64,000 bases of DNA. It comes from Chrysemys picta bellii. Lineage: Eukaryota. This document shows, one piece after another, positions 1 through 64,000 of this stretch (positions are counted from its first letter, which is position 1; the number at the start of each line of letters is the position of its first letter). The position numbers were made by a program, and so were the translations under genes. The DNA is taken from assembly GCF_011386835.1 (NCBI RefSeq), contig NC_088800.1, positions 20,708,001 to 20,772,000 on the forward strand, written 5' to 3'. The notes beneath the pieces were generated by a model. It ran no database searches, was not told the origin of the DNA, and worked only from the letters and a program-made list of their open reading frames with translations.

Positions 1-326
1 ATGTTAGGAACTGCATCCACTGTATTATGGCCAAAGGTTTTTAAGTAATATGTGTTACTATGAGTATCATAGGGATGTAAATTTCCATCCGATTTAACAG
101 TATCCCCATTTTGAAGAAAATTTTCATAAAATGCTCTATTTCCAGGCCTGTGACTGATCCTGTGTCTGCCATGTGCTTCTTCAGTAAATGATGTTTCTTC
201 ATAATGTGGAGGATCGGCATCCTCTTGGGGTGTTGCATTATTGTCATGGCTTTCGTTAATTACATTAACTTGAAACCTATTTGGACTTGGCTCCAAGAAT
301 ATATTTGGAGAATTATTCATTGACAT
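1..326 (-). CDS. SLC12A1: Na-K-2Cl cotransporter NKCC2, first coding exon (partial, continues off left edge)
   Basis: Reverse complement from ATG at 326 reads [47 protein letters not shown]...[20 protein letters not shown]. This is the NKCC2 N-terminus with the RFQV SPAK/OSR1 docking motif and the TYYLxTFGHNTxDAVP phospho-threonine cluster. A probable acceptor (ttattgcag) lies just upstream of 397. The ORF track shows only an off-frame ORF here. Confidence 0.96.
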
Positions 327-2690
327 CTTCAGGGATGTTATGTGCTTAGGTCACCAATCTTTCTATTCTTCTGTAGTCGGAGGTAGTGTTGCTTTATCTG
401 CAATAAGACAATAATGCTGTTGCATTTGAAAGATCTTGGTTCTTAATCTAGCAAAGTTCAATGGAGACTTTCTTGAAGTGTTCACTCCTAAGTATTCTTC
501 TTAAGGTTGTCCTGCATGACTCTGTCATCAAAAGCATAAGTAAAACTTTTCTATATTTAATTAACTTACATAGTAAGGTAACTCTTCCATGATTTCTTAA
601 AAAACCCTGTGAGACAGCAACCTTATAACTTTTTACAAACAGGGCCTGATCCAAACTCTGAGTCAATGTGTAATCAATAGGAGTCTTGCTATTTATCTCA
701 ATGGGCTTCGATCAGGCCCTAAATAGGCTAACACTATACTTAAAAGTAACTTTCCTGAGTATATTAACTTTTCAGGGACTAAACGTAGTACTTCTCTGAA
801 CAATGTACAGCCCAATGGTTCATTGAAGATGAAAGGAATGCAACATCTAGCCAAGAAGGATGGAATTCACCAGAGATCCTGCACATGGTATTTACCACTG
901 CACACTGGTTGTTTTCACCCATAGTGCAGAAGTAAATTGACATGACTCTTCAAAAAATCCAATGTTTTTTTAAGTTAATTGTAATATATTAGACTATTAA
1001 AAATAAAACAAATAAGTCTTTACAATTTTCAGTAGTTCCAAAATGTGAAATAATTTATGAGTAGGTGACTGAAGCACTGAAAACTATACATTTTAGATGT
1101 ATCTAGGAGTAATGTCACATAAAGGAATAAATGTTAGAAAACTGAAATATATAAAAACATGTTTTTACTAAATTGTAATGAATATGTCCAAATAACTAAA
1201 GCAAAATGACAGTTATTTATTACTGAAATATATATTAGCAATAGTTTTAGGCAATACAAGATTCAAAGAATAATTTTACAGACCTGATCTTGCATTCCTT
1301 GTGTCCCCAAATACCCATTTAAGACCATTTGAAATAAATAGTGGCAGATGGTTAGAACTAAATGTGTGAGGGATGCAGAACTGCCCCCTGCTCCCTAAAA
1401 AAGGAAAAAAGGCTATATATAAGGCCCAGTCCTGCAAATGGTTAAGCTTTCAGGATTGGGTCCAAGGAGAACAAGCTGTCAAGTTAGATTACTCTGAAAT
1501 GGCATGTATTACAAATTATTTGTGATCTACTAAATCCTGTGCCAGACCAATATGAGGCTTGAAATAATTGCATATATTGATTAATACTTTCAGTAACTAA
1601 AGAAATGTGATTTTACAACCCTGTGTAGAACAATTCAGTAAAAGTCCAATCCTGTCCCTGTTGAGCTCATGTGGGGTCTTGGGCCCTTTTGAAAATATAT
1701 CTGATAGCAGGAAATTTTGGAGAAAAAACATGCAATATTATAAAAGGATTATACCAACTGAACATCAGGTAAATAAATAAACCCATTAGAAGAATGAACT
1801 GAGAATTGAAAGACAAATTAACCATATCTATTGATAGATCTACATATGCCTACCTATATAAAATATCAAATAATCACACAGGGGAATTATAACTTGAAGA
1901 GCCCCTTAACCAAATACACTCAAACCTCATTATGAGACTTAGCTATAGCACTTGAATGCAAGTCAGATGCAGATTCTGTGAGTCCCATCTACTCTCGCTC
2001 TCTGTTTCTGTATATAGAATATCCTGCTGTAAACTCTCATCACAGCAAAATTTCTTTATAACCCTCTAGATATTGGTTTTTCAAAGCAAGCTGTTCTTTT
2101 CTGCTTAATGTTTTGTGAACTCCACCAGAAACAAGAAGTTCCTTCTTTCAGCTTCTTTTTTTGGTACTATTTTTCTTGGTCACCTCTGATCCATATTACA
2201 TTTGTTATGTTATTGATTGGTAATCTCTGAGCATAGATTGTATGCTTTTCCCCTTAGCATAAAAATCTTTAATATAAAAAGAGTGCACGGAAATGAAATA
2301 TTTTCTTACATAAATGCCAGATCCTGATCCTACTATAGTCAATAACAGTGTTGCTGCTGACTTCAGTAAAAAACAGATTTAGTCCTAACTCTGTACTTGT
2401 AGACTCTGGGTGAAATCCTGGTGCTTTGAAGTCAATGGGAATTTTGCCATTGGCTTCAGTAGACCCATAATTTCACTTTCCAAGTTTACTTCTATGGTAA
2501 GTGTTTCTGCCACTAGGGAAATAAAAGTCTCTTACCTTTCTGCTGCCTTTGCAAATAATGATTTTTTTTTTGCAGTAGATTTCCAGAGGTCTGTTAGATG
2601 CTGTTATTTGCCATTAAATTTAGTATTATTAGTATTATTGTATTATGCATAAGTTAACAAGCTTACACTGTTCAGGATAGTTTAACTTAC

Positions 2691-2720
2691 CTCTCGGTCC
2701 CGTGCTGTAGTGTAGGGCAA
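2691..2720 (-). other. SLC12A1: Probable short non-coding exon 1 of SLC12A1
   Basis: Strong minus-strand donor GAG|GTAAGT (plus-strand acttac at 2685-2690), with TATA-like AT-rich elements (taaataaaag, tatataca on minus) at about 2725-2750. The 5' boundary is approximate. Confidence 0.45.
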
Positions 2721-2897
2721 TCAGCCTTTTATTTACTTCTGTATATAGACTGTCCTTCTCACTTATGCATCATGGTTTTTACCTCATTGGCTAATTCTTT
2801 CTTCTGTGCAAAACATTAAGTGACTCACCCAACCCCTGTCTTTGACATATGCTCTAAAACGCTCCTAAATGACTGATTTAGAGGGACATTCTAGCTT

Positions 2898-2910
2898 GTT
2901 AAATATCAAC
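2898..2910. promoter_or_regulatory. Candidate HNF1 site in SLC12A1 promoter
   Basis: GTTAAATATCAAC, 2 mismatches to the HNF1 palindrome GTTAATNATTAAC, about 190 bp upstream of the putative exon 1. An HNF1 site is known in the mammalian NKCC2 proximal promoter. Confidence 0.4.
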
Positions 2911-3429
2911 TAGTAAATGAACCTGTTAATTCTTGGAAGGAACCTGTTAATTCTTGGAAAAACTGTGACTGCATGTCATAGGAGGAAAATAGGTTGGTTT
3001 GTTTTTCTTTAGAATTTATAAAATATAGCTACAGGCTTCTAGGCAGCTGTATCAGTTACTGTCCCATAATTATGGATCTGCTTATGTGCACTTGCACGTC
3101 AGTATGTCCTTCCTGTTTATTTCCTTTTAGATTGTGGATCATTTCATTTTAGATTTTTTTTTCTTTGATACCTTAGGGGATGGGGAAGAGATACAATAAG
3201 AGGTGGCTGAATTTACATTAAAATTTCTAAAACTCCACGACTGGAAATCTGATTTTAGCAGATCGCATTTGGAAGTTGAACAGTGAGTCCAGCAAGTAGT
3301 CCCATTAAAGTCAATGGAAAAGACTCATGGAATAAGATACTATTCATTATTACTGTGGTTATTTATTTTTTGTATTATGGTAGTCCCTGGAGGGCTCACT
3401 CACAGTTTAAATGTGTTTAGCTTTAAGCA

Positions 3430-3570
3430 CATGAGTGACACAGGATTTGGGGACTTCATCAGCAGAGTCAAGGGAAGGGTAGGGACGGTTTTGTGGCCTG
3501 CAGCATGCAGGGGGTCAGACCAGATGATCATAATGGTCCCTTCTGACCTTAAAGTCTAAAGTCTATGAGA
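3430..3570 (+). mobile_element. CR1 LINE 3' end fragment
   Basis: Ends ...ggtcccttctgaccttaaagtctaaagtctatgag, typical of a CR1 3' terminus (hairpin followed by CTATGA-type repeat). Confidence 0.6.
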
Positions 3571-3670
3571 CACCATTGGCTTGATTGGGACTGCTCATGT
3601 GCATAAAGTTAAATATCAGAGACGCCTTTGCAGGACTGGCGTCTGTATAGACACAGAGTGAGAGAAAGGC

Positions 3671-3788
3671 GGTATTATGATCTCTGTTTTAAATAGAAGC
3701 ACACAGACAGTAAGTGACTTGCTCAGGGTCTCACTGGGAATGTGGAATCTGGGTCTCCTGAATCCCCATCCAGTGCCTTAACCACAAG
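3671..3788 (-). mobile_element. CORE-SINE (MIR-like) remnant
   Basis: Reverse complement: gtggttaaggcactgga...cagattcc...accctgagcaagtcactta..., a tRNA-like head plus MIR core. Confidence 0.6.
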
Positions 3789-4407
3789 TCCATCCATCTC
3801 AACAGTGCATGTAGCAGAATTGGGTCAAGTACTTATATCATTTGAAATGAACATGTTTATTTGTTCACAAACTACTCTGACTTCGCAATGGTGTGTTTGT
3901 AGGATCTGCCAACTACATAATTATCAGTAAACTCTCCTCTTGGGATTGAAACTCATGCCTATTGGGCGTAGTGTTTGAGCTTGAGCCTCCAGATGCGGTG
4001 AAGTTCAGCCTGTGTGAGTGATGTGCCTATCACCACATCTGAGACTTGGGCAGTGGCACTATCCAGGGAGTTAATATAAAGCTTCATGCTGAAGAAAGCT
4101 AGCCTAGCAGTCCGAGTATAGGTCTGGGTGCCAGGTACTCTGGCACTCTAAGCCTAGCTTTGGACAGGTCTTTGAAAAGAGTTTGGGAATTGTGTTTAAA
4201 AAACCAAAGTTTGATGGGGTCACACTTTGCTGGCACTATGTTTAAAATCGTGGCCTTGCTCAGCTCTTTGCTTCGGCTATAACACATTTTAGAACACCGG
4301 TTAGCCCCATCAACATCCCCTATTAACACTGTTAAAAACTGGTTTAGCTGGAAGCATGTTTATGCATAATCCTGAATTCATTTAGATCCCCAGCATGGAT
4401 GAGACCA

Positions 4408-4495
4408 CTGACTCTCCTTGTGACCTTGATGAGGTCATTTAACCTTCCTGTCTCCGTGCCTTGGTTTCCCCATCAGTAAATTGGGGATAAGAATA
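4408..4495 (+). mobile_element. CORE-SINE (MIR-like) remnant
   Basis: tgtgaccttgatgaggtcatttaacc...gtgccttggtttccccatcagtaaattggggataa matches the MIR core. Confidence 0.65.
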
Positions 4496-6973
4496 CATGA
4501 GAGGAGAATCAGGCTGTGTGTGAACTTTTTTGAGTCTATTTCTGTTAAAAATCTTGCCCTGTATTTTTGAGGAAAGCCTTTTGAAAAGTTCCAGTTTGTG
4601 CACTCCTTCTTGTAGCCTTGAGTTTTTCCTTTTGAGGGAGAAACAACTAATGTTGCTCTGTAATCAAAATGGAATTTAGTACATGGCTATAACAAAATAT
4701 TGTAAAGTCAAAGAACTAAGCACAGTTCATGGACCAGAGCATAAATGAAATAGTACATTATTTCTTGTTACCAAGATGAAAAGGATGAGCATGTGTACGG
4801 TGTGCTAAAGCTCTGCACTGGATAATTTTGCATACTTGATTTATGTTTGAATTAAAACCAAAATAAATAGAGTATATTCGAGCTATGTGGCCTCAAAGGT
4901 TTCTCACACTGGAACCTAAGCCATTTAAATGCTACATGTTCCAGGTCACAGCTTTTCACATTGTACACTTTGGAGAGTGGATGGAGAAGACCACCAAAAA
5001 GAGTCAGTACCGCCACTACTGTTCTCTTTCTTGCTATTAGCCTCAGGCATGATGTTCATGGCTTTTTCCATATAATCCAGTGGCTTTCCCCGTGAATGGC
5101 ATTTTGCTTAGCCAAGTTCCCTTCACTGCCACTTATCTAGCAGATATGGCATGTGGCACAATATGGATTTTGCTGAATTACTGTAAAACAAACAATCACT
5201 ACAACTCATCTTCTTGTCTCTGCATCTCTTAGCACGCGTAGCTGTATAGTGAGAGTGACAATACCTAAACAGAAGTCTGTTTCCAAGTTTCTCAAAAGTG
5301 GAATCGAATTACTATCAAGTTCTGACACTCTCACACAGCAGCTATTTGTGCTAAGAGGTGACCTTGAGGTGTTACTACTCAGCTTCTGTTTTTTCTCTGT
5401 GTTACCTCTTCTGTCTTACTAGGACCCTCTGCCACAGAATTCCTCAGAGTGACACTCCAAATCCAATCCAATGGTAGGACCAGACCCTGTCCCCTGATTT
5501 GCCCCTTTGCACCACACTGGTAGTGCAAAGAGACTGAAAAACTGTCCTGCCCTGCCTGTTGGGGCTTTTCTAGCATGGGGGGAATCACTGGATGGTGCAC
5601 AGCTGGCAGAAACAGGTCTAGGTTCCATCCTCTTTTGATCCACTGGTATAGAGAGACTTGCAGATTGCCTCTGTACTCTGGCAATCCCCAGCTGGTATTA
5701 TGGCCACTGGGGACTGTTATCATCCAACACAAGTTAGAGCAGCAAAGGCCGTTCCAACTTCTGCCAAGAGCTGAACCAGTCCCCAGGGGAGCACAAAGGT
5801 GCTGCAAAGATAGCTATACACCCCTTTAGGTCCTGCTCTGAGCACAGCTCAACTAGACTTGAGGAATGGGTCCTTAACTAATATTTGCTTTTTTCTCTTC
5901 CCCTCTCCTCATCTCTGTGAATCTCTCTTTATCAGGCTCAGAATGACTTTGCTTTCTGATGCGAGCTACTAACTAATTTTCAGCTGTATGAGGATGTGAG
6001 GATGGAATTAGAGGCTCTGGTTGGATTTTTGAGCTGGGCATGTGTCTTGCAATGCTGAGTGTACCGTATATCTTATGTATAGCAACCAAACCATCTTTAA
6101 TTACATTTAACTCCCACCCCCATCCCAATAACTCTTCCTTGGCCATCTAAGAATTTGATTAGAGCAGAAGGGAAGTTTTGTTTCAGCAAGTGTAAACAGT
6201 TTTCTCAGACTGGGAGCAAGAAACAGCCCTACACGTTGTTCTGAAAAGACTGTGGAAACACTGGATACAGTAGCAGCAGCATGATGCTCCTCTCACATGG
6301 ATTTAGCCAATGTGACAGCACCTCCAGGTGTTCGAGGGTGGGACTTTCATTAGTGACTGCAATAACCATTAGCACTTACGTTGGTTTTTCTGTTCTCTTA
6401 GTAACTGAAAACAAGAGTTTCCACGTGCAGACACATGAGTACCTGCAGGCTTCTCCCCTTGTGCTGTGATCCTGTTGTGCTGTTTAATCTTGCAAACTAA
6501 GCTGGTCCAGTACATTGGGCTGATTCAGTTTTTGCATATGAGGTCTCCAAGGTCAGTTTCTGGACTTAAAGAAATCATGTTGGATGAGTTGGGAGTTACT
6601 ATTCAAAAATATTTCACACCCATTTGTCACTGATGTGATGTTGTGGCATGAATTCTGCCTATGAAGAGACAGGTGACAGGTCTGGTTCTCAAGAGATTTC
6701 TCTGCCACTCCTCCTCACTGAATGTTTAGTGAATCATCTCCCAAAAGTCTTTCTTTGACATTAGCTGTTTCTTACCCACAGCTCCACAAAAGGTGAATTC
6801 CCAAAATAAAAGCAGCATGAAATGCTTTTATGATTCTGCAACAAATATTTATTTAACAAAACGGATGCCACCATCATATCTTCAAAACATAGGTTTATAG
6901 TACAAATGTATCAGTACTAGGTTTTCAAAATGAAATCAACATCAAAAGTAAGGCAGGATACTCTTTTGAGTTT

Positions 6974-7228
<255 letters not shown>

Positions 7229-8322
7229 TCACATACTGGTGAGTCTTCGGGATTTTCACTCGTATTCCTTCTTTGCCTGTACACAAAAGTGGAGTCAGTT
7301 TGGTTATGGCCAAATGTAACATAGATCTCTGAGCTATTATCAGCATAAAAAAACAAAAACCGCATGGGCGTTAATAGTGAAAGTACATTTTTGTGCACCC
7401 AAATCAGCCTGGCAACACTGTCATTAGAAATTGGTAGTCAAACAAAAGCTAGTTGGAGTTGCTAATCCTGACAATGACAATGAAAAACTGATCATTTACT
7501 TGCTTGTCCCCACCACCCAAAATAGAAAACTACTGGCCAGGGGCATGTGAAATTTTGCAAGGCTGCTTTAAATGGCATTTTATCAGATTGGGCAAAATCC
7601 TGCCAATCTTCATCAGGTCAGAGCTTGCAAGACCTCCATGTGCAGAGTTAAATGGGAAACTTATGCTGGAGAGCTTGCACTATCAGTATCTGAGTCCTTA
7701 ATCTGGTGAAACACCCGTTGACTTCAATGAGCATTTCACCTGAGTCAGACTGATGGATTGGGCCTACATGTATTTTAGCCTAGAACTCTAACTGCAATAA
7801 ACCAAACGTACAGAATGAAAATGTCATTTTTATATAATAGTGTTGGGCATCTTATTGTTTGGGCTCCATTTTCAGACAAATGCATGTATTTGCATGCCTA
7901 AAAATGCTTGTAAAAATGACCGGCTGAACGTTTAACTTCTCACTAATCATGTGTATGTGTAAGTAGTGTTAAATGCAAGCTAATGTGCTTGTGTAGTTGC
8001 GTACTTGCTTTTCTGAATACCACCTGCCCTATGCGATTGTCATCATTAGTGCATAAACATTATTAGAGTCTGGGTGGGGCACAGACTGTCAAAAGCTACA
8101 TTCAGATTTGCAGGCTGAGCCATGTGCCAGCTCCCAAGGGTACAAAGTGTATATGTCCCCACCAACCTGAAATTAGAAATCCCTACACCCATTAGTGTAT
8201 GCGGAAAGGTTAATGGAAGAAGTGAGAATACAAATCTTTTTCCTTTCCCTCATTATGCTCTTCTCTTCACCATTATTTTCCCTTTTAAAATATTGCTGTT
8301 CCCCAAGACACTGATTTAGGAG

Positions 8323-9335
8323 TAGGGTTACCATTCGTCCGGATTTACCCGGACATGTCCTCCTTTTTGTTCTAAAAATAGCGTCCGGGGGGAATTTGTA
8401 AAGCACTCACAATGTCCGGGATTTCCCCCCCCCGCCCCGGGCAGAGCAGAGCGAGTGGCTGGGAGGGCTGCAGGAAAGTCCCGGGCTGGACTCCGGAGCA
8501 GCTTCCTCCTCCCTGCATTCTGAGCCGGCAGCAGCTCCTCCTCCTGCAGCCCGGTCCCGCAGCCCTGTGCAGGGCCAGGGACCGGGTTTTGTTGTGCTGG
8601 GGAGCTCAGCCATGTGTCCGGCTGGCACAGAGCCCAACACCCTGTTCTGAGCAGCAGGGTAAGGGGGCCAGGGGGCAGGAAGGTTCTGGAGGTGGCAGTC
8701 AAGAAACGGGGGGGGGCTTTTTGGGGGGAGTGGAGAAAGTTTTGGGCAGTCAGGGTACAGGTAGGGGGTAGGGTCCTGGGGGGCAGTTGGGGGGGTCTTA
8801 GGAGGGGGCAGTTAGGGGACAAGGAGTGGGGGGGTGGGGGGCTGGGAGTTCGGGGGGGGAGCTGTCAGGGGGCAGGAGTGGGGAGAGGGATCGGAGCAGT
8901 CAGGGGACAAGGAGCGGGGGGGTAGGGGGCTGGGAGTTCTGGGGGGGAGCTGTCAGGGGGCAGGAGTGGGGAGAGGGATCGGAGCAGTCAGGGGACAGGG
9001 AGCAGAGGGGTTTAGATGGGTTGGGAGTTCTGGGGGGGGCTGTCAGGGGGTGGGAAGTGGTTGGATGGGGCGTGGGAGTCCCAGGGGTCTGTCTGGGGGT
9101 GGGGGTGTGGATAAGGGTTGGGGCAGTCAGGGGACAAGAGGCAAGGAGGCTTAGATAGGGAGTGGAGTCCTGGGGGGCAGTTAGGGGCAGGGGTCCCAGG
9201 AGGGGGCAGTCAGGGGACAAGGAACGGGGGGAGGGTTGGGGGTTCTGGGGGGGCAGGAAATGGGAGGGGCAGGGGCGGGGCTAGGGCGGGGCTCCTCCTG
9301 TCCTCTTTTTTGCTTGTTGAAATATGGTAACCCTA
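8323..9335. mobile_element. Non-autonomous hAT (Blackjack-like) element in the probable CTXN2 intron
   Basis: TIRs TAGGGTTACCAT / ATGGTAACCCTA; perfect 8-bp TSD TTTAGGAG (8315-8322 and 9336-9343); G-rich interior. Confidence 0.9.
8843..9080 (+). repeat. ~88-91 bp G-rich tandem repeat (about 3 units) inside the hAT MITE
   Basis: The unit start tgggagttc recurs at 8843, 8931 and 9022, with shared gctgtcagggggcaggagtggggagagggatcggagcagtcaggggaca. Confidence 0.85.
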
Positions 9336-10533
9336 TTTAGGAGCCTTAAAACAGCTTCTTCATTCAAAGGATCATTTATAAGCAGTACACAAAGGGCCCA
9401 ATCCTGCATTCGTGGCACTTTAAAAACATCCACTGACTTCACTGGCAGTTTGGGCGGGAGAGTGCAAGGAATGCAGAAGGGCCCAAAATACACAGGGTCA
9501 AATTATGGTTTGCCCTTGCATGAGTGCAGTAGTCTGGGAAGAGCGTGCAGGGAACCCTTTCTCCTTTCTAGTGCACTCACGCTGGAGGTAGCCCATGCTG
9601 GGATTTGTGCTCCCTTAGTGTGGGTGGAAGGAGTGAGGAGGGGCTCGCTAGCCCATGTAGTGACAGTAGAGGCTGCAAAGAGGGGTGGCAAAGTGGGCTA
9701 GGGAACATGGCCAGGGCCCCACCCATACACTCCAGCTGATGCCTTGAGACTGCTGCTGGACTGAGCACACATTCCACCATTTTTAGAGGTGTACAAGTGA
9801 CATTTCTGAACATGCTTTCTCCTGTGCTCTTGGGAGCAATACACCTGCCTTAGCCTTACATGGGCATTATGTTCCAGCCACTTCCACTCAGGTGCCACAC
9901 CTGCCTCATCACCACTGCCACAATTCAGCAGACCTCAAGGTGTCAGAGCATGATAGATGATTTGCAAAGGGGAAAGAAATTGGACTCCCCCCCCTTTTTT
10001 ATTGGCTTCTTTATAATGATAAAGAAGGCCAAAGAGGTTTCTCTTCTCTTCATAATTTTTGTCTGCTTGGTTTCCTGTTAGAAACGGATATCCTGCCTAC
10101 CCTGACGACTCTATGGACAACTAGAGAACTGGTAGGATTATAACATAGCAAGTACCAAGGGGGGGGGGTCATTTTTAGGCTGATTATTTGTTTTTGTTGG
10201 CTGTTGTTAACACCTATTTAACTAAAACACTTGGGGAAAACATTCCTTGTGTTCAGCACCCTTCCTTCAAGGAAGCTCCCATTACAAATTTCAAAGTCAT
10301 CCCAGAAATCTTCTAGCTGAAAAACAAACAGCAGCCAGTAAAAGATTCTTGTTTGGATCCTCTCTTTTCCTCCTGATAACCTCCATTTTTCTTTATATAG
10401 ATCATAAAGAACCAAAATTAAAAAAACAGCCAAAAACAGGGAGGGGAGAAGAGAAAAGGGCAGAAACCAAACCTATTTTTTTCTTTTTCAGCTTCCATTT
10501 AACTTAGTCCATAATAAGGAGTAAGGATAAAAC

Positions 10534-10556
10534 GGAAGGAAGGAAGGAAGGAAGGA
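10534..10556 (+). repeat. (GGAA)n microsatellite
   Basis: Five GGAA units plus GGA. Confidence 0.9.
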
Positions 10557-13527
10557 TACAGTTAAAAACTGGGACGGATCTTTAGATGATGTGAATCAGC
10601 GTAGAGCTATTGACTTCTTTGGAATTACACTGGTTTATACCCATTGGATTTGGCCCTACAACCTGCACCTGTTTTAAGGTTTGGAAAATGTTGGTTTAAG
10701 CACCTCACCACCACCCTCTCTTTCCTTTCCCTGACTCCCAGTCCAAACCTCTGCACGTTGTTCATTAGCAAAATTCATTCCTCTTACTTAGAGGCTTGTC
10801 CATCAGAGCCATGAGATCTTTACTCCTGTTGAGTAATGTCTTGTTCTGTGATTTATGCCATTGAACCAAAGGGTACAACTTGCGGGGTGTGGTGCTACTT
10901 GGTGAGAGACAAAGTGCCAGTATATGGCCCATAGTAACCAAAAATAATGTCAAGAGCAATTGAATGACAATAATTGATATCTATATGAAGAAAACAAATG
11001 AAATAGATGAAACCACCTGATTCACACGTTTTCATGTAAGGCACGTTTCCAGTTTTTCCAGGAGGTTTAACAGCTGCAGAGATTGGAAAGTAAAATCACA
11101 GAATTCTCAAATTGTTGCCCAAATCAGTTATATGTACCAGGATCCAGCCAAGAAGAAAGTTCTCCTTCCAGGAGTCCAAGGACACTGGGAAATTAAAAAA
11201 TGAAAGGCTTATACTGGGAAAGGATTTGTACACTAAAGCAAGAAGACATAGTGCCAGAAAATAAAGTACACCCATAAAAGACACAGAAGTCTCTGAGACA
11301 AACTATAGCCCAGGTTCTGCAATTGGGTCTGCAGGAGCGGGACACTTGTGCCTATGTGAAGCCCATAGAAATCAGTGGGTCTCTGCTTGGGTGCAGAGGT
11401 CTGTGCCCCCCAACTCCCAGAGGAGCATAAACTCCCAATCTTGCAGTCTTACTCAGGCAAAATTCTCTCCCATTGGAGTCAATAGGAGTTTTGCCTGAGA
11501 AACGAGTGCAGAAGCAGGATCCAAGATAAGATACAGTTTACAAACCAAACCAAACCAGGAAGTAACACCATTTATTTTAATGAGGTAGGATGATCACATA
11601 ATTCAGGAATGAAGAAGAGACACATATGACCTGTGTTAAAGCACCAACAGCAGTATTATGCCCTGGAACCTATGGCTTAATTAATAGGGTTAGACCAATA
11701 TTTGGGCTGATTTCTCACACGGGCTAGGAAACAGGCATTGCTATTGGTCCTTGCATGCTTGCTCTACTAAATGTTTGCTATTAGCCCACACTGATATTAT
11801 TTTATTTATTTATTATTCAGTTCATCATCACTGGCAATTATGGGTCAAATCTTCGGCATGCAAAGCCTGAGTAAATTGGCAGGGAGTACAAGGAAATGCA
11901 TACAGGACTGAGGAACAGAATTCTTGGCCCCAACCTGCGGTAGTGGGGTGGAATGGCTCTGTGGGTGCCATTGGCTAAATGGAGTAATAGTGTATATTTC
12001 TTGTGCAGGGGCCTTGGGCCTGTCAATCCATATTGTGCCTCTCTGTTGAGCCCTGAGCTCTCTTTCTCCCCATCCTGAGCAGCAGAGATGTAGTATTTCC
12101 ACTGCATTTCAGGCCTTGCATACTCACAGATTGGAGTGGAAAATTTTGTCCTAAATATATACCATATAAAGGTAAGATTTTACTTGTTTGGGGGACTGGG
12201 ATATGTTTACATTGTAAATCTGTTTGCAGATTGGCAACTGAGGGCTGCAGCCAGCAGTTATGCATACATAATGTCATCTGCTCTAGAGTATGTCTGAAAT
12301 CACAAGCAAAAAGACCATGAATGCTAGAGGGCCCTAATCCAACAAAGTATGTAGGTAACCACTAGGTCAGAGATCAGGGGCATGCATTATAAGAACTAGA
12401 ACTTGTAGGGTCCATTTGTCAGGAGGTGCCACCAAACCTATACCTATTGGTACAGTTTCTACAGTTTGCTTCCATGTAGTTTCACTCAACTGCCCCTCAA
12501 ATTGGGAGAGGGGAGAAGCAAGGATCCCTGAATAGCCTGCTGTGGTGGAAAAGGCCATCTGATGCCCCTTCAAGACCAGAAAGGAGGCCACCAGGAAGCA
12601 GGAGTGGTACAAATGCCTCACTCCCATAGATGACCTAGGTAAGTAGAGGGTGGGAAGCAGCTGGGTGTTGCTGGATAAATGGTGCTAAGGAGGTCAAAAG
12701 ATGGTAGTGAGCACTGTATAGAAGCCTAGATAAATAGGTAGATAAATTGGAGTGCCTAAGATTATTGTAACAGCATCTACCCATATCCACCAAATGTTTG
12801 TGGACCCAGGCTGATGTTTAAAGTTTCATTAGAATCCAACCCTGATTATGGGTGGTTTGAGGGTTTCAATATGAACTTTTTGTGCAACCCTAGTTACCCA
12901 CCCTCACATTTCCAGACTTTAGAAAAAGAAAGTGTCAACAGTAATTCCAGATATTCTCGGGAAAGGGTCTGAGAAGTCTGACCACAGCCTCCATAGGTTG
13001 CTGATTACAAGACTTCCTCAAGAGTCTTCCTCGCATGCTGGATATTAGCCTTACCCTCAAAAACAAACAGGTTTTGTTGTAAAGATCACCGTGTAAGGGC
13101 CCAATCTGGGGAGGTGCTGAGTACACTTAAGTCCCATTGAAGTCATCAGGAGTTGAGAAGACTCAGATCCTTGCATGATCAAGCCCGGGTTGACTGAGAA
13201 TTCACATTACATATTACAACCTAGGTTAAAAAACTAATTGTGCTTAATGAGTTTCAGGTGACTCCTGTAAATCACAAGTTTCACCTAATAGTAATAAAAA
13301 GTCATTCCTGCTGCCATGGTACTCAGATAGTTCTCATTCAGGAAGTACTGGAGGTTGCATGGCTGAAGCAGTGGTGCAGTGACCCCATCATTCTGATGAT
13401 GCTTCAAATGGCCTGGATTCTAGATTAATGCTTCTAAGAATTTTTAAAGGCATTTAGGTGCCTAAAGATGCTGACAGGCACCTAGTGGGATTTTCAAAAG
13501 CACTTAGGTGCCTGTATGCATCTTTAT

Positions 13528-13710
13528 TCATAGATTCATAGATTCTAGGATGGGAAGGGACCTCGAGAGGTCATAGAGTCCAGTCCCCTGCCTGCATGGC
13601 AGGACCAAATACTGTCTAGACCATCCCTGATAGACATTTATCTAACCTACTCTTAAATATCTCCAGAGATGGAGATTCCATAACCTCCCTAGGCAATTTA
13701 TTCCAGCGTT
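13528..13710 (-). mobile_element. CR1 LINE 3' end fragment
   Basis: Starts catagattcatagattc (reverse of the CR1 terminal 8-mer repeat), followed by gaagggacctcgagaggtcatagagtccagtccc. Confidence 0.85.
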
Positions 13711-15432
13711 ATCTTTAAAAACCTGGCTCTGGAGGAGTGGCACTTCAGGGTGGTACCATTGCTGTAGCAGGAATTTGAAGGCAGTAATGAAGGGAGAGGA
13801 TTAGTGATGGGTACACCTCAAAAAGTTCTCTCCAGTTTCCATGAATTTGGAAGTTTATCCAAACCATCTGGACCACTCTGAGATGACAACACTGGTCTGG
13901 AAATGTCACAAGAACAGCTCTGTGACTGCAGAGCCAACCTCACTTCAGTTAATATGCATACTGCATCCCTAAATCATTGCAGGAAAGTCAGCCTCTTCTT
14001 CCCACCCTATCCAGCCAGCAGGTCACGATCCCAAACCTGGCATTCAAGAGAGTCTTATGCAGGGAGCCCAATGCCATGCTGCCCAGCACTGTTTGGTATC
14101 AGAAGGGTGTAATTAGCCATTCTGAGAGTGTAGTAGGGCCAGGCGTGGCCTGCAGTATGTAAGCACAGGACATACTGCATCTTTTTGGAGCAGCAGTAAA
14201 TTCCATTCCACTGTGCATTCCCCTGCAAATCTGAGCCAGCAAGAGATTGCCACCTCCACCCCTCAAATATACAAAGTATTGTAAAGATAAGATTTTACTC
14301 CTAGTAAATGTACAATACCTAGAGTATCCATTTGGTGGTAGATCCTGCGCTCTGTAATGCACTTTTTATTCTTATGAGCTAGGGATGTCTGGATAAGTGA
14401 GAAACAGAATAGGAAAAAAAAAGATTCAGTGTCATCATCCTTGGACTTGTGAACATAAAATAATGCAGTACACTGGCTATGAGCATGTAGTATAATTGTA
14501 CCATAAAATATGGAGTATCTGCAAGGCAACTGTTGATATACAGTTATATCTATAGCTTTCACTTCTCTTTGGCATCCTTTTGCACTAGGACACTTATGTA
14601 TTTACAAAAACATAGATTTCAGTCTATAATCATTTATGGCAAATTTCAAGGAGCAGTATTGAAAATCAACATTTAATTTCTGTAAAAACTACCTGCTTTG
14701 TCTTACCCTAACAGAGGCTTTCTCTGAGAATATCCCTTACCTGGCCATAATACAATCATTATCTGCATTATTAAAAGCAAATCTACAGCATAGCTAGGAA
14801 ATCATAACAAAACAGCATAGCAAGCTCAAGATATCCTGCAGAATTTAAACAGACAAAATCAGTGCAATTCTCCAGCCAAGATGTGCACAGCTCCCCTCCC
14901 TTCTTGTTTTCTAACTAGACAGAGAAGCATCTTTATCGAATGAAAACCTAGCAATACAAACCCCGTTCTTCCTTGTCCCCTCTCCCCATGCTGATGAACT
15001 GCCGAAGTTGCAGTGGCTCACAGTGTAGGTTCTCAAGCTGTTGAGAGCTCAGGATTGAGCCTATGACTGCTGGGATTCTCCCTTGTGGCCACAAACCCAG
15101 CAACCCCCTCCGGAGGCTCTAGGGGTCATCGGTGGGCGTTTCTTCAGACGGATGGACGCATCGCTCGGGGACTCCTCTCCAAACACTTGGGTGAAGATGC
15201 GGTTGGAAATTCTCGAACTGGGTTAAAAAAGAAAAAGAAAAAACCCTTTCGGATGATTCAGCCCCGCTTCCCTCCAACCCCCCCCCCCCCCCTCTACCGA
15301 CTGAACTGAAGAAGTATGGAAACTTCCTGCAAAATACTACGTGAGAGGCATCAGCAAATCTTTGCTGCACACCCATCCAGATGCTGCAGCAGCCGCAAGA
15401 GTGGCTGCCCAGCGATTTCTCTCTTGGCTCAC

Positions 15433-15600
15433 CGGAGCCTGCAGCTACCATCCCTCCTGAAACACGAGGTTTTGGGACATGGCATCTGGAGGCACAGCAG
15501 CACCTCTGTTGAGGTGTCAGAGGGGTCCTTATCGTGCAAGCAACAATGTCACGCAGACAAGGGTTTTCTCACGGGCTGGTTTTCAAGCAAAGCAAGTGAA
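15433..15600 (-). other. CTXN2: Candidate non-coding first exon of CTXN2 in a CpG-enriched patch
   Basis: Minus-strand donor CCG|GTGAGC at 15433/15432, within a locally CpG-rich region (about 15100-15900). The CTXN2 coding exon has an acceptor and needs an upstream exon. The 5' end is not defined. Confidence 0.4.
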
Positions 15601-16119
15601 AGCGGGGAGGCGGGATTTGAAATTGACTAAGGTGTTCTGTGGCTATCTGCACTAAATTGCTTATTTCCAGAACAATGCGGGGGCTCTCGCCTTTCATTCT
15701 GTGTGGGCTATCTGAATTATTTAGGTCGGTTAATTTAGCCCTCGGGTGCAGTCTGGTTAAGTAGAAAGCGCGGGTATATAATCAGTGCACTGTGCTAACA
15801 TCCTAGCCGCATCAGCCCTGGATCTCCCGAGGGAGCGGTCAGACTTTCGATCTCACGCTTTCTACCATCTAGTGATTAATGAGACCGGAAGAGCCATGTT
15901 AAATACCCCGGGTCCAAATCCTGCTCTCCTGCAAGCAACTGGTGTGGAGTAAATGAGCAAGATGTAGGCATGTAGCCCATAACATTCAACTGGTTTCTGT
16001 GAGGTCCGGGGGTGAGCTGAAGAATGGTCTCGTCTTATTTTGTGTCTACCTCTGGCATTGCCAGCACCCCTTCTCCCAGCAGTTTAATAATAAATAATTA
16101 TTAATAATAATCATGTCCT

Positions 16120-16140
16120 GGAGCTGTCATTAGTGCTGAA
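16120..16140 (-). promoter_or_regulatory. Candidate RE1/NRSE (REST site)
   Basis: Minus strand TTCAGCACTAATGACAGCTCC versus consensus TTCAGCACCACGGACAGCGCC; both half-sites present at canonical spacing. Confidence 0.5.
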
Positions 16141-16774
16141 GCTTCTTTGCCGAGTTTGTGCCTAAGTTACATATGTCTTGTAGATCTCTGTTTGCAAATA
16201 TAAATTTAAAAAATAAGGATTCCACTTGCCATATTAGAAGGTGGTATTAACATGTATGTGGCTACCAGATGAAGAATTATTTTAAGTTGTTTTAACTTTA
16301 ATATATTATGTTTTAATATATTAAATTTAAAAAAAAACCGCTCAGGCACATTTTAACCAATCATTCCATTTCCGTGCATTCCAGTAATTAGGCACTGCAT
16401 TGGAAATTCATACTGATTTCAGTGGCACAGGACAGGTATCCAAGTAAGTATCAAGGATGACAAGGTTTGCAGTTACACTGGCTAGCTGAACACCTCAGGT
16501 ATGTGCTGAAACACAAGGTTCAAGGGTAAAGACAGGGGAAGTCCTGGTATAAATGCATATCTTGAAAGGTTTTTTAATTGCTTTAATTAAAATAGAGTTT
16601 TAACTATTGTTAAATAAATACAATAAATATAATTTGTGAAGTTATTTTTTCTGAGAAAATGGGGGGAAGGTTTTTTCCTGCTGTGTATTGTTATGTTTAC
16701 ATATTAATCATTTTTTTCATTGTTTGTACAGCACCTAGCACAATGGGGGGGTCCTAAGACTTTGGGCCCTCTCA

Positions 16775-18684
16775 CAGGGCCGGTGCAACCATTAGGCGAA
16801 CTAGGCGGTCACCTAGGGTGCCAAGTGGTTGGGGGCGTCCAAGATTTTTCCTCCCTCCCCTCCCTTCCCCTCACACAGAGTGCGGTGTGGCGGATTGGGC
16901 GCCTGGCCTGATTTAGCAGCTCCCATTGGCCTCCAGCAGGCAGAGCCCCTCCCCTATTCCCCCCCTCCCCTTGCCTCAGTGTCGTGTCGCCAGCACACTG
17001 TGGGGGAGGGGCTGTGTGCTTCGCAGCCTGTTTATTTTGGCTCCACGTGGAGTCAGCGGCTGGAGCGGCATGGTGGTAAGGGGAATCCCAGAGGGGCTGT
17101 CAGGGGGCGGGGGGAGAGTTGGATGGGTCGGGAGTTCTGGGGGGGTCTCTCAGGAGGCGGGGAGTGGTTGGATGGGGCATGGGAGTCCCGGGGCGGGGGT
17201 GTGGATAAGGGTTGGGGCAGCCAGGGGACAGGTAGGGGTAGGGTCCTAGGGAGGCAGATAGGGTGGGGGGTCTCAGGAGGGGGCAGTCAGGGGACAAGGA
17301 ACAGGGAGGCTTAGATAGGGGGTGAGGTCCTGGGGGGCAGGTAGGGGCAGGGGTCCCAGGAGGGGGCAGCCAGGGGACAAGGAGCGGGGGGGGAGGGGAA
17401 GTGGGAGGGAGTGGATGTGGGTGGGGCTCTCCCCCTGTCCTCTTTTTTGATTGTTGAAATATGGTAACCCTAAAAAAGCGGTGCCCTGGCTCAGCAGGGA
17501 GGAGCCACCTTCCGTAGGCACCGGAGAGCCAGAGTGTCGGCTTGCGGGGGTGGCGAGCCCCAGCCATGGAAGAGCCGGCGCGGCACAGGGGATCAGCAGC
17601 CCTGCAAAGGCAGCGGCACCGCTAGCGGGGAGCAGCCGCACCCCCTACCCCTCGTGCCCAGGCTGCGGCCCGGCGCGCCCCCCCCTCGGGGGCTCCTGCA
17701 GGCTGCAGCAGTTACATGTGGTTGGAGGCCCCTGTGCGCCCCCCGGCTCCCCGCTTGCCGTGCTCGGGCTCTGCAGCTCCAGGCATGTGAGCTACCGGGG
17801 CGCAGGGCCCTGAGCCTATTCTGGGAGGGGCAGCGGCAGTGGCGGCTCACACTCCCAGGAGCCGCAGAGCCCGAGCGTGGCAGGGGGGAGCCGGGAGGCG
17901 CACGGGAGCTGCTGCCCGCATGCATCCACTGCAGGAGCCCCCAGAGGGGGCACCAGGTGGGTTGCAGCCCAGGCAGGCGCACCCCCCCGGCTTACCCCTC
18001 ACCGCGCTCGGGTTCTGCGGCTCCCAGGCCTGTGAGCCGCTGCTGCCCCTTCTGGAGCAAGCTCAGAACCCTGTGCCCCGGCAGCGGCTCACAGGCCCGG
18101 GAGCTGCAGAGCCCGAGCACAGCGAGGGGAAAGCCGGGGGGCGCATGACGGGCCTGCATCCGCTGCAGACTGTAGGAGACCCCGGGAGGGGAGTGCCCGG
18201 CCGCAGCCTGGGCAGGAGGGGCGGGGGGCGCAGCTGCTCCCTGCTAGCCGCACCACAGCTTTTGCAGGGCTGCTGCCCCCCTCTGCCGCGCCGGCTCCTC
18301 CATGACTGGGGCTCGCCGCCCCCGCAAGCCGATGCTCTGGCTCTCTGGTGCCTCCAGAAGGCAGCTCCTCCCTGCCGAACTGCTGCAGCGGCCCAAGCCC
18401 GGCAAAACCAGTGAGTGGACTCGGGGCGGGGACCGCCGGTGTGGAGTGGGGAGGGCTCATGCGGGGCGGGCTGTGCACCCTTCAGGGGAGTTCAGGGGGC
18501 AGGGAGGGGGGAACCTGGTCTGGGGAGCAGCCCCTGGGCACAACTGGCTCCTGGGCAGGCTGGCCCCTGGGGTCTATAAAGGCTCGTTGGGATTTGCCCC
18601 TCAATGAACCGATGTGTGGGGGGGAGAGGGGGGCGCAAGGTGGAAGTTTCCCCTAGGGTGCAAAATATCCTTGCACCAGCCCTG
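16775..18684. mobile_element. 1.9-kb non-autonomous hAT (Tip100-like) element, chimeric and palindromic inside
   Basis: TIRs CAGGGCCGGTGCAA / TTGCACCAGCCCTG; TSD CCCTCTCA (16767-16774) and CCCTCACA (18685-18692), 7/8 identical. Confidence 0.85.
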
Positions 18685-19286
18685 CCCTCACATAATAGAA
18701 ATGTTTACTACTACTACTAAAAATCTGTGTGATTGTTATCCTGTAATGGCCCTTCATGATCACAGAATGAACAATGTGTATTACGGAAAATGTTACATAT
18801 ATAAAATTAATCTTTAAAGGGATTATTATTTGTAAAGACACTTGGTCCCTTTAAAAACAGATCCTTTCAAAGGATATGATGGGCCAGACTGTGCCTCCAA
18901 AATATACTCGTGAAGGGGGCCTTCTGTGAGTGGTTCTCCCCTGCTGCCTCCGCAGCACCACCACCCTTTTTCTGGGACCCTGCAAAAGGCTCTCCATGAG
19001 TTAAGATTTGCATAGAGGAGAAATGGGAAGTCAGCAGGTTTAGGCTAGTCATTGGGAGGGTCCGCTTTATCTCCTCAACAGTTCAGCACCATTTACTAGG
19101 GAGAGGTAATACAGCTCCAGGCTCTTCTACTAAGCTCTGTTACCTCTTCTGTTGAACGTCTTGACACAGCAGAATCATCCTTTAAGTGGGCCTTCAGATA
19201 GCTGGGGCCAGAGAAGGAGCTGATGGTATGGCTCCATTGGATGTAGCTGTGCTGGCTGCGAATCAGGGGAGGGGCAGGCCTGAGCC

Positions 19287-22200
19287 CAGGGCCGGCCCAC
19301 AACATTTTGGCACCTGAGGCGGGGAGCTCAAATGACGCCCCCATGCCCCCTCGCTTGGGCCAATACTTTGAAAGGTCTCAATTCTGCCTTCTTCCAGTTC
19401 TACTCCTCTCATGGTACTGCTCTGCTACCTACCCCAATAAAGGAGAACTAACAACTTAAAATGCGTTGTTCAAAAATTGTAAGTAATACTTAACTTTCAA
19501 ACGCCTCAACAGCAAATGTAACTTTTCTTGTCTGCATAGTAAACACTGGCATTTTTATCTGTTTGAATAATCAAAGGGGTGCTTTCTTGGTTGCAAAGAT
19601 TTGAACTGTTTCCTGAAGGTCCACAGTCTGGGCCAGCTCATGCTCTATTATTGAGATGGTTGCAAGTCCGACCAGCCTTTCCTGTGTCATTGTGGGTGTA
19701 GATGTGTTTTATTAACTTCAGCTTGGAGAAGCTGCGTTCTCCACTGGCAACTGTTACAGGAAGTGTTAGAAGTATGTGCAGAGCAACAAAAGCATTTGGA
19801 AAGAGGGTGGTCATCTTATTTGTGCACATATATTCATTCCAGAACAGCCTTTGGAGTTGATCCTGCTGAAATGTATCTTGAAAGGGCTTTCAGTTCATCA
19901 CCTAAATCACTCGCATCAATATCGTGCATGTCATCATATGTCAACACTGTCTCTAGTGCCCTGCATTGCTGGTGTAGGTCTTCTTCAGGTAGAGTGAGGA
20001 GTTTTGGAATATCATACAACATCCCAAATATACTGCTGTGTTCCTTGAGCTGCATGAAATGTTCTTCAACTGACTGTATTGCACAATCTAGCACCTGGTT
20101 AAAGAATTCAACTTTGAATTGTTGTTTGGGGTCTCTTATGGGATTATCCTGTGCCTTGTAATCAAAATGTCTTTTTCTTCGGTGACTCTTGTATTCTTGA
20201 ATGGGTGGGAAAATAGCTTCAGTGTGAAGTTCCTCTGCCAACTTCTGTGCAGTCTTCAGAACGTTTTGAAGTCCCTCATCTGACCGGTAAAACTGTAGGT
20301 ATGACTTTGCTTTGTCCAGTTGTTCCATTGCTCCAGATATATCAAGGTCAACACCTTGGAGTCTTTTGCTTACAACATTTATTTCAAACAGTATGTCATG
20401 CCACAACACTAAGCCACACAGAAATTTGAAGTTATGTATGTTTCTGGTGATTCCATTTCCCTCTGCCACTGTTCTCCCACGAACAGTTCCTGTCATAGCA
20501 TTATCCTCCATAATGGCAACTATGGCATCATCCGTCTTCCCAATTTGGTGTTTGGTAGGCTTTATTGCCTCCACTCAACTTTCCCATCGTGTGGCACTCA
20601 ATGGTTTCAGTGTCAGAGAGGATATTCTAGATGTTGCTTCAAAATTTGTCATCAATGAGTTGATGCAGAGAAAAATACATAGATGCTTTGAATTACATTA
20701 AAAAATTCAGCAGCCTCACTAGAAGCTGATGCTGCATCACTGACCACCAAGTGAATGAGAACTGCATAGGACAAAAAAAGCTTGAGGGTTTAACTCTCGG
20801 ATCTGTGTCTGCACTCCTCTGTTCTTTCCTCTCATGTTGGCACCATTATCATAGCCCTGACCTCTCATGTCAGCTATCGCAATTCCCGTATCTTCCAGGT
20901 TTAAGAAGCACATTTGTCATACCAGCTCCTGTAGTATCATCAATGTCAATAAGTTCTAGAAAATGCTCTCTGACAGTCACCATTGCAGGGACATTTTCAC
21001 TAGGTTCTATTGTTGTTACAAAACACACCATTAAAGTAATTTGTTCTGTATGGCTGATGTCAGGTGTGCAGTCCAGAATAACAGTAATATTTTGCTGACT
21101 TCAGATCTGCCACAATCTTCTGTTTGACTTTTGTTGCCAGTAACTGTATAATCTCGTTTTGAATTGTTTTTCCAAGGTAGTGGTGTGTGTACATTTTTTG
21201 GGTGGTGACTCTTCTTAGATGCTCCTGGAGTACAGTATCAAACTCAGCCATCAGCTCCACAATTTTAACGAAGTTTCCATTGTTTGGCACGTACAGCTGA
21301 TCTGAAGTGCCACGCAGTGCTAGGTTTTGGGTAGCAAGCATTCTCACAATGGCGATGAGCCTTTTCAGAACATTTTGTCAGTAAAGAGACTCTGATGCAA
21401 TCTTCTCTTGATGCTGATCATCTATGGTGGCCTTTAACCTTAGTCTCATCTCAAGCTCTTTCCACCTAAGGAATGCTCGCTGGTGATTTGCTGCCTTCTC
21501 ATGGCATACCAGATTTCTAGCCAGATTTTTCCAGTCCTTTGTTCCTGTAGAACCCAATGTGTCTGGAACATTAGACTGGAAGAGTTTGCAACAAAAACAG
21601 TATGCAGCATTCTGGGTTTTTGAGTACATAAGCCATGGCTTCTCCACTCTGTCACCATTGGGGATTTCACGCCAGTAATGTGTTGGATGGAAACTTCTAT
21701 TTTCATTGTCTTTGGGGAACATGAAGATTTTCACTTGCTGTGGCCCATGGAGTACAAGGAAGTCCCTCAGGCTACTGCTCAAGTGGGTCCACAGTCCTGG
21801 ATCATCTAGACTTAAGGAACTAAACTCAGCAGCAGCTGTTTCTTGCGCCTCCACCTCACTCTTCTCTGATCTACACTTTTTTTCAGGAATGTGCATGGTT
21901 ACATCCATTTGAGATGGAGATATGGATGCTGCAGTAGCTGCCAGGTCACCTGCACTCTGACTAACTGGAAGATCAGGCATCTCCTCACCATTCACATCCT
22001 CACTGGGGCCGGAAGGCTCACTGTGAACATTTGTGTCTATGTATCCCAGGAGAGCTCCTTCCTGCTTAGATAAAAAAGCTTCCTTTGCTTTCTTTCTTTG
22101 AATGCTGCCCAGAGGGGCGTTTTCTTCTTTCACTCATGACTGCTGTTCTGTGCCAGCTATAGTGGCTCTCAACACTCAATTGAAGGGGACAAATAAGCAA

Positions 22201-22641
22201 GCTGGTAGCAGGGCCTGAGTGAGGGAAGATATCAGCGTCTTAAGGGCCTAACTGGCTCCTACTACTTCAGTTGACTGCCTGTTCCCCTCAAGTGGATTCA
22301 GGGAAGCAGCAGGAAACAGGAGAAGCTGTTGTTAATCAGTCCAGGCTCCTGGGGGTGCTAGAGAGGTACATAAGAGGCTCCTCCTCCTCTCTCTCCCTGC
22401 AGCTCCTGCTGCTTTCTGTTATTCCCTCTCACCTTTTCTCCTGCCCGCCTGTTATGTCGCTTGTGCCCTCCTTCCTCCAGCACAGCACTCCACCATCTTT
22501 GTGCATCTACAGCAGAGAGAATACATATGCAGCAGCAGCAGACACAATTTTCTACACTCTGGGTCCTAGTGCGCCCCCCCCCCCCACAGTCTGGCACCTG
22601 AGGTGGCCGCCTCAGTTCGCCTCATGGTAAGGCCAGCCCTG
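19287..22641 (-). mobile_element. Full-length (3.36 kb) hAT DNA transposon, Tip100-like
   Basis: TIRs CAGGGCCGGCC / GGCCAGCCCTG; perfect 8-bp TSD CCTGAGCC (19279-19286 and 22642-22649); internal transposase. Confidence 0.93.
19571..22137 (-). pseudogene. Disrupted hAT transposase (TTF-type Zn finger / DUF4371 / hAT C-terminal dimerisation; ZMYM1-like class)
   Basis: Fragments across frames: MSERRKRPSG start at 22137, WLMYSKTQNAAYCFCCKLF, ILDCTPDISH (1st D), RGQGYDNGANM (2nd D), CSSH, TRW, TLPVTVASGERSFSKLKLIK (E), TGA at 19571-19573. In-frame TGA at 21378-21380 where W is expected, plus several frameshifts. Confidence 0.9.
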
Positions 22642-23650
22642 CCTGAGCCATTTTGGCGGTAGCCAGCCTCTATGTGGATGGCTCTTGCCTCCTGGAGATC
22701 TTCAAGTTCCATAGTGTGGAAGTGCCGTTCATTCACCCTTGCCTCCTCTTGGAATGATTTTGGGAAATCCTCATGCTGTTTTCCTCCCCTCAGGTGCCCT
22801 CCTGTAAAAACGGATGCTGAGGCCAATCATTTAAAAATTGGAACTATTCTCTTCACACTTATACTATTACAGGCTTGAGTAGCCTGATCTTGTAACTGGT
22901 TCTTGAAACTGGCACTTGCAGTTTTATTTCAAACATTTCCCCCCACTGCATTTTTATCTGTTTGACTTCCATTTTTCATGGAAACCAAACTAGAGAAGCA
23001 GTGGGTAGCCAGCAGCTGAGAATGAGAGAGCTGCTGGTTGTCAGTAGTAGTGTTGTTTTTTCAAATTCCCAGTGCAGTCCAAAGTGTTGTACTTTAGAAT
23101 GGGGGGAAAACAATGAAAGATGAAAGTAAATGAAGCCACCACTTCCCCCCTTGGGTTGTAGTAGTGAATTCTTGGATCGCAAACTGGTTAACTGTTTGGT
23201 ATGCTAGATACCTGAACAAATGGAACCTTCATCACCCCTCATTTTCCATTTTCCATCAGGCTGAATTTCTACTGAATTCAGCAATACAACCCCCATTAGC
23301 TTAATTTAGAGTTTGCACTGATTTGACCCTAGATTCCTTTCCTAAAGAGGATTAAGGGTACATTGGAAATGGATCCCTTGAATAGGAATTGAAATGTTAT
23401 AGTCATCTAATAATTTAGTATTTTGATCTTTGCAGATTTCATCAGGCAAAATTAAGGTTGGTTAGGTGGTGCAAAGCAAATGGGGTGGGAATGAGTGACA
23501 GTGGGAAGCTAGCTATATATATATATAATTAAATCCATGGTACACCCACATCTTGAATACTGCTTGCAGATGTGGTTGCCCCATCTCAAAAAAGATATAT
23601 TGGACTTGGAAAAGGTTCAGAAAAGGGCAACAAAAATGATTAGGGGTATG

Positions 23651-24797
23651 TGTGATGCTCTGTACCTCGGGGGAACATCCTGCATCCCCATGTTCATCCT
23701 TATAATATGATTGTGTGGTATCCAGTGCGAAGTTTGTCATGTCGGGTGTCTTCAGAAGGCTCATGATGCACTGAGCATTGTTGTTATAGTAATGTTATAG
23801 GTTGTAATTTCATGTGTATAGTTATGAGGCTGAAAATGTGTCCTAATGGTTTAAAACAAGCCTAGGCAAAAACTCTCCAAGAGCAGAGGCCCAGGCAAAA
23901 CTCTCCAAGAGCAGAGGGGCAGTTCATACCTCATCAGGGCATGTATGGGGCAAACCCAGCCCAGCCTCACAGGAACAAAGGACACTGGCCTAGGCAGCAA
24001 CAAAGGATCTGTTGGACTCTTGAGTGAGTCACACTCCTTCCCTTGACCAGTTTGGGACTACGATGAGGTAATGCTCACCTGACTCTGAAGGGGGGGGCAA
24101 AGTCAAGAGGGAAGAAAGGACATGATAAAAGGGAGAGATGTTTGCCATGCTCTCTCTCTCTTCCATCTCCATCTATAGAGACCACCAACAAGCGACTGAA
24201 GCGCTGATCAAAGGGGAGAACCTGGCTGAAGGGTAACCAGCCAGCCTGTGGTGAGAAGCATCTAAGTTTGTAAGGGCACTGAAAGTGTTAAGATCAGCTT
24301 AGAATACATTTTGCTTTTATTTCATTTGACCAAATCTGACTTGTTGTGCTTTGACTTATAATCACTTAAAATCTATCTTTTGTAGTTAATAAATTTGTTT
24401 GTTAATCCTACCTGAAGCAGTGCATTTGGTTTGAAGCATCTCAGAGACTCCCCTTGGGATAACAAGCCTGGTACATATCAATTTCTTTGTTAATTGACAA
24501 ACTCATATAAGCTTGCAGCGTACAGTGGGCATAACTGGACATTATAAGACGGAGGTTCCTAGGGTTGTGTTTGGGACCAGAGCTTTGGCTAGTGTCATTC
24601 AGTTGCAGAATCCAAGCAGTGGCTGGCCAAGAATGCTCACTCACATAGCTGGGAGCAGCTTACATGCCAGAGGCTGTGCGTGAACAGCCCAGGAGTGAGG
24701 GTTCTCACAGTGGAGCAGGGTAAGGCTGGCTCCCAGAGTTGAGGATTGGAGTGACCTAGCAGATCACTGGTCCAGATAACACCAGGGGAACGCCACA
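23651..24797 (+). mobile_element. Solo LTR (1147 bp)
   Basis: TGTG...CACA termini; 5-bp TSD GTATG (23646-23650 and 24798-24802); internal AATAAA near 24390; short internal duplication aggcaaaactctccaagagcagagg near 23863-23918. Orientation inferred from the poly(A) signal. Confidence 0.85.
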
Positions 24798-25285
24798 GTA
24801 TGGAACGTCTGCCGTATGAGGAGAGATTATGAAGACTTGGACTTTTCAGCTTGGAAAAGAGACAACTAAGGGGGGATATGATAGAGGTCTATAAAATCAT
24901 GACTGGTGTGGAAAAAGTAAATAAGGAAGTGTTATTTAGTCCTTCTCATAACACAAGAACTAGGGGCCACCAAATGAAATTAATAAGCAGCAGGTTTAAA
25001 ATAAACAAAAGGAAGTATTTTTTCACACAATGCACAGTCAACCTGTGGAACTCCTTCAGAGGATGTTGTGAAGGCCAAGACTATAACAGGGTTCAAAAAA
25101 GAATTAGATAAATTAATGGAGGATAGGTCCATCAATGGCTATTAGTCAGGATGGGCAGGGATGGTGTCCCTAACCTCTGTTTCCCAGAAGCTGGGAATGG
25201 GCGATGGGATGGATCACTTGATGATTACCTGTTTTGTTCATTCCCTCTGGGGCACCTGGCATTGGCCACTGTCGGAAGGCAGGAT

Positions 25286-26411
25286 TGTGATGGTGCACTC
25301 CATATGATGTTATGAAAATATGCTAATGAGTGTAAATATAATGTAACTGGAATATGCTTCATGCAAAAGGTCTCTTGTAAGGTATCATTACAAAGCTTAT
25401 AATCTACTGATTATGTTAATCCTATTTGTATAAATATATCATTCTTGTATCTGAAACTAGAAATATGAAATATAACTCTGAGGTCCTATTGTAATTATGC
25501 AAAGTATGGGCCATTAATGGTGGCTTGGAATCTAGATGGCTCCCATTAACCAGGACAATTGGTTGTAAATGGCTCTGTTTACTTGTAAGTCTTCCTGTAT
25601 ACCTGAGTGCTAGCAAGTGGGTAATGAAGTCTTACAGTGACATGTGATCATGTCACCTGAACTGGAAGTGGAATCCATCTTTAACCTGGTGCTTTTCCAT
25701 TTAAAAGGAGGGGTGAGAACCCAGAGAGGGACAAAGGATTCCCGCCTTGTGCAAAAGATATATAAGGGGGTGGAACAGAACAAAGGGGGCTGCAGTTATG
25801 AGAAATCCCCTAGCTACCACCTGAGCTGGAACCAGGGGAAAGAATTGGGCCCGGACTAGAAGGAGGCTAGTCTGTCAAGAAGCTTATTGGAGCATCTCTG
25901 TGGGTGAGATTTACTTGCATTTAGTTTCCTACTGTATTAGGTTTAGACATGTGTTTTATTTTGTTTGGTAATTTACTTTGTTCTGTCTGTTATTACTTGG
26001 AACCACTTAAATCCTAATTCACCTAGAGTATGTATTAATATCTGGGGAGGAGGGGGAGGAAAGGGCTGTGCATAGCTCTCTATCAGTGTTATAGAGGGCG
26101 AACAATTTATGAGTTTACCCTGTATAAGCTTTATACAGGGTAAAACAGATTTATTTGGGGTTTGGACCCCATTGGGAGCTGGGTATCTGAGTGCTGGAGA
26201 CAGGAGCACTTCTTAAGCTGTTTTCAGTTAAGCCTGCAGCTTGTGGGGGAAGTGGTTCAGACTTGGATCTCTGTTTGCAGCAGGCAAGCGTGTCTGGCTC
26301 AAACAAGGCAAGGTACTGAAGTCCCAAGCTGCCGGGGAAAATGGGCTCAGAGGTAGTCCCAGCACATCAGGTGGCAGTCCTAAGGAGGTTTCTGTGACCC
26401 AACCCGTCACA
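25286..26411. mobile_element. Second, different solo LTR (1126 bp)
   Basis: TGTGATGG...CCGTCACA termini; 5-bp TSD AGGAT (25281-25285 and 26412-26416); interrupts the CR1 3' UTR. Confidence 0.88.
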
Positions 26412-27276
26412 AGGATACTGGGCTAGATGGACCTTTGGTCTGACCCAGTATGGCCATTCTTATGTTTTTATGTCACTGTTTATTTTCAGACTTTTTAATG
26501 TTTAGTTATAGAACTGTAAAGAAAATGTAACTTCTTTGAGAGGTAATCAAGCTCCATTACTACACACTTGCAAACTTAATATTTTAATAGCTTTTTAAAA
26601 ATCCCATTTTTTAACAATTGCCAGAAATTTAAATTGAGTTGGTGCATAAGATCAATGGAGGGAGCCCTGTTTTGAAAGATCTGACATTGATTAATCAGGG
26701 TTCCCGTCCTACAGCTTTCAGCAAATCTATAGGAGGTGTGTGTAGGGTGATATATGAGGGGAAGTGGACAACGGAAAAGAATAAACATGTTGATGGAGAA
26801 AGGCTTTTATCCACATAGCAAACCTGAAATGCTAAATTATTTATATCTAGAAATTGTTAATGTTTAAAGTTTTAACAATGATATACCACTCCATCTCACC
26901 CTGTTCCTCTCTATGCCTCCAGCAACCCCCTTCACGTCTCCTCCATGTCCCCTCAGGACACTGTACACCAAGATCTCAGATGATCCATTTCTGAGTAAGA
27001 AATATAAGGCAGCAAAGTTTCAGATACAGGAAAACTAATCTGGAAGTAGAGATAAATAAATAAAAGATTTCCTAGACTTTAACGCCCCTATCTTAGGCAC
27101 GTATGTAATTATACACATGAGTAGTCAAACTGATCTCAGTGGGACACTTCATGTCCTAAAAGTTATGCACATGCTTAAGTGTTTTGCATAAGTGCATAAA
27201 TAATCTGTAAAATGCCAAATAGGGAGACCTTCTCCACCAAACAACCACGCACATTCCACCCCCCAAAAAAGCCTGA

Positions 27277-27542
27277 GGCCTGGTCTATGCTAAGAATTTA
27301 CTTTGGAATAGCTACGTCTCTTGGGGTGTGAAAAATCCACTCCTCTGAGAGAGGTAGCTATACTGTCCTAACCCCTGGCATAGACAGCAATAGGTCGATG
27401 GAAGAATTCTTCTGTCAACCTAGCTACTGCCTCTTGGGGAGGTGGATTACCTATACCAACAGGAGAACCTCTTCCATCTGCATAGGAAGTGTCTACACTG
27501 AAGCACTACAGTGGTGCAGCATTTTTCAGCATAGAGATACCC
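27277..27542. mobile_element. Harbinger-like MITE
   Basis: GGCCTGGTCTATGCT...AGCATAGAGATACCC termini flanked by a 3-bp TGA duplication. Confidence 0.55.
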
Positions 27543-27631
27543 TGAGTAAAAGTTTAGCAAACCCAGGCTCTGCTGGACCAATCAGAGACCATACACTGAG
27601 AAAGTCCTACCTCCTAGCCCAGGCCCTAACT

Positions 27632-27955
27632 CAGTGGTCCCCAAACTTTTTACCTCACATCCCCCATTACCGCTGTCCACCCCTCCTGAAGCCGCGGTTG
27701 GAAGCTGGGGCTGGGAGTAGGGCCACGGTCGGGGCCGCGGTTGGGGGGCAGAGCCACAGTTGGGGGCAGGGCCGGAGCCAAGAGTGGAGTCGCGACTGGG
27801 ACCTGGGGATGGGGCTGGAGCAGAGCTGAGGGATGAGTGGGGCTGGGTGATGCTCCCTCCCCAGCCCCTGTGGAGGCTGGCCTGGATCCTGCTGCACACC
27901 TCTGAACGTTCCTCTGCACCCCCATGGGGTACGCCCCACAGTTTGGGGACCACTG
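27632..27955. mobile_element. hAT-Charlie-like MITE
   Basis: Perfect 16-bp TIRs CAGTGGTCCCCAAACT / AGTTTGGGGACCACTG; TSD degraded (CCCTAACT vs CCCTGATA). Confidence 0.8.
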
Positions 27956-29230
27956 CCCTGATATATCTGGGAACTGTCAATTTAAGTGTCCCAACGGATG
28001 TCCCTGCTGTGTTAAAACATGAAGAGAGAATCCATATCCAATTTAGTAGGGTTTCATCAAAGCTTAATGGATCAAAACCCAGACCTTGACTTATACCTGG
28101 GAATGAACTAAAAGCCAGAGCAGACTCTGGGACATATAGTCATGTACAAGAACCAGCACTATTGTTTGAAAACTCAGAAGGAGGCTAGAGAGAGAAAAAC
28201 AATGAATCCTGATGAAGTCTTTTATTCTTTAAAACAAAAAGACAAACTGGAAAAATGCTAAAATGGCAAGGAAGACAGCTGGAAGCAATCGGCAGCACAT
28301 ATAAAGGTATAAAGCTCAGTGATATTAGTAGGTTTCAGTTCTGTATTTGTTATACTGCTGCTGTGTTCCTTGTGGGAGATTTCTGCTAACAAACAACCCT
28401 CTGCAGTTTGTCCCTTCCAATGTTTGGCATTTTGGCCCTCAAAAATATAAACATCCCAATTTTTGCAGGTTGAGGGGAGAAACCTTTGTTTAATAGGAGG
28501 CAGTGGGGTTGGGGGCGGATCATATTCTGTCTTACCTCAAACTCACATAACTTGTGTAACCAAAGTTTGTAGAGTAGACATGGCATTATTCCTGTACAGG
28601 AAGAGGAATTAGCTATACTGGTGCATCAGTGTTATGGGTTGTACTGATATAACTATATCAGTAAAAAATCACACCTCTAACAAAAATAGAGTGCAAAATC
28701 TGTATATAGACCAGGCCAAAGACACATACTGCCATAAATGATGGCATGGTGGGGGCAAGACAGTAGAGCCAGTAGAACGCTCTCAACATGTGTACACAGG
28801 TCTAAAGTTTAGACTCTAAACCTCCATGTAGGAAGTAGGCAAGAATCTTAGCTGTTACTAGAGCATATGGGGCATGAAGTGGCAGAGGAGTCATCCCTTA
28901 GCCACTTTGCACCAATGCACTGTGTTTGGGGTATAGGACTCCCTTTTCCTCAACATTTTTTAGATCCCTTGTACAAAACCCATTTATGCAGAGGTTTCCG
29001 TACTTGGTCCAATAATATAAAGGTTTGAATTACTCCCTTTCATCTCAGTAGCGTGATAGCTCCAAAACATATTGACAGCAATTTACAGACAATATTAACT
29101 AGTTCATTACTGATCATTATAGCAGAAACATCCAGCTATTATGCTATTAGGTAAAGCTTGAATAGAATGTTATCATTCCTTCCATTTAGCCCCTGGGCAG
29201 AATGCACTTAGCCCTACCTGCTTAATCATA

Positions 29231-29499
29231 GGCCTGGTCTATACGGGGGTGGGGCTCGATCTAAGTTACGCAACTTCAGCTACATGAATAACGTAACTGA
29301 AGTCGACGTGCTTAGATCTACTTACTGCAGTGTCTTCACTGCGGTAAGTTGACGGTTGATGCTCTCCCGTTGACTCCACCTGCACCTCTCATCCTGGTGG
29401 AGTACCAGATTCGACGGGAGAGACTAGACTAGACACGATAAATCGACCCCGCTGGATCGATTGCTGCCCATCGATCCAGTGGGTAGTGTAGACAAGCCC
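29231..29499. mobile_element. Harbinger-like MITE
   Basis: Termini GGCCTGGTCTATAC / GTGTAGACAAGCCC with internal inverted arms; CpG-rich. Confidence 0.65.
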
Positions 29500-29512
29500 T
29501 TAGCTTTTTATG

Positions 29513-29802
29513 TGCCTGGTGTAGACTTAAAATTTAGGTCAACATAGCTACTGCGCTCAGGGGCATGAAAATCCACAACCTGAGCACCGTAGTTATGCCG
29601 ACCTAACCCCTGGGGTAGAAGCAGCTAGACTGATGGCAGAATGCTTCTATTGAGCTAGCTACCATTGCTTAAGGAGGTTGTGTTCCCACAGCAATGGAAA
29701 AACCCCTTCTGTCACTGTAGCCCGTTTACACCATGGGGTTATGCTGGCATGGCTACAGTTCCATAGCTATGCTGCTGTAGTCCCTATAGTGTAGACATAG
29801 CC
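29513..29802. mobile_element. Harbinger-like MITE, same family as 27277-27542
   Basis: Shares the internal catagctac...aaaatccac...ctaacccctgg...tagctac motifs; ends TAGTGTAGACATAGCC. Confidence 0.6.
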
Positions 29803-31819
29803 TGAGACTACGCTTTTAGGAGATTTCTTAAAATCTCAGGATTTCCTCCAAAATCTCCGTAGTATTGTCAAGGCTGGTGGTGTCATAACATGAAAATATA
29901 GGGCAAAAGAGAGTCCCACAAAAAAAGATAGATCCTGAACTCTAGAATGGTCTAGATTCACCATAGGACATATAATATTCTTCCTCATTTAAAAAATGCT
30001 GAGATACCAGACTGGTGACTCCTTTATAAATTTCTAAGTTAAATCCCAAATCATTTGATGTTAATATTTTTTCAAATGATCTGGAGAAAATAGGATGAAA
30101 TGGATGGGCAGAGGAAGTCAATCTATGTTGAAAGGGATATCTCAGGCTTTTTTGTTTCCATTTGCAGGCTGGTATGTACCCATTGCCAATGTGAGACAGG
30201 ATCAGGTCCTTTGGTTATAGATCTTTGGGGTATTGACTGTATCTTCTTATATATCTGTAAAGTGCTGTGCAGACTTTTATTATTTAGATTTAATAATAAA
30301 ATTAATGCTCATGCATAAGCTCTGAATATCCTAACAATAATTAAACTTACAATAATAATAAGAACCACCCAGCAGCATTAAATACTAACAAACAAATACA
30401 TTATCTGCAGCACTGAATAATCAAATAATAATGCTTCATGGTACTGCATTAATATTGAGATACAGGGGATGGAAAGCGACTCAGACATCTCAAAATTGTA
30501 GATCAAGATAAATAACACCATGTCACAACGTTGGCAGGGAGAGTGGAATATGAGAGAGGATACACAGAAATATCTTGAAGCTGTGGAGTGAGATAAACAG
30601 CACTGTATCTTAACATGTAGCAAGTGATAATGCAAACCATAGAAAAATATAGAGAAGAGCCTGAAGAAAAATGCATTGTTTTTTATGAGCTAGGAGCAGA
30701 TAGTTTGGTGGTAGTGTCACATTAGGACAAGCAGAAACTCATTCCTGCACTGAGGCCACTGTAAGCCCCTCTGGTGAATACACCTGAAATGGGGGTGCGG
30801 GGGGGGGGGAGGCCCACAACTACAACAACACAGTCAGTATATCTGGTTCTTTGCTATCCTCATCGGGAGTCTTCACCTCAAGAGGTGTGCCAGGAAAGTG
30901 GCCAAGGTGTTCCTATGCCAGGGCTATTCCTAACTGTTAGAATTGCTCATAGGGAAATAGTTGCCGCTGGGGCAAAAACTAGGAGAGCCCTTGGGTATGC
31001 TGTGACCTGTGTTGGGGTGTGCTGCGGTGTGTGGAGTGGGTCGAAAGCAGCTCCTGGCAGCCCTCTGATTGGAGAGGCCTATTGCCCCTGCGCTGTGCTC
31101 TGCACTAATGCAGGGATGAATTTGGTCCAGAGTTGGGAAGCCAAAAGTTTGCACAGATATGTGGGACCTCCCTAAGGCTGGAGGTAAGTTAGTGGCAAAG
31201 AGTACAATGTCACTGGGGGAAAGATTGGTGTGATGATCTGGATTTCAAAGAAATAATGGCCATGCATATGAAAAGTACAGGACAAAGGTTGTTTTTAAGA
31301 GGCTATGCCCTGGCCTGCAGGATGTTATTTGTGGTATAAAATCACCCATTTGTATCCAGATTATGGACTTTTTGTGTTCAAAGCTAGATGGGTAATTTTT
31401 GAGGGAGAGACCTCTGGGACTGAGTGGGTGACTACTGAACTTAGTGCTGGGTGCAGACAGTTTTGGTGTAAATCCTAGGTGTGTTTATGGAACAATTAAT
31501 GGTGAAAGCGGATTACGTTGGGGGTGAGTAGTAGGGGAGTGATTGAAAATGTAGCAATGGGAGTTTTGGGGGTATGCTGGGAGGAAGGGGGGTTATTGAA
31601 TATTTAGAGATGGGAGTGTTTATGTTGGGGGGCTAAGCGAGGCTCGGGGTGTTGAAGATTCAGAAGTGGGAGTAGGTATTTTTGTGGGGGGAAGGGGTCT
31701 CAGGGCAGATAGAATTGGCAGTAGGTTCTCTGGGGAAGGTGGATGCACAGAGAGCGCTGGGTAATGTATTGGGGGGGGGGTTACACTTCGAGCTGGAAGC
31801 AGCTAATTAAGGGGAGTCC

Positions 31820-32575
31820 TTCGACCGGCGCCTGTAAGATGTCCCCGCCTAGGAGGGGGGGGGAGGATGGAGACTATAGGCCTCTCCGGCACAATGGTGT
31901 CACTATGGTAACCCAACAGCCCTCTTCGCTCCCCCCCTTCCGGACTTGTTCTCGCGAGAGCTGGCCGGGCCGGCGCGGAGAGGCCAGGGCGCTCAGGGGC
32001 CTTTTCAAACCCAGCGGCTGCGGCGGCACAGGAGCTCGGCAAGGAAATGGCGGAGAATGATAAGCCGGAGGCCGCGGCGCCACCGGGGGGAGTGGAGGAG
32101 GCCATAGCCGCCCCCGACAACCAGCCTCAGCAGCAGGATGAGGCGGCGGCGGCAACAGCGACCGAGAGCGGCGGCAGCGCCAATGGCGTCAAAATGTGTG
32201 TGCGGGGCTGGGCCTGGGCTCCGAGCCGGGGGACAAGCGGGCGGGGGCCAGGCAACGGGGCTACCTGAGCGCGGGGATTCAGCGGGCCGCCTAGGCCGTG
32301 GTAGAGAGGCAGCCCGTCCTCTCCTTCCCCCCTCCCTCCGCAAGGCTCCTCCTCCTCCAGGAGTGGAGTGGATGGGGCTACACAGTCCGGGGGAGCCCCC
32401 ATCACCTGGGAGGGGAAGTAGAGCCCCCCCGCCCCTCCCCGTTAGTGTTAGCCGTTGTGGTGTAGCTTGGGGGCCATGTGTGGAGGAGGGGATAACGAGG
32501 AGGTCGGAGGAGGGGGCTAAGAGCAGGGGGAGGGGAGGCTTATGGGGGCTGCCCTGCGATGGGGTGCTGCGCTAG
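31820..32575. promoter_or_regulatory. CpG island / MYEF2 promoter with RFX X-box, ETS, TCTCGCGAGA and YY1-like motifs
   Basis: High GC and CpG. GTCACTATGGTAAC 31899-31912; CTTCCGG about 31937-31943; TCTCGCGAGA 31950-31959; AAATGGCGG overlapping the start codon. Confidence 0.8.
32047..32195 (+). CDS. MYEF2: MYEF2 coding exon 1
   Basis: [15 protein letters not shown]...SANGVKM; donor AT|GTGTGT, phase 2. Confidence 0.9.
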
Positions 32576-35500
32576 GGGAGGGCTGCTTCCCCCATGCCAT
32601 TAGCCTCTTCTTGGGAACACGGAGAGCATGGCCCTGCGGCAAGGCAGGAGGCAAGGCAATTGCATGATATTAACGATGGTGAGGTTTCTCGGTGTGATCA
32701 CTGGGAGTAGTGCGCTTCCTTGCATGGTGGTGTGTCTGCTCGCTGAATCCAAGCCGTGCGTGTAACATAGACCGTAAGTATGTGAGGATTATATGGGTGG
32801 GAGTTGATCATTACTCCATGGCAAGCCACAGGTCGCTTTTGAGTAGTGAAACCTTAATGCCTTCAAATACCATAACCTGTTCTGTTTATACAACGCTTTT
32901 CTGGAGATGTATTGTAACTTTACATTGCTGCTTTTTTTTGGGGGGGTATCCCTCCATCTGTAAGGCCAGGTTGTCTTAGAACCATGAGTCCTCTTGTGCA
33001 GGTGGATAGAGAAAAATCTGTACTTGTAACACATTTTAACACAGGTTTTAAAAATTAACAGCTTTCCTGTAAATTATAGTGGTGCTATTTTAAGATCCAG
33101 TAAACCATGACCTGTCAGGGACAGATACCAAATATTATAAGGAAGCTTGGAATTTCAGCTTTCCAATGTAATAAAGCAAATGGATTTTCTAGGGCTGATG
33201 GTTCTTGACATCAGACCTTCAAACTGTTACTAGGCTGAACATAGGAAGTCTTTGATCTCAAATCAGTACAACTTTCAGCTCCTCACTTTACCCAATTCAC
33301 ACCCGGGAAGAAAGTATATTTTGTTACAGACTTCTTTTAATACATGGTGTCTGTTTGAAAGCTGTGTTGACATTTGAAATTTTAAAAGTATGGATTGTGG
33401 TAAATAAACACACTTGAGGTCAGATTCAGAATAAAAACATTCATAAAAGGAGTGAAGAATGAAGGTATTTTTGACCACACATGATATTTGTGTAGATTAT
33501 ATTTTACATACCTTGGGGTAACCTAGGCCAAGTTTTCCTTTGTTGTGCACCTGGCTCTAAATGCTCACACTCCTGATTTTTGTGGTTTGTATTCTTGGTT
33601 TGAGGCCATATGTAGGGCCTTGCATTTTCAAACTGCTGTGCAAACATCAAAATGCAACACAGTGGTAATCACAGTTTTTCATTTTCTTCTGGGAATGTAA
33701 CAATTATGGTAGTGACTTAACAAAAAACCTGTTACCCTATATTTTTGTTGGTAGAGTTGGGGAGTTGGTTTATTTAGAAAGCAATGCAAGATATGATCCT
33801 GGACATCAGGGTTTCATGTACACATAATCCCCCCTCTGTTCCCCCTGCATGTACAGAAAGCATTGTGTTAATTTTAATGTGTGTCAAAAGACAAATTTCA
33901 GTCTGTTCAAATTCTCCTGTAACAAGATAATGCTTACGTGAAAGTGGACAGGTGGACTCCAATCCTGCAATTACTTATGCACCTACTTAACCTTACTATG
34001 TTGAGTAATAGGACTACTTATGTAGTCCCGGCTCTCCTAGCTCTGGTCAAGTGAAAAAATTCTCTAAGTTAAAAATTTGCATCATCAGGCACTTAGTTGT
34101 GGAACATCCTACACTGCCCCTTTGTACCCACCTACTGGTTCGTACGGATGCTTATGAACAGAACCAATAGAAGTTCCTAGAATAACTTCTTCAACAAAAT
34201 ACATTGAATAACTAGAATTCTGAGCTGTACGTATTTTGTTAACTTTCGTATCATGAGAAATCACTTGCATATTAAAGATTTGTAATCTTTTTCTATGGGT
34301 TCTTTATACATAAGCTTGGAAGATTTATCTTTTATTTATTTTGTTTTTAAGGTTTATTTTCTGCACAATTTTGGATTTAAATGTTTGCCTCAGTTTGTTT
34401 CCTACAGATGCAGTCTTCTAGTTAAAATTTAATTACTAGTAATATCTGGAATCAGAAATAAAAATCAGTTTAATTGTGTTTCTTGTTCTTATTTAAGCAT
34501 TATGCAGTATGCTAATAATAAATGCTGTTGATTGTAATCAAAGTTTAGAATCGTGTTATTGTTCCTACTCAGCTTTGGCCCCAGCACATGTTGATGCATA
34601 CTACATTGGGTCAATCTAACTATCAAGTGATTGACCACAGAATGAACAAACAAAAAATCCCTTTACGTAAAATTTGATTAATAACAAAAATTCTTGCTGT
34701 TTTGGGGATCTGGGTCAAGAAGTCAAATATAAACACTTACACAACAATAAAAAAGTGCTAGCTGCTCTACAGACAAGTACAGTATGAAGACAAAATCCCT
34801 GGCCTTAATTAGCTAATTTATAACTGATGTCCCTGTATTGCTTAATTTCATTACTTCCATGGGAATTCTGTACTGATTGACTTTTTCTGACTGAATGGAT
34901 TCCCCACTAAAGTGAGATAATGAAGTTCATAGCTCTTAAAGTTGTCATTTCAGTTGGTCTCCAGACCGCAAAGGTAATGCTGCTTTGAATCCCGTTTGGA
35001 AGGTTTTCTCTGTAGTCAAGGAAGAAACTATTTAAAGTGATAGCTCATATTTTACAGAAAACATTGCCTCTCCTTTAGGATGCACAGAAGTTCTGCATCT
35101 ATGGATTTCTATATTCCTTATGAATGCTCAGGTGATGAGATTGTTTTGCTATATGTAAAATATGAAAATACCTACATATGCTTGTTTTTTGGATATAATC
35201 TCTTTGGCTATAATAGCTTTTTTGGATATAAACTTTGAGGTAATCTCTCAACTAACTTGATTATTACATATTTTGGCTACAAAGCCCATTTCACACCAGT
35301 GCTTTCTAATTCTAAGAAAAGTAATTGCTTCAGAGTCATGCTCTGAATTCCTAAAATGGAGTTTGGCATTGTGAATGGATAATAAATGGGACCACACTGT
35401 AGAACTTTTCATTTACTTAGCGCAACAGTAATAAATTGACTATTGCACACTCAGGATATGCAGGTTGATTACATTTGAAGGTGTAGTTTTCATGAAGAGA

Positions 35501-38500
35501 ATCTTGGTTCCTAATTTCATAATTCTTCAATAAACACAAACCAAACAGTCCAGCGATGAACTGTATGTATAGAACTGAAATGTGTATTTTAGGTCATTTC
35601 AGCTACACTCTGAAAGTGTCAAAATGTTATGTAAAATTTTAGGTCCTGCAAGCCTGTTGAAACAAATACAGCTTGTGAGGCGTTCTGAAGATACTGTTTT
35701 GCTCATGTAATAAGTTAAGCAAGAGGGTTCCAAATCCACCTTTTCTGCAATCTTGTAACACTTAGATATGAGAGGAATATTGCGTAATCACAACTGATGT
35801 TTTATGCAAAGACCTTTCAGTACACTATTTAAAACTCCTAAGTCTCAAGGCTTGTAATAACTAGAATGATACATCTCAGTTACAGAAGTTTTTAATAATC
35901 AGTTTCTTTATAACACCACCTTGCTGGAATTTGACAGGCATATTAGTAGAGAAGTACAACTTAACTAGACTTCCTTACTGTGATTACAATGGAACAGTGT
36001 GGCCTTTCGTTGCAAACTTTAACTTCTTATTTTGTTGCCAAATAAAACAATGTGTTCATGAAATGAGACTGTTTAAAATGAAATAATTCTTAAAATATCT
36101 TGGGAACTAGGGAGTTCTGAATGGTAGTTGCAAAGCTGATAGCATGCAAAATGTGGGATTTGCCCTATTAATGTAGAATTGTACCATTATCTCAAAGCAA
36201 AACTAATCTGTCTGCCTCTTGAAAATATAGGGATAATGATGAGGCAGCAAAGGAAGAGAAAGCACCTGTGAAGGAAAAGTATGTTCCAAAACCGAAGGCA
36301 ATTCCATCTCTTGGAAACAAGAATAGATTCCATCCCTATTCAAAGGACAAGAATTCAGGCACTGGAGAAAAGAAGACTATTAACCGTAACAGAGTTTTCA
36401 TTAGCAACATCCCATATGACATGAAATGGCAAGCTATTAAAGATCTTATGAGAGAAAAAGGTAACTTACTCCTGATAACCCACTTCATATAGGAAGGGGA
36501 GGAACTTAAAATATTTTTGTCCTTTGAGCCACACAGATTTGACTTGCTTTTTTTTTTTTTTTTTTTTTGGGCCTTTACTCGATACGTCTATCTTTTCCCC
36601 CACTCTTTCATTTGAGACAACTGCATTGCAAGGGTAGTATGGGAAAATGAAGTGTTTACAATCTTGCCATTTTAGTGTGACAGTAGAGAGCCAACAGCAT
36701 ATGCATGCCCTCATGACTTTTTAAAGAGATTGTGTTTTGTCTAGTTGTAGTCTTTGTAGATTTTTAAAGGGCTATTGTATTTAAGCAATACACTTAGTGT
36801 GTATTTCAAAAGATGTTTTGTATTTCCTTGGTGGAATCTGGCTGTGGAATTAACTTTGTCTGCATTGTCACTACTGCCATGACTGACTGTCTGGAGATCT
36901 ATATTAAAAGTGTGTTACTGCTGTTGCAGTTTTGATAGAGTAATCTGAACACCCCAAATGTTTTACTCTGGACAGTTTGGGGGAAAATAACTCTAATAAG
37001 AATTCTGTAAAAAGTTAGATGTTATTTTTCTTGAAAATATTGATTCTTTAAAAGTAATGCAAAGCACACTTGGCTTCTAGGCTGTTAAATAATGCCAAAA
37101 ACTTTTTGTAACTTTGCTTGGTGTATCTGTTGTAAGGTGACATGACTATTTGATTGGTTTTATTCACCGAAACTTTAGAAAGTGTGTGGCTTGCTGTGAA
37201 ATATTTGACTTGTAAATTTGGTTATTATATTGAAGGCAAACTCTTATGATTGAAGACATTCAGGTAGAAAGTCACCTTAAAACAGCTGTTGTGAGTAGGA
37301 TGACAAATGTCACTGAAAAGTGCTAATGTTGATGTTCTAATTTGATAGGTTAAGGGACCAAGTGTGTATCTGAATTTGTTCACCAACTATATCATACTGG
37401 CCAAAATATGATCTGTAGTATGAATTAGGTTAAATATAGTTGTTTGTATAGCTCTTGAGAATGTGGCTGCTGCATATTTCTGAAAATTAGCTAAATTATA
37501 TAGCCATTGACAGGAGGTATGTTGGTCTGGTTTTGATTGTTGGTGAATAATAGGTGCTTCTCTGTAGAGTTGTGCACAGGGGCACAGTAAAGCAAGATAT
37601 TGGTGTTTAAATGCATTGTCTCTTGGTATTTTCCCTTTGTATGTCTTATGTAGTTGGTGAGGTTACATACGTGGAGCTGTTTAAGGATGCTGAAGGAAAA
37701 TCAAGGGTAAGTGCCGTGGGCAACAATCTGCTAGAGGCTTAAAAGTTCCTCAGCAGTTTTATTTTTGTATAATACCTGTACCAGTTTTTGGAAAGTAAGT
37801 TTCATTTTTATTTTATTATGATAGACTTGAGGCTTCTGTATTAGAATCAGTCTGACACTTTCATGTAAATCAAACTAGCTGGCTGTAAGGGTCGAGTTTA
37901 TTTTATAAAAGTCAACAAATGGCATTTACTTAATTCTTCTAAGGTAATACTTTTCAGCCAACACTTTAATTTAGGATTTTTGTTGTGTTCTAGATCTGTT
38001 TTATGTAAAGGACTTTAAAAAAAACCTACTGAACTGACAAATTTTGCAAGTGTAATATTTTTATTTGAGTCCAATAAGTATAAAAATGTATAGACTATAC
38101 TGTTTGAAGAATCTAATTTGAGAGTTTACAGGACTAGTGCGCTGAACACTTTGGTTTACTGAATTTGCCTGTTTTTTAAACTGAATGGAAGGAGGTGGTT
38201 GGCAGCCAAGAGAATGCCAGCAATGAGGCACTTAGAGTGAAGAATGTTAAAGCTCCTTTGTCTTTTTTCAGTCAAAAGTTTGAACTATAATAGATCTGAA
38301 CCTGCTGTATGAACTGAGAAATGCAGGTTTGATTCTAACTAAGCAGGAATAATTGTTGTAAATGATTTCCCTAACATTTGTAAAACAAAATGGTGTGTTT
38401 TCAGTTTAGTCTCTGCATTACTGCTCACTTAAAGCAGTCCTAAACTAGTTGCTTTATTTAAATGGGTTTTGGTGCAGTCGATAATTTACTTTCATGAAAA

Positions 38501-41500
38501 GTAACTTAACTTTTTAACGTAATTCTGAAAGGTACACAAAATCCTTGTATATTGTATGTATATGGAATTTAATTTTGTACTCAAATTTTGTACTGAGTGT
38601 GCTGATCACATTCTTTTAACTGTCCTTATATCGATCTGTGTGGCATTTTTCTATAGTCCAATTCTGGTTTGGCTCAAAGAGAATAAAATGGAGTTTAGAA
38701 TATTGTCTTTTGCTTTTTAATTGTAATATCCACTGAAGTATGTTTGTTCAAAAGACACTAGGTGAAATTTAAATTTTGGCTATCAGTAAAAAGCATGTGT
38801 TTATAAATTCTGGAGTTGAAATTTAACGAACAGTTATTTAACAATAATATGGAATCTTAAAATTTACGTTTACTGACTCACTCCTTTTTTTTTTTTCCTC
38901 CCCCCCCCCTTACATGTGTTCACAAATCTTCATCATGGATGTAGGGTTGTGGGTAAGTTTTTGTTTGTGTGTGTGCGGAAAGACACTACCGTACAAAGAT
39001 TCTGCTAACTTTTTAAAATTAACTTTACTTTAATACTCTAAATATTTTGTTCCTTCTTAAGTGTGGTTGAATTCAAAGATGAAGAATTCGTAAAGAAAGC
39101 ATTAGAAACTATGAACAAATATGACCTTAGTGGAAGACCCCTGAACATTAAAGAGGTATGAATGTTACTTTGTTTTAGCTTGAATTGATTAAATCTTTTC
39201 TAGGAACACTTGAAGTGGCTTTACACTAACATTAGGTGGTCTATTAGCTATACATATCTTCTGCTTTCTATAGTGGAGAGGCCTCTTATGTTTCCTTAGA
39301 CAGCCAGGCGCCTGTTGGTCCCCTAGCATTGTGCCTTCTGTGAGCTAATGTGACAAAATCATGATGTATCCTAAAGACTGTAGTATGCCAAAATAAACAA
39401 ATGCCATTTATTTATTTTTTTATTTTTTTAAATGGTCGATACCTCCTAACTTCCTACCACTTCCCTCTTTCATCCCAGGCTATTACTTTCAGTTTTTATA
39501 CTTTTATCAAAATATGACTCTTAACTCTAGTCTGCCAGTCAGATTGTTCCGACTATTTTGTAGTGGGATGGGGGTGGAAATAGGGTGATTGTGCAAATTG
39601 AGATCTCAAATAAGTGTTAAAATTCTCAATGTAATATATAGTGTTGGGTCCTATAATAGTTCTTTGGAATGTTCTGCTACATTTTTAATCATGGAATTAA
39701 CAAATAAAATAAAGTTCATTGAATTAACTCAGTGCTTGGAAGAAGGTACTAGACTGACAGCCCATTAGATTGAAATCTTTTCTACTTGTCCATAGGCTAG
39801 GTACAGCATGTGAAGTGGCAGTGCACGCTTCCTCCACAAGTGCTTTGCCAATATGCCTCAACCCTCATCTGAAAGGACCCACCTCTAGAGGTGAGGGAAT
39901 TAGGTCTCCATGCTAATTAAGTGCTTGATCCCTCTGCTGATGCTGACAAGGATATTAGTTGATTTTGATGGATTTTTGTGGAATTTTAAAATAGTTCTCT
40001 TTTTTGTTCAACTGTCAATCCTGCTGTTGATGAATATGTTAGCTTTACTTTTAAATGTGTTCTAGGATCCTGATGGTGAACATGCTCGCAGGGCATTGCA
40101 GCGTGTGGGAGGACCATTCCCAGGAGGACATGGACCTGATATGGCACCTGGATTGATGAATTTACCCCCTTCAATTCTCAATAATCCAAACATTCCTCCT
40201 GAGATTATTAGTAATTTGCAGGCTGGCAGGCTTGGGTCCACTATTTTTGTTGCTAATGTAAGTTTAAACACATATTTAAAAATGTTAATGTCTAGTCTAT
40301 CTTAAAAAATCTTTATGTTCAGTAGTACCAATCTCTGTGAATGATACAAGAGAATCCACTCTGTCTCTTCACTTTAAAAAGAAATGCATATGAATTTTAA
40401 GGTCTGGTATTTCTTTCCTGAAACTGAAGAGAGAGTGCATGCATGAGTCCAGATTTGGGTGTAAAAACGAAATACGTTAAATGGATTTTAAGGAGCAGCA
40501 GACTACTACTAGTAGGTCTCTTTGAAGGTCTTCACTCTGCTGTAGTCCTTCCTTGCAATTTTTTAAAATAGTATTTACAGATAGGTTTATTTCCAGTAAA
40601 TAACTTTGGCTTTTCTTTACAACTGAGTGTATCTGTTGTCATGTGTATCCACCTTGTGCAGAGAATCTTGCCAGTTATTCTGCATTAACACAAACTCTAT
40701 TTTACATTATTATTTCAATGCGATCGTTTATTTTGATTTTTTACTAGCTCAGAATTTGCACAAATTTAAGAAATACTAGAACTAGTTTCTCTTTAAATGC
40801 AAACTGGTACTTAAGAGAATGCAGGTACTGCAAAAAAAATTCCCTTCCTAATCAGCATGTTAAAAGTTGAGGAGGAGGGGAGCATACAGAAGTGACATAA
40901 ATTCATCACTTTTAAAGAGATTTAACTTGTTAGACTCACTGTGGTGGACATGTGCTATAAAAATGTATTGTTTTTAGGAGTTTAAAAAGTTACTATGCTG
41001 TAAAATGTCTTCTAAATTATTTAATGAGAAGAGATAAATGTATTGGAATTGTGTAATTTTGTATATTCAGCTTGACTTTAAAGTTGGCTGGAAAAAACTA
41101 AAGGAGGTGTTCAGCATTGCTGGAACTGTAAAACGTGCAGATATCAAAGAAGACAAGGATGGCAAGAGTCGAGGAATGGGAACAGTCACTTTTGAACAAG
41201 CAATTGAAGCAGTTCAGGCAATATGTATCCTTTATTTTTTTTGAGAATTAGTTATCTGGTTAAAGGAGCAATTTGTTAAATGTGGATTCAGTTTGTGTTG
41301 AATGGTATATGAGTGTATGTGATTGATTTAAAGCTACACTATATCCATTTGCATTGTAGCTGGTTTGTGTGCATGCTAAACTTCAGTTTCTGTGTACATG
41401 AAGACCTTGAATGCACTTCACAAAACAGCTTAGGTGCCTAAACTCCAGTATTAGGCACGTAAGTCCCCATGCATGGCGCCACTGAAGTCCACGCAACTCC

Positions 41501-44500
41501 TTCTAGGTTTTAGACCTTGGGGCATGTCCAATTCTACTCTAGGCATCCAGGTGCCTAAGTCCCAGCGCAATTCATGAACCAGGGGAAGATAAGAATTCGT
41601 TGGCTTGTGTGGCTTGGGGCAGCCTCTGGGCACACGCACCAGATCAGGTCCCATTCAAAATCCAGGTGGTGTTGCTGGTGCCTACCTTATAACTGTTAGC
41701 TCAGTGGTTAGAGCACTCTGCTGGGATGTGGGAAAACCAGGTACAATTCTCATCTCTCCCACCACCTCTTTGGGAGAGAGGGTTTGAACAGAAAATGCTC
41801 TAACCCCTGAGCTATGGGATATTCTGATGTGGGGCTTCCTCAGCTTCTCTTGTTGAAGCCATTCTATAGTGGATGAATGATGAAAGAATGGAGCAGGGAG
41901 ACTGTACCAGGTTTTGCAAACTTCCGAGGTGGGTGCTCTAACCACTGGAATTCAGAAACCTTCTCTTTCTCTTGCCCAGTGACTGTTCAAATGCAGATAA
42001 ACACTTAAATAATCACGGGGCTGGAGAGAGAGGGTGACTCTGCAGTCCAGTAGTTAAGGTTGAAAAAGGAGCTGATTTGTTCAGTGATTGTCTATAACTG
42101 TCATTCTAACTAGCTGATCTTCTTGATTGGAGAAGGGGGGAGGAAACCACTAAGAAGGGTGAGGGAGGTGGGTAAGCTAAATTATAAAAATGAGTCTTTA
42201 AAACTAGTTAGGCTGCCTTCAGTATTCAGATCAAACTTCTTTGACTTGGTCTTCAGCTATGTTCAATGGACAGTTCCTGTTCGATAGACCCATGCATGTA
42301 AAAATGGTGAGTTGTCTGCCCGTTCCCTTGTACCTTAATTTTAGCTAAGCTAAAATGTAGTGAAATCTCTCCTAATAATACTCATTTCACAACAGGATGA
42401 CAAATCAATTCCTCATGAAGACTTCCGTGTGGTGGAAAACAAGACGACACAGTTACCTCGTGAGTATGGGCTATAATCTTTCTTACTCCTTGAACTTCAT
42501 ATGTTATGACGTTTGGAACTGTATTATGTCTGCACCAGAAGACATGAATGATGTTTGTAGGGTCTCATTGTGGCAACAGAAATCCTGACTCCTGATGGTG
42601 ATACTTACTGTGGTTTTCAAAGGTGGCCTTGGAGGTATTGGGATGGGACTTGGACCAGGAGGACAGCCCATCAGCGCAACCCAATTGAGCATGGGTGGTG
42701 GAATGGGGAATATGGGTCCAGGAGGTGAGGATATTTTTATTTCTTTTCTATATAATGTTAATGGTTCTTGGTCTTGCATCAGGAAAAGTTGTCTGCTCTA
42801 ACAAAGTAAACCTTGAATAGTGTGAATTTGATTAATTGACTTACATAAATTACTCCTAGGGGAATTCTGCACAATACAGTATTTGCGCAAAATTAATGTT
42901 CTGTGCAAAATTTCCTTTTAACCCCTCAGAAATGGGCTGCAGAGGTGCTGATGGCCACTTGGGGCCACTGGACCCAGCAGAGCCCAGCTTGCAAATAGAA
43001 GACACTCCAAGGGGAAGCAGGAGGGAGTTGAAGGGTTCCTGGCAGCTGCAGTTCCTGGCATGCCCTGGAGCAGGGGTGACCAACTTGAGCCTAAGAAGGA
43101 GCCAGAATTTACCAATATACATTGCCAAAGAGCCACAGTAATATGTCAGCAGCCCCCCATCAGCTCCCTCCCCCCCCCGCTCCCAATGCCTCCCATCTAC
43201 TGGCTGCCCTGCCAATTAGCACCTCCCCCTTCCTCCCGTGCACACCTGTTTTGTGGTGTGCACGAAGCTCTGGGGGTGGCGGGCACAGCAGGCTCAGGGG
43301 AGGGGAAGGGGTGGAGTGGGGGTGGGGGTGGAGGGCATGGCAGGCTCAGGGAAGGGGCCAGGAAGGGGTGGAGTGGGGGCAGAGCCAGGGGTTGAGCAGT
43401 GAGCACCCCCTGGCACATTAAAAGTTGTCGCCGGCAGCTCCAGCCCTGGAGCTGCATATTCACTTCTGAAGAGCCACATGTGGCTCTGGAGCCACAGGTT
43501 GGTCACCCCTGCCCTGGAGGAAGGAGGCGGCATGCAGGAAACTCCGTACGAGCCCTGGACCCAGCATCAGGCTGTTTCTCCCTCTGAATCCCTGGGCTCT
43601 GGGAGGATAGGGGGCATGAGTGTCTGAGGTGGAGCTGGGCCCTGGAGGGAGTGTGGGGGTGTCTGGCCCTCAGGCGGGACTCGAGGAGGGGGTCAGAGAA
43701 ACAACAAGTGGTTGTTGTAGGGGCTTCTTTAATTCCTGGGGGAATTTTTTTTTGTCTTTATTATTAGACATAATTGCTGACAGTATTTTGAAATTAATTA
43801 CCCAAATAATTGAAATTGGTGGTGTTTTGATAAAATATGCAGAATTTTAAATTTTTTTGGTGCAGAATTCCCCCAGGAATAATAATAATAGAAATGTTTC
43901 AGAGTAGAAATAGAGATCTTTTTCTGTGTTCTAAACTATATGTATAACTTTTGGTTGAAGGTATGGGAATGGATGGCCCAGGCTTTGGAGGAATGAACAG
44001 AATGGGAGGAGGTATATGTATTTTTTTATTTCTTTTCTGTTAACTTCTTTAAAATATAGTATAGAAAACATTTTTCCTTATTGCATAGGTATCGGTGGAT
44101 TTGGTGGAATGAAAGGAATGACTAACATGGGAGGATTTGGCGGAGTCAGCAGAATGGGAGGTGGGTGAACTTTCTCTCTCTCTCTCCCCCTCTACTTTTA
44201 ATCCATTATTGTTGTTAAAACTCTTGTTTTTCTTTACATAGGGATGGGGAGTGTAGATGACTTCAGAGGAAATATGGGCAGTGGAATGAGTGGGGGCATA
44301 GGAACCGGCATGGGAGGCATGGCAACTGGCATGGGAGGTAAGTTAGCAAACTTAAATGTGAGCTCTTCAGAATTGTGCTTTAAACTACTTTCCCTTTACA
44401 TGAGCAGTCATGAAATATGTAATTTATGAACATCTTATGTTGAAAATATAACAGAAAATCTATTGCAACTTGTGTTTGTTTGTTGGTATATTCTCAGCAG

Positions 44501-47500
44501 AAATGTTCCGTGGTGGAATGGGAGGAAGTATGGACAGAGATTTTGGTCGGAGTGACATGGCAATGAACCGGGGCTTTGGAGATTCGTTTGGAAGAATGGG
44601 TATGGTAATTCTGTCAAACTTGAGTTCCTCCTGAGCAATCACAATGTGTTGCAAGTACTTTATTTCTTTTGACAAGTAAACCGACTAGTAAATCTATCTA
44701 TCTGCTCTTCACCTTCAACCTCAGTCTCCAAAGAGCATTTTGGTAGGTGCTGCAATGAGGATAAAATTTAGATCTTTACATAGATGGAAGTATGGTGGCC
44801 CTGTCCAAAATAAATAAAATATATATATATATAATTTTTTTTAAATGGGGGAATGTTTAAAGAGAATATTTTAAGTTAACAGAGCTAGTAACTTTGAGTA
44901 TTTGAATAATTGAAATTCTAGGACACCTTTCTGGAAACTGCATACCAGCTGTTCAAATATTTGTCTTGCAATTTCTGTGGCCCTGTCTCATTATTGCACA
45001 CTAGACAGGTTATCCTTCCCGTTTATGTAAATTGGATAGGAGGCATCCAACAGTGAAATGTACTGTCTTTGTCTCCTCCCCTTCTTCCTTGCACAGGCCC
45101 AGTCTGCTTCCTTTCCTTTTTTGATGCAAGTCATACTCCTGGGGGAGTTCTGCACCAAAAAATTAAAAATACTGAGCACAATATTTTAAAATTCTGAAAA
45201 TTTTATTTGTCAAAATAACACTACATAATAACAGCAGTTTGTTATTTTGGTAATTTATTTCAAAATACCTGTCAGCAAGTATGTCTGTAACAATACAGAC
45301 ACAAAAATTCCCCCAGGAGTAAAGAGTTAAAGAGACCCCCATGACAACCCAGTTCCTGTTTCTCTGCCCCTTTCTCCCCTCACCCAGAGCCCAGCTGGGG
45401 GGGCCCAGACACCCACAACCCCTTCCCCCCCCTCCCCAAGCCAGCCACTGTGCTCCCCCAGCCAGTATACCCAAACCCCCTTCTCCCCCCTTGCCCAGAT
45501 CCCATGCCCTCTTCTCTCCCCTTCCCCTCCCCCCCACCCCCTCCCCAGCCCAGCCAAGCTCCCATCTCTCCCTCCCCCAGGGCATGCTGGGAACTGTAGC
45601 TGCCGGGAATCCTCTAGCTCCCTCCCCCACCCCCCGGCAGTGTCTTCTATGTGTGAGTTTGGCTCTGCTGGGTCCAGCGACCGCTAGTTGTGGCCCTCAG
45701 CACTGCAGTCCATTTCTGTGGGGGCAAGGAAATTCTGCGTGCACGTTAATTTCTGAAAAATTCTGCATTGCACAGTGGTGCAGAATGACCCCGGGGTAAA
45801 GACAGCTCAGGAGGTTGTGCTGATATTTTCTCCACTTTTAGGTCACAATGTCCTGTGCAAGGATGTTGCACGTTTTTGACTGAGCAGGTTTCATTACTCT
45901 CTTGGCTTCACTTGCTCATTTAGGACAAAAAATATTCTGCAGAAGTAGAGCCTAGGTTGACCAGAAGTGCAAGGATGAGCCTGGATCCTGACTAAATGTA
46001 GCTATTTACTTCCTTCCTTTTGTGGTGGACATGCTAAAGAGATTGACTTTCTTTTCTGTTAACTCCACCCTGCAAAGGTGAAGAATAGCATGAGGTTGAC
46101 TCATAAAACCTTCATGATATGTGGATGCCTCATTGGAAGAGGCAGAAGGGACTAGTTTAGGTTGCCACCATAAAGGCTGCTTGTAAAACAGTTTTTTCCC
46201 TGAAGGAGATTCAGGCATGATTACCAATTTTAATTAGAAAATCCCCATTTAGACAGGTGCTTAAGTCAAATTAGAGAATCATTCTTTACGCAAGTCAGTC
46301 TGGAAGCTCTGCTTCTTCCGGCCTGTGAATGGCTTCTACTCTTCATACATTCTCTGTTTGGGGTGGGGCATCTTCAAGGATTGGGTCCACATCACAGAAG
46401 ACCAGTGGGTCCTCTTGACTATCTTGAATTTCTGAGTTGCCTCCCTGTCTCACAAGATGATTCAGTCTTTTCTTCAGGGGCAGAAAAGAAGATTCTTAGC
46501 AAATCGTTTTATCATCTTTGCACAATCTGGTTAATTTGCCCCTTTCCAGAAGACATCAGATTTTCTGGTATCTGTTTTAGACTGTTTCCCATCTTTTAAG
46601 ATGGCAGGAAGTCTTTGCCCCATCTTGGATTTAAAGTGGCTGAACAGTTCCTTGGAAGTGAAGACATTCAGAATAGAATATATTTAGGGTGATAGTGGCT
46701 GCTATGTATTTGTAGACCAAATTTCTCAGTTGAAAACACAAACTTAGTTCTGACTGCAGATGTTTTACACCGGGGGTAGGCAACCTATGGCACGCGTGCC
46801 AAAGGCGGCACGCGAGATGATTTTTTCAGTGGCACTCACACTGCCCGGGTCCTGGCCACCAGTCCTGGGGACTCTGCGTTTTAATTTAATTTTAAATGAA
46901 GCTGCTTAAACATTTTGAAAACCTTATTTACTTTACATACAACAATAGTTTAGTTACATATTATAGACTTCTAGAAAGAGACCTTCTAAAAACATTAAAA
47001 TGTATTACTGGCACGCGAAACCTTAAATTAGAGTGAATAAATGAAGACTCAGCACACCACTTCTGAAAGGTTGCCGACCCCTGTTTTACACTAATACCAG
47101 ATTATTTTTTTTCCTTGTGTATTGATGATGCATCTTGGTCTTGCAGAGGCTGGTATTAAGTCTGTGCATTTTAATACTGTTGTGAGGAATTGGATGCGGG
47201 AGTTCTGCATGCAATAGACGGGAGCAGGCTTCAGCCAAGTAGAGTGCAAAACAGCAGGGCTCTGCCATATACTTGCATTCTCTGGTGCTGCTGTAACAGA
47301 ACAAGACAGTACATACTTAAAGGTGAAAGTGTCCTGGGCTGATTTGTATCTACAAAGTCTATATCCTGGCTTCCTGTGGTCATTACTGTTTAGGGAATCA
47401 CTGAGCAGGATAGCAGTGTCAGAGAATGGAAGTAATTGGAAGTTACCAGATATCTGCTTCTCTTGATTGTGTTTTGGCATTGCGTTTGTATTTAGTGACA

Positions 47501-50500
47501 ACTTGATAGAATCCCAGAGGACCTATAACTTTTTTCCTTTTGCTAGATAAACTATTACGACTTTACATCATAACTATTGGTTTATGCTGTGCTTAGCTGA
47601 GGAAGACCCTACTGTCCTCCTATCCCAATATCTAGGCTGATGCCTTCTTACTTAAGGAAAATGGGCCACTGGTGCATCGAAGAGGGGCTTCACAGCTTTA
47701 ATGTACCCAAGAGACTGTATTGGTCATTTTAAGGGGCATTGTTTGAAGTAAAAGGCTCTCCCCTCTTCCTTGCCTACAATATCAAGAAAATCTATGACTC
47801 TAGAACAAGATCTATGAGATGACTAGCTTATTTAGAAGTTTGTGTATCAAAATGGCTGTGGCCAGAGTGGAGATGTTCTTGAATCTAGGCCTCTTCGTTA
47901 ATGAGAGGCGCTTGGCAGAAGATTTCTTGCTCCTAACAAATGCTTGGAGATTAGTATTCCCTTCAGAGAATCACTTTGAGGATAAAATCTGATTGCCCAA
48001 TTAGCATGGTAGATTTCTCCAGCAATCTGAGCTCTGCTGATGTTGTTTGACGTTACTGTATCCTGCTGGGATTTAGTACCCTGGTTTCAAACTCTGCAAA
48101 CAGTTCCTTATCATAGAGGACACTTTCAATCAAAGCAATAAGTATGAACTAGTCTTTCCCCTACAGTCACAAAATGTGTTGCATTGTGATGAAACAATGA
48201 AAAGGATGCCCCTGCAGGACCCGAACGCAAGCTTTTTGGGTTTGGGGATCCGGTCTAAGCATCCATCTGACCCAAGGAAATATTGTACTTCAGAGAGAGA
48301 GAGCTTTTGATCCCCACCTGCTGGAGCGCTGAAAAGCCCAGCTTGCATTGAACAAACAGTATTCTAGCCAGAATCAGCACATTATTCTGAGGTCAGGTAA
48401 CACTGGTGTGGCAAAGGGGGAAACAAACTCTTCCTCTGAGAGACCATCGTTCTACTCAGGTTTGCAGAGAACAATCATCTTTCCGTTTGAACTGCTGAGC
48501 CAACCAGTCTGTCATCAGGTTCATTATGCAGAAAATATATCCACCCTGGGGAACAGTTTCAGAAATTGGGTATTCAGAGTGTGTGCAGTCTGGTCAAGTC
48601 AGTCACTGACTTTCTGTGGCAAAAAACACCAGACCAGATAAACAAAAAACCCAGAATGTGAAAGGTTCTCCAGCAGATAAAGTAGCATGGGCAACATGAA
48701 GTTTCAGTGTTCTTCCTTCTAGCCCATACCATGCACACTCTTGTTTCCTTTCATGTGAAGGGTAATAAAATCAAGCAAGTCAGAGCCAAGATTGTGCTGA
48801 TAGTTTTGGAGTGAGCAAGTCATCAGTTTGCGGATATACATTGGATGACATTAGAACCCCACCCATTTGTCTTCTCATATTAAGATCTATTGTCACAGTG
48901 ACACTGCCTTTGTCACAGTCTAGCAGATCTAGGTTTATCAGAGAGAGTTCTTTCTCTTCTCTTCTCCATAAAAATGGCCATACTGGGTCAGACCAATGGT
49001 CCACCTAGCTCAGTTTCCTGTCTTCCAACAGTGGCTGGTGCAGGGTGCTTCAGAGGGAATGAACACAATAGGGCAGTTTGAGTGATCTGTGCCCTATGGT
49101 CCAGTCCCAGCTATAGTCAGTCAGAGGTTTAGGGACACTCAGAGCATGGAGTTGCATCCTTGATCATCTTGGCTAATAGCCATTGATGGACCTATCCTCC
49201 ATGAATGTATCTAATTCTTTTTTAACCCATTTATACCTTTGGCCTTTACAGCACCCCCTGGCAACAAGTTCTACAGATTGACTGTGGGTTGTATGAAGTA
49301 CTTCCTTAAGTTAGTTTTAAACTTGCTACCTCTTAATTTCATTTGGTGTGACCCCAGGTTCATGTATTATGTGAAGGGGTAAATAACACTTCCTTATTCA
49401 CCTTCTCCAAACCATTCATGATTGTATAGACCTCTATCATATTCCCGTTCAGTCATCTCTTTTTCTAAGCTGACTAGTCCCAGACTTTTTAATCTCTCCT
49501 CATATGGAAGCTGTTCCATATCCCTAATCATTTTTGTTGTCCTTCTCTGTGCTTTTTCCAATTTAAAAAAAATATATATATTTTTTTGAGATGGGTGACC
49601 AGAACTGCATGCAGTATTCAAGGTGTGGGCATTCCATGGATTTATATAGTGGCAATATGATATTTTCTGTTTTCTTGTCTGACCCTTTCGTAATGGTTCC
49701 TAACACTATTAGCTTTTTTGAGTGCTGCTTCACATTGAGCAGATGTTTTCAGAGACCTGTCCACAATGACTCCAAGGTTTGTCTTGAGTGGTAACAGCTA
49801 ATTTAGAACCCATCATTTTGTATGTATAGTTGGGATTGTTTTCCAACATGCATTACTTTGCATTTATCAACATTGAATTTCATCTGCCATTTTGTTGCTC
49901 AGTCACCTAGTTTTTGTGAGATCCCTTTGTAGCGCTTCGCAGCTGTGGACTTAACTATCCTGAGTAAGTTTGTATTATCTGCAAATTTTGCCACTTCACT
50001 ATTCTCACTCTTTACCCCTTTTTCCAGATCATTTATGAATATGTTGTACAGAACTGGTCCCAGTATGGATCCTTGTGGGACCCCACTATTTACTTCTGTC
50101 CATTGTGAAAATTGACTATATATTCCTACCCTTTGTTTCCTAGCTTTTGACCAGTTAGTGATCCATGAGAGGACCTTCCCTTTTATCCCATGACTCCTTA
50201 CTTTGCTTAAGAGCCTTTGGTGAAGGACCTTATCAAAGGCTTTCTGAAAGTCCAAGTACACTATTTCCACTGGATCACCCTTGTCCACATGCTTGTTGAC
50301 ATCCTCAAAGAATTCTAATAGACTGGTGAGGTATTATTTCCCTCAACAAAAGCCTCATTGACTCTTCCCCAATATATTGTGCTCATCTGTATCTGATAAT
50401 TCAGTTCTTTACTATTATAGTTTCAACCACTTTGCCTAGTATTGAGATTTACTCCAGAAAGAAGGGCAATTTAGCTGCTTACAACAGAATCTGGACAGGG

Positions 50501-53500
50501 ACAGGAGGTATAGTGCTATGGTAACCTCTACCAAAGCCATCCCGAGGGAGTTTTAGAATGGTGGGATTAAAGTACTTTCCCCTTGCTGCCTCAGTCTTGT
50601 AGCTCTTAGGAGTTTAATGAATTTGGTGTGTCTTTTCTTCCACATCCCTAGCACTGTTCCCTGAAAGTATGTTCTCTCCTCTGACCCACTATAGGCTTCC
50701 CCAGTGGAATCTTTACTTGAGTGTTTAATAAGCAGCTGCTTTGAATTTCTTTGAATCTTTCAGGAGAGAAGCAAAAGCTTCAAGTAATTCTCCTGGTATT
50801 TGTTACATCAGTTGGGAATGGCATTCACAGAAGCCCATTCCACCCTATATTTTTCACAATAAGGTGGTCCTGTTAGCCTTGCTTTGGTGTTCTTGCAAGA
50901 TCATTTTCTGTATTCCATCTAGCTTGCCCTAATGGCAATTTGTCCGTACAAAATAATTTTTTTCCTAGAAAGGCTTTGGAAAGAATCTTAAAACCTGTAA
51001 AAAGAGCTCAAGGCTAGAGACCATCAAAGTCACTTATTATAGGCTTCCCAGCCAGCTTGCATAATAAAGTACCGATCCATCTAATCTACATAGGTGAAAC
51101 CAGTCCACAGAGAAGAATCATAAGGTAAGAATGTCTTGTGTAGTTTTAAATGTTAACCAGTGTACTTGCTAATATTGTCTGGCTTTGTTAACTTGATTTT
51201 TTTTTTTTTTCTATCCTTGTTTAGGTGGTGCAATGGTTGGTGGTTTTGCAGGAGGAATGGGAGCTTCTAGCATGGGCCCAGTAGGATCTGGAATGAGTAG
51301 GTTGATTGGGTTTCAACAGAATGTAAATGATCAATGTATAGATGTAGCAGAAGATTTTTGAAAATAATTAACTTGTTCTAGTGCAATACTTTCAGTGGCA
51401 GGAAAATATTCATGTATCAGTCCCAGGTTGTGATTGTAATTCTAATTGTTTTTGGAGGCGCTGTTTTGCTAGAGATGCTTTCCTTATATATATAGGGCCC
51501 TACTAAATTCACGGACTGTGAAATCAGGCCTCCCCGCCCAATGAAATCTAGCTATTGGGGGGGAGCGGCAGGGCTGGGAGCACCCCAACTGGGGGCTCAT
51601 ACTGTTCACTGGGCTCCAGCTGCTAGTCTGCTGGGATGGGGCTTCGTCTTCCCCTGCATGATCACTCAGAGGGGAGATCAAACCCATCTTTGGGGTACCC
51701 AGAGGTGGGTCTGATCTCTCTCTTTCCTCCCCCTCCCCAGGCCATGCAGTGGAAGAGGAAGTCCTGTCCCTCCACAGTCCGGCCCAGACTAGCAGCTAGG
51801 AGCCTCCAACTGGGGCGCTTATAGCAGTACCGGGGAGATCAGACCCACCTCCAGGAACCTTCCCTGGCTGCAGGAAGCATTATGGCAATCCTGCGACCTG
51901 CCCGCCCCCCTCATCCCCCCCCTCCTCCTCCACACACAACAGCTTTGTCTTACACACACCCTCCCTCCCCCTCCCCCCCCGATGCCCTTTTAGGTTGGGG
52001 CCCCCACGATTACAACACAGTGAAATTTCAGATGCAAACATCTGAAAGTGTGAAATTGACCAATTTAAAAACCCTCTGGCCGTGAAACTTACCAAAATGG
52101 ACCATGAATTTAGTAGGACCCTATTTATATATAAACACTGAGTTTCCTCCTCGTTCACTACATCCTTTCTAACTCTTAATCTGATGTTGGAATTTGTCAG
52201 ACTTCTTAGTTTGCTAAGTATTTTTGACGAAAGGAGCAGCATTCTGGTAAGCTTTTTGCCAGAAGAAAGATAGGGTGAGTTATTTGTAAGAATCCTACAA
52301 ACAACTCTGATTTTTCAATACTGTAACTTTTGCAGTAAGTAAAGGATGCTAGAAACCATCATTTGTGGTCTAGAATTTCAGACGTAATTCAGTTAACTTC
52401 TTTGTGTAGCGGTCTAATCTTGAACTTGTGTAAAGGCAACATTCATAGCCAGTATGACATGACATGGCATGACACCTTCACACTGGGATAGTTGAAAGAC
52501 AGTAATGCCTTGCAATTGGCTATTTTGGGTGGCACATTAGGAAATCCACCTCCTTGATACTCAAGACATGTGGATGAAGTTGAAGCTCCTGCCTTACCTG
52601 AATTTTAATTGTGGATTCATAAAATTTTCAAGAGGATATTTATCTGAGTGCCAGTAGTTTCACATGCATGACACATACTAATGTGCTTTAAAATAGCATT
52701 TGGTGTTGGAAAGTCCAGGCTTCTGATATCAAGTAGGGGCTATTAATGCCAATCCAGTTTAATATCCAAATAACCCTTTCTTTAGAAGATGATGCCATCA
52801 GGTAGGTAAAAGTGTATCTGCATTCAGGAAAACTGACATATTTTTATTTTGCCTTCCTGGATTATAATGCTCGAATCATCCATGTTCTAAAACTTCTACA
52901 AAATTTTCATTTCATCTTTTTGGTCCCCTGTATGACTTAGTGAAATTTGAAAATCATTGAACTTTCAATTCCTGTGAGGTTTGTGATGTTACTCATTGGA
53001 ATGTTTTTTTTATAGATGCAGTACTAGTCCATCAACACTTCTGTATCTGCTACTTGGTACCGATATTTTGATAATTCAGAAATGTTCAAATAAAAACATT
53101 TTAGTAACTTGCAAAGAATGTAATAACTGTGATCAGGCTAACATGCTAATATTTGAATCTGCTTGGAGCTTATAGGAAATATGACAAATTTCATTATGCT
53201 CTGTACTAGATCAGTTTTCTTACCTAAAATGACTGCATTTTCACTACACAAGAGATCTAATTAGTTAAGTTCACTTATGATACAGCTATAACTTGCATTT
53301 AAATTAATATCATGAAGTAAACTTGATTTTATTTCCTGAACATCTTTTCTTCCTCTCTCTGCCTAGGTGGTGGAATGGGTGGTATGAATAGTATGACTGG
53401 AGGAATGGGAATGGGGATGGATCGGATGAGCTCCAGTTTTGATCGAATGGGACCAGCTATGGGAGCTGGCCTGGACAGGAACATTGATATGGATCGAGGA

Positions 53501-56500
53501 TTTGTGGCTGGCCCGATGGGAAGTGGTGTGAGAGAGAGAGGTTCTAAAGGCAACCAGATATTTGTCAGAAATGTAAGCATGTGAATTCAAACAAACAGCT
53601 ATTTTTTCCACTCTGTGTCTGTATATATTATTAATACCTGTTTTCATTCTAGCTTCCATTTGACTTGACCTGGCAGAAGCTAAAAGAGAAATTCAGTCAG
53701 TGTGGTAAGTATATGGAAGGCTGCAAATGTTGTTGTCCTGCATAAGCCATAAAGTAAGAGCTTAACAAATGTCCAGTCTACAGGGACAGTGGGATGTAGT
53801 TATTGCCTAGACAAAATGTTAAATAGCCTGAAGAGTAGTCTGGCCAGCCTTATCCTGCACACATACCTTAATTTCTGGGAAAATTACTGTACTAAATTTA
53901 CCCGTGCGACTTTAGATGTGACTTACAGCTGGAGCCAAATTGTTTTTGTTCAGCTAGATGGGCCTGGTCTATGTATTCTCTGAGGGCTGTGGCTTATAAA
54001 ATAATTCTTGCTATATTGTTTGGCTTTGTGTATGGAAGAAATGCAGGATTGCTGTGGATATTTAACATAGCATTGATTTATGCGGGTACTTCGGAATGCC
54101 TTTATCGCCCTATTGCTAAAAATGCATGAATCATGGGGCTTAGATGTAAGAACAAACAACTTGTTTCCCCCTTTGAAAACTCACTTTCTGAACTCCGAAC
54201 CTAATTAGCTTTTTTTACTTTGCGGGGGGGGGGAGAGGAGGAAGAAATAATTCTCAGCATAGCACTGCCATCTGATATGTTGAATAGACAGTCAAACATT
54301 TGTGCTGTACAAATTTGATAGCTAATGTACATAGGTTTTGTCCAAGCAAATGAAGTTGCAGGTATTCCTGCTTTTGACTTCATGCAAAGATGTTCACTGC
54401 TGGGATGTTATGGGTACATCTACAAAGCAAAAAACAACACAAAAAACCTGCGGCAGTGAATCTCAGAGCCCAGGTCAACTGACTTGGGCTGGCACTACAG
54501 GGCTAAAAATAGCAGAGTAGACACTCCTGCTTCGGCTCTGAAACCTGGGGGCGGGTATGGGAACCTCAGGGCCTGGGCTCCAGCTTGAGTGGGAACATCT
54601 ATATTGCTGTTTTTAGCCCTGTAGTGCAAGCCCGAGTCAGTTGACCCAGATTTTGAGACTTACTGCTACAGAGGGTGTGTGGCGTTTTTCTCCCCCCTCC
54701 CCATGTTGATGTAACCTCTGAGACTGTGTTTATGCTACTTGGCAGGAGTGCATAAGATAGTAAACTGTTTTCCAGTCTCTTGCGGCTATTTTTGTAACTA
54801 AACTTTCTTCCTCTTGGCTATCTTCAGGTTTTACTGTTGTGCCTAGAACCAATAGAGCTCCATTGTACTTGGCATTGTACAAACATAAAACAAAAGATAG
54901 TCTCTGCCCCAAACAGTAGTAACCATTTTTTTGCAATTGCGCTAATCTTAATAGCTGCCTTCTTTCCATGAGTAACCTACGTTGCATCTTAAAATTAAAA
55001 GAATTTTGTGAACATTGGAAGAATGTGGAATTAAAATGTGGAAAAACCTTTACAAGCCATTCTGCAAATATTAGTATAAAGGAGAAGCAGGGAGGGGAAC
55101 TAAGGAGAAGTATGAAAACAGAATCTCTGTTTAAGGGTTGTCTAAATACAGTTTTTTGTACTGCTTTAGCTATATCCGTTTCTAAACCAATAATACTGGT
55201 ACAACTGCCTAGTGTAGATGCAGTTATACAGTTATAAAGGTGCTTTTACCAGAATAGTGTTTATCCATAAATTTACAGAAATAAGCTATACTGAAAAGAA
55301 TCTTTACCTGTGCCCACAGTATCCCTGTTTCTAAACAATGCAATTTCTGTTCGGATTTAACTAAATGATCCCTAGAAATGCATCTGCTTTTCTTTGACAA
55401 TCTTCACTGCAGCTAACGTAGTAATTGTTGAATGATTTTAAGAAAAGAATGATTAGTACAAATCAGAAAAATCTGTACATCATGCAAATATCATTAAGGG
55501 ACTACAAAGAATATCTGTCTCTAAATGTTTCATCTCTTTCTGTGAAAAGTCAGTCTTATATTGTGAGTGTCTCAAAAATGAGGCCTACATTTTAGAGAGG
55601 TTTGCCTACTTTTGGTGGCTTGGCTGTATTAGCATGGTGTAGCTAAAAGGATAGCTCATTATGAAATGTCTACCTTAAAACACCTAGTTAATGACTAGTT
55701 TTCTGTCTTGAGTGCTTTTTTAAATCTTGCGTCTTCTAAAGAAGTGTATTGAGGATAAAGGAATGTCCATTCATGAGAAGTCATCTAATTCTTATTTCAG
55801 TAATCACTCCAGTAACAGAACTTCCACTCCATTTGATCTGTACTATGATTGTTTTACTGTAACATGCACCTAGTAAGTAATCACCATGTGATTGCTAGCA
55901 TCTTTAAACTGCCTGATAGCTCAAATTGTGGCTGAAAGGGGCTCAAAACTGGTCTTATTCTGATAGGATTCTTCTGTTTGTGCAACTGAGCTCAACTAAT
56001 TCAAGCAAAAGCATGTTTAATTCTATACTGGTATGAGACCAGAACTGTTGCTATTTGTGTAGACCAAGGAGTTTTCATACTCTGATTCTTGTCTGCTGTA
56101 TTGATACTTATGTTTCCTTTCAATAAGTAAACGCTACCTGAATGTATTGGAATAGCAACTCTTATGTTTTAACTTATTTTTTTTATTAAAATGTAATTGA
56201 CACCTCAGATTGACCCAAAGATTCAGTCTGCTGTAAGATGGATGCAAACTTTATACTTGGTTAGTCCATTTGATGGTAGTATGTTTTTAGATTGTATTTT
56301 AACATCTAAACTTAGATGCTTCCTAAAAAAAATTTTTTAAATGTCTTTCTACCTTAATCTGTCATTGGATCTCTAACTTGGTAGTGCAATGTAGCCTTTA
56401 TAGTAACTGCTGTTTAACTTATTTATTCAGGTCATGTAATGTTTGCTGAAATAAAAATGGAGAATGGAAAATCAAAAGGCTGTGGAACAGTCAGGTTTGA

Positions 56501-56594
56501 CTCACCAGAATCTGCTGAAAAAGCCTGTAGAATAATGAACGGCATAAAAATCAATGGCAGAGAAATTGATGTACGCTTGGATCGCAATGCATAA
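32047..56594 (+). CDS. MYEF2: Myelin expression factor 2 (three RRMs, Gly/Met-rich linker; hnRNP M paralogue), 18 coding exons, 1908 nt / 635 aa
   Basis: Exons joined by hand with GT-AG ends and consistent phase: 32047-32195, 36231-36460, 37654-37706, 38945-38952, 39062-39155, 40066-40257, 41071-41224, 42257-42306, 42396-42459, 42623-42724, 43961-44011, 44089-44160, 44242-44337, 44501-44599, 51225-51296, 53367-53572, 53653-53704, 56431-56594. Peptides [73 protein letters not shown]...IDVRLDRNA* match MYEF2. Confidence 0.97.
36231..36460 (+). CDS. MYEF2: MYEF2 exon 2 (PY-NLS, RRM1 RNP2)
   Basis: tag|G GAT AAT...GAA AAA G|gtaact; encodes KNRFHPY and RVFISNIPY. Confidence 0.96.
37654..37706 (+). 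CDS. MYEF2: MYEF2 exon 3
   Basis: [18 protein letters not shown]; tag| and |gtaagt. Confidence 0.95.
38945..38952 (+). CDS. MYEF2: MYEF2 exon 4, 8-nt microexon GGTTGTGG
   Basis: gtag|GGTTGTGG|gtaagt; required to restore frame and the RGCGVVEF RNP1. Confidence 0.93.
39062..39155 (+). CDS. MYEF2: MYEF2 exon 5
   Basis: [31 protein letters not shown]. Confidence 0.95.
40066..40257 (+). CDS. MYEF2: MYEF2 exon 6
   Basis: [13 protein letters not shown]...[10 protein letters not shown]. Confidence 0.96.
41071..41224 (+). CDS. MYEF2: MYEF2 exon 7 (RRM2)
   Basis: [14 protein letters not shown]...AIEAVQAI; followed by the U12-type donor GTATCCTTT. Confidence 0.96.
41225..42256 (+). other. MYEF2: U12-type (minor spliceosome) GT-AG intron
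   Basis: 5' end GTATCCTTT; branch site TTCTTTGAC at 42237-42245, 11 nt before the 3' end; little polypyrimidine tract. Confidence 0.88.
42257..42306 (+). CDS. MYEF2: MYEF2 exon 8
   Basis: [17 protein letters not shown]. Confidence 0.95.
42396..42459 (+). CDS. MYEF2: MYEF2 exon 9
   Basis: [21 protein letters not shown]. Confidence 0.92.
42623..42724 (+). CDS. MYEF2: MYEF2 exon 10
   Basis: [34 protein letters not shown]. Confidence 0.94.
42853..43879 (-). mobile_element. TA-flanked MITE (Tc1/mariner-like termini), copy 1
   Basis: TA|CTCCTAGGGGAATTCTGCAC ... GTGCAGAATTCCCCCAGGAA|TA; carries a nested hAT MITE. Strand is relative to copy 2. Confidence 0.8.
43071..43511. mobile_element. hAT-Charlie-like MITE nested in the TA-flanked MITE
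   Basis: TIRs CAGGGGTGACCAAC / GTTGGTCACCCCTG; perfect TSD CCCTGGAG (43063-43070 and 43512-43519). Confidence 0.9.
43961..44011 (+). CDS. MYEF2: MYEF2 exon 11
   Basis: [17 protein letters not shown]; 51 nt, phase 1-1. Confidence 0.92.
44089..44160 (+). CDS. MYEF2: MYEF2 exon 12
   Basis: [24 protein letters not shown]; 72 nt, phase 1-1. Confidence 0.9.
44242..44337 (+). CDS. MYEF2: MYEF2 exon 13 (probable cassette)
   Basis: tttacatag|GG ATG GGG AGT...GGA G|gtaagt; [32 protein letters not shown]; 96 nt, phase 1-1. Confidence 0.85.
44501..44599 (+). CDS. MYEF2: MYEF2 exon 14 (NAGNAG acceptor)
   Basis: [33 protein letters not shown]; ctcagcag acceptor; 99 nt, phase 1-1. Confidence 0.92.
45136..45796 (+). 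mobile_element. TA-flanked MITE, copy 2, inverted relative to copy 1
   Basis: TA|CTCCTGGGGGAGTTCTGCACC ... GGTGCAGAATGACCCCGGGG|TA; internal segments are reverse complements of copy 1. Confidence 0.8.
46771..47083. mobile_element. hAT-Charlie-like MITE
   Basis: Termini CGGGGGTAGGCAACC / GGTTGCCGACCCCTG; perfect TSD TTTTACAC (46763-46770 and 47084-47091). Confidence 0.9.
47600..48700 (+). mobile_element. Possible highly decayed DIRS-type retroelement (RNase H region)
   Basis: The ORF at 48348 contains [12 protein letters not shown], resembling the DIRS RNase H motif HVLVRSDNTT. Boundaries are guesses. Confidence 0.25.
48967..50445 (-). mobile_element. 5'-truncated CR1 LINE with decayed RT, antisense in MYEF2 intron 14
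   Basis: Minus ORFs with [76 protein letters not shown]; the CR1 3' UTR lies at the low-coordinate end. Confidence 0.92.
51225..51296 (+). CDS. MYEF2: MYEF2 exon 15
   Basis: [24 protein letters not shown]; 72 nt, phase 1-1. Confidence 0.9.
51493..52123. mobile_element. hAT MITE with TAGGG termini
   Basis: TIRs TAGGGCCCTACTAAATTCACGG / CCATGAATTTAGTAGGACCCTA; TSD TATATATA / TTTATATA (7/8). Confidence 0.85.
53367..53572 (+). CDS. MYEF2: MYEF2 exon 16
   Basis: [12 protein letters not shown]...[12 protein letters not shown]. Confidence 0.95.
53653..53704 (+). CDS. MYEF2: MYEF2 exon 17
   Basis: [17 protein letters not shown]. Confidence 0.95.
54412..54716. mobile_element. Fold-back Harbinger-like MITE in the last MYEF2 intron
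   Basis: Termini GGGTACATCTACA / TGTTGATGTAACC; long internal inverted arms. Confidence 0.75.
56431..56594 (+). CDS. MYEF2: MYEF2 exon 18 (RRM3, stop)
   Basis: [57 protein letters not shown]. Confidence 0.97.
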
Positions 56595-56924
56595 TTTAAA
56601 ACTGTGTTCAGGAACATTCCTATGTCTGTTTAGCTTCTATATCCTAGTAAGTCATTTTTAGTAACATTGTATGCTTACAAAAGCGGTAAAAACAAACTTT
56701 TAAATCCCACCAGCCTTTAACAGTATAGTGTTTAATATACTGTGATTCTTGGTAACTAAATCTTACTATGTTTGGTTTTTAAGGACAGTTTGCCCGATTT
56801 TCAGAGGTACTAAACACCTGCAGTCCCCTTAAAGACAGCGGAAGCTGTGGATGCTTGGCACCTCTGGAAAATTAGGCCAAGTGTCTCTAGTCATTCAGTT
56901 TAAATGAATGGTTATACTGTTTTT

Positions 56925-56930
56925 AATAAA
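56925..56930 (+). terminator. Probable MYEF2 polyadenylation signal
   Basis: AATAAA about 330 nt after the stop, with T/GT-rich sequence downstream. Confidence 0.55.
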
Positions 56931-57215
56931 ATAAGCCATTTTCTCTGTTCTCAAGATTGCATAGTGGGATTTGTTTAGTGTTTCAGATTCCTTCAGCTCG
57001 TATCAACATTGTAATGTAAAAAATTAGATGTCCCTTCCAGAATTTTGGTTTTATATATGCATTGTAGTCACACTGTAATTCTTGACTCTAAAAAAAAAAA
57101 AAAAAAGGGCTCCAATTAGGCTGTGATGTTGTTTTATTTTTAAGATTACTTTTATGCCATGATTTAGAGCTTCTGTAAATAAGTTTTAGAGCCCAAAGGG
57201 AGTTTTGGATTTTTT

Positions 57216-57221
57216 TTTATT
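57216..57221 (-). terminator. Candidate SLC24A5 polyadenylation signal (a second at 57133-57138)
   Basis: Plus-strand TTTATT = minus-strand AATAAA, about 70 nt after the SLC24A5 stop. Confidence 0.45.
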
Positions 57222-57289
57222 TGACTAAATGAAGAAATTGATCCTCTCTCATTGTTTTGTGTCTTCCTCAGTACAGTCACTGGCTAAAA

Positions 57290-57612
57290 CTAGCCACCAC
57301 AGACCTTTACAGGATTGTTCCCTATGATCCCAAGTTCATATAAAATTGACAATATAGTAAATACTAAGTACATTACTAGACAGATTGCTCCCAGTTTTTT
57401 ATCTAACTTCCAACCATTCAAGTGAACTGCCAGAAAAATAAAAATAATGGAACAAATAAGAGAAATAGCTGTGTAAGTCAAACCACTGCTATTCACTTCC
57501 ACAGGTGCTGATGTATCTATGAAGGCAGTTTTTATAAACCAAGGTAATCCCAAACACAGCATGTCGAATACATTGGATCCTACAATGTTAGACATAGCCA
57601 TATCTCCTTTTC
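57290..57612 (-). CDS. SLC24A5: SLC24A5 last coding exon
   Basis: tttttcag|GA AAA GGA GAT ATG; stop at 57290-57292. Confidence 0.96.
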
Positions 57613-60600
57613 CTGAAAAACAAAAAACACTGAGTGTTCATTTAATTTTATTGCACTGTAGAAAGAATTTTCTAAGCATCTCCCTAAACTACGAGCATCT
57701 ATATCGAGATCACTTGATAAAGTAAGCTATATACCACTGGCTAAAATCAATCCTGTTGGAACACAATTAAACTTGCAGTTTTATAGTAGTCATAATTCTT
57801 GTTCAACAGCAATCAGACATTTCCTAAAATGTTTGATATATTTTTTTTTAACTTTAAATTTTAGAAGGCTAAGCTACAATTGACTTTAGGTGAACTTCAG
57901 TATTTAATACTAATGAATTTTGTTTTAAACACTCAAAACAGTAGCAGCTTTATGACTTGCGCTGTGAACCTTTCAGATATAGTGAAATATCTGTGAGACC
58001 TCTCTGCCCTAGCTCCTAAAACAAGTTCTTAATGGAGTGAGCATGAATGCTGAAATTCTTACCTTTCCTAGCCACCAGTACACTTGCAACTGTGTCTGGT
58101 ATGCTTGTCCCTGCTGCTAGTAATGTAAGACCCATTACTGTCTCTGGAATTGCCAGCGTATCACCTGTAGTGAATAAACAAGGACACTGAGTAACAACAC
58201 ATTTCATAGGTGAAGTCTGGTCCGAGGAAACTGCTACATATGTTTTTACCAGAGAAAGAAAGGATTGGTATTTGTATGCTAATTCCAAAAGGAATCCATG
58301 CGAGCCAGTAAGAATTCAAGATAGCTTAACTTTATTTACTGAAATCTTACAGGCTTGACACTGATTTCATTTAAACTTTTTTACTAGCCAGTGGTTATTT
58401 ACTAATGGAACAAGCACCTTCAGTAACATGATGTGGAATTTGTTTTCCGTTTGAAAATAAATATGCCCACTCAGCTAGAGATAAGGAGGCTATTACTGAC
58501 TTCCTGCAGATACAGTAAAAGTGAGAGGTTTCTGACAATTGTGACACTTTTTTTGAACTGCTGAAAATAGACTAATCCCTTGTGTTCTTTGGGCATTTTA
58601 TCACATGAGTTCTGGAAGTCACATGAAGCAGTAACCCCTTTACTCATTCACTCTTGAAAAAAGCACATGAACTCCCTGAGGAGACATATGAAAAGACTTT
58701 AAATAGTCCAAATTCATTGCTGTGAAACTTCACTTCTGTCAAAAAATGCAACTTTCCAAGTCTTAGTAGTCATACATAGCAAAATGCTAAGTAAAATATA
58801 ATTGCAACACTTCTTATTTAGAACCCTACGTTTCCCACAGGTACATACTAGTTTTCTCACATTAACTTCAGTAGCAGTACACTATTTTCTTCCCTGCTAG
58901 CAGCCATTAATACTTTGAAAATGGATTAACTCCTACTCTTCATCTTTGTGCTTCAGTTGCTTAACTAAAATTTAAAGATAAATTCAAATCCAAGTTAAGC
59001 AATTCTATCTTTTGGGGCTAACCTTGAGCAGCCTTTAGTTTTGATTTTACTGTCAAGCAGATGTCGTCATTTGTTTCTCCTAATGCAGTATTCATAAAAC
59101 TTGGGCAGAAAGTTTGAAGGATTTGATCTGTTTAAACTCTTAACTTGTTTTTTAATGGATAATTTAATTCACTTTACTGAAAAGTGTATTGTCTACCTCT
59201 AAATTTTGTTGTTGTGGGTCTTCCATCCATAATAGTAAGGGTTTTGACCAACCGTAATAAGCAGTTTTGTTAGACTGAATTATTCAGTGGATTGTCTGTA
59301 AACTTAGGTGCACTGTAGTTGCATTCCAAATACCAGCTTAGGTCAGTTAGAGGCAAAACTTAAAAATAGGGAATCTAAAACTGCTGCTTCTCTGTTGGAA
59401 GGGATTGAAAGTGATTCTGATCTGGAATTTGTAATGGTCCAAACCCTCCCTCCCAAGATTAAGGCATAAGTGTAGGAAGAAAGTCAGCTTGTAAACCAAG
59501 AAGGCTAAAAAGTAATAGGCAAGACAAGGGGGAGCTGAAGCATGAATCTCTTAGCCTATGGGACAAAGTGCTAGCTTCTAGCCCTAGAAGGTAAGATTGG
59601 AACCTAAACGGAAGTGAGTCTGAGCTCTTTCCTCACTACATAGTTTTATCAGCTTCATAGTTCAAGTGCAGATCTAGCCTGGTAAGTGACTATGTGAAGA
59701 TGGGACTAATATGTACTAATAGGGAATTTGAACATAAGACCGGCCACACTGGGTCAGACCAAAGGTCCATCTAGCCCAGCATCCTGTCTTCCGATAGTGG
59801 CTGATACCAGGTGCCCCAAAGGGAATGAACAGAATAGGTAATCATCAAGTGATCCATCTTGTCGCCCATTCCCAGCTTCTGGCAAACAGGCTAGGGACAC
59901 CATCCCTACCCATCCTGGCTAATAGCCATTGATAGACCTATCCTCTACGAATTCATCAATTTTTGTTGTTAGATTCTATTTGTATGCACCAGAATTAAGT
60001 TCCAGTATGTTAAACCTGTACAAACCCTGTGAAGTTCAGGAGCAGGATAGGTGTTAGCATTACCTTTTACAAAAACTGATTTGTGAAAAGAAAAGAACCC
60101 AGGTTGAATATGCAGGGCTATCAAAAGCTTTATATTGTATACAGAACAAACATAGTTTGAAGTCAGTGAGAGACAGACTCCCTCCCAATACCACTTTTAA
60201 TCACTTTTCAAAGTAGACCAGCACTCGACCCTGTTTGAAACTTTGGCATACCCACTTTTCACATTGTCATGGCTCTAACTAGCAGATCAGCAATCCCTCT
60301 CGCCTGCAATATGGGAAAGCTTGTCAAAGATTCCTAGCTCACTACACTAAATTACCTGCTTTTACCTATGAGTGAATGAAGTAGGGGCTGAATTACCTCT
60401 ATCAGTACACTAGACCACGTGACAGCTAGTTGTTTAATTTTGGTTGTCTCAAACTACACAAACCTCTGTTGGCAGGATTGTTTTTCCTTATTTAAGATAT
60501 TCAATTAGAATTAATTCAAAACCAATTAGGATGTGAATTAGTAGACTACATAGGCAGACTTAAAGTGAGCTACAAAGGAGAAATGCAAGGGTTGTACCGC

Positions 60601-62999
60601 CTTCCCCCCCCCCCCCCCCTTGCTTTTGAGATGTAAAGCTTGAAAGGCTTGTCAGTTTTCAGCTTGTTCTTAAAATTTGAAATTTCACGTCTACCCTGAA
60701 AGCGATGACTGGAGAACTAGTCAAGTTATGCCATGTGACTGAAAGTTGAGCAATTGAAAGGGGGAAAACAGTTTAATCAGCATTCAGAAACATTTTTTTG
60801 CTTTTACACCTATTTAACTCCAATTGCTAAAACGCTAAAAAAAGGAGACAGGATTACTTAGAGACTTAACACTTCTGTCCTTTCACTTCTGATGTGAGTT
60901 CATGAGACTGCCAGAAAGTACTCTCGTTTTCCTCGAGTTTGCTAGCCATACATGATTTTAAAGGTTTAAATCTCTCTCACACACACACAATTCAAGCCTC
61001 CCCATCAGAGCAGCAAAATAGGCAAACCGCAAACTTGTTAAAACCCTTTACTTGTCACTGAAGGTACTAAAATAAATTCATTTCTTTAAAGGACCATTAT
61101 TGATCTTTGCCTCCTAATTGATGCTTGCAAGGAAATGATGTTTAAAGTTAAGTGATAACTGCTCTTGTATGAGAGGAACTGAACCTTTATCTCCAGTCTT
61201 GGCAGATAAATTTTGTAATTTTGATACCTGCTTGGTAAATCAGCTTAAAATAATGCTATACATGTAATGCTGTTTAAGATCTTAATGTTAGGTAGAACAA
61301 ATCCATAATTTTCTGAACAACTTGAGCAATGACGTAAATATTTTTTCTCAAATGCATTCATTGTTACATAGCCACATGAGTAGATGCCCATCACCTAGAT
61401 TGGGAAGGCTGATGGTGCAGCACAATGGTACAGCCAAGGTCAATTTTCCAGGAAATATTCTTCTTGGGAAATATCAGATGGAGAAAGGAAGTTTAACTAT
61501 GAAAACTTCTCAATACAGTCTTTAGGTAGCTCTGAACTAGCCCTTTTCAAAGCAGTAATGGCTGAATTATCTTGTCAACCACTTCTATGGGGCAGTGGGT
61601 GGGAGAGGAACTTGAACTATGAACATGCAATCTGAGGCTAACCTTTTTCAGAAGAGTATCCTCCCCAGTTGTGGAAAAGGAAACTAGATGGGAAAAATCA
61701 TTCATTCCTCAGTGATTGAGTCAGTTGACATGATATAGCAGCAAGTAAAGTACATACCCACTATGGTTACCATCCATACAAGGACATATGTAAATGCAGA
61801 AATCCACACAGCTGACATGAAAAATGTCACCATGAACCAGTTTTTCCAAAACTGTCTTCTGCAGTCTGGTGTGGTCAAATATAGTAGTGTAATAATAGGA
61901 AGAGAGAGCACCCAGACAATTCTTTTTAAATCTGCTTCAGGGATGGTGAAGACACTTGGAGGATCTGTTGGAGATTAAAAGGTAAACCATTTTAAACTAT
62001 CCCTGTAATGAGGCTATGTTTGTGTATAATCTGATAACCTGACTCTTAAGAATGATGGGCAAAAGCATACAAAAATACAGTCTCAAACAAGTTTTCCCTT
62101 TCTTTCATCACTAGGAAAAGCCCCCTGAGTTATTTTGCTTACTTGAGTAACCTGAGCTTCTTTGTAATCTGTTTGTTTGGTGCTTCCTTAGTGAGTAACT
62201 AGGTCCATAAGTGAAGTTTTTCCATAAGTACCTGATGATTAGTCACATCAGGGGGTCACTTTCTTTTTTTAAATTCCTGCCTCAGAAGCATTAGTCAAAT
62301 CCATACTATAGCACATTTTGGGGGTTATAAAACTGCCCGTTTCACAGAACACCAGTATCACACAGTTAGTGCAGGTAGCAGTTATATCAAATGAAAGACT
62401 TATCAGCTGAGCCATTGAGAAGTTTCAAATATGCACTTCAAAGAATCTCAAGGAAAGTTACTCTACTCATCATTCATAGTTCTTCTGTGGCTCAAATGAA
62501 TGACTGCTTTGGCATTCTTCCAGTGGATAACTTTATATAACCAGCTCTGTGTTTTGATTTTGCTAAAGATCAGATTCCAAGAAGGAATAGTAGTGTATTA
62601 AACTCAACTAGAGTTCTTTCCTGGTCTAAACCATTTGAAATTAATCTTGCAATTTACTCAACCCCCATTCCCATAATTAAAGACACACGTAGACTGGTAG
62701 AGGCTGTATTAATACCTTCAGAAATTTCATCAAGCCCATGTAAACTTATAGAAAGTTGTGAGTAGTCTGATTCATCATGAAAAATTCCACTATCGATTCT
62801 TGATTGTCGACAAATTAGTGGTTCACATTCTTCCTTCCAGCCAATTAATGGCTGCTGTTCAGTGTTTTCTTCCATAGCTTTTGCAAAACAAGTACAGCAG
62901 GGACTAAACTTCTTCATAATATATTGATTGATTTTAATATCAAAACACAGCACCAGAATATATAACCCATAAATCAGCAGCAGGGAAGCACCTTCATAC
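57290..62999 (-). CDS. SLC24A5: Na/K/Ca exchanger 5 (NCKX5), last four coding exons; 5' exons lie beyond the right edge
   Basis: Exons 62716-62999 ([26 protein letters not shown]...[15 protein letters not shown]), 61758-61964 ([23 protein letters not shown]...WMVTIV), 58063-58164 ([34 protein letters not shown]), 57290-57612 ([22 protein letters not shown]...KVCGG*). All have GT-AG ends and stay in phase; alpha-2 repeat motif present. Confidence 0.97.
58063..58164 (-). CDS. SLC24A5: SLC24A5 penultimate exon
   Basis: ctacag|GT GAT ACG...AGG AAA G|gtaaga. Confidence 0.96.
59731..59965 (-). mobile_element. CR1 LINE 3' UTR fragment
   Basis: Reverse complement of the same CR1 3' UTR seen at 25120-25285 plus 26412-26472. 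Confidence 0.88.
61758..61964 (-). CDS. SLC24A5: SLC24A5 internal exon (207 nt)
   Basis: caacag|AT CCT CCA AGT...ATA GTG G|gtatgt. Confidence 0.96.
62716..62999 (-). CDS. SLC24A5: SLC24A5 internal exon (284 nt)
   Basis: attctag|G TAT GAA GGT...TCT GAA G|gtatta. Confidence 0.95.
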
Positions 63000-64000
63000 C
63001 TAGAATAAAAATTGGATTTTACATAAAAATCCAACTCATTTTTATCTTCAGTTATTTTTAAAGAAATTGATTTTAAAAAAGCTGTTTTAGCTGAGTAATA
63101 CTTAAGTGACTGCCCACTCAGGCGATAATTAATTGGCTTTGGCAGCAAAAGGAAAATAAGTGGAAACAAACTTATTTCCCCAATGCAGATTATCAAAGAT
63201 TTCTAATTTACAAGGGGACATGTTACGTATAGATACCATAATGGAGACTAATGTTTCTTCTTATTTTACAGCAATTTGATTAATATACTACAGCCCCAGT
63301 CCCACAAACACTTATCTATGAAAGTATTCTATCATCTTATAGAACTACTCATGAGTAAACATTTGCAAGACTGAATCCTATTATGTTAATCAACAGAAGG
63401 CATGGTCTGAGCTCTAGGAACTTCAGAGTTCTATTCCTGGGTTTAGCTAATCTGCTAAAGGCTACACAGAGGAACTTATTTGTAAAGAGAAACTAGTCCA
63501 AATATCTTCTGGTGCAAATGGGTGCAACTCCATTGACTTAAGTAGTGTTGTCCCTTTATATTAGAACTGAGCCCACTATTTGTAAACTCAGCTCACAAGG
63601 ATGTTGAGGATTTTAATGGTCTTTGAAGATAAAAAATGCCAAATGAGTGCAATGTATTTAATAATGAACATGGAATAATGACAGGTGGTAGGTGCTTCCA
63701 TTACCCAGTGAAAGAAAAACCTAAAAATTCAGATCTCATGCATATTGCAGGCTAATTTCTGTGGGAAAGAAGAAAAGCGGAGGCTGAATGGTTCAGGAAA
63801 TTGGTAATTAAAGACTAAAGCCTCTCCTCATAGGTTCACATCCAATCGAGGTCAATATTGACTGAAAATAGTTACCATTGGATAGTTCAGCAGTTCATAT
63901 GAGTTACTCCATCCATTTGATAGTGGACAACTGTCTCAAGTCAGGTGCACAAAAGAGGTTAACAAAGGAACAGACTGAAGACTAATGGTTGTGCAAGGTA

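What the first reader, a model, noticed from the sequence alone, without database searches (positions are those of the whole stretch)
42853..45796. Inverted MITE pair brackets MYEF2 exons 11-14: predicted circRNA with a stop-less Gly/Met ORF, or in-frame loop-out skipping
Seen: two copies of one TA-flanked MITE family in opposite orientation, 81 nt upstream of exon 11 and 536 nt downstream of exon 14. For example, 42968-42984 is the exact reverse complement of 45661-45677, and 43774-43793 pairs with 45258-45278. The enclosed exons are 51+72+96+99 = 318 nt, all phase 1-1. Back-splicing exon 14 to exon 11 gives ATG G|GT ATG with no stop in that frame and many ATGs. Known: inverted intronic repeats such as Alu pairs promote back-splicing and exon skipping, and circles of 3n length without stops can support rolling-circle translation. 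Inference: a lineage-specific, transposon-created switch that could delete 106 aa of the low-complexity linker from MYEF2 and release a circle encoding a (G/M-rich)n polymer. Copy divergence (roughly three-quarters identity by eye) and the hAT nested in copy 1 may weaken pairing.
Basis: partly seen in the sequence, partly recalled or inferred. Interest (0 to 1): 0.75.

Follow-up and report, generated by a model that had tools for sequence, protein, structure and literature searches.

The report
Inverted transposon pair around MYEF2 exons
Two old copies of one small DNA transposon lie in opposite orientation in the introns on either side of four Gly/Met-coding MYEF2 exons and could pair in the pre-mRNA, but RNA contigs from three related species show only normal linear splicing, so this is an ordinary candidate circular-RNA site and not a demonstrated switch.

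Summary
The sequence observation holds. Two TA-flanked, non-coding copies of one DNA-transposon family (42853-43879 and 45136-45796) lie in opposite orientation around four 3n, phase 1-1 exons of a MYEF2 gene. Copy 1 carries a nested 441-bp hAT element with a perfect 8-bp target duplication. The copies are about 72-79% alike.

Folding predicts a strong inter-intron duplex (ddG -141 and -94 kcal/mol, against about -11 for shuffles). The minimum-energy fold of the 3.1-kb stretch pairs the copies through 459 base pairs. It is the only inverted repeat found inside the transcription unit.

RNA contigs from three organisms show the linear junctions 10>11, 11>12 and 13>14, and one run shows 14>15. 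The main acceptor of the last exon is 44498, not 44501. That exon is therefore 102 nt and the circle 321 nt, with 318 nt as the minor NAGNAG form. No back-splice, no 10>15 skip and no RNA-only A>G change appears among the rows shown. Contig data cannot exclude rare forms.

The stop-free frame follows automatically from joining symmetric coding exons. Both families are high-copy, and the insertions are shared by four closely related organisms.

Verdict: real architecture, known kind, functional claim untested.

The parts
42623..42724 (+).
   Evidence: The joint 42724>43961 is seen in three RNA runs. The loose end before 42623 equals the end of the preceding exon. Frame.
42853..43879 (-). Transposon copy 1 (TA-flanked, non-coding), in opposite orientation to copy 2, interrupted by the nested hAT
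   Evidence: Terminal repeats at 42853 and 43860. Matches to copy 2. No Pfam domain. High-copy family in the DNA run X15.
43071..43511 (.). Nested non-autonomous hAT element inside copy 1
   Evidence: 17-nt terminal repeats with 1 mismatch. Perfect 8-bp target duplication CCCTGGAG at 43063-43070 and 43512-43519. Summed contig depth in X15 is about 16,000 times the single-copy level.
43961..44011 (+). Bracketed exon 1 of 4, 51 nt, phase 1-1
   Evidence: AG..GT. Joints 42724>43961 and 44011>44089 are seen in X1, X6 and X13.
44089..44160 (+). Bracketed exon 2 of 4, 72 nt, phase 1-1
   Evidence: AG..GT. The joint 44011>44089 is seen in three RNA runs. Record lengths in table 8 account for 51+72 nt between the neighbouring exons.
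44242..44337 (+). Bracketed exon 3 of 4, 96 nt, phase 1-1
   Evidence: AG..GT. Contig pieces cover 44240-44335/7 in three RNA runs.
44498..44599 (+). Bracketed exon 4 of 4, 102 nt from the main acceptor at 44498. A minor NAGNAG acceptor at 44501 gives 99 nt.
   Evidence: The joint 44337>44498 is seen in X1, X6 and X13. The joint 44337>44501 is seen in X13 only, at depth 127.8 against 366.3.
45136..45796 (+). Transposon copy 2 (TA-flanked, non-coding). Its first ~188 nt (45134-45321) form a short terminal-repeat-bounded sub-element that is much more abundant in the genome than the rest.
   Evidence: Terminal repeat at 45136. Inner and outer inverted terminal repeats are I15 and I21. Depth bins in X15. 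No Pfam domain.
51225..51296 (+).
   Evidence: Sequence. The loose end behind 44601 in X13 reads on into this exon, which shows the linear 44599>51225 junction.

Best explanation
These are two independent, old insertions of a high-copy, non-autonomous, TA-targeting DNA transposon. They sit in the introns on either side of four small Gly/Met-coding exons of MYEF2. One copy was later hit by a hAT element.

Both copies are transcribed as intron sequence and removed with the introns. The dominant mRNA includes all four exons in linear order.

The two copies can in principle pair in the pre-mRNA and loop out the exons. A low-level circular RNA of 321 or 318 nt, or an occasional in-frame skip, is therefore a plausible by-product, as at any locus with complementary flanking introns. 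Nothing shows that this happens, that it is regulated, or that the circle is translated.

Shown here: the repeat anatomy, the gene model, the linear junctions and the predicted duplex. Inferred: neutrality, and at most minor circle output.
For: - Anatomy of the repeats.
- No coding capacity in either copy.
- High copy number: the DNA run X15 has single-copy depth of about 23. Summed contig depth is 12,000-21,000 on the long-element bins, 269,000 on the short sub-element and 376,000 on the hAT. Chance pairs of such elements are therefore expected.
- The junction contigs of both copies and of the hAT are present in organisms A, B, C and D, which differ by 0-2% (table 8). The insertions are therefore shared and old.
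- Spliced contigs in X1, X6 and X13 join 42724>43961, 44011>44089 and 44337>44498. X13 runs on from 44599 into the exon at 51225.
- Low-depth unique contigs (3-8 against 83 on exons) cover the copies with 0 differences in X1. That is intron-level transcription without consensus-level editing.
- The internal introns are only 77, 81 and 160 nt, and the upstream intron is 1236 nt. This favours fast linear splicing (inference).
Against: - The preconditions for back-splicing are unusually good. The duplex ddG is -141 and -94 kcal/mol against about -11 +/- 3 for shuffles.
- The minimum-energy fold of 42725-45850 has 459 copy1-copy2 base pairs.
- This is the only inverted pair inside the transcription unit, so it has no competing partner.
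- The arms lie 81 and 537 nt from the splice sites.
- A circMYEF2 is reported in cattle (PMC8985345).
- The read evidence is contig-level only. Library types are not on record, and 112 joints and 797 loose ends were not shown.
Confidence: 0.7

Rival explanations
1. The pair works. Base pairing of the two copies in the pre-mRNA brings the donor at 44599 next to the acceptor at 43961. This gives a detectable circular RNA of 321/318 nt and/or an mRNA that lacks 106-107 residues of the Gly/Met linker.
For: - A strong predicted duplex, which is also the global minimum-energy fold.
- It is the sole complementary pair in the gene.
- The geometry is close to the splice sites.
- Complementary flanking sequences promote both back-splicing and skipping (PMC8330042).
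- A circMYEF2 exists in cattle (PMC8985345).
Against: - No back-joint or skip appears among the best-supported joints and loose ends in three RNA runs, while every linear junction is seen at depth 83-366.
- No RNA-only A>G change appears at the arms. The A>G rows of table 3 also stand in the DNA run and come from other copies.
- The short upstream and internal introns favour linear splicing first (inference).
Confidence: 0.22
2. The circle exists and is translated round and round from its stop-free frame into a Gly/Met-rich polymer.
For: The 318- and 321-nt circles have no stop in the native frame and 20 in-frame ATG codons per turn. Stop-free circular frames are reported to be translated in human cells (10.1101/473207).
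Against: The circle itself is not shown. The open frame follows automatically from symmetric coding exons. Such frames are common among circular RNAs: the ratio of stopped to stop-free frames is about 3.4 (10.1101/473207). No initiation element was tested.
Confidence: 0.02
3. The paired copies act mainly as a long double-stranded RNA in the intron, either as a substrate for adenosine deamination or as a source of small RNAs, without any effect on exon choice.
For: A long duplex is predicted. Both copies are present in intron-level RNA contigs.
Against: The unique contigs over the arms in X1 (42928-43112 and 45606-45794) have 0 differences from the DNA. Contigs would hide partial editing.
Confidence: 0.06

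Closest known systems
Inverted Alu (or other repeat) pairs in the introns flanking circular-RNA exons of mammals; complementary flanking matches in C. elegans zip-2 (PMC8330042)
   Same: Complementary sequences lie in the two flanking introns close to canonical splice sites, and they are predicted to loop out the exons. The same architecture is known to promote both back-splicing and skipping.
   Different: Here the repeats are DNA-transposon relics, not SINEs. They are about 72-79% alike. The flanking introns are short (1.2 and 6.6 kb). No back-splice or skip product has been seen.
TA-target miniature inverted-repeat elements (Tc1/mariner-derived, Stowaway-like) and non-autonomous hAT elements
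   Same: Both have terminal inverted repeats, no coding capacity and very high copy number. The outer element has a TA target duplication and the nested one has an 8-bp duplication.
   Different: The outer element is a 660-bp composite that carries a third, inner terminal repeat and a G/C-rich core. The superfamily rests on the TA flanks alone, because no autonomous partner was identified.
Circular RNAs with stop-free (rolling-circle) reading frames, e.g. circPSAP, circPFAS, circABHD12 (10.1101/473207)
   Same: The length is 3n, there is no stop in the host frame, and there are many in-frame ATG codons.
   Different: Those circles and their junction peptides were observed. This one is only a prediction.
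circMYEF2 of cattle (Bta_circ_0001547, PMC8985345)
   Same: It is a circular RNA from the orthologous host gene.
   Different: It spans 4.8 kb of cattle DNA. Its exons could not be compared here, and it says nothing about these transposon copies.

Membership tests
Circular-RNA locus driven by complementary flanking introns | Reverse-complementary sequences in the upstream and downstream flanking introns | tested here: met
Circular-RNA locus driven by complementary flanking introns | Reads or contigs across the back-splice junction (44599>43961) | tested here: inconclusive
   None is among the 15 best-supported joints in three RNA runs. These are contigs only, and 112 joints were not shown.
Circular-RNA locus driven by complementary flanking introns | Circle output depends on the repeats | not testable with these tools
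   This needs a minigene or a genome deletion.
Non-autonomous TA-target DNA transposon (MITE-like) | Terminal inverted repeats and a TA target duplication | tested here: met
   TA lies at 42851-52 and 43880-81, and at 45134-35 and 45797-98.
Non-autonomous TA-target DNA transposon (MITE-like) | No transposase; many copies in the genome | tested here: met
   No Pfam domain. Summed depth in the DNA run is hundreds to thousands of times the single-copy level. That tool warns that depth is not an exact copy number.
hAT non-autonomous element | 8-bp target duplication and matching terminal repeats | tested here: met
MYEF2 (hnRNP M paralogue) | hnRNP M-type RRM domains with a Gly/Met-rich linker | tested here: met
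   The last RRM matches human hnRNP M chains 2dgv and 2dh9 at E 4e-26. RRM_1 hits. Linker exons.
MYEF2 (hnRNP M paralogue) | Lies between SLC12A1/CTXN2 and SLC24A5, as in human | tested here: met
   An AA_permease_N exon lies at 3-350(-). Na_Ca_ex exons lie at 57293-58315(-). Human gene order is from PMC3196690. The neighbours are identified to family level only.
MYEF2 (hnRNP M paralogue) | Best named protein matches are MYEF2 orthologues | not tested
   The word search only sees proteins of a length similar to single exons.
Circular RNA with rolling-circle reading frame | 3n length, no stop, in-frame ATG | tested here: met
   (in silico only).
Circular RNA with rolling-circle reading frame | Junction-spanning footprints or peptides | not testable with these tools
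   No such data were available.

The most novel reading that the evidence does not exclude
In this reptile-like lineage, the transposon pair makes MYEF2 release a 321-nt circle in brain or testis. The circle is translated round and round into a Gly/Met-rich polymer, while the host mRNA loses 107 residues of its low-complexity linker.
Probability: 0.02. Interest if true: 0.65.

Novelty: new member of a known kind. Interest (0 to 1): 0.18.

Why it matters
If the pair did drive back-splicing, it would be a clean example outside mammals of DNA-transposon relics creating a circular RNA and a shortened isoform. The host gene would be a splicing-factor paralogue whose relative, HNRNPM, itself controls circular-RNA formation (PMC8346284). 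The locus would also be a convenient minigene, because it has one complementary pair and small exons. As it stands, it is one more intronic inverted-repeat pair of a high-copy family. Its main value is as a well-defined candidate for a simple RT-PCR test.

Tried and rejected
- I looked for other copies of either element in the 64-kb window that might compete for pairing. There are none.
- I considered the 510-nt inverted pair 24799-25284 x 49016-49520 as a competitor. I rejected it because its left arm lies upstream of the MYEF2 start near 32 kb.
- I considered the 'opposite strands' joints in RNA (42987/45657 and 43580/45303) as signs of pairing or template switching. I rejected this because they sit at repeat-level depths and fit other genomic copies of the family.
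- I considered the A>G rows of table 3 as editing. I rejected this because the same changes stand in the DNA run at multi-copy depth.
- I considered a composite transposon carrying the exons. I rejected this because the exons are in frame between the neighbouring MYEF2 exons and are spliced into the mRNA.
- Rfam finds nothing in the window.
- The earlier-findings look-ups gave nothing beyond this same note.
- I did not use the word-based protein search or the large profile search. Single exons cannot retrieve full-length proteins, and gene identity was settled by domains and synteny.
- The joined (spliced or back-spliced) sequence was sent to no search tool. Frames were computed locally only.
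Full report
**What is in the sequence**

The stretch 42853-45796 holds two copies of one non-coding element in opposite orientation.
- The repeat finder gives inverted arms of 154 nt (76%), 78 nt (72%) and 36 nt (86%).
- blastn gives two collinear blocks, 42872-43075 x 45570-45770 (74.9% over 207 columns, E 5e-32) and 43690-43869 x 45168-45370 (71.8% over 206, E 3e-22). It finds no other copy in the 64-kb window.
- The 20-nt terminal repeat occurs only at 42853(+), 43860(-) and 45136(+), against 0.01 expected by chance.
- Each copy is flanked by TA, and the outer flanks differ between the copies, so these are independent insertions.
- Each copy also carries a third, inner terminal repeat (43732-43746 and 45306-45321). 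The last ~150-190 nt on one side therefore form a short sub-element.
- Copy 1 is interrupted at 43071-43511 by a 441-bp element with 17-nt terminal repeats and a perfect 8-bp duplication CCCTGGAG. This is the signature of a hAT insertion.
- With the hAT removed, copy 1 and the reverse complement of copy 2 are 78.7% identical over aligned bases and 63.7% when gaps are counted. The longest exact run is 17 nt.
- None of the long stop-free stretches in the copies matches a Pfam family.

**The gene**

The + strand carries an hnRNP M-type gene.
- RRM pieces lie at 36223-36489, 41038-41241 and 56418-56591.
- The last RRM matches human hnRNP M chains 2dgv and 2dh9 at E 4e-26.
- On the minus strand at the left edge there is an exon with the AA_permease_N domain typical of SLC12A cotransporters.
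- Convergent on the right are Na_Ca_ex exons.
- The human order SLC24A5-MYEF2-CTXN2-SLC12A1 (PMC3196690) fits, so MYEF2 is the right name.
- The coding start lies near 32.0 kb and the stop at 56592-56594.
- By my count the bracketed exons are coding exons 10-13 of 17, not 11-14. An untranslated first exon would reconcile the two counts. I could not check this.

**The exons and the frame**

All four exons have AG..GT borders and are phase 1-1.

The RNA contigs, however, use 44498 in all three RNA runs. Only X13 also shows 44501, at depth 127.8 against 366.3. The main form of the last exon is therefore 102 nt, the circle would be 321 nt, and 107 residues would be removed by a skip.
- The 321-nt form is also stop-free, with 20 Met and 40 Gly codons per turn.
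- The neighbouring exons (42623-42724 and 51225-51296) are also 3n and phase 1-1.
- Any subset of these exons therefore keeps the frame. The 'stop-less ORF' follows from symmetric coding exons and is not a special feature.
- In human data, stop-free circular frames make up roughly a quarter of circular reading frames (ratio 3.4, 10.1101/473207).

**Can the copies pair?**

Yes, on thermodynamic grounds.
- Co-folding arm A gives -276.9 kcal/mol. That is 141 kcal/mol below the two self-folds, against 11.6 +/- 3.0 for dinucleotide shuffles.
- Arm B gives 94 kcal/mol below the self-folds, against 10.0 +/- 3.6.
- The minimum-energy fold of the whole 42725-45850 stretch has 459 base pairs between the copies, against 139 and 24 within them.
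- A self-comparison of the window finds no other inverted pair inside the transcription unit. The 510-nt pair 24799-25284 x 49016-49520 has its left arm upstream of the promoter.
- These folds ignore co-transcriptional kinetics. The internal introns are 77, 81 and 160 nt and the upstream intron is 1236 nt, which should favour linear splicing before copy 2 is made. That last point is inference.

**RNA and DNA evidence**

The one run search returned runs with coded ids and no library type on record. I laid X1 (organism A), X6 (B), X13 (C) and X15 (D) on 42500-46000.

X1, X6 and X13 are RNA.
- Single contigs join 42724>43961, 44011>44089 and 44337>44498 at depth 83-366.
- The record lengths account for the 51+72 nt of the two small exons.
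- In X13 the letters behind 44601 read on into the exon at 51225.
- No back-joint 44599>43961 and no loose end at 42724 leading to 51225 is among the rows shown.
- 112 joints and 797 loose ends were not shown, and contigs drop rare forms. The result is therefore 'not detected', not 'absent'.
- Low-depth unique contigs (3-8) cover both arms in X1 with 0 differences.
- The A>G rows of table 3 also stand in the DNA run at multi-copy depth, so they are other copies of the family and not editing.

X15 behaves as DNA, with an even depth of about 23 over exons and introns.
- Its summed depth is about 12,000-21,000 on the long-element bins, 269,000 on the short sub-element and 376,000 on the hAT.
- Both families are therefore very abundant. 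The tool warns that this is not an exact copy number.
- Contigs across the ends of copy 2 in organism B, and across the copy 1/hAT border in organism C, show that the insertions are shared by organisms that differ by 0-2%.
- No organism lacking an insertion was available for comparison.

**Reading**

The architecture is that of a locus with complementary flanking introns. [quoted passage not shown]

Here the preconditions are good and the locus is a fair candidate. What is shown is only the normal linear mRNA.

With high-copy families, such pairs are expected by chance. Nothing points to a regulated switch or to translation. I put 0.70 on 'ordinary intronic pair, at most a minor by-product circle', 0.22 on a detectable circle and/or skip, 0.06 on a mainly double-stranded-RNA role and 0.02 on rolling-circle translation.

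**Limits**

Frames were computed locally.
- The species and the transposon family names remain unknown to me.

Noticed in passing
window 44495-44501: There is a tandem CAGCAG (NAGNAG) acceptor. 44498 is used in all three RNA runs. 44501 is used as well in X13, at depth 127.8 against 366.3. The difference is one Ala residue.
   Followed up: partly
window 44527: In X13 (organism C), one contig lacks 3 letters inside the last bracketed exon, at depth 166.6 of 1610.5. It could be an allele, a paralogous read or an alignment variant of the NAGNAG form.
   Followed up: no
window 42623-51296: All six consecutive Gly/Met-linker exons (102, 51, 72, 96, 102/99 and 72 nt) are 3n and phase 1-1. This pattern would fit growth of the linker by exon duplication.
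   Followed up: no
window 49397-50333 (-): A LINE reverse-transcriptase fragment (RVT_1, E 4e-15) lies in the long downstream intron. Related pieces lie at 24799-25284 (inverted, upstream of the MYEF2 promoter) and at 59731-59967.
   Followed up: partly
window 8300-9350 and 17090-17470: G-rich, GC-skewed repetitive blocks are about 69% alike as direct repeats. They resemble the G-rich core of the nested hAT and of the transposon copies.
   Followed up: no
window 56592-57293: The MYEF2 stop codon and the last coding exon of the convergent Na/Ca-exchanger gene (SLC24A5-like) are only about 700 nt apart, so their 3' untranslated regions probably overlap.
   Followed up: no
window 3-350 (-): The first coding exon of an SLC12A-type cotransporter (AA_permease_N) lies at the left edge. 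It is transcribed away from MYEF2, which fits the human gene order.
   Followed up: partly
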